Below, piece by piece: positions 1 through 40,273 of a stretch of 40,273 nucleotides of DNA. The position numbers were made by a program, and so were the translations under genes. The notes under the pieces are model-generated. The model made no database searches, was not told the DNA's origin, and worked only from the letters and a program-made list of their open reading frames with translations. The stretch is taken from NCBI GenBank assembly GCA_002269645.1, contig NIVC01004626.1, forward strand, positions 1-40,273, given 5' to 3'. The number at the start of each line of letters is the position of its first letter. Within the stretch, counting starts at the first letter, position 1. The DNA is from Macrostomum lignano. Taxonomy: Eukaryota.

Positions 1-776
1 ATATTGCAATGACTGGCAGCTAACGAGATGACAGTGATGCCAGGCCCATGGGAGATTTTCCCGTCTGTATGCCATTGATACTGTGATAAAAGGCCATGAA
101 CAGCTGTGCTGCTTCGCTTCTGAGCAAGCAGCTTGAAGAGATATTTCACCTTTTATTGGTGATTTGTTGTTGGCTTATTGGCAGATTCAACTTGCCAAAT
201 TTCGAGGCGCTGTGACTCGCTCATGTCAACGGCTTGGGTAAGACGTATGGATAAATTCCTGCAAATCTTTGTGCAGAATAAATCGAATTCATTCAGAGAA
301 GTTAAAAAACACAAGGGCTGTACTTTAACCAAGTAGAATTGCCCAAATCTTCGGGAAAGCCCACTACTTGCATAGAACGTGGGTCGTACTATAAAGCTGT
401 CGTAGCGTAAGTTCGATCGTACGTCTGAACTTTTACACTACGGAGATAGGAACTAAGAACGATCTTATCTTACGATGGCTTTATAGAACGGGCCCCGTGT
501 CTGTATGAGGCGTGTCTTTGTAGGAAAGCCTCCACATGGTATCGTATCGACCATTTGACTGATTTTTCCACATTTTCCTAGAGTATGTGTTTTACCTTTA
601 TTTCACTGTGTACATGTACTTCACCTGTCTTAAGTTCGGTAGTTTCCATAAAAATTTCCCCTATGTAATTTTTCCTGACAAAACCAGAAGTCTCGCACGC
701 GTTCTCGTCTCATCCGGCTTCTGTAAGCAGTAGGAGTGCAACTGTGGCTCTCATTTTTTAATATGAATTGCAGAAA

Positions 777-1767
777 ATGATGCTTCAGCTCTTGTTGCTG
801 CTCATTGTTGGACTCCAACTTGCTGAATTAGCCACTCCGAGCGAACCTATTGGACCAGCCGCGACGGTCTCTCTGACTATGAGGTTGCGAGCTCGCGCTC
901 CATGCGCTCGGAAGTCGAATGCCTCAATGTGGCAAGCAGCGAATCCGCTGTGCAGCTGGTGGCGTTCAACGCCAGCTCCGGCCTGTGCGCTCACTTCAGG
1001 TGTCGCCTGGACCTGAGCCACTGCAGGAAGTGCCGGGATGTGAACAAAGGAGATCATCAAGTGTGGGTGAGTCCTGTGTCAGCAGCATTCGCATTAACAT
1101 AGTCTGAATTGGCACTTTAGCAAAAAACTTTTTACATTGCAGACAGCCGGCAGTGACTGCTGGACCACCGTGCAGCACAGGGTGTCCGGCTCAGTGGACT
1201 TTTACCGCAACTGGACTCAGTACCAGAGCGAGTTCGGCGAGGGACCCGATGGAAACTACTGGATCGGTGGGGTTGAAAGCTTTTTAATATTCTGTAATTA
1301 AATTTGGATAATTGGAACTATGTTCAACTTTTCAACTTCCCAGGCCTGAACTCTCTCCATACTCTGACGTCATCTGGCGCACGGAAGCTGAGGATCCTGA
1401 TGAAGGACTGGAACGACTCGATTAGCTGGGCTGAGTACTCCAGCTTCTCAGTGGGTCCCGAGTCGGACAACTACCGGCTGAGCGTGTCCGGCTTCTCCGC
1501 AGCGCCGGCATCGGCGACTCACTGTCCTACAGCAGCGGCCGGCAGTTCAGCACGAAAGACGTTGATCACGATGCCCACCTGGAAAGCAACTGTGCCAAGG
1601 TATATTCCGGTGCCTGGTGGTTTTTCGCCTGCCACAGTACGCACCCCAATGGAGTTTACAAAAACTTCTCTGAGGCTATCGGTGGTATGTACGCACAGGG
1701 CACCATCTGGAACTTAAAATATGGGTACTACTACTCGCTGAAGGAGTTCGAGATGATGGTACTGTGA
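777..1767 (+). CDS. Secreted fibrinogen-related domain (FReD) protein, 3 exons (777-1066, 1143-1266, 1344-1767), two apparent 1-bp frameshifts (~900, ~1500)
   Basis: Signal-peptide-like [20 protein letters not shown] introns have matching phases (0 and 1). Exon 2 reads [36 protein letters not shown]. Exon 3 reads LNSLHTLT...YRLSVSGFS and, after a shift, [20 protein letters not shown]...[22 protein letters not shown]...[11 protein letters not shown]. These are fibrinogen C-terminal motifs. AATAAA at 1833-1838. Confidence 0.85.
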
Positions 1768-1917
1768 AACTGATTAAAAATCTTAAACAATTTGCGAATT
1801 CTTTTGGTCAACAGCCAACCTTAGCAGCATTCAATAAAACTCTGTCGAAAAATGAGTTGGCCTAGGCTAACCGCCTATTTCATCCATATGGTATTTTCTC
1901 TATTTACACTGTACGCA

Positions 1918-2581
1918 ACTACTAAGCAACGGCAGATGGCTCGATTTGCGAAGGTCCGTCGGGCTGATGTCGGCCTCTAGCACCGCGGCAAGGTGCTCCC
2001 TCGGGGTGTACACCTCCCCGGGGTGTACCTCCAGCGGGGTGGGTGTCCAGCGAGTGTACTCCAGCGGGGTGGGCCTCCCGCGAGTGTACATCCGGCCGGC
2101 TGGGCGTCCAGCGAGTGTACCTTCAGCGCATGGGCCTCCCTCGGGGTGTACATCCGGCGGGGGGATTCCCGCCCCTCCCACCAATGTCGTGTGCACGCGG
2201 TTAGTGTAGGAAGGAAACCCCCGATGCTGACGCAGCCCTGTACACTGAGCAACCGGCCCCCCATGCGGGGGACAGAGAGCAGCCCTGTAGCTGGGGACAG
2301 AGAGCAGCCCCTGTAGCAGGAGGGGTAGTGCGTGGAGAGCCGCCATCCCCTGTAGCAGGGGACAGATAACAGGCGACCCCTGTAGCAGTATGAGGTGGGG
2401 TACAAAGAGACACGGGGTGCTGGGACAGAGAGTGCGTGGAGGCACCCTGCGCTGCCCTGGCATGTCGCAGCACGCGGCGTGGACAGAGAGGGAGTGTGAG
2501 TCACACGGAGGGACAGAGAGCTTCCCCAGGCCGGGGTGGTAGAGGACAGACCGGCGGTGAGTGATAGAGAGCTCCCCCAGG
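1918..2581 (+). repeat. Left terminal inverted repeat (GC-rich, with internal ~31-bp and GGACAGAGAG sub-repeats)
   Basis: Reverse complement of 11799-12442. Differs mainly by homopolymer indels, one extra ~24-bp unit and a 9-bp sub-terminal block. Confidence 0.95.
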
Positions 2582-2671
2582 GCAGTAGAGGACTTGAAAG
2601 AAAAAACACGTATTTTAGTTGTTTCAGGTTCAGGCCATCCGGCAAACAGAGCAAAGCTCTCCAACAGTGTT

Positions 2672-3301
2672 TTATTTAGCATAAACTACGGGGTAGCGCC
2701 CCAACACATTAGCATAGTAGCGAACAGATGCGTTCTGCAAGCAATTAACAATCAAGTAGGAGTAGGGCTCCCTAGTGGCGTCTTCGTACATTTGAACAAA
2801 ACTTTTTGGGTTAGCGGGGACAAGCTGCTTTGCAATATGGCGCGACTGTACTAACGTCCCGTACATTGCGGAACAATACAAGGTAGTTTGCGTTAAGGGA
2901 TTGAGTGCGGTGCTCCTTGCCTTGGCAAACAGGTTTTGTACAAGGTACCAAAGCCGGAATCCCACATGGCTGACTTTGCGAGTGAAAAATGCGGTAAAAG
3001 CAGCGTTTTTTTCCATGGCTTGCATTTGATCATCGACAACGAGTAGAATATTCGGAGCGGGAACATAGGTTTCAGGGTTAAATGTAGACGAGCGAAAATT
3101 GACAGGGTACGGTAATTCAAACAGTTCCGGGTCTGGATAGTGCCCAAACCAATCAACGCGAACAGGCTTAGGGTCCTGAAAAAACTCGTTTCGCAGCAAT
3201 TCTTTAACAAGAGTTGTTTTTCCGCTCTGGTTAACACCAGCAAAAATCGCCGAAGTATTTGGAGCAAACTTTAGAGCGTCAGGATCAATTGTTTGGTACA
3301 T
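2672..3301 (-). CDS. FtsK/A32-like genome packaging ATPase (likely start ATG at 3301; two compensating frameshifts ~2917 and ~2850)
   Basis: Walker A GVNQSGKT, Walker B LLVVDD, then LVQNLF. The canonical segment GKEHRTQSLNANYLVLFRNVRDVS lies in an alternate frame between the two shifts. Confidence 0.88.
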   Translation of the reverse strand: MYQTIDPDALKFAPNTSAIFAGVNQSGKTTLVKELLRNEFFQDPKPVRVDWFGHYPDPELFELPYPVNFRSSTFNPETYVPAPNILLVVDDQMQAMEKNAAFTAFFTRKVSHVGFRLWYLVQNLFAKARSTALNPLTQTTLYCSAMYGTLVQSRHIAKQLVPANPKSFVQMYEDATREPYSYLIVNCLQNASVRYYANVLGRYPVVYAK

Positions 3302-3335
3302 TTTCAGGGCGAGTTGACACTCCAAATATTAAAAA

Positions 3336-3773
3336 CTATTTTATTTGTAGAACATGTTTTCGAACCATCAAATCATTTTCAAGCAGATTGGTAGAGTAAC
3401 ATTCCCTTAAAATCTTTTCAATCGACAACCCCTCTAAAAAGTGCTTTTCGGCCACAAAAATCACATGCGGCCCACACGCTACACTTAGAGGGTGTTGAAC
3501 AGGGTGGCGATTCATAGCAACAGGTGAATGTACATGCTTCGAGATCCAAGCCGAGAGCAATTCCGGCACGGGTTCAATACACAGAGGGTCAAAAAATGTC
3601 ACACTCTTATCATCGTGTAGGCAAATCAGTCCCCAGTGGGTGCCTGGCAGATTACCCGTGTCAAAATTAATTACATATGCAGCAGGGTAAACAGGTGCAG
3701 GAATTCTGTCGAGAGGGCAAACGTGCACTTCCACAGGTAGTTTTAAACACTCCAAAATTTCCAACGTGTTCAT
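3336..3773 (-). CDS. Adenain-like (adenovirus-type) cysteine maturation protease
   Basis: GTHWGL (His), FFDPL (Asp), PVQHPLSVACG (Gln, Cys) in the expected order; 145 aa. Confidence 0.9.
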   Translation of the reverse strand: MNTLEILECLKLPVEVHVCPLDRIPAPVYPAAYVINFDTGNLPGTHWGLICLHDDKSVTFFDPLCIEPVPELLSAWISKHVHSPVAMNRHPVQHPLSVACGPHVIFVAEKHFLEGLSIEKILRECYSTNLLENDLMVRKHVLQIK

Positions 3774-5050
3774 ACGTAGTCCAGAATGGGCTGGCGGCCT
3801 CTAGTGATTTGCACCGCGTTGTCAAAGTAACCAAACACCAAAACGTTAATCCCGGCAGGTAGGGCTGCAGAAAACTTTATCTGTAGGGTCAGATTCCCTC
3901 TCTCGCGAGGCATGCTATGTCCACCCAGTTCCATATCGGGCATTAGATTCCACGCAAATAAGCAGTAACCGGCGCGATAATCCGAATATGACAGGTCAAT
4001 GTCCAAATCGCGATTCATTTTCCCTAGGCTCTTAAACAGCATGGCGTATTCGCGAGCATAGTTTGGGCAGCGAACCTTGGAGTGAATGGTTGACCGCACA
4101 GACTGACACCGTCCTTGTACAGGGCCACACTGTCAGCCCAAATGGCTCGAAATTGAACGGATTATGGGTAGCCACCCCGTTATATGCGGCACTATTTACC
4201 ATCCCATAATGACAAGTTTAGGCTTCTGCTCCGGGAAAATATTATTGATTGACACGTCGCGAACTCCTACAGCGACAGAGGTGTTGTGTACAACGAGGCG
4301 CTCGATGGGGTAGACTGCATTCTGAGTTGCCAGCTGTTCTTCAATCTCCAAGGCCAGTTGGGGGTTAGCCTTTACCCGACGAACGTGTAATTTTGCACTT
4401 TGAAGAACCAACTTTGCATCAACCCCTTCGGCGTGATTCTCTACAACGAATCCCGAATTTTGCAGAGTGAGCGTAACCACCATATCAGTGTAGGGTAGCA
4501 GCATACGATCGTTGGTGACAAAAAAGTCGAGACTAAGAGGGCCATACAGGTGAAATGTTCGAGAACCGGCAGCCATCGCCTTGCGAGTTACAAAGCCAGG
4601 ATTTCCAACCGCAGCCATTTGACCCCCAGCGTCTTTAGCGTAGCCCATCATCCGCAGTTGGTTAGACTTTGAATCAGACCCATAACTCAAGCATGTACGA
4701 ATGTACGCCTTGTAGGCATGGTTGTTGTTGCTAGACTCGATATGTGTACCATTTATGGAAAGAGACACGTTTTTGAACATGGTCTCCAAGAGGTAATTGA
4801 TTGGCGCCACGTTTGAATCCGCCGCCAAATCGGCTCCATTAGCTCTTTTAATACAACCTTTAATCTCGAGATCAATGTCATTAAGATCGACAAACGTCTC
4901 GCCGCCCACAATTCTAAACTCAACCACACTCGCATTTTCGACGCTGGCAACCGGGTGGATTTCTTCAGTAGTTGAACCTACAGCGGCAATCTGGTGGGCT
5001 CGAGGGGCAAAGAGCTCAAACTCGGACTTTGTACACAGACACTCGGACAT
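3770..5050 (-). CDS. Major capsid protein (double jelly-roll, hexon-like), interrupted by three 1-bp frameshifts (~4200, ~4130, ~4065)
   Basis: N-terminus SEFELFAPRAHQ...VEFRIVGGETFVDLNDIDLEIKG is typical of Polinton MCP. The bridging frames read VNSAAYNGVATHNPFNFEPFGL and VALYKDGVSLCGQPFTPRF. C-terminus NYAREYAMLF...GYCLFAWNL...GNLTLQIKFSAALPAGINVLVFGYFDNAVQITRGRQPILDY. Confidence 0.88.
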
Positions 5051-5079
5051 GTTTAGTAGACAGACTCGATTCGGCGAAT

Positions 5080-5424
5080 CTAATTGAAGCGGGGCTTTTT
5101 ATTTATAGTGCTGAAAATGTCTGAATTGAGACGCTTCGGAGCCTTTTTTCTTCTTCGTCCGCTACCCCTTTGGGTAACCGTGTCTTTAAAGGCGTCCTTG
5201 GCAGCCTGAACAGAATTGCGCAGGACAGACTCCTTCAAATTGCCTCCTTGCTCGAGGCTATCGTTAACAGTAGTTGCTAGGGCTCTAGTACCATGACGGA
5301 GAACGTTTTTACCAAAACTCTTTAGAATTGGCAGCGCGAAGCGGGCAATGCTTCCAAACAAACCGTTGCCCCTCTGGGCGCCCGCGAAAACAGGCAAAGC
5401 TCCACCAATCAGAATAGAAGGCAT
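5080..5424 (-). CDS. Small basic/amphipathic virion-type protein resembling conserved Polinton/adintovirus ORFs (QRGxG motif)
   Basis: QRGNGLFGSIARFALPILKSFGK amphipathic helix, second QRGSG, basic C-terminus RRRKKAPKR; located between penton and hexon. Confidence 0.6.
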   Translation of the reverse strand: MPSILIGGALPVFAGAQRGNGLFGSIARFALPILKSFGKNVLRHGTRALATTVNDSLEQGGNLKESVLRNSVQAAKDAFKDTVTQRGSGRRRKKAPKRLNSDIFSTINKKPRFN

Positions 5425-5467
5425 GATTAAGCACTAGGATATAGTTTACTGAGGCTGTGCTGTTTAT

Positions 5468-6605
5468 TTATAGCTTCTTTTCGCGGATGTTAACGCTCAA
5501 GACGGTCTTGCCCCTCATTACTTTTGTCATATCCCTGCCCATATCATCGTTAATTTGTACTTCAATAGTTTTGAATGGGTGCTTAACCAGCGGTAGATAT
5601 GCCGGATTGACAAACTCGTAGTACTCGCGACCGCCCTGAACTTTGGGATCCATCGGTATAGCTCCCAACAGAGGAACTTTAACGTCTCCTACAATAACAG
5701 AATCGACTATGCTCGAATAGATGTACATTGTTTGTATTCCACCGGTTAATTCCATTGATGTGGCTGCCCCAAATCCGATATACCGAAAAATGGGGTTGTA
5801 TAATCATGCTCTGGGAAACCAAGCATGCGGTCAAGCGCCCCAGCCCAAACATGTAATCCATCGAGCCAATGTAATAACACCTATTCGTAACTTCGCTGTA
5901 TCCGAAAAAGTCCGTTCTAGGTGCTGGAGCCGCTATGAGATCTTTGATCCGTTTCCAAATTAAATTGTTGAGTTCCTCCACCATTCTTTTAGGTGTACTA
6001 TAGTATCCTCCCTGCATAAAAAATATTTGATCAGACGCTGCGCTAGTAACTTGTCTTATTATTGGAGCATGGTCCATTGACTGCACAGTCGGTTCCTCAA
6101 CAACTGCGGTGATGGAGGCTGCACACCCCGCGTGTAATACGAGTTCAGTAGGTAGATCCTCATTAGACTCGAAGCCGGCGACTAGTTTAAACACCTTGGG
6201 TAGGGTATCCGGGAATTTGATGCCGACGGTGGATTTTGAAGTATTCACAATCATAAAGGCGGTTGGGGATGTTCTTAAAAAGACAATTTTCTTATTATCC
6301 CCTTCAACGTATCGGATACCGTTTAGAAAGCCGGAAATACATTCTTCAGGGGTTTTCAGACCCGCTGCGAGACAAAGGTTTGCAAACGACGAAGCCGTCA
6401 AGAGGCCCTCCTGTTCGCGAATGGTGATCGGTATAGATTTTTTGAAAGATTCAAATTCTTTGGTAAAGTAGATCCGTTCGAGGCAAACCTCATGATTCGG
6501 AAAGTGGAGAGTGTCCGGTAAATTAATAAAATAATGAGCCGGATTATTTTCGGGATAGTGCTCGGGGCACGCATTGCTAGGCAGAAAGAGATGCATGGTA
6601 GCCAT
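5468..6605 (-). CDS. Minor capsid protein (penton-like), with one or two frameshifts at ~5770-5840
   Basis: N-terminus HLFLPSNACPEHYPENNPAHYFINLP...EVCLERIYF, an LDRMLGF segment in an intermediate frame, and C-terminus MYIYSSIVDSVIVGDVKVPLL...YLPL...IEVQINDDMG. These are Polinton penton-type motifs. Confidence 0.8.
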
Positions 6606-6608
6606 GCA

Positions 6609-7708
6609 TTAGTTATTATTACGTTGACGTATATTTATAACTTCATTTACAGGTACAAATGAATTAAAAGTGTCGGGATAACCGCGCCAGCTAACGTAAT
6701 GGTGCGCAACACCATTTATTAACACGTTTCTACGCAAAACTTTATTGATTACAAAACGCTCGGGTCGGGTAGATTTGGACAGTTCATTGTAGTAAAACCG
6801 TCCCTCAATCACTTCACCAGACAAATCAGAAATACGATAAAAATGTGGGGGTCCAGGACAAACTTTGGATATAATGTACACCTCCTCACTATACATGTCG
6901 TACGCCTCCTTGTCGAATGCCCGGCGAGATTTCGAAATTCTCACAAAATCCCCCTTTTTATATACGGGGTCGTCTTTTTGCTGATCCGGGTAGAGCTTTT
7001 CCCACACACGCTTCTGATTGTGGAACCCTACACTTGACGGTTTCATCTCAATAGTAGAATGCGTCGTGTTGTTGTAATTACCTACCAAATTGGTAAGTAG
7101 TCAACCCAACGCCACGTGTTGTTGTGCTCAAAGTAGCGAGCCAGACGCTTTCGAAGAGTTCTAATCAGCCTCTCGGCCATGTTTGCCTTGTACACAGAGT
7201 TGGTGCTGTACATTTTAACATTATTGTCTTTTAGTATGCGGCGCATTCGCTGATTATAAAACTCGGTACCCCGATCCACGTGCAGGTAAAGGGGGCGGGC
7301 AGGGAAATCATTCGCCAACATTGACTCAAACGCTGCGGGGGTATCACTCTTTAGTTTAATTGCCCTACAAAAAGCCTGCTTACTAAGCACATCAATAACA
7401 ACTAGTATATATTTATGTCCGTCATTCCAACGTTTGTATCGCGACATGTCCATCAAATCGGCTTGTAGAGTTTCCATGAATCCTCCCGACATTACTTTTC
7501 CCGTTTTAAATGTCCTGTTGACTCTCCGGTGACGGGTGTAACTCGGTTGGGTTTCTAGCCATTCCCTGGTTTGGCGTCTTGTCAGGTTTGGCGCCAGACG
7601 TTTGGCCTCCTGATAGACACGGGCAGCATTTGAAAAAGCGGCGGCTCCTTGTTCGTAAACTCGACGAAGAGCGGTTAGAGCCCTCATTGACAACAAGTGT
7701 GGATGCAC
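6609..7708 (-). CDS. Retroviral-like (rve) integrase with C-terminal chromodomain; one 1-bp frameshift at ~7090
   Basis: DDE triad: QADLMD, HVDRGTEF, AERLIRTL. YNNTTHSTIEMKP follows the shift. Chromodomain FVINKVL...YVSWRGYPDTFNSFVP. Confidence 0.92.
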
Positions 7709-7859
7709 AGCATGAATAGTTGCACGTAATGTCGGCTGGGGAGTTGTCTACACAAAGCTTTGATGCGGCGGCTGCTGCGCCCATGACCGCCGGGCGCGGT
7801 TATGTATGGATTAGGGTTCTATTTATAAAGAGTATCGTATTTTCGGTTCCGGGGCGGTC

Positions 7860-8441
7860 TTAGTTGGTAATCGTGATATTTACCCATCCCGGCACCTTGA
7901 TCCACAAGTTGGGCATAGCATTTACACCTTTGTTGCGCGTGGTCGTTAAATCGCGGGTGTCTGTCGCAATTGTGTGCTCATATTCATCGCGGTAATCATC
8001 GGTACCAACCATATGGTCAACCTTCTTTTCCTCCACAGGGAGCTGTTTCCGACCGAGCATAGACATTGGTATACGGGCCTTGTCTAGCAGAGCCCAGAAA
8101 GCGGTCGAATATTTCGGGTGATTATTAGTGTTGGTGGTGACGGCTTGTAGAAGATCAAAAACGTTGCTGCCACCCCAAGTTTCACCATCAAAAACGACTT
8201 CCCACGATTGGTTGTAATTTAGGCTGGGGTGCTTTTCTGTTAGTATATTCCATATACGTTGTTGCCTATCAGAAAATAGCTGCTTTGTCGTCTTTTGGGG
8301 TTTTACTTTAGCCAATTGGGTCTGTAGCTTTGCATTGTACTCTACAAGTTTTTCGTACTCCGATTTTGGGGCAATTTCTCGCGGAGTACCCTGTCTAAGC
8401 TGATTGAATTCCTCCTCGGGGACCACAACGTACTTGTCCAT
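7860..8441 (-). CDS. Conserved Polinton/adintovirus-type hypothetical protein (likely start MDKY at 8441)
   Basis: Coiled N-terminus and the segment YNQSWEVVFDGETWGGSNVFDLL...HPKYSTAFWALLDKARIPMSMLG, which resembles an ORF I recall from Polinton-like elements. Recognition from memory only. Confidence 0.5.
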   Translation of the reverse strand: MDKYVVVPEEEFNQLRQGTPREIAPKSEYEKLVEYNAKLQTQLAKVKPQKTTKQLFSDRQQRIWNILTEKHPSLNYNQSWEVVFDGETWGGSNVFDLLQAVTTNTNNHPKYSTAFWALLDKARIPMSMLGRKQLPVEEKKVDHMVGTDDYRDEYEHTIATDTRDLTTTRNKGVNAMPNLWIKVPGWVNITITN

Positions 8442-8443
8442 TT

Positions 8444-8833
8444 TCAACGTCGTTGTCCTAGCAGACCGCCAAACAGTCCAGTGATTAACGGAGCAGCAAT
8501 CTTGGCGAGAATTGGTAGGAATCCTCCAACTTGAGGGTCCGATAGTATCATATTCTTCTTCCTATTTATAGACAGTTTTTTGTCGGCCATGTCATGCAGG
8601 GCTTCTCTATAACGTTTCAACCTTGCAAACTGTCTAGGGGATAGATCGATATTGCCCTTGAGTACATTGTGGCTTAACTCGCACAGACACTGCATCAACT
8701 CATTATCGGCTCCCCTAATAATGGCCCTCCTTCGATGTGGTCGCGCGTCACCGAGCTCCTCTAGCTCGCGACGGCAAGAACAAAGACGAGAAATTCCGTT
8801 TGTCATTATTAAGGTGGTAAGCATTGCGTGCAT
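8444..8833 (-). CDS. Conserved small protein with C-terminal amphipathic helix (QxGGFL motif), putative membrane-active virion protein
   Basis: CLCELSHNVLKGNIDLS...LKRYREALHDMADKKLSINRKKNMIL...QVGGFLPILAKIAAPLITGLFGGLLG matches the pattern of a widespread Polinton/adintovirus ORF. Confidence 0.6.
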   Translation of the reverse strand: MHAMLTTLIMTNGISRLCSCRRELEELGDARPHRRRAIIRGADNELMQCLCELSHNVLKGNIDLSPRQFARLKRYREALHDMADKKLSINRKKNMILSDPQVGGFLPILAKIAAPLITGLFGGLLGQRR

Positions 8834-8871
8834 ACATGTGCATATTTTGTTTATTTATAAGCAAAGCATAA

Positions 8872-9390
8872 TTAGAGTTGCAGAATAGCAGTCACGTGGT
8901 CGTACATTTTACACAGTTCGTCATAGTTTCGTATTCCTAGGAACACTAACCGACCATTCTTTCCGCACAGCAGGCACTTGGCCTTGCGGAATGGGGACTT
9001 TATTACAAGCCCATTGAATACCTCACTCTCCCACTCAACCCAGCGCGAGCTCGAGTTGGCAAGGCGGAAAAAGTTTGGCTTAACATTAACTTCTGCACGA
9101 TAAGTACCGGTAGTGATAACAACAGAGTTTGGTTTACATTGAGCAAAAAGACGCAGCACATCGTTGGTTGATTGGCAACCAAAAACAATGGCAGATAATG
9201 AACGTTTGAAAAAGTTTATTGTACACTTTCCGATCCTCAGGTTGTACAATGCCCGGGGTCTATGAAACGTTCTAGCGCGCGCCCAGTCCAAGTTCGGTAG
9301 GTGGTTCCACCTTGCGCAAAACACCCTGTTTACGCACACGACGTTCTGCAAGCGGTTTTTTCGGTTGCTTTTGTTTCCGCTCAGCTCCAC
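8872..9390 (-). CDS. Divergent TATA-binding-protein (TBP)-like protein; no in-frame ATG found
   Basis: Collinear by-eye alignment with both TBP repeats: RLQNVVC vs QLQNIVS; AIVFGCQS vs MVCTGAKS; EWESEVFNGLVIK vs SYEPELFPGLIYR; GRLVFLGIRNYDELCKMYDHVTAIL vs [25 protein letters not shown]. The ~160-aa core is the right size. Confidence 0.7.
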   Translation of the reverse strand: MELSGNKSNRKNRLQNVVCVNRVFCARWNHLPNLDWARARTFHRPRALYNLRIGKCTINFFKRSLSAIVFGCQSTNDVLRLFAQCKPNSVVITTGTYRAEVNVKPNFFRLANSSSRWVEWESEVFNGLVIKSPFRKAKCLLCGKNGRLVFLGIRNYDELCKMYDHVTAILQL

Positions 9391-9985
9391 CAGCTCCGCG
9401 CTTGCGTCCTACCTTGATTTTTAACGGTGGAATCCAGTAGCAGCGGTCAAACGCCTGCTTGGGAGCTTCTATGAATTGCAGTTGTTGAATTTTTGGTACC
9501 GCGGTTAGAACCGAGTCGTGAATCACCGCCGTGTCTAGGGCGAACAGTACTCTATAGTAGCCCGTCTTGTTCTTGTAGTCGGTGCACAACTTGCCGCTCT
9601 TGTCGTACATTTTAAAGTCGTGAGCCAATCCGAATGCAGCGCTGTCGCAGCCAAAAGTGGGGTTGTACCCCAATAGCGCCATTCCTTGGATAGAGAGCTG
9701 GTGACACACGGAATTGAACGCTTCTGGTATGCAGCTCTCCAAGTGCTTTTGGGAAAGAATGATGAATTCGCGGCCTTCATTGTCGGTTCTCACACCCTTG
9801 ACAATCAGTACGGGCGTCGCATTGGCAAGATAGAGAGGGCCCTGTTCGTCGTACTCAATGTCGTACGTCTCGGTTCCGTTGTAGCTTGGACCTCTCGACT
9901 TGAGAGAGAATAGGTCGATCCTAACACTATTGTAGTCTTGAACGGTATCCATGTTGCTGCTGCTGTTGCTGAGAGTGGGTCTCAC
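9272..9985 (-). CDS. Hypothetical protein, possibly an OB-fold ssDNA-binding protein, with a basic tail
   Basis: 237-aa ORF, beta-rich, ending in a YRVLFALDTAVIHDSVLTAVPKIQQLQFIE strand pattern reminiscent of viral SSBs. TATATAA upstream at 10001-10007. Confidence 0.35.
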   Translation of the reverse strand: MRPTLSNSSSNMDTVQDYNSVRIDLFSLKSRGPSYNGTETYDIEYDEQGPLYLANATPVLIVKGVRTDNEGREFIILSQKHLESCIPEAFNSVCHQLSIQGMALLGYNPTFGCDSAAFGLAHDFKMYDKSGKLCTDYKNKTGYYRVLFALDTAVIHDSVLTAVPKIQQLQFIEAPKQAFDRCYWIPPLKIKVGRKRGAGGAERKQKQPKKPLAERRVRKQGVLRKVEPPTELGLGAR

Positions 9986-10043
9986 ACCCTGAGCGCCTCC
10001 TTATATACCCTTGGGCGGAGGGTGGGGTGGCTGGGCGTTTTTG

Positions 10044-10559
10044 TTATAGTGCTTCTTTAACGACACTTTCCGGTGTTGGAAATCCGGAAAAAATAAACCT
10101 TTTGTTTCGATCTTCTGGTCGAGGGGTTTGAGGCGTGTCGTTAATGCAGCTGCAGTGAGGGTTGATAGTCAACTTCGCTAGCACTGGTCTACTGTGTTTA
10201 GGTCGCCAAATCCTTTGGTGTTCTGTCCACGAGGGAGCAATCGGCTGGTGATTCCGGTACCGTATTTTCTCACGATGATCCTCTTGTAATATTGGGGCAA
10301 TTATCTGCTCCATTCTTTGAAGATTGGCTTTGAAATGCATCTTGTCTCTAAAGTAGTAGTCAATTCGGGCATCTGTATATTCTTGGGTGCTGTAAGGCCC
10401 TTGCCCAATTTCGTCTACCTCGACATTAAAGGTGACTAATCGTTCGGGAATTGGTTTGCCGTGACAAATGCATAACCAGTCTGTGGACTTTTTCAGGGTC
10501 TCGTACTCTGCCCTTTCTTTGCTCGATAAAAGCGGGTAGTCTCGAGAAATCCAGCTCAT
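10044..10559 (-). CDS. Hypothetical protein (171 aa)
   Basis: Co-oriented ORF filling the gene array; ATGA overlap with the upstream ORF stop. No recognised motif. Confidence 0.55.
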   Translation of the reverse strand: MSWISRDYPLLSSKERAEYETLKKSTDWLCICHGKPIPERLVTFNVEVDEIGQGPYSTQEYTDARIDYYFRDKMHFKANLQRMEQIIAPILQEDHREKIRYRNHQPIAPSWTEHQRIWRPKHSRPVLAKLTINPHCSCINDTPQTPRPEDRNKRFIFSGFPTPESVVKEAL

Positions 10560-10933
10560 TCCTCTGACTCGTCAGATTCGTCGAGAAAGAAATAGTGGAA
10601 GAAATTGTCGACTCTATTCTTTTCAACTGCACAAAGTATTTTGTCTGACAGGTGAAATTCGCAGTCTCCTTTTACGTACAGGCGCTTCCCGTCGATAACT
10701 TTGATAGATGCGCCGCCTCCGAGATCGTAATCTGTGCAGCTAGTGCCCAGAAATTTCATTCGATGCCATTGTGCTCGACTAAACACGGCTCCTGGACAGC
10801 TACAGTTTTGACAGTGGATGCGGAAACGCGGTTTGTTTGGGTCCCAATATCCCACTTCCAGCACTGCGTTGTCAACGTGGGTGTACACTATTTCCGATTG
10901 CCAGTACATTTCGATATTGTTGAGAAATACCAA
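10556..10933 (-). CDS. Hypothetical protein, possibly PC4-like (likely start MYWQ ~10909), acidic tail
   Basis: LEVGYW...RFRIHC...PGAVFSRAQWHRMK resembles the PC4 strand/G-x-x-x-x-x-QW helix pattern. TATA box about 30 nt upstream of the internal ATG. Confidence 0.4.
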   Translation of the reverse strand: MVFLNNIEMYWQSEIVYTHVDNAVLEVGYWDPNKPRFRIHCQNCSCPGAVFSRAQWHRMKFLGTSCTDYDLGGGASIKVIDGKRLYVKGDCEFHLSDKILCAVEKNRVDNFFHYFFLDESDESEE

Positions 10934-10943
10934 TTTTATTTAT

Positions 10944-11741
10944 TTATAGGCTGCCGTCTGAACAGATTTCCAACCATTCCCTCCACTGTAGAACGGTTCT
11001 CTCAATTGATAAAAGTAAATACGCCGCTAGGAGCCCCCGGTTGCTGCTGCGCGCTTCGTAAAGACAGTTGAGATATGTGTCTCTATTTGCATACGCAAAT
11101 GATACGGGTTCTGGCAGAATCCGGTTGATCAACTTTGATAATAACAACCTAGCAGTTCTACCATTGCCGTCGCTAAAGGGGTGTATGGTGAGAAACTTTT
11201 CTAGGAAATATGCTCCTGTCACTACTGCATCACGCAAGATTTGTGGCTCTTTTATGTCTCTAGTTAATTTTACCAGCTGCCGTTCAATATTTTCTGGGGC
11301 ACTGTAATACATACTCGCGCCTGCTGGCTTGGCGTGCTTAATTCTATACGATCCTGCATTCGGGAGCAGTCCTCTGCACACGCGTGTGTGAACTTGTCTA
11401 ACAAACTCTGTGTCAATTAACCCCCTCGTGTCATTGAGGTGTATTGCCGCACTCCATAGATTGGCTGTGACCATACAGGACCGGGTTTTTATCGCTTCTT
11501 CTGCTTCCTCCCAAGTCAACGCCACCTCTCTCTCCTCAATGTTTACTTCAGTTACGAATGCCAGCCGGGCTAGATACGTGAATTCTAAGCGCTCCTTTGC
11601 GGTCAATCCCTCGATTCTTTTCCTAGTGTCTGATAACAATCTTTCAATGAGGGGTAATCTGGCGCGCACGCTCTCGTTGCTGAAATAGGGGTTATCAGTT
11701 ATACCCTCTTCCATGTTCTCCATACAGAGGGTTTTGTACAC
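10944..11741 (-). CDS. Fic (Fido) domain protein, putative AMPylase
   Basis: Complete catalytic motif HPFSDGNGRTAR. Upstream QVHTRVCRGLLPNAGSYR is typical of Fic. N-terminal EVNIEE...ALTWEE resembles the inhibitory helix of HYPE-class Fic proteins. Confidence 0.92.
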   Translation of the reverse strand: MYKTLCMENMEEGITDNPYFSNESVRARLPLIERLLSDTRKRIEGLTAKERLEFTYLARLAFVTEVNIEEREVALTWEEAEEAIKTRSCMVTANLWSAAIHLNDTRGLIDTEFVRQVHTRVCRGLLPNAGSYRIKHAKPAGASMYYSAPENIERQLVKLTRDIKEPQILRDAVVTGAYFLEKFLTIHPFSDGNGRTARLLLSKLINRILPEPVSFAYANRDTYLNCLYEARSSNRGLLAAYLLLSIERTVLQWREWLEICSDGSL

Positions 11742-11798
11742 TGCTTCTATTTATGGTTGCATTAACACGTTGCTCGCGGCCTGTCTGTCCCTCTGCAG

Positions 11799-12442
11799 CC
11801 TGGGGGAGCTCTCTATCACTCACCGCCGGTCTGTCCCTCTACCACCCCGGCCTGGGGAAGCTCTCTGTCCCTCCGTGTGACTCACACTCCCTCTCTGTCC
11901 ACGCCGCGTGCTGCGACATGCCAGGGCAGCGCAGGGTGCCTCCACGCACTCTCTGTCCCAGCACCCCGTGTCTCTTTGTACCCCACCTCATACTGCTACA
12001 GGGGGCCGCCTGTTATCTGTCCCTTGCTACAGGGGGATGGCGGCTCTCCACGCACTACCCCTCCTGCTACAGGGGCTGCTCTCTGTCCCCCGCATGGGGG
12101 CCGGTTGCTCAGTGTACAGGGCTGCGTCAGCATCGGGGGTTTCCTTCCTACACTAACCGCGTGCACACGACATTGGTGGGAGGGCGGGAATCCCCCCGCC
12201 GGATGTACACCCCGAGGGAGGCCCATGCGCTGAAGGTACACTCGCTGGACGCCCAGCCGGCCGGATGTACACTCGCGGGAGGCCCACCCCGCTGGAGGTA
12301 CACTCGCTGGACACCCACCCCGCTGGAGGTACACCCCGGGGGAGGTGGTACACCCCGAGGGAGCACCTTGCCGCGGTGCTAGAGGCCGACATCAGCCCGA
12401 CGGACCTTCGCAAAATCGCGCCATACGGAATCCCTTAGTAGT
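11799..12442 (-). repeat. Right terminal inverted repeat
   Basis: Reverse complement of 1918-2581. Confidence 0.95.
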
Positions 12443-12598
12443 TACGCACGATGTACTCAAATAATATATCTCCGCCAAACCCCCAAAATTTTCACCTCTG
12501 TTTAAGTTAGAAAATATAAAAGCTGAATTCTGGGCTGCGACCGCCCTAACTTCGTTTTCTTTATCGTCAGCCAAAATCAATTATTGGTTTATTCTTTA

Positions 12599-12611
12599 TG
12601 GCGCCCAAACA
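12599..12611 (+). other. BEL primer-binding site (tRNA-Lys-like TGGCGCCC)
   Basis: TGGCGCCCAAACA directly follows the 5' LTR end and resembles known tRNA-Lys PBS sequences. Confidence 0.7.
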
Positions 12612-13171
12612 AAAAGTACAACAAACAATTTAAAACTATTGCGGCCTACAGAAGCTCAAGCTAGTGCAACTGCACTGAATCTCTAGCGCAGCGATATTTC
12701 ACGTTCCGCACGGGGCTGCTATGTTGGCTATCGGCGAAGCGCAGTCATCGGAATAAGCAGCAGCTCGCGGCCTCCGGATCGCTGCAGCGGTGGTCCCGTC
12801 AACGGTATTCCGGTCCCTCGGGTTCCACGAGCAACCTTCAGCCAGGCCCTCTCTGATCGATGTCGAACAGTCCTTGCGTTGATGAGTATCGTAACTGTTT
12901 CTCCTTTTACATTACGTTTTTTGCGCATCTCGTTAACATTATTGACAGTTATACGTATAGTTAATAGCTGATCGTTAAATTTTTCAAACTCTTGAATTTT
13001 AGAGTTTCTCTTAACAAATTTACTCGTATTTTTTTGCTTTTTGCATTCGCTTGTCTTCGTGTTCACTCGTAGTGTTATCCTGCAGTCTGCTTCTTTTTTT
13101 GGGCTGTCCGTCTTCAAGTTCTCAGTGTCGGGAGTTCTTGGCTTTAGCAGCATCTCCCAATTCAAGTCGTC

Positions 13172-16150
13172 ATGGTTCTCAGTGAAGACGAGCTATCTTC
13201 AGCAGTCAGGAAGCGTGCAGGTATCCGCGCGGCGATCACGAAGGCTGTTGGAAAGGCTGACCATCTTCTCTCCGTGGATATTGGTCGAGCTGCTAATCGT
13301 GCGGATGCGGAGGCAACTGTGCAGATTCTGAAGTCGAAATTGACGGCAGTGCAAGCATTGGATGAAGCCATAGAGGAGTCTGTAGCTGAAGAGGGGCTGG
13401 ATGCTGAAGTGGAAGAGAATCAAACTTATTCGATGAAGTGTATCAGCTTAATCAAGATGCTGGAAGCAACTTTCAATAGTCAACAATCGCCGGAGGAGTC
13501 AGCGGCCAAAAGTCATTCCGTAGAGTCCGGTCGCAGATCAAGCTTCCCAAGAGGCAAATCCCGACATTCACTGGGGAGATTTCGGCGTGGCAGTCATTTT
13601 GGGATCAGCTCAACTCTTCCATACATCGCAACTCTAGCCTGTCAGATATAGACAAGTTCAACTATCTCGTCAGCTCTCTGTCCGACTCAGTCAAGGCAAG
13701 CATTCGAGGCCTGTCAGTCACGGCGGCCAATTATTCAATAGCCTTAGATATTTTGCGAGAGCGCTACGGAAAGAAAGAAATCATAGTCAAGGACTTAATG
13801 CACAAGATATCTGAACTTCGTCTTCAGGACTTATCTCTAAAGTGTCTTCAGCAGTTTCACGACGACACAACTGCCAGCATGCGCAGCCTGGAGACTCAGG
13901 GTTGTAGTGTGAGCATCTTTTGTGAATTCTATTAGCTAGTTTCTATATTGTTGTTAATAATAATTATTTTTCTTTAATTTAGTTACGCGGTCTAATGTAC
14001 TTTTTCTTGTTAGTTAGAGTTTACTTTGCGTAAACAGGGTAAAAGTCAGACGCCAATTCTGTGACTCAGCGGAGGGTTGAAGTTTCTGCAAACCCCAGCT
14101 TTGCGCGGCCAGCCAATCAGAACCGGCCTGGACCCTGGCACGCGGCAAAATCCAACTCTACCCGGCGCCGCGGGCTCAGTGCAATTCAGCTTAGCAAGCG
14201 GCCGGCCAGACGACCACCACCCGGCTTGAGGGGGGTTTTGAGGGGTCTGACAATGACTATATATGAAAGTGTGTTTGGCGGTCGGATCTCACCCCTTTTT
14301 TTCCCGCTTCCGGTTTTGTTCCAACTTCCCGGCCGTTTTGCCCTATTTTGGTTCCGCGCTTTGAGGCGCTCAATTTCATCACCCCCGGTCCGTGTTTACT
14401 CACTGCCCGACCGCTTCAGTCTTGTAGCGTAACGTCTCGGCAATCCTTGTCTGAAGTCGTCGCTATTAAGCGCGGTCTAGATAGAGACTGACGGATTCGA
14501 TCAAGTACGTGGCCTCGACCCGAGGGCCTCAGTGTCACACTGAAGGGCAGCGCTGATAGAACTTAGTCAGTGCTCCGCTGAACAGTCGATTCGTCAGGGC
14601 TCTCGTTCGAGCGTAGGTTCTGGTTAGGCCAGTGTTTAGGAATCTTCTCCGTGGTCCTGTTCGGTTTTTCTTCTTCAAGCTGAGATCCGCTCGCCAGTGC
14701 GTTATCTAACTAATTAATTGATTATTATCGTTATTGTTCGTTTATCAGTGCTCGGAATTTAATTGCGTTGCGAAATTGTAGTAAGGATTGTAATCAACTT
14801 GACGTCATTTAATTAAATCGTCTGAGTCCATTACTCATTAGCTATTCTTACTAGGATTATCACTCTCTAAATCTATTCGGATCGTTTTCACCTGTGTTCT
14901 TCCTTTTCTTGTACCGTACTGCGACTATTTGAGAAAGATTGGTAGAACTCGCCGACCGGCGATAGGCAATAGGGCCAATAGTTTTAAAATCTCTGAACGC
15001 TCCAAAAATAGGTTTGTCTAGGGCCTAAACTATTGCTTTTCGTGCATGCTATTTATTTAATTGTATTTATCACAGGGTGTTGCCGCGGAATCGTATCAGT
15101 GTCTGCTGGTGCCAAGTCTAATGAACAGGTGCCCTGCTACATTCGACTCGACTTGATTCGGTCAGCTCAACTTCAGGGAAAACTATTGACACGCTTGGCA
15201 GCTTTCTGTGTTTTTTGAAGAATGAAATTTCTGTGCATGAGTCCGCTGGATCGCAGCTCAGCCACAAGTCAACTTCACAAGCATCTCATTCAGAGTCAAA
15301 GCAAGCTTCAAACTCATCAATGTCAATGGCATCAACACTGGTAGCAGTGCAACCGAAAGCACCAGACGCTACGAAAAAAATGTTTTGCACCTATTGCAAA
15401 GCTTTGCATCATTCGGAAATTGCGTGGAGTTCCCGACCGTGGCGTGGCGTGGACAATTTCTGGTGAAAGAGAAGCGGTGCTTCAAGTGCCTGCGGCCTGG
15501 TCACATGGTTCAACAGTGTCGCGATCCGCGGAAATGCCGTGATTGCTCCGGCAAGCATCACGTAAGCATCCGTGCTCAAGGCGTGTCTCGTAAAAAATCT
15601 CCACCTAAAGGTGAACGCCACAACGGCTTCTGGTTCCTCCGACAGCAAAGACAGCAAGGGTTCCTCCGGCTCAAAAAATCGATCTCAGTGTCTCACAGTT
15701 ACGGCCGACGATGAGGCCTCTCGTTCACGTCCTTCGTCTTCAGACTTGCATGGCTCGGAAACAAGGACCACATCATCACAGTTGGAAGCCAGCTCGCTCG
15801 TCATGTCAATGTTTATCTCTGAAAATCCCTCGGTAGCGCTACCAGTTGCCAAAGCTATTCTCTTGAGCGCCGACGGTCGCAGAGAAATGATGGTGCGCGT
15901 CCTTCTCGAAACAGCAAGTAATCGTAGTTATATTCGAAAGGATGTTTGTGAGGCTATGGGTTTTGGTGCGGAAATGACTGAAAATCTGAGTGTCTCATCC
16001 TTCTCTGGCCTCAACACAGACATTTAATCGGGCTGTGTAAGGTTTTCGTAGCGCAAACTCGATTCCTTTGAGACAGTTGAACTCCAGGCAAACATTGTTG
16101 AGACTATTTGTCAACCACAGCGATCTGTGAGGGTCAATGAATTCCAACAT
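13172..16150 (+). pseudogene. BEL gag plus aspartic protease region, frameshifted and interrupted by an insertion
   Basis: KLPKRQIPTFTGEISAWQSFWDQ...LRERYGK gag motif. Cys-His knuckles CTYCKALH and CFKCLRPGHMVQQCRDPRKCRDCSGKHH. Protease site VRVLLETASNRSYI has Glu in place of the catalytic Asp. Confidence 0.85.
13903..15074. mobile_element. Probable solo LTR (~1170 bp, TGT...ACA) inserted in BEL gag
   Basis: Flanked by a duplicated GGGT (13899-13902, 15075-15078; could be read as 6-bp CAGGGT). Removing it restores the frame LETQGVAAESYQCLLVPSLMNR. Confidence 0.75.
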
Positions 16151-16305
16151 CTATCCAGCTTGGATCTGGCCGATCCGTATGACCACGCGACGGACATACT
16201 CCGATTTCGATACTGATTGGATCAGATTTCTTTTATCAAATCGTCGGCGACGAGGTTATTCGTGGATCCCATGGTCCCGTTGCGATTTCTTCAAAGCTTG
16301 GTTAT

Positions 16306-19300
16306 GTGCTCTGCGGACCATTGACGCTTAGTATCTCAAAGTGCGATTCGGAACGATCATCGGATTTACAAAGTGTCCAGGAGGTCAACTGCGCGAATAC
16401 AGCAGCAGTTTGCTGCTTTGTCAATGGCCAAATATCTGTCTCGAAGTCCTTAAATGACGATTTCACTTCTCTTTGGAGGTTGGACTCAATCGGGATTCTA
16501 GATGACCCACAACCTGTTTCGTCCGACGTCTTCCCTTGCAACCCGCAGCTGCATGAGGGACGATATTCTGTGCAGTTGCCTTGGCGTTTCTCCAAGGAGA
16601 CGATTAGCCTGCGTGACCATTTCAATGTAGCGACAACTCGGCTAAAGGCGAGCATTCGACATCTTCAGCGTAATCCAGCACAACTAGCGCAGTGTGATGC
16701 TATTCTTTCCGAACAAGAAGAGCTCGGCATCATCGAGAAAGTTCCAGTCGACGTCAACGACCAGTCGCCGAACATCATTCATTATCTACTACACAGCTGC
16801 GTCACGAAAAAGGATAGCGAACACACGAAGCTACGCATGCTTTTTGACGGATCAGCAAAGACGGACAGTACAGACTTCTCTATCAACGACTTTCTGCTGA
16901 CGGGGCCTACGTGTTTTCCACTGATTCCCCCGATTTTTCTTCGCTTTCGCCTCAAGTCGGTAGCTGTACTAGCAGACATTGAAAAAGCGTTCCTTCAAAT
17001 CGGTATTGACTCGCGTGATCGAGACGCTCTTCGGTTCTTGTGGACAGAGACGACGCCCGACGAGCCCTACAAAGTCATACATTATAGATTCTGTCGAGTA
17101 CCTTTTGGCCTAACTTGTTCACCGGCGATTCTACGAGCTACCATATTGCGACACCTTGAACTGCATCAAGACGATGCTCGGACAGTTGTAAACATCTTAA
17201 AGACTAGCCTGTACATGGACAATTTAGTCACTTGTTGCGATTCGGATGAAGAAGCCGGCGAGTTGTACGCTCAGACGAAGCGAATTTTTGCGGAAGCAGG
17301 CATGAACATGCGGCAGTGGCAGTCAAATTCCAAGGATTTCATGAAGTCGCTTCCTGTAGCGGATGTCGATAAAGCAAAGAAAGTTCTTGGCCTTGCTGGG
17401 GAACCGGATGAAGACATTTTTCGGCTTGAGTTCGCTGCAGTGCTTGACTCCGTCGCAGGTCAGCGGTACTCTAAGAGAATGATGCTTTCAATTTTTTCAA
17501 AGCTGTTTGACCCACTTGGGTTCCTAACACCGGCAGTGACGCTGGTCAAAGCCTGGTTTCAACAGCTTTGCAAGCAGAAAGTCCCGTGGGACGGTGATAT
17601 TCCGAGTGAGATGGCAGCAAAATGGACCCGCTGGTTGGATTCACTCAAGACGTTGAATCTGAAACTTCATCGTTGTGTCGTGCCTCAACAATGGCAGTCA
17701 TGTCGCATTGAAATGCAATTGCACGGTTTTTCTGACGCTAGTAAACGAGCATATACTGCTGTCGTGTACCTAAGGGTTATCGATCATGAGCGCCAGGATG
17801 TTTCTGCTCATCTTCTCATCGCTAAGGCTCGAGTGGCGCCTGTCGTGTCCATCAGCATTGCTCGATTGGAGTTGCTTGGAGCATTAATTCTAGCTCGTTT
17901 AATGGACTTCGTCTCAATCCAACTTCCGGGTCTTAAGCGTCAACTGTGGACAGACAGCATGACTACACTGCAGTGGATCACGTGTGAGTCCAAGCTACGC
18001 CAAGTCTTTGTGCAAAATCGGGTCAGTGAAATTCGACGGTTGACAGAGGCTCAGTAATGGCACCACGTGTCAGGGGAGACGAACCCGGCCGACCTGCCAT
18101 CGCGAGGATGCTTGCCAGAGCAATTGGTTTGTGACGCGACATGGTTATCGGTCCGGAATTTCTTCGAAGATATGACACGCGAGATGCAACCCCGGCGGCA
18201 GTCTACTGTGAACCTGAGCAAAACGAAACGACGACTGTGATGACCGTGGAGTGTACCGATTCTTCTTCACCTTCTCTGCTCAAAGCGATTCAGATTTCAA
18301 GATTTTCTTCGTGGACCAAGCTCACTCGAGTGGTTGGTTGGATCTTGCGATTTGTCAGCATCTTGCGCCATCGGATTGTTAAGCGACCATCCTTGTTAAC
18401 GGCTACGGAAGTATTACAGGCAGAACAGTCAGTGCTGCGAGCCGTACAGTGCGAATCATTGTCGAACGAAATTTCGTGCCTCAGCGGTTCTGGACCTCGT
18501 ATGCCGTTAGTGCGCGATCTCAAATTGTTCCTTGATCCTGCTGGATTAGTTCGGTCAGCGGGTCGTCTGCAGGGCGCTGTGCCCTTCGACACCAACAATC
18601 CAGTGCTGATTCCCTCGAAGCACCCGCTCGAAACCCTGCTTGTCCGTCATTGCCATGCGGCTGTGATGCATTCCGGGGTCGCGGCAACAATATGCAAGCT
18701 TCGTGAACGTTTTTGGATTTTAAAGGCGAGACAGCGCGTGAAGCAGTTACTGGGGGAGTGTGTTGTCTGCAAGAAGTTTCAAGGTCGACCGTTTTCCATG
18801 AGTGCGGTTCCGTAGCTTCCATCCTTCCGTTTGTCAACTGTTCGTGCTTTTCGTACCGTAGGACTGGATTATGCTGGTCCGATATTCTATCGGACGGGGG
18901 AGGGTGGTGAGAGCAAAAAGGCGTACATCCTGCTCTTCACTTGCTCAGCAACTCGAGCCGTTCACCTGGAAGTTGTTTCGAGTATGGACAGCGAACAGCT
19001 TCTGCATGCACTGCGTCGGTTCGTGGCTCGACGGGGCATTCCCTCCGTCGTCAGTGACAATGCGTGGACATTTCGATCAGGCGCCAAACTGATCGGCGCT
19101 AGTATCTCAGAAGAGCTGCAGTCGTTCTGTTCGTCAAAGAAGATTTTTTGGCATTTTGTGCCCGAGCGAGCCCCGTGGTGGGGAGGCTACTGGGAAAGGC
19201 TGATTGGCATCGTGAAGATGGCACTAAAAAAGGCTGCAGGTCGACAGCTGTTTACCTACGACCAATTGATCACTCTAACTGTGGAAGTCGAAGCTGTGGT

Positions 19301-19769
19301 TAACTGTCGGGCGCTGTTGTATGTACCTTCGGATTCAGGCGACGGTATGAAGTTCATCACACCGTCCCATTTCATGGCAGCTAGTCGTCTCAGCCAAGAA
19401 CCGGAAGATATCGACGGTGAGGCGGACTCCGTTCTACCGCTTCCGAAACGGCTTAGAATGCTTAGAGCAGCTTGGAACCAATTTTGGAACCAATGGAAGA
19501 CGTCCTACTTGGAGTCTCTGCGCGAGAAAGCCCTAAAGGATCAACCTAACCGCTGTCCACCAAATGTTGGTGAAGTAGTTCTTCTGGCAGGTGAAGCTCG
19601 ACAACCAAGACTCAAATGGAAATTGGGTATTGTCAAGGAAGTTCGTCCTGGCCGTGATGGTGCTATCCGTTCGGTTCTTCTTCGCGTTGCGGGTGCTGGG
19701 AGTTCCCGGCGCTGGGAACGGGTGAGACGGCCAGTCCAGTCGTTGATTCCTTTAGAGGTTCAATCCTAA
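16306..19769 (+). pseudogene. BEL pol (RT, RNase H, integrase) with two in-frame stops (18055-18057, 18813-18815)
   Basis: RT: ADIEKAFLQI, PFGLTCSP, LYMDN. RNase H: FSDAS. Read-through of the stops gives AQ*WHHVSGETNPADLPSRG and VP*LPSFR. Integrase HHCC plus DDE (GLDYAGP, SDNA, WERL). Confidence 0.9.
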
Positions 19770-20164
19770 GACCGTTATTTTTTTGTCCTTTCCCACAACT
19801 TTCGAATTCGTTTGCTAACTTTTTTGACAGCCTCTCGCCAAAATTTGTAATGAGAAAAGGTTTGTTTTTCTGTTTTGAGATAATTCTCTTGGTGGTGGAC
19901 GATGTTACGCGTCATTATTCGTCATTTTTCCATTTACGTCGTAGTATATTTTTCCTCATCTATCATGCTCACATGCGCTTAAACTTGGCTCTAACGGTTT
20001 TTTGTTCTCTGCTGACTGTTTCACTTAAAACAACAAACCAGTATTTGTCTGTTCGGCTAAGATATTTTTTTCCTTTTTCATTGTTATTTTGCAACAAGTT
20101 CGAACGTAATTTAGGTTTGCTTTTCCGAATTTAAAGAATCAAATGATAAATCATTTGGGGGGAG

Positions 20165-20381
20165 TGTCGAAAAAATGAGTTGGCCTAGGCTAGCCGCCTA
20201 TTTCATCCATAAGGTATTTTCTCTATTTTCACTGTACGCACGATGTACTATCTCCGCCAACCCCCAAAACTTTTCACCTATGTTTAAGTTAGAGAATATA
20301 AAAGCTGAATTCTGGGCTGCGACCGCCCTAACTTCGTTTTCTTTGTCGCCAGCCAAAATCAATTATTGGTTTATTCTTTAA
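20165..20381 (+). repeat. BEL 3' LTR (217 bp, TG...TA)
   Basis: Follows the PPT, matches the reconstructed 5' LTR, and is followed by TSD AACTC. Confidence 0.93.
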
Positions 20382-20548
20382 ACTCTGCTGTGATTTGCCA
20401 CTCAGTTTCTATGCTGAATGGTTTGTATGTCGACGTAATTCAGTATTCATGCATAACCTTGTAAGTGTTGGATTCTTGACTTCAGTGCGTAGATTACACA
20501 CTTTTAATTAGAACTCTCACGAGCTCATAGATGCTGAATGAAGCTTAT

Positions 20549-20730
20549 AACAGAATTTCTGTGTGTTCACTGGCCTGACCAACAGAATCTCTGTGTGCTC
20601 ACTGGCCTTAGCCTGACCAACAGAATCTCTGTGTGCTCACTGGCCTTAGCCTGACCAACAGAATCTCTGTGTGCTCACTGGCCTTAGCCTGACCAACAGA
20701 ATCTCTGTGTGCTCACTGAACTGACCAACA
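20549..20730 (+). repeat. 38-bp tandem minisatellite (~4.5 copies, AACAGAATCTCTGTGTGCTCACTGGCCTTAGCCTGACC)
   Basis: Direct reading of head-to-tail units. Confidence 0.9.
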
Positions 20731-20790
20731 GTGAACTGACCATCAAATAATGAAATTTTTTCTGTTTTCTTACCTCTGCTCTTCTGTGAA

Positions 20791-21242
<452 letters not shown>

Positions 21243-21741
21243 AAAACAGATTCAGACTAGCTTTGGTAATAAAAGATGGATTTTTTCTACCTACCAGAAT
21301 AATCTTGCCTCGATAAGCTGAAGGCTTATAAATTTAGCTAATTGCTGTATTGAAAAGTGCCCAAGTTATGTTGTGTCTCAGATAGCTAGTTGGATTCAGG
21401 ATATGCGTGCGATACCTACTGCTTTCAGTAATATCTCACCCAGTGCAATTATCAGTTCTGTCATTGTCATTGAAACTACAGGATAAATAACTACAGCAAT
21501 GCCAACTCCAATGGCACAGTTCTATCTGTCTCGTGCATTATTAACTGCCATTGCGATAGAAACTTTGCTATCCAATCCAGTTGCACGCCCAGATTATTCC
21601 AGTTCATTTGAGCTCATTAAAATGCTGGATGCATTGGCGGCTTTTACTCCACGCCACACAAACTTCTATTAGCTAGTCACAGTTTAACTCTAATTAGAAA
21701 AAACTGTCTGCATCCTAGCTCAGCATTCTCGCTCCTAATTG

Positions 21742-24700
21742 ATGGCTTCTGAGCGACAGACCGAGGAAGGCCTTCAGGCTGATGAGAAGCAGCAAGACAA
21801 ACAACAAGAAAATTCACCGCCCCAGAAAGTCACTCAGTTCGTGTCCGACTTCTGCGGCTACACCTCCGCTCACGGACTCGGCCGGTTCTCTTCCCAGTCG
21901 GGCACCTTGGGTCGCGTCATCTGGCTTACCTTCCTGCTGGGCACCTACGGCGGCTTCACGTACCACCTGTACAGCCTGTTCGACCGGTTCATGGGCGCAC
22001 CGGTGCTCACGTCCATTGCGACCTCGCTTCCGTTCGAGTTTCCGGATGTGTACCTGTGCCCGCACAGAGCGATCACCATGAGCACCATGGTGGAGAGGAT
22101 CTCGCCTACGTATTTAACTAACTCCCAAGTTGACTGCTGCTGGTCGAACAGCTTCGCCTTTGACATGGAGAAAAAAGTAAGTGGCGCCCACCCGTCTGAG
22201 TTGCGACTTACTCCGGAGATTCTGGCACTGTTTCACGTGATTTCCTGGACGGAGCAATCGCTGATGAAAGAATACCGACAGGCTGTTAACCGTGAGCTCT
22301 GCGACTACTCAATGCTTTTTCTTCGAGAACCCTAGAACGCTCAGAACTCTGGTATAGCCTAGCTGTTCTTGTCAGAGCATCAAAGTTACTAAGACTTTTG
22401 TCAGGAGCTTAATTGTGACAATAAAAATTTCGCTAGCCTATTTAAAGGTTGCAGCTACAGTAAACATTTTCTGCATTAAACTTTCTCTGCACACGCCTAA
22501 CCTAAGCTGATTAGGCTTATCAACTCAGGAGTCGTGCCCAAACACCGTTGCAGACAGCAATTCCGAGTGTCGCATCACGCACGCTGGTGAGGAGTACAAT
22601 GGTAGCCTCTCAGTTGTGCCCATCTACCAACGTATTGGAGAAGAAAAATTCGTACCGAACGTCAGCTTCTCGGGCACCTTGCCGTACCTGGGCTACCAGA
22701 ATTGCACCGAGTGGAACCGAGCTGTCCCATCAAGCCGGCCTGATTCTGGCGTTGAACCTGTCAGAGAGTGACAACAAGTGCAGAGCTCCTCCGGGCGTCC
22801 CTCTGACTCAGTGGTGGAATGGGTCCTATCGTAAGTTAAACCGCAATTAAAACTTTACCGAGAATTCGGGATCAAGGACCACTAGAAGTTACCGTTGTAT
22901 CAGGACGCAACACTCGTAAATATTGCAAAGTTAATTGAAGGCCCGCTTGTTTACGTGTATTTAGCGATGCTTGCTTCAAAAAAGCATTCTAGTCGACTGT
23001 TTTAAAAAAGCTTGCACTAAATTTGAGCCTCAGGAGCTCCAGAATAGGTGTATTCATAATTTATTAGGGCTTTAACTTGTTAAATGCACATATATTTATA
23101 AAAGTACTTATGACATGTCATCATATGCAACCTTGCAACTCGTTTAAAACTTGCTATGCTTTATGCAGACATAGTGCTAGACATACAACGGTAACTTCTA
23201 GTGATCCTTGTTCGGGATACTCTTATATTTCCCTTCCTGAACAAGAGGTTGATCCTTAATTGACTGCACTTAAGAATTGTAAATGAAACTATCAGGTTTA
23301 GTAAATTTTTACTTGTGGAATTTAAATGGCTCATTAATGAAATAGTTTTTCGTCGCTTTTTGCAACACGAGTAGCGAGTCTGCTCAAATTATGTTCATAG
23401 AGCCAGTTTTATGTGCACGTGCCTCGCTAGTCACCTTGTGTGAGTGCTTTCATAAGAGTCGGTGGTGAGTCTGCAGCTAGTTCAATATGTTCCATTTTTA
23501 CGGAAATTCTTCCCTAGTACCCGGTATCTCACTAGTGCATTTTGGGTCGAAAACCGGCTCTAAATAGGGGTCGTTGCACCGATTCCAAAGACTCGACTTT
23601 AGAACCATGAGACGTATTCGGTCTGCCCCCATGAGGGCCGATCCAAAGACACAGAGTCTGAGCACTGAGCATTGAGAATGCACAGAAAGAGAAGGCACTA
23701 TTCCTCTGAAAAATGTATTGCCTGGGTGACTGAAATTAAAAATATGATCGGCATTTGTTCTCTAGGTCCGCTGCAAATCGAGCTTGGCTGCTATTTCAAA
23801 GCGGCAGCTTCGGCGCCCTATAAATGTGCCATAAATGACTTTGCTGGCATGACGAGCCAGATGTGCAGAGAATGCTGCTACGGAAAGGGTTATGTCTACA
23901 TGGGCCTGACCAGCCCAGACTGCTACTGCATCACAAAGAGCGACGGTGATAATATGAAGATGTTTGGCAGCGCCTCTAACTGTGACGCCACGTGCAACGG
24001 AGAAAAGCGAGTCTGCGGCAGCAACGATCTCCTGTCGCTGAGTCTCTTGCAGATCGATTTCGACGGTAGGTACCTTAAATATTTTTTTAATACACTATAA
24101 CAAGTTATCTAGTAAATAATAATAACTGCCAGAAACTTTTGCTTTCCATATTCTAATTCTCGGCTGCAATCAAATCCATCGAGTACGAGTGACCCTCAAT
24201 TTTCCACTCGGGGCTTTCAAGGATGGACACAGAGACTCTGTGGCTTCGCCTAGTCAAAGTAGTCTATGGCCCAAACCAAAGTGGCTAGAAGGCGCGATCA
24301 GTTTTCCAACTGAGGCAACAAATTTTCCACACCCTGTAAGCAGAGGACTCCGTGGAAAAGGCAGCGGAATTTTGTCTATGGCCAAGCTATACTGAGACCA
24401 TTCAGTGCCGAAGCTTTTCTGAGAGGCTTTGATCAGGTCTAAACTTAAGTGCGAGCTTGTGGTCTCGTAAGACCACAAACAGCCCTTTTCTTTTGACGAC
24501 TTGATTGACTGACGCGTTGTCTGCTCTCTGACGGCGGAGATTTAACCTCCACAAGGCCAAAATACTAAAATTAGCGATGAAACGCGGCAGCTCATCATTC
24601 ATTCTCACGAACGGGGAGACACAATACACTGTAGGTCTTGCCAAGATATCCTGGTTTAAATACGAGTGGAAAACTGATTGCGCCTTCTAGCCATTTTGGC

Positions 24701-25439
24701 TTGGGCCATAGACTACTTTGACTAGGCGAAGCCACAGAGTCTCTGTGTCCACTTTTGAAAGCCCAGAGTGGAAAATTGACTGCAAAAAGCGATACTTGTT
24801 TGCAGGCTTGGAATATCAGCTTCAAAAATCAAAGTTTGTCAACTCTCAGTCCCTCCAGCACCTTGCTAAACCCGACTGAGATCAGGCCCGGCAAGCAATT
24901 GATCATTAAGATAAAATCGCGCCTAATTAATCCACTTTTGATAATAGTAAGCACATAATTCCAGACTCGAGGCCGATGCGCATTCCGCTTGGCAACAGCC
25001 TCACGAATTCGATGCAGGGTCCTTACTGCTTCTACTTTGACAGCACCCAGCTCAGCGCCTACTACTGCGGCGTTCCGTTCTGTGGTAACGCAGTTTTATT
25101 TTTATCTACATGCATATTCGAGCTACATCTAGTATGGTCATTCAGGAAACTTGAAATGCAAGCTGGGAAGGTAATTAGTGTTGAAACAAACTGGCGATCC
25201 AATTCGATCAATAACTTGATTTCACGACAAAGCAAATTTAATTCACTGAAGTAAATTTACGCTGCCGTGAAGCACTGTTATGACGTGTGCCTGCAGATAC
25301 ACTGTAGTGTTTTAACAGCTCATAAATAACTCACTCACAAGTCGTAAGCCAAACTTTGAGCCAAGCCAAGCCAAGCCAAGCCAAGCCAAGCCAAGCCAAG
25401 CTGAGCCAACTAACTAACTAACTAAATAACTAACTAACG

Positions 25440-25478
<39 letters not shown>

Positions 25479-25495
25479 GAACTAACGAACTAACG

Positions 25496-25541
<46 letters not shown>

Positions 25542-25567
25542 ATTACTAACTAAATTACTAACTAACG

Positions 25568-25605
<38 letters not shown>

Positions 25606-25632
25606 ATAACTAACTAACTAACTAACTAAATT

Positions 25633-25689
<57 letters not shown>

Positions 25690-25690
25690 G

Positions 25691-25727
<37 letters not shown>

Positions 25728-25775
25728 GACTAACTAACTAACTAACTAACTAACTAACGAACTAACGAACTAACG

Positions 25776-25809
<34 letters not shown>

Positions 25810-25875
25810 ATTACTAACTAACTAACTAACTGACTAACTAACTAACGAACTAACTAACTAACGAACGAACGAACG

Positions 25876-25954
<79 letters not shown>

Positions 25955-28900
25955 GAACTAACGAACTAAATAACTAACTAACTAAATTACTAACTAACTA
26001 ACGCAGCATGTTAAGTTAAGATTGCCTTTATCATGTTTACTAGTTATTGTCGATAGAGTTATATTATACAATTTCGAATAAAAATTCATACAGGAGCCAA
26101 CGAGAACCACGACTGCGTCCCGAGCCAATCTGAAAAGGTGGCGCCAGACCAGACCGAGCTGGCGCACTACACCGGCTTCCGGAACGTCACAGTGACTGGG
26201 AAGCCTTGCGTGAACTGGAGAAACTTGCAAAATATTAGTCGAACGATCGAAGGTTATGGTAAGCAGCTTTCTCAAGAAATATGAGCAGTAAGCAGCAGAG
26301 TGATGAATGGCAATGAATTTTAGCGTTCCCTTTGTACTTTTATATTAGAGGCAGGGGCTGTGTGCACCCTGGCACACTTTAAGCGACATTGTGAAGAACT
26401 TTTATCCAAGACACAATGACAAGTCTAAACGGGCACTATTACACCATTCAGCGACTCCATCGGCAGATTTTTCCAATTGATAAGACTGATGATTTTACTA
26501 AACTAATTAAAAATTTCTTATTAGGTTATTGACTCGCTTATAATATTATCTGATTGTCAGTTCAACTTTCCCTCGCCACGCGTAATCAATGTACATCTTA
26601 CTCTCTGCCCAGGTGACCAATCAGTTCACCTACCCCATCTCTCCTTCAATTAAATCAAAATTAAAAGCATGAACTAATGGCTCAAGAGTACTCCTGTGAT
26701 CACACAGTTTGTACATCAAATTTGATTCCTTAGTGTGATTTGGTGGCCCATTCGTTGACAATGTGAATGAGCAGTTGGCGTTTCCTTTTTTAAAAGCAAG
26801 TTGGTAAGAGACTAGCAATAGCTTCGATTATTGGCCTGTGGGGTTGTTCGATTTTCGCTAACGAGAGACATCTTTTTAGGAGAATTTTAAGAGCATTGAT
26901 AATAACGATTATGAATAAGGCATGCTAGATGTACTCCTCTCTGTAAGTGTCGGTGAGCAGAGTAAACATAGTCGTACTTACCTGCCTGCCTTGTAGACTG
27001 TGACCAGAAGTCTCAAGCTCACTCCGTCGGTACATGTACTTCTATTGGCTGAATCAAATCTCAGTGCGGCATTCTGATGTGCTTATCATAAATCGAAACC
27101 TTGAATAAACTTTTAGTTTGGAACGCATCCAGGACTTTTCTGCAAATGCCGGATTCTGTCGGATTCAGCGATCACAATTACTGCCGGTCGGTCAGCCACG
27201 TCCAAGAGAACATCATCCATATCTACGGCAGTCTAAAGTACGCTATTCATCTCTTCTAAGGGTGTCTCATAATAACTGTTTATCTCGTTATGTAATGTGA
27301 AAAAATTCAGTACATTTTTGCATTTCTATGTACTCGTATCAGGAAAATTCGATGGACTCTGGAGTCGAGCCTGACTCCCGGGTGCTATGTCTATACACCG
27401 GATGAAGAAAACATTTACACGTTCAGAACCTGTAGCATTCCGATGTGCTGTGAGTTTGTTTTTTTAAATTCATAGCTAAATTCGAAACAAAATATATTCT
27501 ATTCTCAGGAGACTTAGAAGAAAAGTTTGGGCTTTGCTAAGAAAGGGCACGCGAACTTAGCCCGAAAATGGACGCAAAGTATCGGTGTCACTGTCAGATC
27601 CCGCTATGAATGCAGAATCATCGAAAATCCCATAATGATGAATTTCTATTTGTTGGTTAAAGACACCGAGAGCCCGAGCATCACAGGCGCGATCCGGCAT
27701 TCCATTGGCACCGACCTACTGGAACGCCAGTTCGGCAGCAATCTGGACGTGAGCCTGACGGACTGCAGTTTTGGCGGGCAGAAGTGCACACAAGATGACT
27801 TCTTGAATATGCTGCATCCTCAGTTGGGTCTGTGTCACCGCTTCAAAGCCGATCGGTTCGTGGCTGGCATAAACAATGTCCAGCTGGCCAACTCGGAGCT
27901 GTCAATCACATTCTTCACTGACGCCACCGACTCATTTGGACGAGCATTCAACAACATAAGCAAACTGGAGGCCGGAGTCCGGCCCAATGAGATGCTGGCG
28001 GATGAAACCAACAATGCGCTCAAGGTGAATTTAAAAAGACTGGAAAAATAATTCACTGTTAGGGTGTTTGTGCTGAGTAGGGTGCTTGACTGCAAGTTTT
28101 CCGCCTCAAAACTAATGCGACATTCTTAGCTTTTAGGATTAGTTAGTTGGAATAATTGAAAACGATCCAGACTCTTCAAGCCTTTTCAAACTTTAAAACC
28201 ATAAAAGTGATCATTGGCTGAGCAAGGCAGCGAGCAATGGTGCAGCGCCTCGAACACCGGAGCTCTATGATCATAAGAGCTCAACAATTCTTACACTCGG
28301 CCTTGCAAACTGAGTAAAAAGATCTCTAGAAGGATAGAGTGGAAAAAGAAAAGAAAAAGTCACTTCCCAATAAAATCGATAAAATCGAAGGAGATTAGAA
28401 AAATTGACCAATTTCTTAAACCTGAGACAATATTTTCGTGTCCTTACTGCATAACTCAATCCGTCTGTATGAGATGCAAGTACTGGTAGATAATTAACGC
28501 CTAAAACACATAAATTACAATCGCCTCATGAGGCAAATGAGGAAGGTAACAAACCAAAATTACAGCCGAAGTAAACTGAGATCCGTTTCCTTTTGGGTGG
28601 GAAGTCAGTTTTATGCTGCTTTAAGCACCTTCTTTCATCCGCGAATTGCTTCAGGTGATTATCCTGCCGCAAGGCGAGTTCCCCGACTCCTCGTACGCTT
28701 TTGAAGTAGATCCAGCGCAGCTCGTGGTGATCCGACTGCGTTATGACCGCGTGACCAAAATTTCGCGCTCGGAGCTGCCCTGCAAGAAGTTAGAGGCTCC
28801 AGTCACTTACCGGATGTCTAGCTGGGCCAGCGCTCGTGATAAAAATTTAACAAAGTATGCCGGTTAGACCTTCATAATACTCAATATTATAATTTACATT

Positions 28901-30211
28901 ATATAGTATTCCAGCCCGTCAATATTTTCACAGGCTGAAAATCGACGCCAGAAATCTTGTTCAATCTTCGGCCAATTGGAGTCAAAAAATTGCTATGCTC
29001 AAAGCAGCCCTCCTGGAAAACAACCAGGATGAGTAAGAGATGCATTCTTAACAAGCGCAAATCTTTAATTCTGCACTTAATTGTAAAATCTGATACAATA
29101 ATTTCAGTGGAGGATTTCAGCAAAAAATGGAGTTCAAAGTTTCCGGCTTCCAGGACTGCATCTACGCCTACCAGGTGCAGAAGTTCGTTGATGCCTGCAA
29201 CTGCCTACCGGAGTCGTTGCCGATCCCTGAGGCCTATTTCGATCGCTACTCGTACTGCTTCAACAGCAGCAATGTCGCGTACCTGGATGCGACAGAACAA
29301 TGCTATGTCCGACAAATGGCCCGTTTGTTTCTTTACCAAAAGGAGACCTTCAGCGTTTGCGAGTCTCAGTGCCGAATTCGAAAATATGTGTTGCGCCAGG
29401 CTACGCGCACCTGGCCCGTCATCAGTCGGGTGAATGCAGTGAAGTTCCTTGCCAACCTGGCCTCCCTGACCGGTTACCGCTTCAATTTGAGCAACTCTCG
29501 AGGCATAGCCAGCATCTACCACACCTACCTCTCGGCGAAGAGCGTCGAGAATGTACCCCGCGACAACATGAGCTCGTCGGAGTTGCTGAAGTTTGACTAT
29601 CAGCTCCAGGCCATAAAGAACCGACTGGCCAAGCTGACTGTAAAGGCATCGTCTGCCTTTGGCGAGGACATTACCGAGGAAGAAGCTTATCCTGCTAAGA
29701 ATCTCGTTGCTGACATTGGTGGTGAGTTCGTTGTTGGGTGCATTATTTGCTAAATGTAAATATAAGTTACATCTAGAGTGAGTCTTCAAGAGCCAAAAAG
29801 TCATTAAAAGAACTGGTCTGAGATATTTGTTCTGTTGATATCCACATCAGTATAATAATTGTCAATGGACTGAATGGGCTGCGTTAAGTAAAGTTAAAAC
29901 ATGAACTTGCTACTTGTCATTCCAAACGTTGCTCCAAATTTGTGTCAGGTGCCCTCGGCCTCTGGAGCGGCGTCTCAGTTCTGACCGTCTGCGAGCTGGT
30001 CGAACTCCTCATCTACATCGGCATGGTCGTTGGGCAGCGGATGCGCAAGCAAGACGTTGAACCCGAGACTGGCAAAATCAATGACAACGGCACCCAGGAA
30101 GCTCAGAATGAGATCGAAACAGTCGATACAGGGGAATCTGAGCAAGTCGGCAACGGTGAAACACAGCATGTAGTCACGAGTTCCAAAGACTCTGCTGAGA
30201 CGTGCCTATGA
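21742..30211 (+). CDS. DEG/ENaC (ASIC-like) channel subunit with kringle(WSC)-kringle insert, ~1025 aa; exons 21742-22291, 22554-22830, 23766-24065, 24965-25084, 26094-26258, 27117-27237, 27343-27449, 27663-28024, 28655-28854, 29108-29721, 29949-30211
   Basis: Pre-TM1 TSAHGLGR, TM1, FPDVYLCP, DCSFGGQKC...GLCHRF, CNCLP, LVADIGGALGLWSGVSVLTVCE (GxS filter). All ten introns are GT-AG with compatible phases. One frameshift is needed in exon 2 (~22720-22770). Confidence 0.85.
24197..24778. mobile_element. Foldback/MITE-like element with ~110-bp inverted arms (24197-24307, 24667-24778) in an ENaC intron
   Basis: The arms are near-perfect reverse complements (CAATTTTCCACTC...CAGTTTTCCA). No clear TSD. 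Confidence 0.7.
25361..26003 (+). repeat. (CCAAG)n followed by ~600-bp (TAAC)n microsatellite
   Basis: Direct reading; intronic. Confidence 0.97.
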
Positions 30212-30270
30212 AGTTTTCAGAGATCTGTTTTTGGGCCTTTGAAAAAAACCTATATTTATACTGTCCCCCG

Positions 30271-30979
30271 CGTGGCGCATAAGTAATTGAACAACTAAAC
30301 TTAAATAACTAACTCATACATGAGGAACGTTGACGAAACTTAACAGCCCTAAAGATCATATAATGTTGCGCCGGTTTTAGCTGACCGGGGCCTGTTACCT
30401 CTGCCCGCTGGGTGGGTGGGGTTGCGATGTACGTGTGTGTGGTATGAGGTGGTGGGTTGGGTCGCGCTGGCCCTTTTATTCGCGTGTTCTGCCTTGGCGT
30501 GCTTGGCTGAAATTTTTTTTTGTTTTCTTGTGTGCTTGCTTTTGCCCCTCTGCTTTTACCCCTCTGCTTTTACCCCTCTGCCTTTACCCCTCTGCCTTTA
30601 CCCCTCTGCCTTTACCCCTCTGCTTTTACCCCTCTGCTTTTACCCCTCTGCCTTTACTCCTCTGCCTTTACCCCTCTGCTTTTACCCCTTTGCTTTTACC
30701 CCTTTGCTTTTACCCCTCTGCTTTTACCCCTCTGCTTTTACCCCTTTGCTTTTACCCCTCTGTTTTTACCCGTTTGATTTCGCATAAAATACGCTGGCTC
30801 TCGCTGGGCTCGTTTCGCCCGCTTTTTCGCCGCCACCCCTGCGTCCTCTCTTTGCTCCTTTTGGCCCATTCAAATTCTTACTATGTTTTCTTTAAGGCTG
30901 TTGAGATTCGTTAACGTTCCTCATGTATGCGATAGTTATTTAAGTTGAAAGTTGTTTCCGTTACTTACACGCCACCCTG
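30271..30979. mobile_element. Tc1/mariner-like MITE with ~65-bp imperfect TIRs enclosing a 14-bp minisatellite (CCCCTCTGCTTTTA)n at ~30545-30772
   Basis: 30271-30337 is an imperfect reverse complement of 30907-30976. The right end reads CACCCTG|TA (mariner-type terminus); the left end is degenerate. Confidence 0.6.
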
Positions 30980-33900
30980 TACATTAACTAGGGGGGTGGG
31001 GGAGGGGGTTGATTGAGAAAGAAAAGGTGGGTCGGGTGAAGTGCGCGACTGAGGAAGGAGGCGAAATTAAAGAGCCAATCAGAAAGCAGCGAGGGAGAGA
31101 AATAAAAATATCAAGACTGAACTGGGCAGAGAAAGAGAGAAAACAGAGTAAACAGAGACAAGTGCAGATAAATTGAAGAAATGGCTGAGAAAGTTGCGAC
31201 AATGCCGGTAGGCGCGAGCCATAGACAAATCGTTGTCACGTGCTGCGACCGCTGATTCTTTGCATTGTTTTTCTGTTTGACGATCCTACAGACAATGCAT
31301 TGTTTGTAGTAATGGATTGTTCTGCATTAAAAATGTGAATAATGATCGTCAAATTGCTAAACAATGCCTGTCATATATACTCAACAACATTAAAAAGTCG
31401 CCACCTTTGAGAGTGCGCAGTAAATTCCAGCTCAGTATTGACTTTTGAGTGACGCAACTTGCGCCACGCGATGCAGAGTTGGGCTTGCTTGGGTGGAGAG
31501 GGATTGGGAAGAGCGGAGGGCGAAGCTTGGATGGATTGAAGCTTCCGCCCGGTTTTCATTGTTTTGTTTTCATTGTTTTCAGGCACGGCTCACTGGGGCA
31601 AAGGCTGGCGGCTTTTCAATATTTCTGAGTATAACTTGAATTAGGATTCATCCCGATACCGAGATAGAGGTGACAAGCAATGATTTGATTGAAACGCTTT
31701 CACAAGACCTGAAATTCGCATCGCCTGAAGTTTTTTTCATTGTAACGCTGAAACTCTGCTGTTGACGGAAGTTACGGTTTTTACTATCAATGCTCGACAC
31801 AAGCAAATTTAAAATTGTGTATGAAAATTGAATTCATGAAGCTTATAAATGTAATGTCTCTTTTTTATTAGACTCAGTCACTTTCTTTTGAATCGATGCG
31901 ATATTCGCCTGATCAATATTTCAACTTTGATTTACTATATATGCCTAAAATATGGCTCTTTAATATCAAACTGTTCTGTCGCTGCTGCGCTCTCAGTGGT
32001 ACTCCTAAGAACTCCTAAATTTATAACTACGCTCTAACCGGCACGTTTACATCTGTCATGATTTATGAAAATTAACGCAGCATATATTGAGCCTTTTTTC
32101 TCAATTCTTGGATTTTAATTTTCATAAAAAATTTTCCGCTTGTATTCTAAAAAAACAACAAAAGATGTTACAATACAAGGTTATAATACAATATAATAAG
32201 TTTGTTTTAATCTTATTGCGTTAATTAATTTAGTGTTTAATTTTTTCCAGCCGCTTTTCAAGCGTTTCAACTGCTTTTCAGCCGCTAAAAGCCGCTTAAA
32301 TGAGGAGCTGGTAGCCTCCATCCAGACCAGCTGTGAGGCAGAAATCCCAAAAAGAAGGAACTGACAGTTGCATCGATCTAGCTTCTCTCGTTATGTTTGG
32401 CTTGCTATCTAATTTGATAACTTCTGCATGAAAAATGGGAGCTGGATATTAGCTCGTAAAAAGCTAAAAGTTGCTTGAATCCCTAATTGAAGAATATTCA
32501 AATCCATCAAGCCAACTGTGGATTATGAACCATTCTGGCAGGGAGAGGGGTCTGCAGAGGTTGGGGGGGGATAACTGCAACTGTGGAATCGGGCCTGGAT
32601 ATTGACTGCCACAGCAGTCAATATTATTCAAGCATTCAAGAGGACTCAATGTTATTCAATTTTTTATAATGCAACAGTTGCTCAGAGGGGGGCAGCTCAG
32701 CCACTGGCGGAGTCACTATAACCGTGGGGAGAGGGCATTTTAAGCTAAAGCTACCCAACAAACCTTGTTAATACTCAGCTTGAAATAGCTACTACCTTCC
32801 TTTAAAGTTGACACTGTTTAACCCAAATTCATTTACATGCACGCAACTGCATCGTTGATCGCCGCTGCTCGCCTTTACTCTCGCAGGAATGGCCTTACAT
32901 ACGAGCCGTAGCTTACTGCCCTCCAATAGCAAGTAAGCACTGGAAACCACCAATATAAAGTATGGAACTCTTGAATAAAGTTGAGGTTTTCCTCTATTTA
33001 ATCGCATGTGCCTGTCATAAGTAGAATTTGAGTAGCAGAATTTTTAGACTTAGCAAGCTTCTACTAAAGTTATTTTCTTGCATTGCTACTAACAATAGCA
33101 TTCTATGAGTGGCTGGAAATGTTTAAGCTAGGGTTGTGTTAATAAGATGAGATAGATTGCGAGGCGAAGACGAAAGTGCCAGGCGCACTTGCCGAACGAT
33201 ACAATGTATTGTAATCGAGCAACAATATCGGCCACCCCATGGCTAAAACAGCCACGGTGTACATCAAAGTTACACGCACGCATGGAGTTAAAATGACAAA
33301 CGAAACCGAATGAATGAAAACAACTCCAACTCCCACGCACGAGACACAACAGGTTGTTACTTTTGCAGTGATGCAGTTTAACCGCAGAGATGGGTTGGAA
33401 GGCCGGACCCATGGGAGAGTACAGCGCAGCCTAGCCCAGCTCGACAACAGCCGCTCATAGCAAGGCTCTGCGGCTGTTGCAGCCATAGCAACATGGGGAA
33501 AATTGTTTACTGTATTTAACTTTATCTCACTTCTCTCTTCTAAGCCTTTCATTGTACAATGTGCATGCGTTCATTATAATATTCCCTCGGAGGAACTGCA
33601 TGAGCCGTAGGATGTTCTCGGTTCGGTAAACAGCGGCAAACAGGGAACACGACCCATAAAACGCCCCCCCCAAAACAAATGCTGGCTAGTCTCCTACGCC
33701 CAACCAGGGACTACTAAAACAGATTAGTAGTCCCTGGGAGCAACCTGACCGGTGTAACGCCTTTTCTTTAGACGTTTTCTGGCGGTCAGATGCCGGAGTT
33801 ATTAACAATCACGTGAAGCTTTCACCAGGATTATTCTTCATGGAATCGCAGATGAGAACAAGAAAGCCATTTTGCGTGGAAAACTTTATTGCACCATTGC

Positions 33901-34494
33901 AGCATGACCCCCTTTGACCATATAAGTCAGAACTGAATTCAGTCACGTGATACAACGATCGAAAGAGAGTTGCAAGCAGTTCTTTTAAAAGAACTTTTTA
34001 CGGTGTAAACCCTTTACTTCAGTTGTCTGTGATGATATTTTCTTCAAACAAATTAGTCCTAAAAAGAGCACCTAAGCTACTAAAAGTACCAATTAGAGAT
34101 CGATTTATACGAGTACTTTGCTAAGGTGGTCGATCATGAGACGGCAGGAATGGTGGCTCCAGGCCGCTAGAGAGGCCCAGTTAAACGCTTCAGGTTAAAC
34201 GCTTAAAAGGTTCAGGCAGAAATTTATCTAGCAAATGGCCCGGATAACTATAGAAGCAAACAAATTTTCAGTTCAACCCGCTCTGAGAGCAACACCGTAG
34301 CCTAGAATACTCAAAACCTCACTCTATTAGCAGTTTTGTCTGTCGTTTCTTAAGAATTAAAAACTGCGCATTCTGAAGAAAAATAACAAATAAATGACGC
34401 CCAGGCATACTTCTATCTGCATTATAAATTCCAAGCCAAATAAATTCCAATAAATACCTTCTTTCCATTTAACTATAACTCTTATAAATTCTGA

Positions 34495-34862
34495 ACGCAT
34501 TGGCGGCCTTTACTCAACGCCATACATTTTAAGTTACGCTATTTCTAATTCTAATTAGAAAAAACTGTCTGCATCCTAGCTCAGTCTCGCTCCTAACTGA
34601 TGGACTCCGAGCGACAGACCGAGGAAGGCCTTCAGGCTGATGAGAAGCAACAAGGCGAACAACAAGAAAAGTTCACCGCCCCAGAAGGTAACCAAGTGTG
34701 TGTCCGATTTCTGCGGCTACACCTCCGCTCACGGACTCGACCGGTTCTCTTCCCAGTCCGGCACCTTGGGTCGCGTCATCTGGCTCACCTTCCTGCTGGG
34801 CACCTACAGCCTGTTCGACCGGTTCATAAGCGCATTGGTGCTCACGTCCATTGCGACCTCGC
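34495..34862 (+). pseudogene. Truncated duplicate of the upstream region and exon 1 of the ENaC gene
   Basis: Near-identical to ~21627-22030 (SERQTEEGLQADEKQQ...FCGYTSAHGL). Has a +1 frameshift, a 24-nt deletion in TM1 and an abrupt end after GCGACCTCGCT. Confidence 0.85.
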
Positions 34863-37775
34863 TGGGAGGCAGCTGGGAGGCAGAAAAATGTATCCTACTA
34901 ATTGGATAACTTCTGTGCGGACAAAAGAACTGGGTATAAAAATTGAAACGAAAAATTGCTTTAATTAATCATTGGAAGACATTCAAACCCGTCAAGCCCG
35001 TGCAGCTAAAGGCACATGGATTATGAGCCATTGTGACAGTTTTATGGGTCCGGAGGGAGGGTGGTGGTGAACTGCAACTGTTGGATGAGGCTTGGAAGCT
35101 GCCCTCCTCATCTCCGTCTAGTCAGACTGCCACAGCCGGCGACGCTATTTGAAGCATCGTAGGGAGCCCCACAAAGCATTGTTTTAACAGGCAGCAATTG
35201 CTCAATTATTAGAACTGTGGTGGCCCAGCGCAGACAGCGGAGACAGGCGCCACATGTGTAACTATAATTAGTGGGATTAAAAGCCATAAAGGACTATAGC
35301 TTTAATAATAAAAACTTGGACCACTCGCTGCCTTTGGGTTAAAGTTTGGGACTTCAACGATAAAGTTTGTATTGAAAATTGACGCGCATCATCCCTTTCG
35401 TGGATATTTGCGCTTCACACTACTGACTGATTCAAGTAGTCTGCAGTTTATTTAAGCATAATAGAATTGTGGTGAGGGCGCACTTTTTTTCAAATCTCAC
35501 ACTCGCACATGGATTCCAAACTTGTTAGCCTACTAACAGCAGGCTACGGGCATTTTTCTTCTTTTTATGTAATTTCCTAGAATTCATACTAGTAGAATTT
35601 TTGTAGCTATATGGTTTTGGCCTACTTAATTGTAGTCATTATAACATAGGCGCGGTTTTCGCTACTTTTGGGGTCATAAATCATTGCTTGTGAGCTGGTC
35701 TGACAGCCACCTGCGCCTTACTCAGTGTTAGGGCTCGCGCCAGATGGTCTGAGTGGATGCGGGCGGTAGCTTTTTTCTCATCATTTTTGACAGGCCATCA
35801 GATTTGTGAGATTTATGTAGCGTTCTTACTTGCTATTCTTTTATCTTCTATTAAAGACAGGGGCTGCGTTCACTCTGGCGCACTTTAAGCGACGTTGTCT
35901 TACAACCGGCGAGGGGCATTACTGCCCATTCCGCCGACTCCCCTGAGCAGGCATACAAGCGCGCAGATGCGTACGCAGCCGTATGCACAGTCACACACAG
36001 GAGTGTGCAGCGGCCCTGACTGCATGTACACTGCACTGTGCATTGGGGGGGGGGGGTTGGCCCTCAAGGGCATTAATTTCACAGCCCCAAATTAATTTGA
36101 ATGCACTTCGAATCGAGCCTGGGCTGCTGGCACATCAGAGCGCCGCGCTAGACTACTGGGCTACGGTCCTTTTGCAGCACCGTCGATATACATGTACTTT
36201 CGTATCTTGAGTACATAGGATTTTTACCAACATTATCTAGAAACGTCTTCCTGCTGAAATAACAGCTTGGCAGTAACCTGAGAGTGAGCCTCACGAACTG
36301 CAGCCTTGGTAGACAAAATGGTGCAATGAGCAGTGCATTCCGAGTGTGCTGCATCCCCAGTTACGAGTAGTTAGTGCCACCGTTTTCGTGACAAATATGA
36401 GTACAATGCAGCTGAATTTGAGCTGCATTCTGAGTCGTGTTACCATTCTAAACTAAGAGCGTTCTCCTGACCAAGACCTTTTTTGGTCAGTCGATTTCGG
36501 ATTTCATGGTAAAATATAATTCAACCAAAAAAGTGGCACACTTTGCTGAGGTAAGCCAGGGCAGATGGTGTTTCTATTATATTTTCTTCTAATGATTGTT
36601 TTATTAACAGTAGATTGCCTTAAACTACTAAGAACACAAACATAAAAAGATGGCAACTTCGAGAGGACAAACAAAATAACAACATGGCATGGCAAATGAG
36701 CTGCTTTACCATTAGCGAACCTGATCGATTCGAGAGATTTCAGCGTGAAGCAGACTCTCAGCTTTTTGCTCAGTCAGCGTTTTGTGACTACTGCAACCGT
36801 GAGCAGTGGATTTGCCTGATAATTTTGGGATTTGCCTTTGTTCCGGTCCTTTCGGTTCTGGGGGATGGTCTCAATTGATACTATTATAATTTTGTTGCAG
36901 GGTCAATTGGGTTTAGGGAATAAATATTGCTCGGGACTTGGGAGTTTCTTAGAACAGGGGAGTTACTCCGGGTAGTGTCCGAGTGTAAGTGTCCGAGCGG
37001 CAAGACACTGTCTAAATTTATGCAGCTAACTTCAGTCCGGGGGAAGGAGGAAGAAGGGCTACACGGTGGATCAAAGTTGCCTGGGAAACGGTGGCGCACT
37101 AATGGGGAATTCTAATAGCTAATAGGGAATGCTACGAGTAGCATAGAGGGTAGGACGTCTAATAGGGAATTGGGTAAAGAGGCAGGGCGCTTAATAACAA
37201 AAAAGGGGGGTTCAGGGATAGGCAAAGCTTGATAAGCCAGTGTGCATCTGGAGAAAGGGGCTGGCAGGAAGTCTCAAGGTTGGGCTGTACGTCCTGGGAA
37301 ATGAAGGAAGCGCGTTTCTAACGAATGGAATGTTCGCGGGAAATAGGCGCCTTATTGAACAACGTGTTCTTGGGATAGAAAAGGAAGACCGAACACTGAC
37401 TCAAGTCTATTTTTAGAACAAAACGTTCATCAAGGCCTCAATGCTGCAGGCACCAGTCAGCAAGGCTGAATAAGCGGGCGAAGAAGTTCGAGAGCGAGTT
37501 GTCTCTTCAAGGTATATTTTCGATGGCGGACGATTTTCAGCAAAACTTTTAAGTAAGATTTTATTAGAAAAAGAGTAATCTAAGTTTTTTATGAGTAATC
37601 TATGCGGTTTTTATTTGACATTATTTAATAAGCGTCTATTACTAAAAAGGAAGGCAAAAGTATAGATTGGCAATAATGAGCACTACTAAAAATAGCTATA
37701 ACACCTTCAACATGCACGTTTGATTATCAATAGAAGGCAACGAATATGGCGAATATGGCGATATGAGCTGCTTAT

Positions 37776-39700
37776 TGTAGTGAGTAGTGTAGTGAGTTGC
37801 AAGTGTACTTGTATGCCCTAGTCGCTAGAGCGGGGTTTGGGGGCTGCTATTGTACAGCATGTACGTGCTTTCCACTCACCCTCTGTCTCTATCTTTTATA
37901 CCCAGTTATGTAACAATCGTTGTATCGTATTTAACCTGCGTATCGATCTGATAAATGCCAAAGGCTTCGTCAACTCTCAGTCGCATCTCTCTGCCTTAGT
38001 CTACAACTGGTAGCAGAGCGTTATTCTAGAATGGCTGAGAAAGGTTTGACCGACAGTGCAGCGCTGCCCAGAGTTTCAGTACCGGCAACTTTAAGAAATG
38101 GCTGCGCGTTTCAATGTGTGCGCAAAAGTCAACAAGTGGGACACATGCAAAGCGGAGCGACTGGCCACATTTCTGGACGGCGAGGCTCTCGTCGTATATT
38201 TGGAGCTGTCGGCAGGAGATCAGGCAGACTACCACAAAGTAGTCCAGGCATTGGATAATGCATTCCATCCGAACCGCGAGCACTTCGCCGTCAAGGAGGC
38301 GTTCAAAGCAAGGAAAATTTTGTCGACTGACACTCCACGCATGTATCCATACGAGTTAAAGAAGATGCTCAAAAGCTCTCCGTGGACAACAAAGATGCTC
38401 AAGAGGCTCTGCTGTTTCATCAAAGTTTTAAACGGCTGCGATTCACGTTCTCGATGACAGCCTGTGCTTCTCAAAGACCAAGTCGGATCATCTCCGGCAA
38501 CATCTCCGGCCTTAGGCTCCAAGTGCAAGATCGCGGTACCCGAAGTGACCTTTCTCGGCACACGATATACAAAGGATGGTGCCCAGCCCAGCCAAGAGAA
38601 GCTGGAGGCAATTCAGCAGTGGAAAGAGCTGAGGTCAGCCAAGGAGGTGCGTCAGTTCATCGGCCTGTGTAACCAATATCCAACTATCCAACGTAGCCAA
38701 CTTTGCTGCCATCGCCGCACGCTGCAGCCTTCGACAAGCTCAAAAGGTGCCTAATTAGTCCTCCGATAAGTCCTTCTAAGGAAATCTGCATTTGGACACG
38801 GCGGGATCCCTGATGTCGCACGTCGTTCGCTTCTGCCTTACTGGTTCTGGAGGACCTGGCCACCTGACGCATGTTTTTGCCACCTTCTCGGCAAGCACTT
38901 CATGTGCACATGGATCATCCCGCTCACCTTCGATTCACAGAGAGTCAGCTACGGCAGGCTAGGACGATGGCGTCTGCTGCTCAAGAGTTCGATAACGTCA
39001 AGTACCGAAGAGGCGTTAAGAATCAGATGCTGATTCCAGGCTGCACGCTTAGGTCGCAGCTACGCAAATCACTCCGGAAATCGACACAGTGTTCACAGCG
39101 GCAGGAGAGCTCAGCCAGGTGTTCAGGCGATGGACAAGGACGCAGAATTGCACCCAGATGGCGAGCAGGACCACTGCAGCAACTAGGTAGAATCTGCAAG
39201 AAGCTGAAGCTAGATTATGACGGGTTCTACTGTGCAAGTTCAATGAGCCGGACGGCCTGCGGAGGTTCCAGTGGTGCCAGCAAGACTTCGCGAACAGTTT
39301 TTGACCAACGCTCACGAAGGTAGGAGGTCATTTCGGAGCCGAAAAATGCTACCGCACACTGAAACTGACTGCCTACTGGCCCGGCATGGCTGAAGACATT
39401 GTGCAGCACTGCCAGAGTTGTTCTGTCTGTCAGGAGAAGAAAGCGGGCTCGTGACCAGCGCGCCGCTCGGAGACCCCCCCCCAATCGGCTCGCCGTGGGA
39501 TTCTGTGGCTATCGACATCGTCAAGGTGGCGCCATCATGGCGCGGCAACAAGTACCTGCTGGTGGCCCAGGATCAGTTTCCAAGTACCTGACGGCCGTGG
39601 CGATTCCTGACCAGACTGCTGAGACTACTGCTCGCGCCTTTCTCTCCATCTGTTCCCAGGCTGGACTTCCCCGAGTCATTGCTGTGGCTATAAGCCAAGC
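37776..39700 (+). mobile_element. Degenerate, internally deleted Ty3/Gypsy LTR retrotransposon (5' LTR ~37776-38005, PBS 38008-38018)
   Basis: LTR TGTAG...CTACA, iMet-type PBS TGGTAGCAGAG. Fragments: gag LATFLDGEALVVYLEL; RT thumb VTFLG...EKLEAIQQW...EVRQFIGLCNQY; integrase YWPGMAEDIVQHCQSCSVCQ, PWDSVAIDIV, KYLTAVAIPDQTAETTARAF. No 3' LTR recognised. Confidence 0.8.
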
Positions 39701-40273
39701 CGAACCATAAACAATGATTTGCTTCCGAGCGCACCGTACGCTTTAGCAATCTACGCGTAACGAGAGCCACAAGAACTGCCCGTGCCGAAGGCTGGTTTCG
39801 GCGCCGACGGCCCAGTCCGAACCGCCGTTGAAGCCTGCGGCGAAATCCGAGCTCCGACGGTCTGGACGCACCGGGCACCTCCCGACCGGCTGATGACTAA
39901 AGGCTGAGGCTGAGACGAAGACTGAACTGTAACTGAGTTGGGTTCCGCTCTTGGTTGGGAGAGGTGTGTGGCGTGTGGCGGGTGTCGTGTGTTTGGGGTG
40001 TTGGGGCTGTTGGTTTGTGTTTTTGGGTTGCGCTGCTCTGGCTATTTTACCTCCTCTCTGTACTTCTGTTTGTGCGTACACCGTCGCGTACTCATTCACA
40101 CTCACACACTCGCATAAGTCGCTGCAGTTGGAGTTTTCATGCAAGGGTTTTTCGGCTAGTGCCATCGTAAGTCAAGTTGTTTCAGCAACTCCACACACAA
40201 TTATAATAGCGAGTAAGTAATGTAAATTTTCACTATTTTAATACTTTAGAATGTTCATTGCGAAAGAACGCAA

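Follow-up and report, generated by a model that had tools for sequence, protein, structure and literature searches.

The 10.5-kb element at positions 1918-12442 of Macrostomum lignano contig NIVC01004626.1 (taken as the window over its full length of 40,273 nucleotides) is probably the capsid-plus-integrase half of a bipartite Polinton whose two halves complement each other in trans. Judging from genes and ends, we put the probability of this reading at roughly 0.7. A passage in PMC5499653 defines a Polinton/Maverick by the presence of pPolB and integrase in one element; here, at the level of sequence, that combination is found only in the pair formed by the window element's family (A) and separately integrated polymerase elements (P). 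The initial annotation had proposed a satellite borrowing its polymerase from a helper. Provision of pPolB in trans agrees with our results, yet no canonical autonomous Polinton acts as lender. The polymerase would come from a capsid-less, integrase-less partner with the same ends, so that the dependence looks mutual rather than that of a satellite on a helper.

The ends of the window element read ACTACTAAG...CTTAGTAGT, and the perfect 6-bp target-site duplication (TSD) and long TIRs described initially are both present (Table 1). The two TIRs, each of ~660 bp, are mostly identical; they depart from each other by indels of one base, by a gap of 26 bp and in the variable terminal block, where left and right differ at 8 positions. 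Variants of the left block belong to a pool common to A, P1 and U1 elements. Regarding target-site preference, flank matches were confined to a tandem repeat and to copies of a single duplicated locus.

Table 1. Features of the window element and its insertion site
Feature	Position	Strand	Remarks
Left target-site duplication	1912-1917		TACGCA
Left TIR	1918-2581	+	~660 bp
Terminal 27-nt block, left	1918-1944	+	7 fixed bases, then hypervariable stretch
Packaging ATPase	2672-3301	-	visible Walker A and B motifs; tblastn matches canonical Polinton ATPases (E 1e-17 to 1e-28)
Adenain-like cysteine protease	3336-3773	-	His, Asp, Cys motifs visible; weak C48 match, E 0.06; tblastn homology
Major capsid protein (MCP, hexon-like)	3770-5050	-	frameshifted in window copy
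114-aa basic ORF	5080-5424	-	kept before MCP in metagenomic Polintons
Minor capsid protein (penton-like)	5468-6605	-	frameshifted in window copy
rve (retrovirus-like) integrase	6609-7687	-	Pfam rve, E 5e-10; frameshifted in window copy
ORF193/208	7860-8441	-	homologue in canonical Polinton C291
ORF129	8444-8833	-	conserved Polinton core gene
TBP-like frame	8875-9303	-	Pfam TBP, E 1.3e-4; PDB TBP matches
ORF226	9272-9952	-	confined to A/B elements within the genome
GC-box/TATA promoter-like motif	9998-10033	-	common to P elements
ORF171	10044-10559	-	present in A and B
ORF117	10556-10909	-	family A only
Fic-domain gene	10944-11723	-	Pfam Fic, E 7e-14; family A only
Right TIR	11799-12442	-	
Terminal 27-nt block, right	12416-12442	-	other variant from the same pool
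Right target-site duplication	12443-12448		TACGCA
Paralogous empty site of the repeat that received the element	20171-20380	+	single TACGCA, uninterrupted

Minus-strand ORFs tile 2672-11723; the initial annotation gave 2672-11741. All five virion and integration genes named in the initial annotation are found. The integrase, whose C-terminal part is chromodomain-like (Chromo 0.07), is recognised by its Pfam match; ATPase, protease, MCP and penton are named by tblastn homology to canonical Polinton genes of the same genome, not by Pfam. The MCP has no match in Pfam or PDB, and the virion module is assigned here by sequence homology. The Fic and TBP-like genes hold up as well; the TBP-like frame has no in-frame ATG near its start in the window copy, and one copy of the sister family B has an ATG. 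Two labels gained no support in any search: "PC4-like" for ORF117 and "SSB-like" for ORF226, which has no Pfam, PDB or Atlas match and for which two AlphaFold models were unusable (pLDDT 32 and 37). Weak PC4 matches (Pfam E 0.15, PDB E 0.47) were given by a minus-strand ORF of P1. Frameshifts interrupt MCP, penton and integrase in the window copy. Many of its frame breaks are likely assembly errors, since the duplicate of the locus, C4635, has identical flanks and, compared with the window copy, shows 5 substitutions and 28 gap openings, with its frames broken at different places. Among 23 A stretches, the MCP comprises 427 codons in 15, and all 12 tested frames are unbroken in one.

Profile searches detected no pPolB in the 15 ORFs of the window element and no remnants in 17 further frames of 7509-11416, in agreement with the original description of an element without DNA polymerase. 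A Pfam search of its frames gave no helicase match above cut-off, and neither replication genes nor a tyrosine recombinase match were found in A. Sister copies fall into family A, whose members are 98-99% alike, and family B, with an MCP at 88%, and none of the 41 A/B stretches matches any pPolB exon. Neither of the two signs of a simple deletion named initially, pPolB-bearing sisters and polymerase remnants within 7700-11750, was encountered, and judged by the stretches examined the window element is not a deletion derivative. ORF226 occurs on 67 contigs and P-type pPolB on 87; only 4 are common to both, each at least 43 kb long. Over-long elements with the same kind of ends were considered as monopartite parents: all nine fetched (12-34 kb) are single-class, seven contain long ORFs of other transposons, and none joins capsid genes to pPolB. 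A joint capsid and pPolB element was likewise absent among 41 + 35 + 31 stretches, and among the candidates scored no intact parental element matched it in both ends and sequence. As 137 of 341 candidates were scored in one search and 107 of 179 in another, and ends were taken from the first 100 of 248 and the first 100 of 242, all counts are lower bounds, and a rare monopartite parent may therefore exist.

The polymerase is found on P elements, which are separately integrated, 8.5-10 kb long and equipped with 6-bp TSDs and TIRs whose interior is their own. Dozens are present in the genome, with 35 of 96 places examined as classed stretches. The initial annotation proposed a search for pPolB-bearing Polintons with these ends; P elements have matching ends but are not canonical Polintons: no integrase or capsid gene lies inside them, and the one P stretch of 35 with capsid-side matches owes these to a canonical Polinton into which P had inserted. 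P elements encode a full TP-vOTU-pPolB of 1276 codons plus stop, split by six GT-AG introns, with PF03175 matches on the exons (E 1e-17 and 5e-13). Each of the polymerase motifs A, B and C is interrupted by a GT-AG intron, five intron positions are the same in P2, and GT/AG was found at every located intron site except one. Splice joints of GT..AG introns occur in contigs of runs X1, X5 and X8 from three studies, which are probably RNA runs, a kind assigned by guess; in run X17, depth was 0, the read comparison covering P1. Used as tblastn queries against P and A/B, canonical polymerases hardly detected the other polymerase type (best E 0.017), and of the five long queries two were something other than pPolB; this result is not relied on.

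The terminal 27 bases tie the halves together. All 26 A ends are closest to P1 ends and all 24 B ends to P2 ends; exact 19-mers are shared by A and P1 (6) and by B and P2 (2), and none across systems. Terminal bases 8-27 differ by 40% among A copies, compared with 0.4% immediately inside, and terminal variants have been swapped between partner elements. Each pair is accompanied by one class of gene-less, palindromic elements of ~9 kb with pair-matching ends (U1 and U2), in which eight frames gave no Pfam match. Perfect TSDs flank 34 of the 36 A/B/P elements for which both ends are present, and 15 of 16 U elements. The A-P1 and B-P2 pairs are not perfectly clean, since in the sub-terminal part of its TIRs B matches P1/U1 and not P2, and B lacks the promoter-like motif, which is present in 23/23 A, 19/22 P1, 8/13 P2 and 0/18 B stretches.

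A bipartite cycle would account for this arrangement. Host Pol II would transcribe the P element, and its TP-vOTU-pPolB polyprotein would be cleaved and prime strand-displacement replication on any linear DNA with a cognate end, so that all three classes (A, P and U) would be copied. Packaging of these 7-10.5-kb molecules, one per particle, would fall to the ATPase, MCP, penton and protease of A, and the A-encoded integrase would insert A, P and U, producing the 6-bp TSDs. Where displaced strands belong to different classes, annealing or template switching is likely through their common ends, and this would explain how terminal variants pass from one partner to the other. U elements would travel along as free riders, i.e., defective, copy-back-like passengers. 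We give even odds to the fuller picture of a multipartite double-jelly-roll dsDNA virus, in which the polymerase segment and the capsid-integrase segment are each packaged and inserted on their own and recognise one another by a 27-base end code. Rapidly shuffled, this code would separate two sister viruses in one genome, and each system would have its palindromic defective-interfering DNA.

The same elements could instead form a two-component transposon, in which A and P complement each other intracellularly, no particles are made today and the capsid genes are left over from a viral phase not long past. The virions are indeed a prediction from genes, frames are broken in most assembled copies, and polymerase plus integrase would suffice to trans-mobilise the gene-less U elements. 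However, dN is 0.07-0.50 against a dS of 1.6 to saturated for ten A/B genes and five P exons (MCP between A and B: dN 0.066, dS 2.3); by this measure both halves are under purifying selection, including MCP, penton, protease and ATPase. In addition, A copies are young by their divergence, with 2-70 substitutions over ~8.9 kb in seven pairwise comparisons, and the lengths of A, B, P and most U elements lie in a 6.7-10.7-kb band, as expected from a packaging limit. We hence regard loss of the virion stage as unlikely.

Still less probable is a one-way parasitism, with A/B replicated by canonical pPolB or host enzymes and a selfish P that copied the ends in order to use integrase and capsid. Several pPolB-bearing canonical Polintons do reside in the genome. 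Moreover, the capsid-module gene order resembles that of metagenomic Polintons with an alpha/pPolB1-like polymerase, whereas the P enzyme is pPolB2-like, so the halves may differ in origin. As helpers, however, the canonical Polintons have the wrong ends: these are AGTAGT, compared with ACTACT or ACTACG in the present system, and the six canonical ends differ from every A end at 10 or more of 27 bases. The exchange of terminal variants between A and P1 implies co-replication, the pairing has outlasted the A/B and P1/P2 splits, which show similar saturated synonymous divergence, and no helicase or other replication gene was detected in A. The related proposal of an element using host replication and investing in transcription control is unsupported, since TBP-like and PC4-like genes also occur in the pPolB-bearing canonical Polintons C291 and C393.

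It is very improbable that both halves arose simply by deletion, as non-autonomous derivatives of a monopartite Polinton absent from the assembly or unscored. PolB-less derivatives of complete polintons are described for Pieris mannii (in a portion of 10.1101/2025.02.07.637071) and our counts are minima, but both halves, with selected genes, are conserved in two lineages that diverged deeply. P also has a TIR interior of its own and six introns, shared or spliced, and no joint element was seen among the stretches examined. In quick trees, that of the MCP built without PLV sequences, the A and B MCPs group on a long branch, as do the P1 and P2 polymerases; with such branches, a single ancestor for capsid and polymerase halves is beyond their reach.

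Polintons are thought to be monopartite, and we found no precedent for a split one in the literature, searched outside Repbase and paper supplements. If true, a split integrating dsDNA virus extends multipartitism to Polinton-type viruses and shows how germline integration removes its usual cost, since no cell is ever without either half. It would offer a natural test for the cheating route to multipartitism and, as one genome houses two cognate pairs whose ends are distinct and variable, a code from which the specificity of terminal-protein priming can be read. A probably transcribed, spliced pPolB in a laboratory flatworm makes the long-open question of Polinton virions examinable, and polymerase-less or capsid-less "degraded" Polintons of other genomes may be partners.

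Among known systems, A resembles Polintons/Mavericks (adintoviruses, Eupolintoviridae) in its rve integrase, DJR-type MCP, penton, ATPase and adenain protease, its long TIRs and its 6-bp TSD. In a metagenome scan all Polintons obtained were distant, with MCPs 25-40% identical, and viral_contigs gave no relatives of MCP or pPolB. The core order ORF129-INT-penton-ORF114-MCP-PRO of metagenomic Polintons equals that of A. The P pPolB has the Polinton layout TP-vOTU-exonuclease-palm, as given in part of PMC11161782, and by eye a VSR-like insert motif like that of marine pPolB2 (excerpt of PMC10748475). Unlike Polintons, the system has pPolB and integrase on separate elements, a hypervariable common terminal block and gene-less palindromic passengers. 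Its ends are 5'-ACTAC..GTAGT-3' rather than the (AGT)2, (AG)3 or (AC)3A listed in a passage of PMC8097293, where intact vertebrate Mavericks are intronless, in contrast to the six spliceosomal introns of the P pPolB.

The polB-less polintons of Pieris mannii are similarly mobile without polB; there, highly similar complete polintons exist (same portion of 10.1101/2025.02.07.637071), whereas here none were found and a dedicated polymerase-only partner exists. Transpovirons and linear plasmids are polinton-derived replicons without capsid (PMC11161782, in part), but P integrates with 6-bp TSDs without an integrase of its own and its ends match one capsid family. Polinton-like viruses (PLVs) often lack pPolB (PMC5499653, in part); A differs by its rve integrase and the lack of helicase or tyrosine recombinase matches. 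Bidnaviridae (bidensoviruses) also have two segments with matching termini and pPolB on one (section of PMC8502044), a likeness in how they work and not in membership, being ssDNA viruses with parvovirus-like capsids (PMC4061559). In contrast, the present system, known from its genes, has dsDNA Polinton-type virion genes and an rve integrase, and both halves integrate. Bidnaviruses are not known to carry an integrase. Finally, as in the cheating-origin model of multipartite viruses (outlined in a part of PMC10159356), the halves are complementary, each without shareable gene products that the other provides; here, however, they are dsDNA and held together by germline integration in one host genome.

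The boundaries of the window element, a copy of family A, are fixed because a second, empty copy of its target repeat reads through with one TACGCA (see table). Its TIRs measure ~660 bp, and every gene is encoded on the minus strand, in the order Fic, ORF117, ORF171, ORF226, TBP-like, ORF129, ORF193/208, integrase, penton, ORF114, MCP, protease, ATPase. Pfam supports the integrase and Fic, and weakly TBP; the identities of ATPase, protease, MCP and penton come from homology to canonical Polintons of the same genome. Neither the SSB nor the PC4 label given in the initial annotation gains support from the searches made. MCP, penton and integrase are frameshifted in the window copy. These frameshifts are likely in part assembly errors, since a duplicate locus (contig C4635) differs by 5 substitutions and 28 gap openings and breaks at other places. 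Immediately right of the TSD there is a short extra duplication relative to the empty copy.

Coordinates of features in the window and in other contigs of the assembly (G000)
Feature	Position	Remark
Host-gene exon	1400-1717	Fibrinogen C-terminal domain (Pfam E 2e-5)
Target repeat, flanks of element	1848-1917, 12449-12600	
Family A element	1918-12442	TACGCA duplicated on both sides
Gag-like ORF	13172-13651	after element; presumed BEL/Pao resemblance (putative)
Target repeat, empty second copy	20171-20380	single TACGCA
Tandem array	20573-21330	38 bp units
Tandem array	25260-26100	14 bp units
Tandem array	30481-30832	8-12 bp units
P1 element	C4072:14540-22994	inserted into MCP gene of a canonical-type Polinton, another family
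U elements (L223-L227, L231-L233)	e.g. C530:311892-321106, C903:100813-110172	gene-less; cognate ends, TSDs
Mosaic L254	C843:284969-294324	U1 pieces, A TIR and P1 polymerase fragment between cognate ends
L255	C558:43471-53355	cognate ends and TSD around two tandem Gypsy-like retrotransposon copies

The claimed absence of a polymerase holds both for the window element, where the 32 frames scanned contain no pPolB, and for sister copies, as none of 41 stretches of families A and B matches any pPolB query. Searching with the window MCP gave at least 20 full-length matches at 98-100% (A) and at least 26 near-full-length matches at 84-86% (B), both lower bounds with 137 of 341 candidates scored. 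Twenty whole copies are colinear apart from deletions and insertions, at 10.5 kb (A) or ~10.1 kb (B); Fic and ORF117 are absent from B. The ten common genes of A and B differ with dN of 0.07-0.50 and dS from 1.6 to saturated. A layout lacking the polymerase is therefore of long standing and under selection, and it has been mobile recently. ENA/Logan proteins P0001-P0003 and P0164-P0168, 76-81% like MCP and 46-56% like ORF226, point to additional capsid-half lineages outside this genome.

A PF03175 search of the genome returned 119 matches, one of them inside a TIR element of 8.45 kb whose ends are ACTACTAAG and whose TSD measures 6 bp. Elements of this kind (P) encode pPolB and are numerous: with 107 of 179 candidates scored, at least 108 matches were counted, distributed over 96 places and 87 contigs. 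They fall into the families P1 (8.5-10 kb) and P2 (~9.6 kb), with 54-74% identity per exon, dN of 0.21-0.46 and dS of 1.6-4.8. No capsid, ATPase, protease or integrase genes were found inside the P elements examined; 20 of 22 P1 stretches also hold a short ORF weakly similar to PC4. UniRef models of Macrostomum lignano are 98-99% identical to P1 exon 4, which establishes this worm as the host. Some P1 copies (L075-L076 on C491; C307, C41) carry an extra ~338-aa ORF beside the PC4-like gene.

The P polymerase gene has seven exons, summing to 1276 codons plus stop, and a GT-AG intron interrupts each of motifs A, B and C. In P1, donors are GT wherever located (18-21 of 22 stretches per site) and acceptors are AG in 19-22 of 22 per site, with one CA, the intron-3 acceptor being probed 21 bases downstream of the read-used one; P2 has five of the same intron positions. 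Runs X1, X5 and X8, which come from three studies and are presumed to be RNA, contain contigs with GT..AG joints at introns 1-5, although the intron 4 joint is seen in X1 and X8 but not in X5; a single X8 contig joins across intron 6 as well. Run X17 has depth 0 at all five joints listed. Judged by eye, exon 3 holds a Cys motif and exon 4 a His motif, which fit a candidate vOTU protease, a domain that the accessible text of PMC11161782 places after the terminal-protein domain.

Each A end has a P1 end as its nearest (26/26) and each B end a P2 end (24/24), once duplicates (six loci) and two matches that were false or outside the classes are removed. Exact first 19 bases are common to A and P1 in six instances, to B and P2 in two and across systems in none; A and P1 also have two full 27-mers in common. 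A ends differ by 40% at positions 8-27 versus 0.4% at 32-91, and both ends of one element are non-identical in 16 of 33 elements. In this genome, AGTAGT forms the terminus of six canonical Polintons, at least 10/27 bases from any A end, and those read carry another polymerase type than P. A GC-box/TATA motif lies upstream of ORF226 in 23/23 A stretches and recurs in 19/22 P1, 8/13 P2 and 0/18 B stretches. Counting against a clean pairing, the sub-terminal TIR of B matches P1, not P2. Variable termini may be general across this genome, since bases just inside the terminus also vary in AGTAGT Polintons (C393, C114, C754).

Searching the genome with a pattern for each end type yielded 248 and 242 matches, against 1 and 0 for controls. 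From the unexplained end pairs among the first 100 listed of each, 18 were fetched, and 16 of these are gene-less elements built of inverted repeats, 6.7-9.6 kb long (nine U1, seven U2), a class partly set by construction as it was found via these patterns. TSDs are perfect in 15/16, and exact 19- and 27-mers are common only to the own system. These elements show that DNA with such ends is integrated in trans. Palindromy spans 71-100% (91-100% in U1 and ~9.4-kb U2, 71-79% in shorter U2), making them candidates for hairpin RNA or interference. The two long end pairs, like seven other long elements, each belong to one class and contain inserted other DNA, and A/B and P markers have four contigs in common, never <43 kb apart. 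The mosaic L254 records recombination among classes, and the Gypsy-like tandem of L255 is candidate cargo, either transported by ends of the U1 type or caught between them.

The analysis shows that the classes complement each other in gene content, are integrated separately and have cognate ends that have been exchanged; splicing and selection are shown as well. We favor, at a probability of about 0.7, that the window element and P are two halves of a bipartite Polinton complementing in trans, with virions and complementation as predictions. Protein-primed replication, the basis for the proposed steps, is established (background in accessible parts of PMC11161782). The P polyprotein would yield terminal protein and polymerase, with priming at any cognate end. 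The A integrase would insert A, P and U, A virion proteins would package these similarly sized molecules, and annealing or template switching via common ends would shuffle terminal variants. Complementation that does without particles seems unlikely; one-way parasitism, with A and B copied by another replicase, is somewhat more doubtful still. That A/B and P are deletion derivatives of an unseen parent element is very improbable. The bipartite system could have arisen either by fission of one ancestor or by partnership of a capsid module with a pPolB2-like replicon. Capsid-module gene order resembles alpha-type Polintons, and polymerase swaps are described for nematode Polintons in the available text of PMC10748475. 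Quick trees place A and B MCPs, with three further relatives, on one long branch and P1 and P2 polymerases on another, deeper nodes not being separated.

A separate multi-copy element (C2506, C2322, C925; L044-L046, L127-L132) with a 1206-aa pPolB and protease-like and penton-like ORFs, in which no TIR and no match to the integrase query were found, probably is a distinct Polinton-like or adeno-like family. The literature searched, with most subscription papers, Repbase and supplements outside its scope, contained no report of a bipartite Polinton or of Macrostomum Polintons, and the portions seen of PMC11131425, 10.64898/2026.10.13.758929, PMC12166617, PMC10159356 and PMC12474326 contain no segmented Polinton. 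The split-genome layout is thus without precedent in that literature; the element itself is real. Pieris mannii has polB-less polintons alongside complete relatives (10.1101/2025.02.07.637071, partial text). Introns in polinton-like elements are not unprecedented, since introners occur inside dinoflagellate ones (PMC12166617, excerpted). The A/P system matches neither the end motifs nor the intronless genes of known Polintons (PMC8097293, in part), and neither A nor P unites pPolB and integrase in one element, the canonical definition in the consulted sections of PMC5499653. Bidnaviruses follow the same segment logic with matching termini (PMC8502044, accessible text), although the A/P system is not a bidnavirus; A plus P acts like a Polinton split in two.

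Follow-up and report, generated by a model that had tools for sequence, protein, structure and literature searches.

A Maverick-type element of 10.5 kb in the flatworm Macrostomum lignano carries a gene for a divergent TATA-binding protein (TBP), as had been proposed from the letters of the DNA without database searches (the sequence-only reading); the predicted fold, the terminal inverted repeats (TIRs) of the element and a dN/dS ratio of 0.076 support that proposal. The gene has no ATG in the expected place and lies between conserved donor-like and acceptor-like splice words, in a host whose spliced-leader genes end in ATG. A conserved gene without a start, so placed, is what sets this TBP apart. 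The explanation that we prefer as a whole, tentatively and at a little under an even chance, is that of a functional viral TBP that would gain its start by splicing and would act via host TFIIB and RNA polymerase II (Pol II) at the TATAAATA boxes of the element. The window, i.e. the whole stretch of DNA analysed, comprises 40,273 nucleotides of contig NIVC01004626.1 (assembly GCA_002269645.1), and the coordinates of its features are collected in Table 1.

The element interrupts the left LTR of a BEL/Pao-type LTR retrotransposon (12467-20380). The hexamer TACGCA is present at both ends of the element and once in the partner LTR without insertion (20171-20380), which indicates a clean insertion with a 6-bp target-site duplication. 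This duplication, the long TIRs and a retroviral-like integrase, its frame broken in the window's copy, agree with the earlier assignment to a Polinton-class element of about 10 kb; the part of that assignment that did not stand is the autonomy of the element, as PolB was not found in it. The largest ORF between the TIRs has at most 309 codons, and tblastn with the polymerase of another Maverick family of this genome gave no match in the window or in eight stretches of other copies. We class the element as a PolB-less Maverick-type element and not as an autonomous Polinton. Neither TFIIB (by Pfam, comparison with host TFIIB and homology to the PolB-bearing family) nor an RNA polymerase was found in the element. 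Its end motif is the reverse of the published Maverick ends, (AGT)2//(ACT)2 (PMC8097293), and does not follow the AG/AGT...CT/ACT pattern.

The virion ORFs gave weak Pfam matches only (Peptidase_C48, AAA), and the capsid-like ORFs had no matches in the profile libraries; the capsid-like (E 9e-20) and ATPase (E 1e-9) ORFs are homologous to those of the PolB-bearing Maverick family of the same genome, and the penton-, core- and major capsid-like names are presumed from motifs. Several frames of the module are broken in the window's copy as assembled. Since the short-read contigs carry single-base indels relative to the window within the broken genes, these breaks are copy-specific or assembly errors. 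Several element genes overlap as ATGA. The element is colinear at 99% with copies on contigs C181 and C150, and a DNA search in which 40 of 70 candidates were scored gave at least 47 matches, which fall into subfamily A, nearly identical, and subfamily B, at 73-75%.

On C150 an extra TIR-bearing piece lies directly beside the full copy (L110), which suggests a tandem or nested integration. The Fic-domain gene adjoins the right TIR and carries the HPFSDGNGRTAR motif; in the subfamily B copy that was read it was not seen at this site, where the 171-aa ORF is duplicated and a short inverted repeat occurs. The 171-aa ORF was considered as a mini-TFIIB and rejected, having no likeness to host TFIIB. 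Ahead of the integrase sits a short ORF (7506-7784) with the start MGAAAAAS, which we take to be myristoylation-like; in one B copy (L106:720-1862) it forms a single 380-aa frame with the integrase. Outside the element, the retrotransposon contains RT, RNase H and integrase-like ORFs, named by eye, and host exons at 21742-29753 and 34546-34909 resemble, again by eye, a degenerin/ENaC channel, with a partial second copy 12.9 kb away.

Table 1 Features of the element and its insertion site (positions in the window)
Feature	Position	Strand	Remarks
Target-site duplication TACGCA, 6-bp	1912..1917	+	second copy 12443-12448
Maverick/Polinton-type element, whole	1918..12442		10,525 bp; ends ACTACT...AGTAGT; every gene on minus strand
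Left terminal inverted repeat	1918..2591	+	
Virion module: penton-like, core-like, major capsid-like, protease and packaging ATPase ORFs	2672..6605	-	
rve integrase with chromodomain	6609..7687	-	Pfam rve E 5.3e-10; frame broken in assembled copy
TATAAATA box of next gene	8852..8859	-	overlaps AATAAA behind TBP stop
TBP-like coding segment, whole two-lobe TBP core, without own start codon	8872..9345	-	157 codons + stop
Upstream ORF, 226 aa	9272..9952	-	conserved 180-aa domain 9413-9952 + basic tail overlapping TBP frame
Putative 3' splice acceptor TTGCAG	9346..9351	-	phase 0 to TBP frame; 56 of 60 genomic places; acceptor use inferred
Spacer, 67 nt, A-rich, putative intron or outron end	9346..9412	-	Lys-rich tail in upstream frame
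Putative 5' splice donor AAG/GTAGG	9408..9412	-	phase 0; 60 of 60 places
TATATAAG box	10000..10007	-	55 nt before upstream ORF; conserved in subfamily B
ORF, 171 aa, unknown family	10044..10559	-	conserved in subfamily B, 62%
ORF, 117 aa, possibly remote PC4-like	10556..10909	-	hhalign E 0.038, probability 1.4% (weak lead)
Fic-domain ORF, 259 aa	10944..11723	-	Pfam Fic E 6.6e-14
Right terminal inverted repeat	11790..12442	-	

The TBP segment is part of a frame that is open from stop to stop over 178 codons (8872-9408, minus strand). The Pfam TBP search that had been suggested as a check gave E 9.5e-5 and 22.6 bits, just below the gathering cut-off of 22.9; the relatives P0003 and P0002 scored 24.6 and 18.1 bits, respectively, and the subfamily B frame had no Pfam TBP match at E 0.1. 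The NCBIfam TBP model matched at E 1.3e-4, 18 of 19 PDB sequence matches were TBPs (best E 0.003), 28 of 30 ESM Atlas matches were TBP clusters (score 0.95), a profile search of 1.84 billion proteins reached an archaeal-type TBP at E 1.6e-4, and hhalign to TBPs gave 96.6% (E 5.8e-10). AlphaFold on the single sequence reached a pLDDT of 42, with no Foldseek match at E 0.001. The model used takes the natural frame of L005, a locus of the family, and an alignment of 13 rows; these are relatives derived from searches, including the named TBP P0012, so that fold and alignment are not entirely independent, and five of the rows have misaligned tails. Its pLDDT is mostly 77-91 across the domain, and the structural check by Foldseek came out in favour of TBP, with a best E of 6e-9 and 44 matches at E<=0.001, of which all those listed were TBPs. 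VIA superposed both lobes on yeast TBP 60-236 (Z 13.5, rmsd 3.6, 159 residues), the best non-TBP row having a Z of 6.5, and in a library of viral structures giant-virus TBPs led (E 5e-8). The chain holds two pseudo-symmetric lobes, as does the TBP family (PF00352); the two-repeat saddle recognised by eye is borne out by these structural matches.

Between subfamilies A and B, dN is 0.139 and dS 1.84 over the 157 codons, and because the ratio is 0.076 at such a dS, the codons mark the frame as a working gene under purifying selection. Relatives at 62-64% were found in other data sets. The phylogeny that had been asked for, a tree of 16 rows, groups the window's protein with P0002, P0003, P0009 and P0011 (100/98), apart from a second Maverick family and from host TBP; the tree is unrooted with long branches, and the donor of the gene therefore cannot be named from it.

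With residues counted from position 9345, Asn6 is the first conserved Asn, kept within VCVN (codon 9330-9328), in a register taken from structure alignments to yeast, human and Sulfolobus TBP (aligned ranges, no gap assumed in the first nine residues) and from MAFFT. The sequence-only reading was right that this Asn is kept and wrong about where: VCVN lies five residues on from the LQNVV that it had taken for the first QN motif, and the L-Q codons of the latter are the hexamer TTGCAG. The Phe of the ELF motif is retained as Phe110, in agreement with the EVF noted before. Of the residues listed earlier as changed, the KRF Phe (Arg29) and the second Asn (Thr79) are so; the lobe-1 L5.1 ('LIF') Phe is kept as Phe46 in NFF, invariant in seven of seven rows, and the third loss is that of the lobe-2 L5.1 LIF/LVF Phe (Cys127). 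The protein thus conserves one Phe per lobe, i.e. two of the four intercalating Phe, and one of the two central Asn of the canonical TATA-binding set, and given these losses its binding of TATA may be weak or absent.

Glu106 and Glu108, the lobe-2 pair (C.L3.2, C.L3.4), are both kept, with E-x-E in six of six close relatives and 15 of 16 aligned TBPs. Helix 2 of lobe 1 has seven residues in the model, a gap of about 10 residues against host TBP, and the basic patch is not found there. In the excerpted text of PMC7221094, the lobe-2 glutamates contact TFIIB, the lobe-1 basic patch binds TFIIA, TAF1, Mot1/BTAF1 and NC2, and giant-virus TBPs are often without the Glu pair and accompanied by an encoded TFIIB. 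Because the pair is kept and no TFIIB was found in the element, these residues favour use of host TFIIB, together with escape from host regulators. Sequestration of TFIIA or TAFs, which had also been suggested, is disfavoured because the lobe-1 basic helix is cut by about 10 residues. A predicted complex between the TBP segment and a single host TFIIB exon, run without DNA, scored 0.01 and weighs neither way.

The subfamily A frame has no ATG before the last helix, and the sole Met of the subfamily B frame is internal, 15 codons in. The GTG at 9390, given earlier as the ORF start, has no conserved counterpart in subfamily B; the segment begins at 9345, after TTGCAG. Database relatives start with M-Q-S-I-R-C-V-N or internally, as expected if the gene caller took TTG. 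The upstream ORF of 226 aa is read in a different frame and overlaps that of the TBP; since contigs of three of four sequencing runs bridge the junction without a gap, this offset is not an assembly slip. The four runs had been guessed to be RNA, none being on record as RNA; the coverage of their contigs is flat over genes and spacers, as from DNA, with no joint or loose end at the junction, and these data are uninformative for or against splicing.

At the four places without TTGCAG the copy is degraded, and its TBP frame contains a stop. The word fits [T/C]TNCAG, the top leader-acceptor motif in the excerpts of PMC8629364, where GT[G/A]AG is the top donor motif, from which GTAGG differs. Since the coding strand of the element interior has 13 instances of [T/C]TNCAG, a single match carries little weight. 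The donor-like word sits exactly at the end of the conservation of the upstream protein; in the A/B alignment, similarity is lost right after AAG/GTAGG (9412) and regained at CTTGCAG/AAC (9346). Over the 60 places the spacer measures 67 nt (32 places), 197 (14), 196 (7), 199 (2), 200 (2) and 66, 195 or 206 (one each), and because its length varies the frame offset is not fixed. Lengths 196 and 197 differ within a C-run, possibly by error. Subfamily A and four of four outside relatives have an offset of +1 with an open spacer (+1 in five of six lineages), and subfamily B has +2 at 17 places, +1 at nine and 0 at one, the +1 copies with a stop in the spacer. The outside relatives (n=4, protein only) show I-A-E or I-S-E at the acceptor spot, residues that vary and are compatible with TTNCAG, and inferred spacers of 64, 67, 67 and 187 nt. 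After the invariant I-K-V the six lineages have G, G, R, C, C and R, and donor position +5 is G in all six, which are related and not independent, against a share of 0.11 in tails. The acceptor at 9346 is probably used.

The 180-aa domain of the upstream ORF had a single structural match, ASFV CP312R (VIA Z 6.2, rmsd 4.9, 136 aligned), obtained with a low-confidence part of a model (pLDDT ~45) and not with the domain folded alone; CP312R is described in the excerpts of PMC9963768 as an OB-fold ssDNA-binding protein. A PHROG SSB match (E 0.55) was seen in one of six members of the family, and the ESM Atlas, Pfam, NCBIfam, PDB and phage libraries gave no match. The model thus points weakly, as a lead, to an OB-fold SSB-like domain. 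A protein search with the upstream ORF, covering lengths of 124-396 aa, gave four matches, all unfused, as genomic gene calls would give.

The host genome holds 71 exact matches to the leader 3' end (control 0). Among 23 leader copies read, seven continue ATG/GTAAG and 16 join varied sequence. Such leader RNA genes ending in ATG/GT, and the [T/C]TNCAG word at the 5' end of the coding part (56 of 60), are features of spliced-leader (SL) trans-splicing; an absence of an upstream cis donor is not found here (donor-like word at 60 of 60). According to the parts of PMC12582326 consulted, citing Cheng et al. 2006, flatworm leaders end in an ATG usable as a start; a leader ATG joined at 9346 would be in frame with the TBP, with its Met six residues before the conserved Asn, which is the register of the native Met in the Maverick TBP of the metagenome fragment L121. 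The same excerpts state that cis and trans splicing often share acceptors and that cis-splicing is rare at operon-resolving sites, and those of PMC8629364 that trans-splicing dominates where an upstream cis donor is absent. That a donor is conserved 67 nt upstream speaks against trans-splicing alone, and we put the chance that the leader contributes at the acceptor at close to even. A first TBP strand composed of L-K-I-K and N-V-V after splicing was ruled out by the structural register. Dispersed leader copies are joined to a shared sequence (L124, L132-L135, L137, L138, L144), with eight of the 23 read beginning AACC, and a trans-spliced retroelement may be their source. On several contigs, true leader genes repeat about every 11 kb.

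To our knowledge, the transcription of Maverick/Polinton genes is essentially unstudied. The element interior has seven TATAAATA on the coding (minus) strand, at 5100, 5465, 6632, 7820, 8563, 8852 and 10941, and none on the other, against 0.19 expected; none of 300 simulations reached seven, and the whole window has nine against 0.98 expected. Six of the seven lie 26-57 nt before an ATG. At four of seven places the box overlaps AATAAA, and it may partly be a poly(A) signal. No TATA box was found directly before the TBP segment. Both TATAAATA and TATATAAG appear to fit the ordinary TATA consensus, TATAWAWR, and host TBP could use TATAAATA; the altered specificity invoked earlier is therefore not needed. 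In the PolB-bearing family, with its better-kept TBP, no such boxes stand before the genes in six stretches read. Because TATAAATA is an ordinary TATA, overlaps AATAAA and is absent before the genes of that family, the link between the element's TBP and these boxes is suggestive only. The earlier idea of a redirection of host Pol II to viral TATA boxes is plausible in view of the strand count (seven to none) and the kept TFIIB Glu pair.

In the explanation that we prefer, the SSB-like and TBP genes would be co-transcribed from the TATATAAG box, and the TBP would gain its start by splicing at the TTGCAG acceptor (9346). By the simplest route, the host spliced leader, with its AUG end, would be joined at 9346 to give a stand-alone TBP of 158 aa; cis-splicing from the donor at 9412 may yield an SSB-TBP fusion as a second product, and unspliced RNA would give the SSB-like protein with its basic tail. 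The TBP would then bind TATAAATA boxes before the virion and integrase genes and recruit host TFIIB and Pol II, the shortened lobe-1 helix allowing escape from TAF1/Mot1/NC2 control, and the outcome would be an early-to-late switch. That a virus lineage takes its AUG from the host leader in this way, one acceptor and a cis donor giving SSB, TBP or SSB-TBP fusion, is a credible possibility that falls short of an even chance. If true, viral late transcription would depend on host trans-splicing and be tied to hosts with an AUG-ending leader.

Splicing might instead be in cis only, the 67-nt spacer being an intron and the product a 337-aa SSB-like/TBP fusion that ties promoter recognition to replicating single-stranded viral DNA, with unspliced RNA giving the SSB alone; adenovirus L4-22K/33K is an analogous spliced/unspliced pair. 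The donor-like word is at every place, in phase 0 and exactly at the end of conservation, G at +5 recurs in the six related lineages far above its share in tails, and the spacer varies from 64 to 206 nt, all as an intron would have it. However, the TBP segment forms a complete core that begins in the register of a natural start, other Maverick TBPs stand alone, the SSB assignment is weak (Z 6.2, pLDDT ~45) and I-K-V is possibly kept for protein reasons, identical A/B codons being common (129 of 249); we consider cis-splicing alone rather unlikely. Without any splicing, a +1 ribosomal frameshift in the A-rich tail or a TTG start at TTGCAG could serve: the offset is +1 in subfamily A and in all four outside relatives with the Lys-rich spacer open, TTG-CAG is in frame, and the ATGA overlaps elsewhere show that translational coupling is used in the element. 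Against this stand the mixed offsets of subfamily B and the spacer stop of its +1 copies, the absence of a slippery word common to A and B, and one relative with I-S-E, which gives no TTG; the donor-like word would be left without explanation, and this route is improbable.

The protein could also be a decoy or repressor, which binds TFIIB/Brf1 or occupies promoters, or binds single-stranded or non-TATA DNA in replication, with no viral activation. Half of the residues with which it would read DNA are changed, those for TFIIB, the two glutamates, are not, and its neighbour is SSB-like. The TBP-TFIIB contact is, however, small and DNA-dependent and so ill suited to a soluble sink, the surface for TFIIA, TAFs and Mot1 is eroded, the first Asn and one Phe per lobe are conserved, and a strand-specific TATA-like box precedes most virion genes. 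In its favour, a Giardia TBP without the Phe residues prefers ssDNA, according to excerpts of PMC12209930; on balance a decoy is distinctly unlikely. A pseudogene, or a chance frame with a lost start codon, would account for the missing ATG and for the other broken frames of the window's copy. It is largely refuted by the selection test and hardly credible, as the frame is whole in most copies read and has relatives at 62-64% in other data sets.

The statement that no TBP is known from a Polinton was too strong. In the available text of Starrett et al. 2021 (PMC8502044), the legend of Fig. 5, a figure of MELD viruses with adintovirus-like PolB, lists TBP, and two other Maverick lineages with TBP were found here; neither PMC11161782 nor 10.64898/2026.06.19.733378 contains the words TBP or TATA. 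When the genome was searched with the Pfam TBP profile, 150 out of 330 candidates were scored and every one passed the cut-off; two host genes account for the top 12 rows. From 18 further TBP loci five were read, and the surroundings, examined at three places, were Maverick-like at all three (integrase, capsid-like, ATPase and polymerase-like ORFs with a TBP and a PC4-like gene). The two TBPs of the second family that were checked have their own ATG (Pfam E 9e-25 and 4e-21). A metagenome Maverick fragment (L121:255-3865) has PC4-like (by eye), TBP, integrase, penton-like and core-like genes in a row; it came from a second metagenome scan with one of 106 candidates, and no related loci were found in viral_contigs or in a first metagenome scan. 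A Maverick-borne TBP is not unique and recurs across lineages. The second family is of very high copy number (C1113, C96, C84; L101-L104, L111-L112; L056-L070). It encodes a well-kept TBP, a homologue of PC4 (in L104 at Pfam E 2.4e-9) and an endonuclease VII-polymerase of 1277 aa, whose ORF is complete in L102; many of the 150 TBP rows share its scores and frame lengths. The host TBP core (L041) and a second TBP-related gene (L047) are each intronless over the core and each occur at three places.

The element shares with Maverick/Polinton elements (adintoviruses) the TIRs, 6-bp duplication, rve integrase and, tentatively, the ATPase, protease and capsid module, and a TBP next to or near a PC4-like gene occurs in the PolB-bearing family and in L121. 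Unlike other Mavericks, it has a reversed end motif and no PolB was found in it, whereas the other Maverick TBPs read have their own ATG; vertebrate Mavericks are reported to be intronless (PMC8097293). With flatworm SL trans-splicing (excerpts of PMC12582326 and PMC8629364) it has in common the acceptor motif, a downstream position in a two-gene unit and an in-frame leader AUG, but that process is described there for host genes, and the element has a donor-like word upstream. Literature searches of open text listed no paper in which a Maverick or adintovirus makes use of a spliced leader. Should the start come from the leader, this would be a viral dependence on trans-splicing, and gene callers would truncate or miss such genes.

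Cellular TBPs (PF00352; eukaryotic TBP/TRF and archaeal) are alike in the saddle, the first Asn, the lobe-1 L5.1 Phe, the ELF Phe and the Glu pair; the element's protein differs from them in its ~20% identity, its shortened lobe-1 helices 1 and 2, the lack of a start codon and the changes of the KRF Phe to Arg, the lobe-2 L5.1 Phe to Cys and the second Asn to Thr. TBPs of Nucleocytoviricota, mirusviruses and poxviruses are likewise divergent with an eroded lobe-1 regulatory surface, according to the excerpts of PMC7221094, but mostly have a TFIIB of their own and often lose the Glu pair, which the 10.5-kb element keeps with no TFIIB found. The working model here is that of the beta/gammaherpesvirus mimics KSHV ORF24, BcRF1 and UL87: a polymerase-less nuclear DNA virus with a TBP-fold protein for late promoters, as set out in the excerpts of PMC12529657. 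ORF24 is large, binds Pol II with viral partners and is modelled there as incompatible with TFIIB binding, whereas the element's TBP is a bare core that keeps the TFIIB stirrup. A TBP with the TFIIB contact and without the regulatory surface, in an element in which no TFIIB or polymerase was found, would offer a minimal, testable model of late transcription, distinct from that of giant viruses, which have their own TFIIB, and from that of herpesviruses, which is TFIIB-free.

What the first reader, a model, noticed from the sequence alone, without database searches (positions are those of the whole stretch)
22554..27449. DEG/ENaC channel with two kringle domains and a WSC domain in its extracellular loop
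Six phase-compatible exons between TM1/FPDVYLCP and the resumed ENaC core encode kringle 1 (ECRITHAGEEYNGSLS, NCTEWN, NKCRAP, GPYCFY, YYCGVPFC), a WSC domain (LGCYF...MTSQMCRECC..KGYVYMGL...DCYC...C...C...CG) and kringle 2 (DC...YTGFRNVTVTGKPCVNW, HNYCRS, PGCYVY, TCSIPMC). Each kringle has all six Cys. Kringle plus WSC is known from Kremen-type receptors; I do not know of it inside an ENaC finger region. Inference: a ligand-, glycan- or matrix-sensing channel.
Basis: partly seen in the sequence, partly recalled or inferred. Interest (0 to 1): 0.8.

Follow-up and report, generated by a model that had tools for sequence, protein, structure and literature searches.

The report
ENaC channel with kringle/WSC finger insert
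This flatworm-type sodium-channel gene really does carry two kringle-derived modules and a WSC domain inside its extracellular finger, an architecture shared only with undescribed Macrostomum lignano genes, but this copy has a frameshift in one kringle exon.

Summary
The window holds a 12-exon DEG/ENaC gene on the + strand (ATG 21742, stop 30211).

They encode kringle-1 N-half, then WSC, then kringle-1 C-half, then kringle 2. The WSC domain is therefore nested inside kringle 1, between Cys3 and Cys4.

- WSC is solid: it passes Pfam's threshold and matches yeast Wsc1 and Kremen1 at about 1e-10.
- The kringles fail Pfam's threshold. Profile-profile comparison with bona fide kringles gives 98% and 97.7% probability with all six Cys aligned. 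Structure prediction did not confirm the fold.
- At least seven Macrostomum lignano paralog groups share the architecture and intron positions. One is a complete model from an RNA-seq-based annotation. No other organism in the top 150 hits of a 1.8-billion-representative search has it, and I found no paper describing it.

One correction: exon 2 is not phase-clean. NCTEWN and NKCRAP are in different frames, with a +1 shift within 22718-22733. As assembled, this copy is either a recent pseudogene or carries an assembly indel.

Function is inferred only: a binding "crown" on the gating finger.

The parts
21742..22291 (+). Exon 1: N-terminus, HG motif (aa 44-45), TM1, FPDVYLCP (beta1), start of finger. 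Ends in phase 1 at donor C|GTGAGC.
   Evidence: The ORF and donor are read directly. M. lignano homologs align through 22176 as far as ...EQSLMKEYRQAVN, which rules out the earlier GTAAGT donor. The intron sits at the same position and phase in P0011.
22554..22830 (+). Exon 2: kringle-1 N-terminal part (Cys1-Cys3: ECRITHAGEEYNGS ... NCTEWN ... NKCRAPPGVPL). It is 277 nt and internally frame-shifted.
   Evidence: The M. lignano K1a profile matches positions 3-59 in one frame (36 bits) and about 60-98 in the +1 frame (34 bits). The homologous M. lignano exon is 303 nt and in frame.
22718..22733 (+). Interval that must contain the +1 frame disruption (CGAGCTGTCCCATCAA). It coincides with a gap of about 12-16 residues against all M. 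lignano paralogs. The conserved motif W-[NS]-x-A-A-[RQ]-x-L is only partly present (WNRAV).
23766..24065 (+). Exon 3: complete WSC domain on one 300-nt phase 1-1 exon, nested in kringle 1.
   Evidence: Pfam WSC scores 28.5-28.6 bits against a cutoff of 27.8. The family profile matches Wsc1 7pz2 at E 4e-10 and Kremen1 at E 6.5e-10. In M. lignano it is also a 300-nt 1-1 exon at the same place.
24965..25084 (+). Exon 4: kringle-1 C-terminal part (Cys4-Cys6: GPYCFY...YYCGVPFC), 120 nt, phase 1-1.
   Evidence: hhalign aligns it to PWCF...WEYCDIPFC of canonical kringles. Its PDB profile hits are all kringle C-termini.
26094..26258 (+). Exon 5: kringle-2 part a (Cys1-Cys2: DC...YTGFRNVTVTGKPCVNW), phase 1-1.
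   Evidence: It shares the near-identical motif AVYTGLRNVTVTGKPCLRW with a Trichuris kringle protein.
27117..27237 (+). Exon 6: kringle-2 part b (Cys3: HNYCRS), phase 1-2.
27343..27449 (+). Exon 7: kringle-2 part c (Cys4-Cys6: PGCYVY...TCSIPMC), phase 2-1.
27663..30211 (+). Exons 8-12 (27663-28024, 28655-28854, 28934-29032, 29108-29721, 29949-30211): the rest of the DEG/ENaC extracellular core, TM2 with GVS (G-x-S) at aa 979-981, C-terminus and stop codon.
   Evidence: Pfam ASC covers aa 536-961. PDB matches are FaNaC, ASIC5, ENaC-gamma and ASIC1.
34463..36414 (+). Decayed partial duplicate of the same gene: exon-1-like and exon-8-like remnants only, with frameshifts, an 8-aa deletion and a stop codon. 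No kringle or WSC remnants.

Best explanation
What the locus is. It is a member of a lineage-restricted DEG/ENaC subfamily, so far seen only in the flatworm Macrostomum lignano. In this subfamily the finger domain has been enlarged by about 360 residues of disulfide-rich modules:
- an expanded kringle (K1);
- a WSC domain inserted into K1's Cys3-Cys4 loop;
- a second expanded kringle (K2).

How it was built (inferred). The modules sit on discrete exons whose outer boundaries are all phase 1. The WSC is one symmetric 300-nt 1-1 exon. The architecture therefore looks like module insertion into introns (exon shuffling).

How it most likely works (inferred). The subunit assembles into the usual trimeric cation channel, because the HG motif, two TM segments and G-x-S filter are all present. 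The kringle-WSC-kringle block would form a glycosylated 'crown' on top of the finger, the domain that receives ligand, protease and mechanical inputs in other family members. I propose that the crown binds an extracellular partner, either a glycan/matrix component or a protein ligand. Binding or tension on it would then bias gating.

Status of this copy. A +1 frameshift in the K1 N-terminal exon means the assembled sequence cannot encode the full protein. This is either a very recent pseudogene or allele, or an assembly indel.

What is shown and what is inferred:
- Shown: gene structure, domain homologies, conservation of the architecture and intron positions, and the frameshift.
- Inferred: trimeric channel function, the crown's binding role, and its coupling to gating.
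For: Gene model:
- With one nucleotide removed, the 12 exons give an open 1058-aa ORF with all splice sites GT-AG.
- Pfam ASC scores 142 bits. HG, FPDVYLCP and GVS are present.

WSC:
- Pfam passes its cutoff, and 7 of 8 family members match.
- The family profile matches solved Wsc1 at E 4.3e-10 and Kremen1 at E 6.5e-10.
- An AF2 model of the P0011 insert (pLDDT 72.7, pTM 0.73) hits Wsc1 7pz2 (E 6e-4, TMt 0.66) and then Kremen.

Kringles:
- The insert profile finds Darwinula multi-kringle proteins at E 2.9e-24 and 1.8e-15, and a Trichuris kringle protein at 4e-5, in a database of 5.8e9 sequences. Pfam confirms these as kringle proteins (2e-73, 2.7e-88, 3.6e-23).
- hhalign gives K2 98.2% (E 3.5e-14) and K1-minus-WSC 97.7% (E 2.3e-12), over the full kringle with all six Cys aligned.
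- Every PDB profile hit is a kringle.

Conservation:
- At least 7 M. lignano paralog clusters have the same order and the same Cys positions.
- In the P0011 locus the exons are K1a 303 nt, WSC 300 nt, K1b 123 nt and K2a 195 nt, all phase 1-1, matching the window.
- That annotation is RNA-seq based.

Position: the insert lies in the finger.

Extracellular character: 22 Cys and 8 sequons.
Against: - The exon-2 frameshift means this copy may be dead. A decayed duplicate lies 4 kb downstream.
- The kringles fail Pfam's own threshold.
- AF2 of K2 alone was low confidence (pLDDT 64) and gave no kringle fold match. Retention of the kringle fold is therefore unproven. Three of the five Cys spacings are far outside the canonical range.
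- There is no expression, localisation or electrophysiology evidence for any family member.
- All homologs come from a single species with a redundant, recently duplicated genome.
- The source organism of the window is unknown.
Confidence: 0.72

Rival explanations
1. This copy is a recent pseudogene. A small net deletion of 3n+2 nt in the kringle-1 exon destroyed the frame, so the locus no longer makes a channel.
For: - The frameshift lies within 22718-22733.
- E2 is 277 nt against 303 nt in M. lignano P0011, a 26-nt (3n+2) difference.
- The lesion coincides with a gap and with partial loss of the AA[RQ]xL motif conserved in all paralogs.
- The neighbourhood is rich in transposons and holds a decayed duplicate of the same gene.
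Against: - The other 11 exons are intact: about 3.2 kb of ORF, all GT-AG sites, and all 22 insert Cys conserved. A long-dead copy would show more lesions, as the downstream fragment does.
- Linker length at this spot varies among paralogs.
Confidence: 0.45
2. The frameshift is an assembly or consensus indel, or a heterozygous variant, and the gene is intact and functional in the animal.
For: - It is the only disruption in an otherwise perfect 12-exon gene.
- The shift interval contains short homopolymers (CCC, then AA/CC/GG/CC).
- Removing one C restores a full 1058-aa ORF.
Against: - This cannot be tested without reads.
- The exon is 26 nt shorter than the P0011 exon, not just 1 nt off, and a conserved motif is incomplete.
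Confidence: 0.45
3. The kringle and WSC exons belong to a separate gene nested in a large ENaC intron, or the M. lignano models are artefactual fusions of neighbouring genes.
For: - The window itself has no transcript evidence.
- About 7% of M. lignano assembled transcripts are multi-gene precursors (PMC5730564).
Against: - The insert is in frame on both sides. It is flanked by the two halves of one ASC domain, with matching phase-1 junctions, in the window and in at least 7 independent M. lignano loci.
- A polycistronic precursor would place whole ORFs in series, not one inside another.
- No start or stop codon or signal peptide bounds the insert.
Confidence: 0.03
4. The two 'kringles' are not kringle homologs but unrelated cysteine-rich repeats that mimic a few motifs.
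For: - Pfam Kringle is below threshold.
- Foldseek on the K2 model finds no kringle.
- The Cys spacings are expanded: 45/25/138/13/5 and 31/39/32/16/5, against canonical 22/24-51/11-17/10-19/4-5.
Against: - hhalign gives 98.2% and 97.7% over the full domain with all six Cys in register.
- The database profile search hits bona fide kringle proteins at E 1e-24 to 4e-5.
- All 48 and all 13 PDB hits are kringles, in the correct sub-regions.
- One M. lignano fragment of the family (P0164) is auto-named 'Kringle domain-containing protein'.
Confidence: 0.05

Closest known systems
Macrostomum lignano predicted proteins, e.g. PAA82974.1 / A0A267GC91 (P0011, 1052 aa), PAA86857.1, PAA47210.1, A0A1I8IV52
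   Same: Same order (TM1, K1a, WSC, K1b, K2, ASC core, TM2), same conserved Cys, and same intron positions and phases. They are 34-37% identical to the window protein.
   Different: They are different genes, and probably from a different species. They are intact in the K1a exon. They are only automatically annotated ('WSC domain-containing protein' or 'hypothetical protein'). I found no paper describing them.
Kremen1/2 ectodomain (kringle-WSC-CUB; PDB 5fws, 5fww)
   Same: It combines kringle and WSC modules in one extracellular unit. The WSC here matches the Kremen1 WSC at E 6.5e-10, and the model's fold search returns Kremen.
   Different: Kremen is a single-pass receptor with tandem KR, WSC and CUB domains. 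Here there is no CUB and there are two kringles. The WSC is nested inside a kringle loop, and the whole block is grafted into an ion-channel finger.
Yeast Wsc1 cell-wall mechanosensor WSC domain (PDB 7pz2)
   Same: It is the best sequence match (E 4.3e-10) and the best fold match (E 6e-4, TMt 0.66) for the WSC exon family.
   Different: It is a fungal single-pass sensor, not a channel. The resemblance is a functional analogy (a carbohydrate-anchored force sensor) and is a lead only.
[quoted passage not shown]
   Same: They are a precedent for DEG/ENaC subunits that have accreted extra extracellular modules (PMC10424705).
   Different: The added modules are EGF, not kringle or WSC, and no EGF is detected here. 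EGAS channels gave no currents in oocytes in that study, so their function is also unknown.
FaNaC / ASIC5 (BASIC) / ENaC / ASIC cores
   Same: The core is homologous: FaNaC 7yvb at E 1e-13 and ASIC5 at E 2e-12. HG and G-x-S are present. In these channels the finger is a site of ligand and protease input (established knowledge of the family).
   Different: Their fingers are about 40-100 residues of helices. Here the finger carries about 360 extra residues of disulfide-rich modules.

Membership tests
DEG/ENaC (Pfam ASC, PF00858) | Significant match to the ASC profile spanning both ends of the protein | tested here: met
   142.3 bits, E 3.1e-41, against a cutoff of 23.6, in 2 stretches. PDB matches are FaNaC, ASIC5, ENaC-gamma, PPK26 and ASIC1.
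DEG/ENaC (Pfam ASC, PF00858) | Pre-TM1 HG motif, post-TM1 FPxV(T/Y)xC strand, and G-x-S filter in TM2 | tested here: met
   AHG at aa 43-45, FPDVYLCP at aa 100, and GALGLWSGVSVLT with GVS at aa 979.
DEG/ENaC (Pfam ASC, PF00858) | Forms a trimeric amiloride-sensitive cation channel | not testable with these tools
   This needs heterologous expression.
DEG/ENaC (Pfam ASC, PF00858) | Uninterrupted reading frame | tested here: not met
   A +1 shift inside exon 2 (22718-22733) makes straight splicing run into stop codons.
Kringle (PF00051) | Reaches Pfam's gathering score | tested here: not met
   K2 scores 18.0 bits (E 0.0037) against 34.3, and K1 gets no hit. M. lignano homologs score 14.7-15.6 bits.
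Kringle (PF00051) | Homology to bona fide kringles by profile methods, full length, with six Cys in register | tested here: met
   hhalign gives 98.2% (E 3.5e-14) for K2 and 97.7% (E 2.3e-12) for K1-minus-WSC. The profile search hits Pfam-confirmed kringle proteins at E 2.9e-24, 1.8e-15 and 4e-5.
Kringle (PF00051) | Compact triple-loop fold of about 80 aa with 1-6, 2-4, 3-5 disulfides | tested here: inconclusive
   The modules are 131 aa and about 130 aa (plus the WSC), with expanded loops. The AF2 K2 model has pLDDT 64 and no kringle fold hit.
WSC (PF01822) | Reaches Pfam's gathering score | tested here: met
   The exon alone scores 28.5-28.6 bits against 27.8. It scores 21.9 bits in the context of the whole protein. 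7 of 8 family members match, with best E 2.5e-12.
WSC (PF01822) | Sequence and fold similarity to solved WSC domains | tested here: met
   The profile matches 7pz2 at E 4.3e-10 and Kremen1 at E 6.5e-10. Foldseek on the M. lignano homolog model gives 7pz2 at E 6e-4 with TMt 0.66.
Kremen-type receptor | Tandem KR-WSC-CUB ectodomain on a single-pass receptor | tested here: not met
   No CUB hit. The WSC is nested within K1, and the host protein is a two-TM channel.
EGAS-type DEG/ENaC (EGF + ASC) | EGF domain(s) joined to ASC | tested here: not met
   No EGF family hit at E <= 1.

The most novel reading that the evidence does not exclude
The kringle-WSC-kringle crown may be a built-in, Kremen-like receptor ectodomain fused to an ion channel. 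Binding of a specific extracellular protein or glycan, or tension through a matrix tether, would directly gate a DEG/ENaC pore. That would be a natural 'ionotropic matrix/ligand receptor', built by exon shuffling, with a domain (WSC) nested inside another domain (kringle).
Probability: 0.2. Interest if true: 0.8.

Novelty: new variant of a known kind. Interest (0 to 1): 0.55.

Why it matters
How DEG/ENaC channels are coupled to extracellular cues (tethers, matrix, ligands) is a long-standing question. The finger is the family's most variable input domain.

This family has grafted recognisable binding modules into the finger: a WSC domain, which in yeast Wsc1 belongs to a mechanosensor, and kringles, which are protein- and lysine-binding modules. 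That offers a natural experiment. Delete or swap the crown and ask what gates the channel.

The locus is also a clean example of module accretion through phase-1 exons, including a domain nested within a domain.

M. lignano is transgenic-tractable (PMC5730564), so the family can be tested even if this particular copy is dead.

Tried and rejected
- Earlier exon-1 donors (22110 GTATTT, 22177 GTAAGT) and an alternative acceptor at 22529. These were rejected because M. lignano homologs align through 22291 and share the phase-1 intron there.
- A mini-intron to repair E2. I enumerated all GT-AG pairs. None keeps both conserved halves with credible sites.
- A word-index search with the insert alone found nothing. 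The whole protein and the alignment profile succeeded.
- P0001 is not on record for locus retrieval. P0011 worked.
- AF2 and Foldseek of K2 alone were uninformative.
- Identifying the source organism. There is no shared repeat DNA with the M. lignano locus. Ten exact ORF look-ups were absent from the collection. The organism remains unknown; a macrostomid flatworm is a guess from homology only.
- I looked for kringle or WSC remnants in the downstream duplicate and found none.
- Literature: no paper joins ENaC with 'WSC domain', and the only ENaC + kringle + degenerin paper is a protease review. The three M. lignano DEG/ENaCs tested by Dandamudi et al. carry different gene IDs, and kringle and WSC are not mentioned.

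Full report
**What is in the sequence**

The window is intron-rich eukaryotic DNA of about 45% GC. A DEG/ENaC gene lies on the + strand, from ATG 21742 to the stop codon at 30209-30211.

I reconstructed 12 exons, all with AG/GT boundaries:

| Exon | Coordinates | Content |
|---|---|---|
| E1 | 21742-22291 | N-terminus, HG motif, TM1, FPDVYLCP |
| E2 | 22554-22830 | Kringle 1, N-terminal part |
| E3 | 23766-24065 | WSC |
| E4 | 24965-25084 | Kringle 1, C-terminal part |
| E5 | 26094-26258 | Kringle 2, part a |
| E6 | 27117-27237 | Kringle 2, part b |
| E7 | 27343-27449 | Kringle 2, part c |
| E8 | 27663-28024 | ENaC core resumes |
| E9 | 28655-28854 | ENaC core |
| E10 | 28934-29032 | ENaC core |
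| E11 | 29108-29721 | ENaC core |
| E12 | 29949-30211 | TM2, C-terminus, stop |

Every quoted motif is there.

E1 carries the HG motif, TM1 and FPDVYLCP. E8-E12 carry the rest of the ASC domain and TM2 with a G-x-S (GVS) filter. Pfam ASC scores 142 bits (E 3e-41). The nearest solved relatives are FaNaC, ASIC5, ENaC-gamma, PPK26 and ASIC1.

Against FaNaC 7yvb, residues 151-191 correspond to aa 115-560 here.

**The correction: exon 2 is frame-shifted**

Straight concatenation of the exons runs into stop codons. E2 is 277 nt, whereas an exon flanked by two phase-1 introns must be a multiple of 3.

A K1a profile built only from M. lignano sequences matches E2 in two frames:
- positions 3-59, through ...NCTEWNRAV, in one frame (36 bits, E 1e-12);
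- positions about 60-98, ...ELSHQAGLILALNLSESDNKCRAPPGVPLTQWW, in the +1 frame (34 bits, E 7e-12).

The shift must lie within 22718-22733. No GT-AG mini-intron repairs it credibly.

The site coincides with a gap of 12-16 residues relative to every M. lignano paralog. It also coincides with partial loss of their conserved W-[NS]-x-A-A-[RQ]-x-L motif. The homologous M. lignano exon is 303 nt, 26 nt (3n+2) longer.

Removing one C of the CCC at 22726-22728 gives an open 1058-aa protein. Nothing else in the gene is broken.

I cannot tell a recent pseudogene or allele from an assembly indel, and I rate the two about equally. A clearly decayed partial duplicate lies at 34463-36414. It holds exon-1 and exon-8 relics with frameshifts, a deletion and a stop codon, and no kringle or WSC remnants.

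**Domain identities: WSC**

WSC is solid:
- The E3 product alone passes Pfam's gathering score (28.5-28.6 bits against 27.8), and 7 of 8 family members match.
- A family profile hits the solved yeast Wsc1 sensor domain (7pz2, E 4.3e-10) and Kremen1 (E 6.5e-10 to 1.2e-9).
- An AlphaFold2 model of the M. lignano P0011 insert (pLDDT 72.7, pTM 0.73) finds Wsc1 first (E 6e-4, TMt 0.66) and Kremen next.

**Domain identities: kringles**

The kringles are divergent. Pfam gives only 18 bits for K2 (cutoff 34.3) and nothing for K1. Homology is nevertheless well supported:
- The insert profile retrieves Pfam-confirmed multi-kringle proteins of Darwinula (E 2.9e-24 and 1.8e-15) and a Trichuris kringle protein (E 4e-5) from 5.8e9 sequences.
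- Profile-profile comparison with 12 canonical kringles gives 98.2% (E 3.5e-14) for K2 and 97.7% (E 2.3e-12) for K1 with the WSC removed. Both alignments cover the full domain with all six Cys in register.
- All 48 and all 13 PDB profile hits are kringles, aligned at the appropriate sub-regions.

Cys-to-Cys spacings show how far the loops have expanded:

| Module | Spacings |
|---|---|
| K1 | 45 / 25 / 138 (38 without WSC) / 13 / 5 |
| K2 | 31 / 39 / 32 / 16 / 5 |
| Canonical kringles | 22 / 24-51 / 11-17 / 10-19 / 4-5 |

AlphaFold of K2 alone was low confidence (pLDDT 64) and gave no kringle fold hit. These are therefore kringle-derived modules whose fold retention is unproven.

**Topology**

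The exon and residue order is K1 (Cys1-3), then WSC, then K1 (Cys4-6), then K2. The WSC is nested in the Cys3-Cys4 loop of kringle 1, not placed between two kringles.

E2-E5 are all phase 1-1 exons. The WSC is one symmetric 300-nt exon, so its skipping would keep the frame.

**Relatives**

Searches of about 5.8e9 clusters and 1.84e9 representatives found the full architecture only in Macrostomum lignano. It occurs there in at least seven paralog clusters, 34-37% identical to the window protein. All insert Cys are conserved in the members that span the whole insert.

Among the 150 best of the 225 hits, only M. lignano proteins carry an ENaC core. The rest are multi-WSC proteins (oyster, rotifer, Diplonema) or multi-kringle proteins (Darwinula).

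P0011 (PAA82974.1, 1052 aa) is complete from TM1 to TM2. Mapping it onto its locus shows four phase 1-1 exons, with introns at the same positions as in the window:

| Module | M. lignano P0011 exon (nt) | Window exon (nt) |
|---|---|---|
| K1a | 303 | 277 (frame-shifted) |
| WSC | 300 | 300 |
| K1b | 123 | 120 |
| K2a | 195 | 165 |

GenBank's annotation of that assembly derives from a genome-guided RNA-seq transcriptome (PMC5730564). For the family, then, the insert exons are spliced into the channel mRNA.

A nested-gene or fusion artefact is very unlikely, because the insert is in frame inside one ASC domain at many independent loci.

**Mechanism**

What is shown: a DEG/ENaC subunit with an HG motif, two TM segments and a G-x-S filter. 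Its finger carries about 360 extra residues with 22 Cys and 8 N-glycosylation sequons.

What I infer: the subunit forms a trimeric cation channel topped by a glycosylated kringle-WSC-kringle crown. The finger is where ligands, proteases and mechanical inputs act in other family members (established knowledge of ASIC, ENaC and FaNaC). WSC and kringle are binding modules, as in the Wsc1 mechanosensor and in Kremen's KR-WSC surface. The most likely role of the crown is therefore to bind a matrix or glycan component, or a protein ligand, and to bias gating.

I put about 0.85 on the architecture and family assignment, and about 0.3-0.35 on this functional reading.

**Comparison and novelty**

It works like a DEG/ENaC and passes that family's sequence tests, except for the broken frame. 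It is not a Kremen: there is no CUB, the WSC is nested, and the host is a channel.

The M. lignano homologs sit in UniProt and GenBank with automatic names only. I found no paper linking ENaC with WSC or with an intrinsic kringle. The M. lignano DEG/ENaCs tested by Dandamudi et al. have other gene IDs.

Hence my rating: a new variant of a known kind, moderately interesting. The rating is tempered by the frameshift in this copy and by the architecture already being present, though undescribed, in databases.

Noticed in passing
window 1905-12455: A block of intronless ORFs on the minus strand is bounded by inverted repeats of about 690 bp (1905-2591 against 12455-11790, 92.7% identical). Pfam confirms an rve integrase (7082-7708) and a Fic/DOC-domain protein (10944-11741, HPFSDGNGRTARLL). 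Other ORFs look by eye like a packaging ATPase (2672-3325, GVNQSGKTT) and a cysteine protease (3336-3773), but they have no Pfam hit. It is possibly a Maverick/Polinton-like or other large TIR element that carries a Fic gene.
   Followed up: partly
window 16306-19769 (+): A BEL/Pao-type LTR retrotransposon pol, with Peptidase_A17 (E 4e-42), RVT_1, rve and DUF5641 hits.
   Followed up: partly
window 34463-36414 (+): A decayed partial duplicate of the channel gene. It is 82% nt-identical to 21597-22028, with frameshifts, loss of GGFTYHLY, and an exon-8 relic containing a stop codon. It has no kringle or WSC exons.
   Followed up: yes
window 24196-24308 and 24667-24779: A 113-bp inverted repeat (94% identical) in the intron between the WSC exon and the K1b exon, resembling a MITE or hairpin-type insertion.
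   Followed up: no
window ~25340-26000: A long (CTAA)n/(CGAA)n microsatellite, preceded by (GCCAA)n, fills much of the intron between K1b and K2a and drops GC to 34%.
   Followed up: no
window 20650-21240 and 30400-30900: Tandem repeats give long spurious ORFs (SGVWCLV... and PLCFYPSAFTPL... repeats) immediately upstream and downstream of the gene.
   Followed up: no
window 38000-40273: Another retroelement-like region, with gag/pol-like ORFs and an integrase zinc-finger-like HCQSCSVCQ motif. It is interrupted by frameshifts.
   Followed up: no
L001 (M. lignano NIVC01000440.1) 6064-12787: The P0011 gene has an intron of about 6.7 kb splitting the exon that corresponds to window E6. My splice-site reconstruction found no canonical GT/GC-AG solution at that junction. 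This may be a non-canonical site or an annotation quirk.
   Followed up: no
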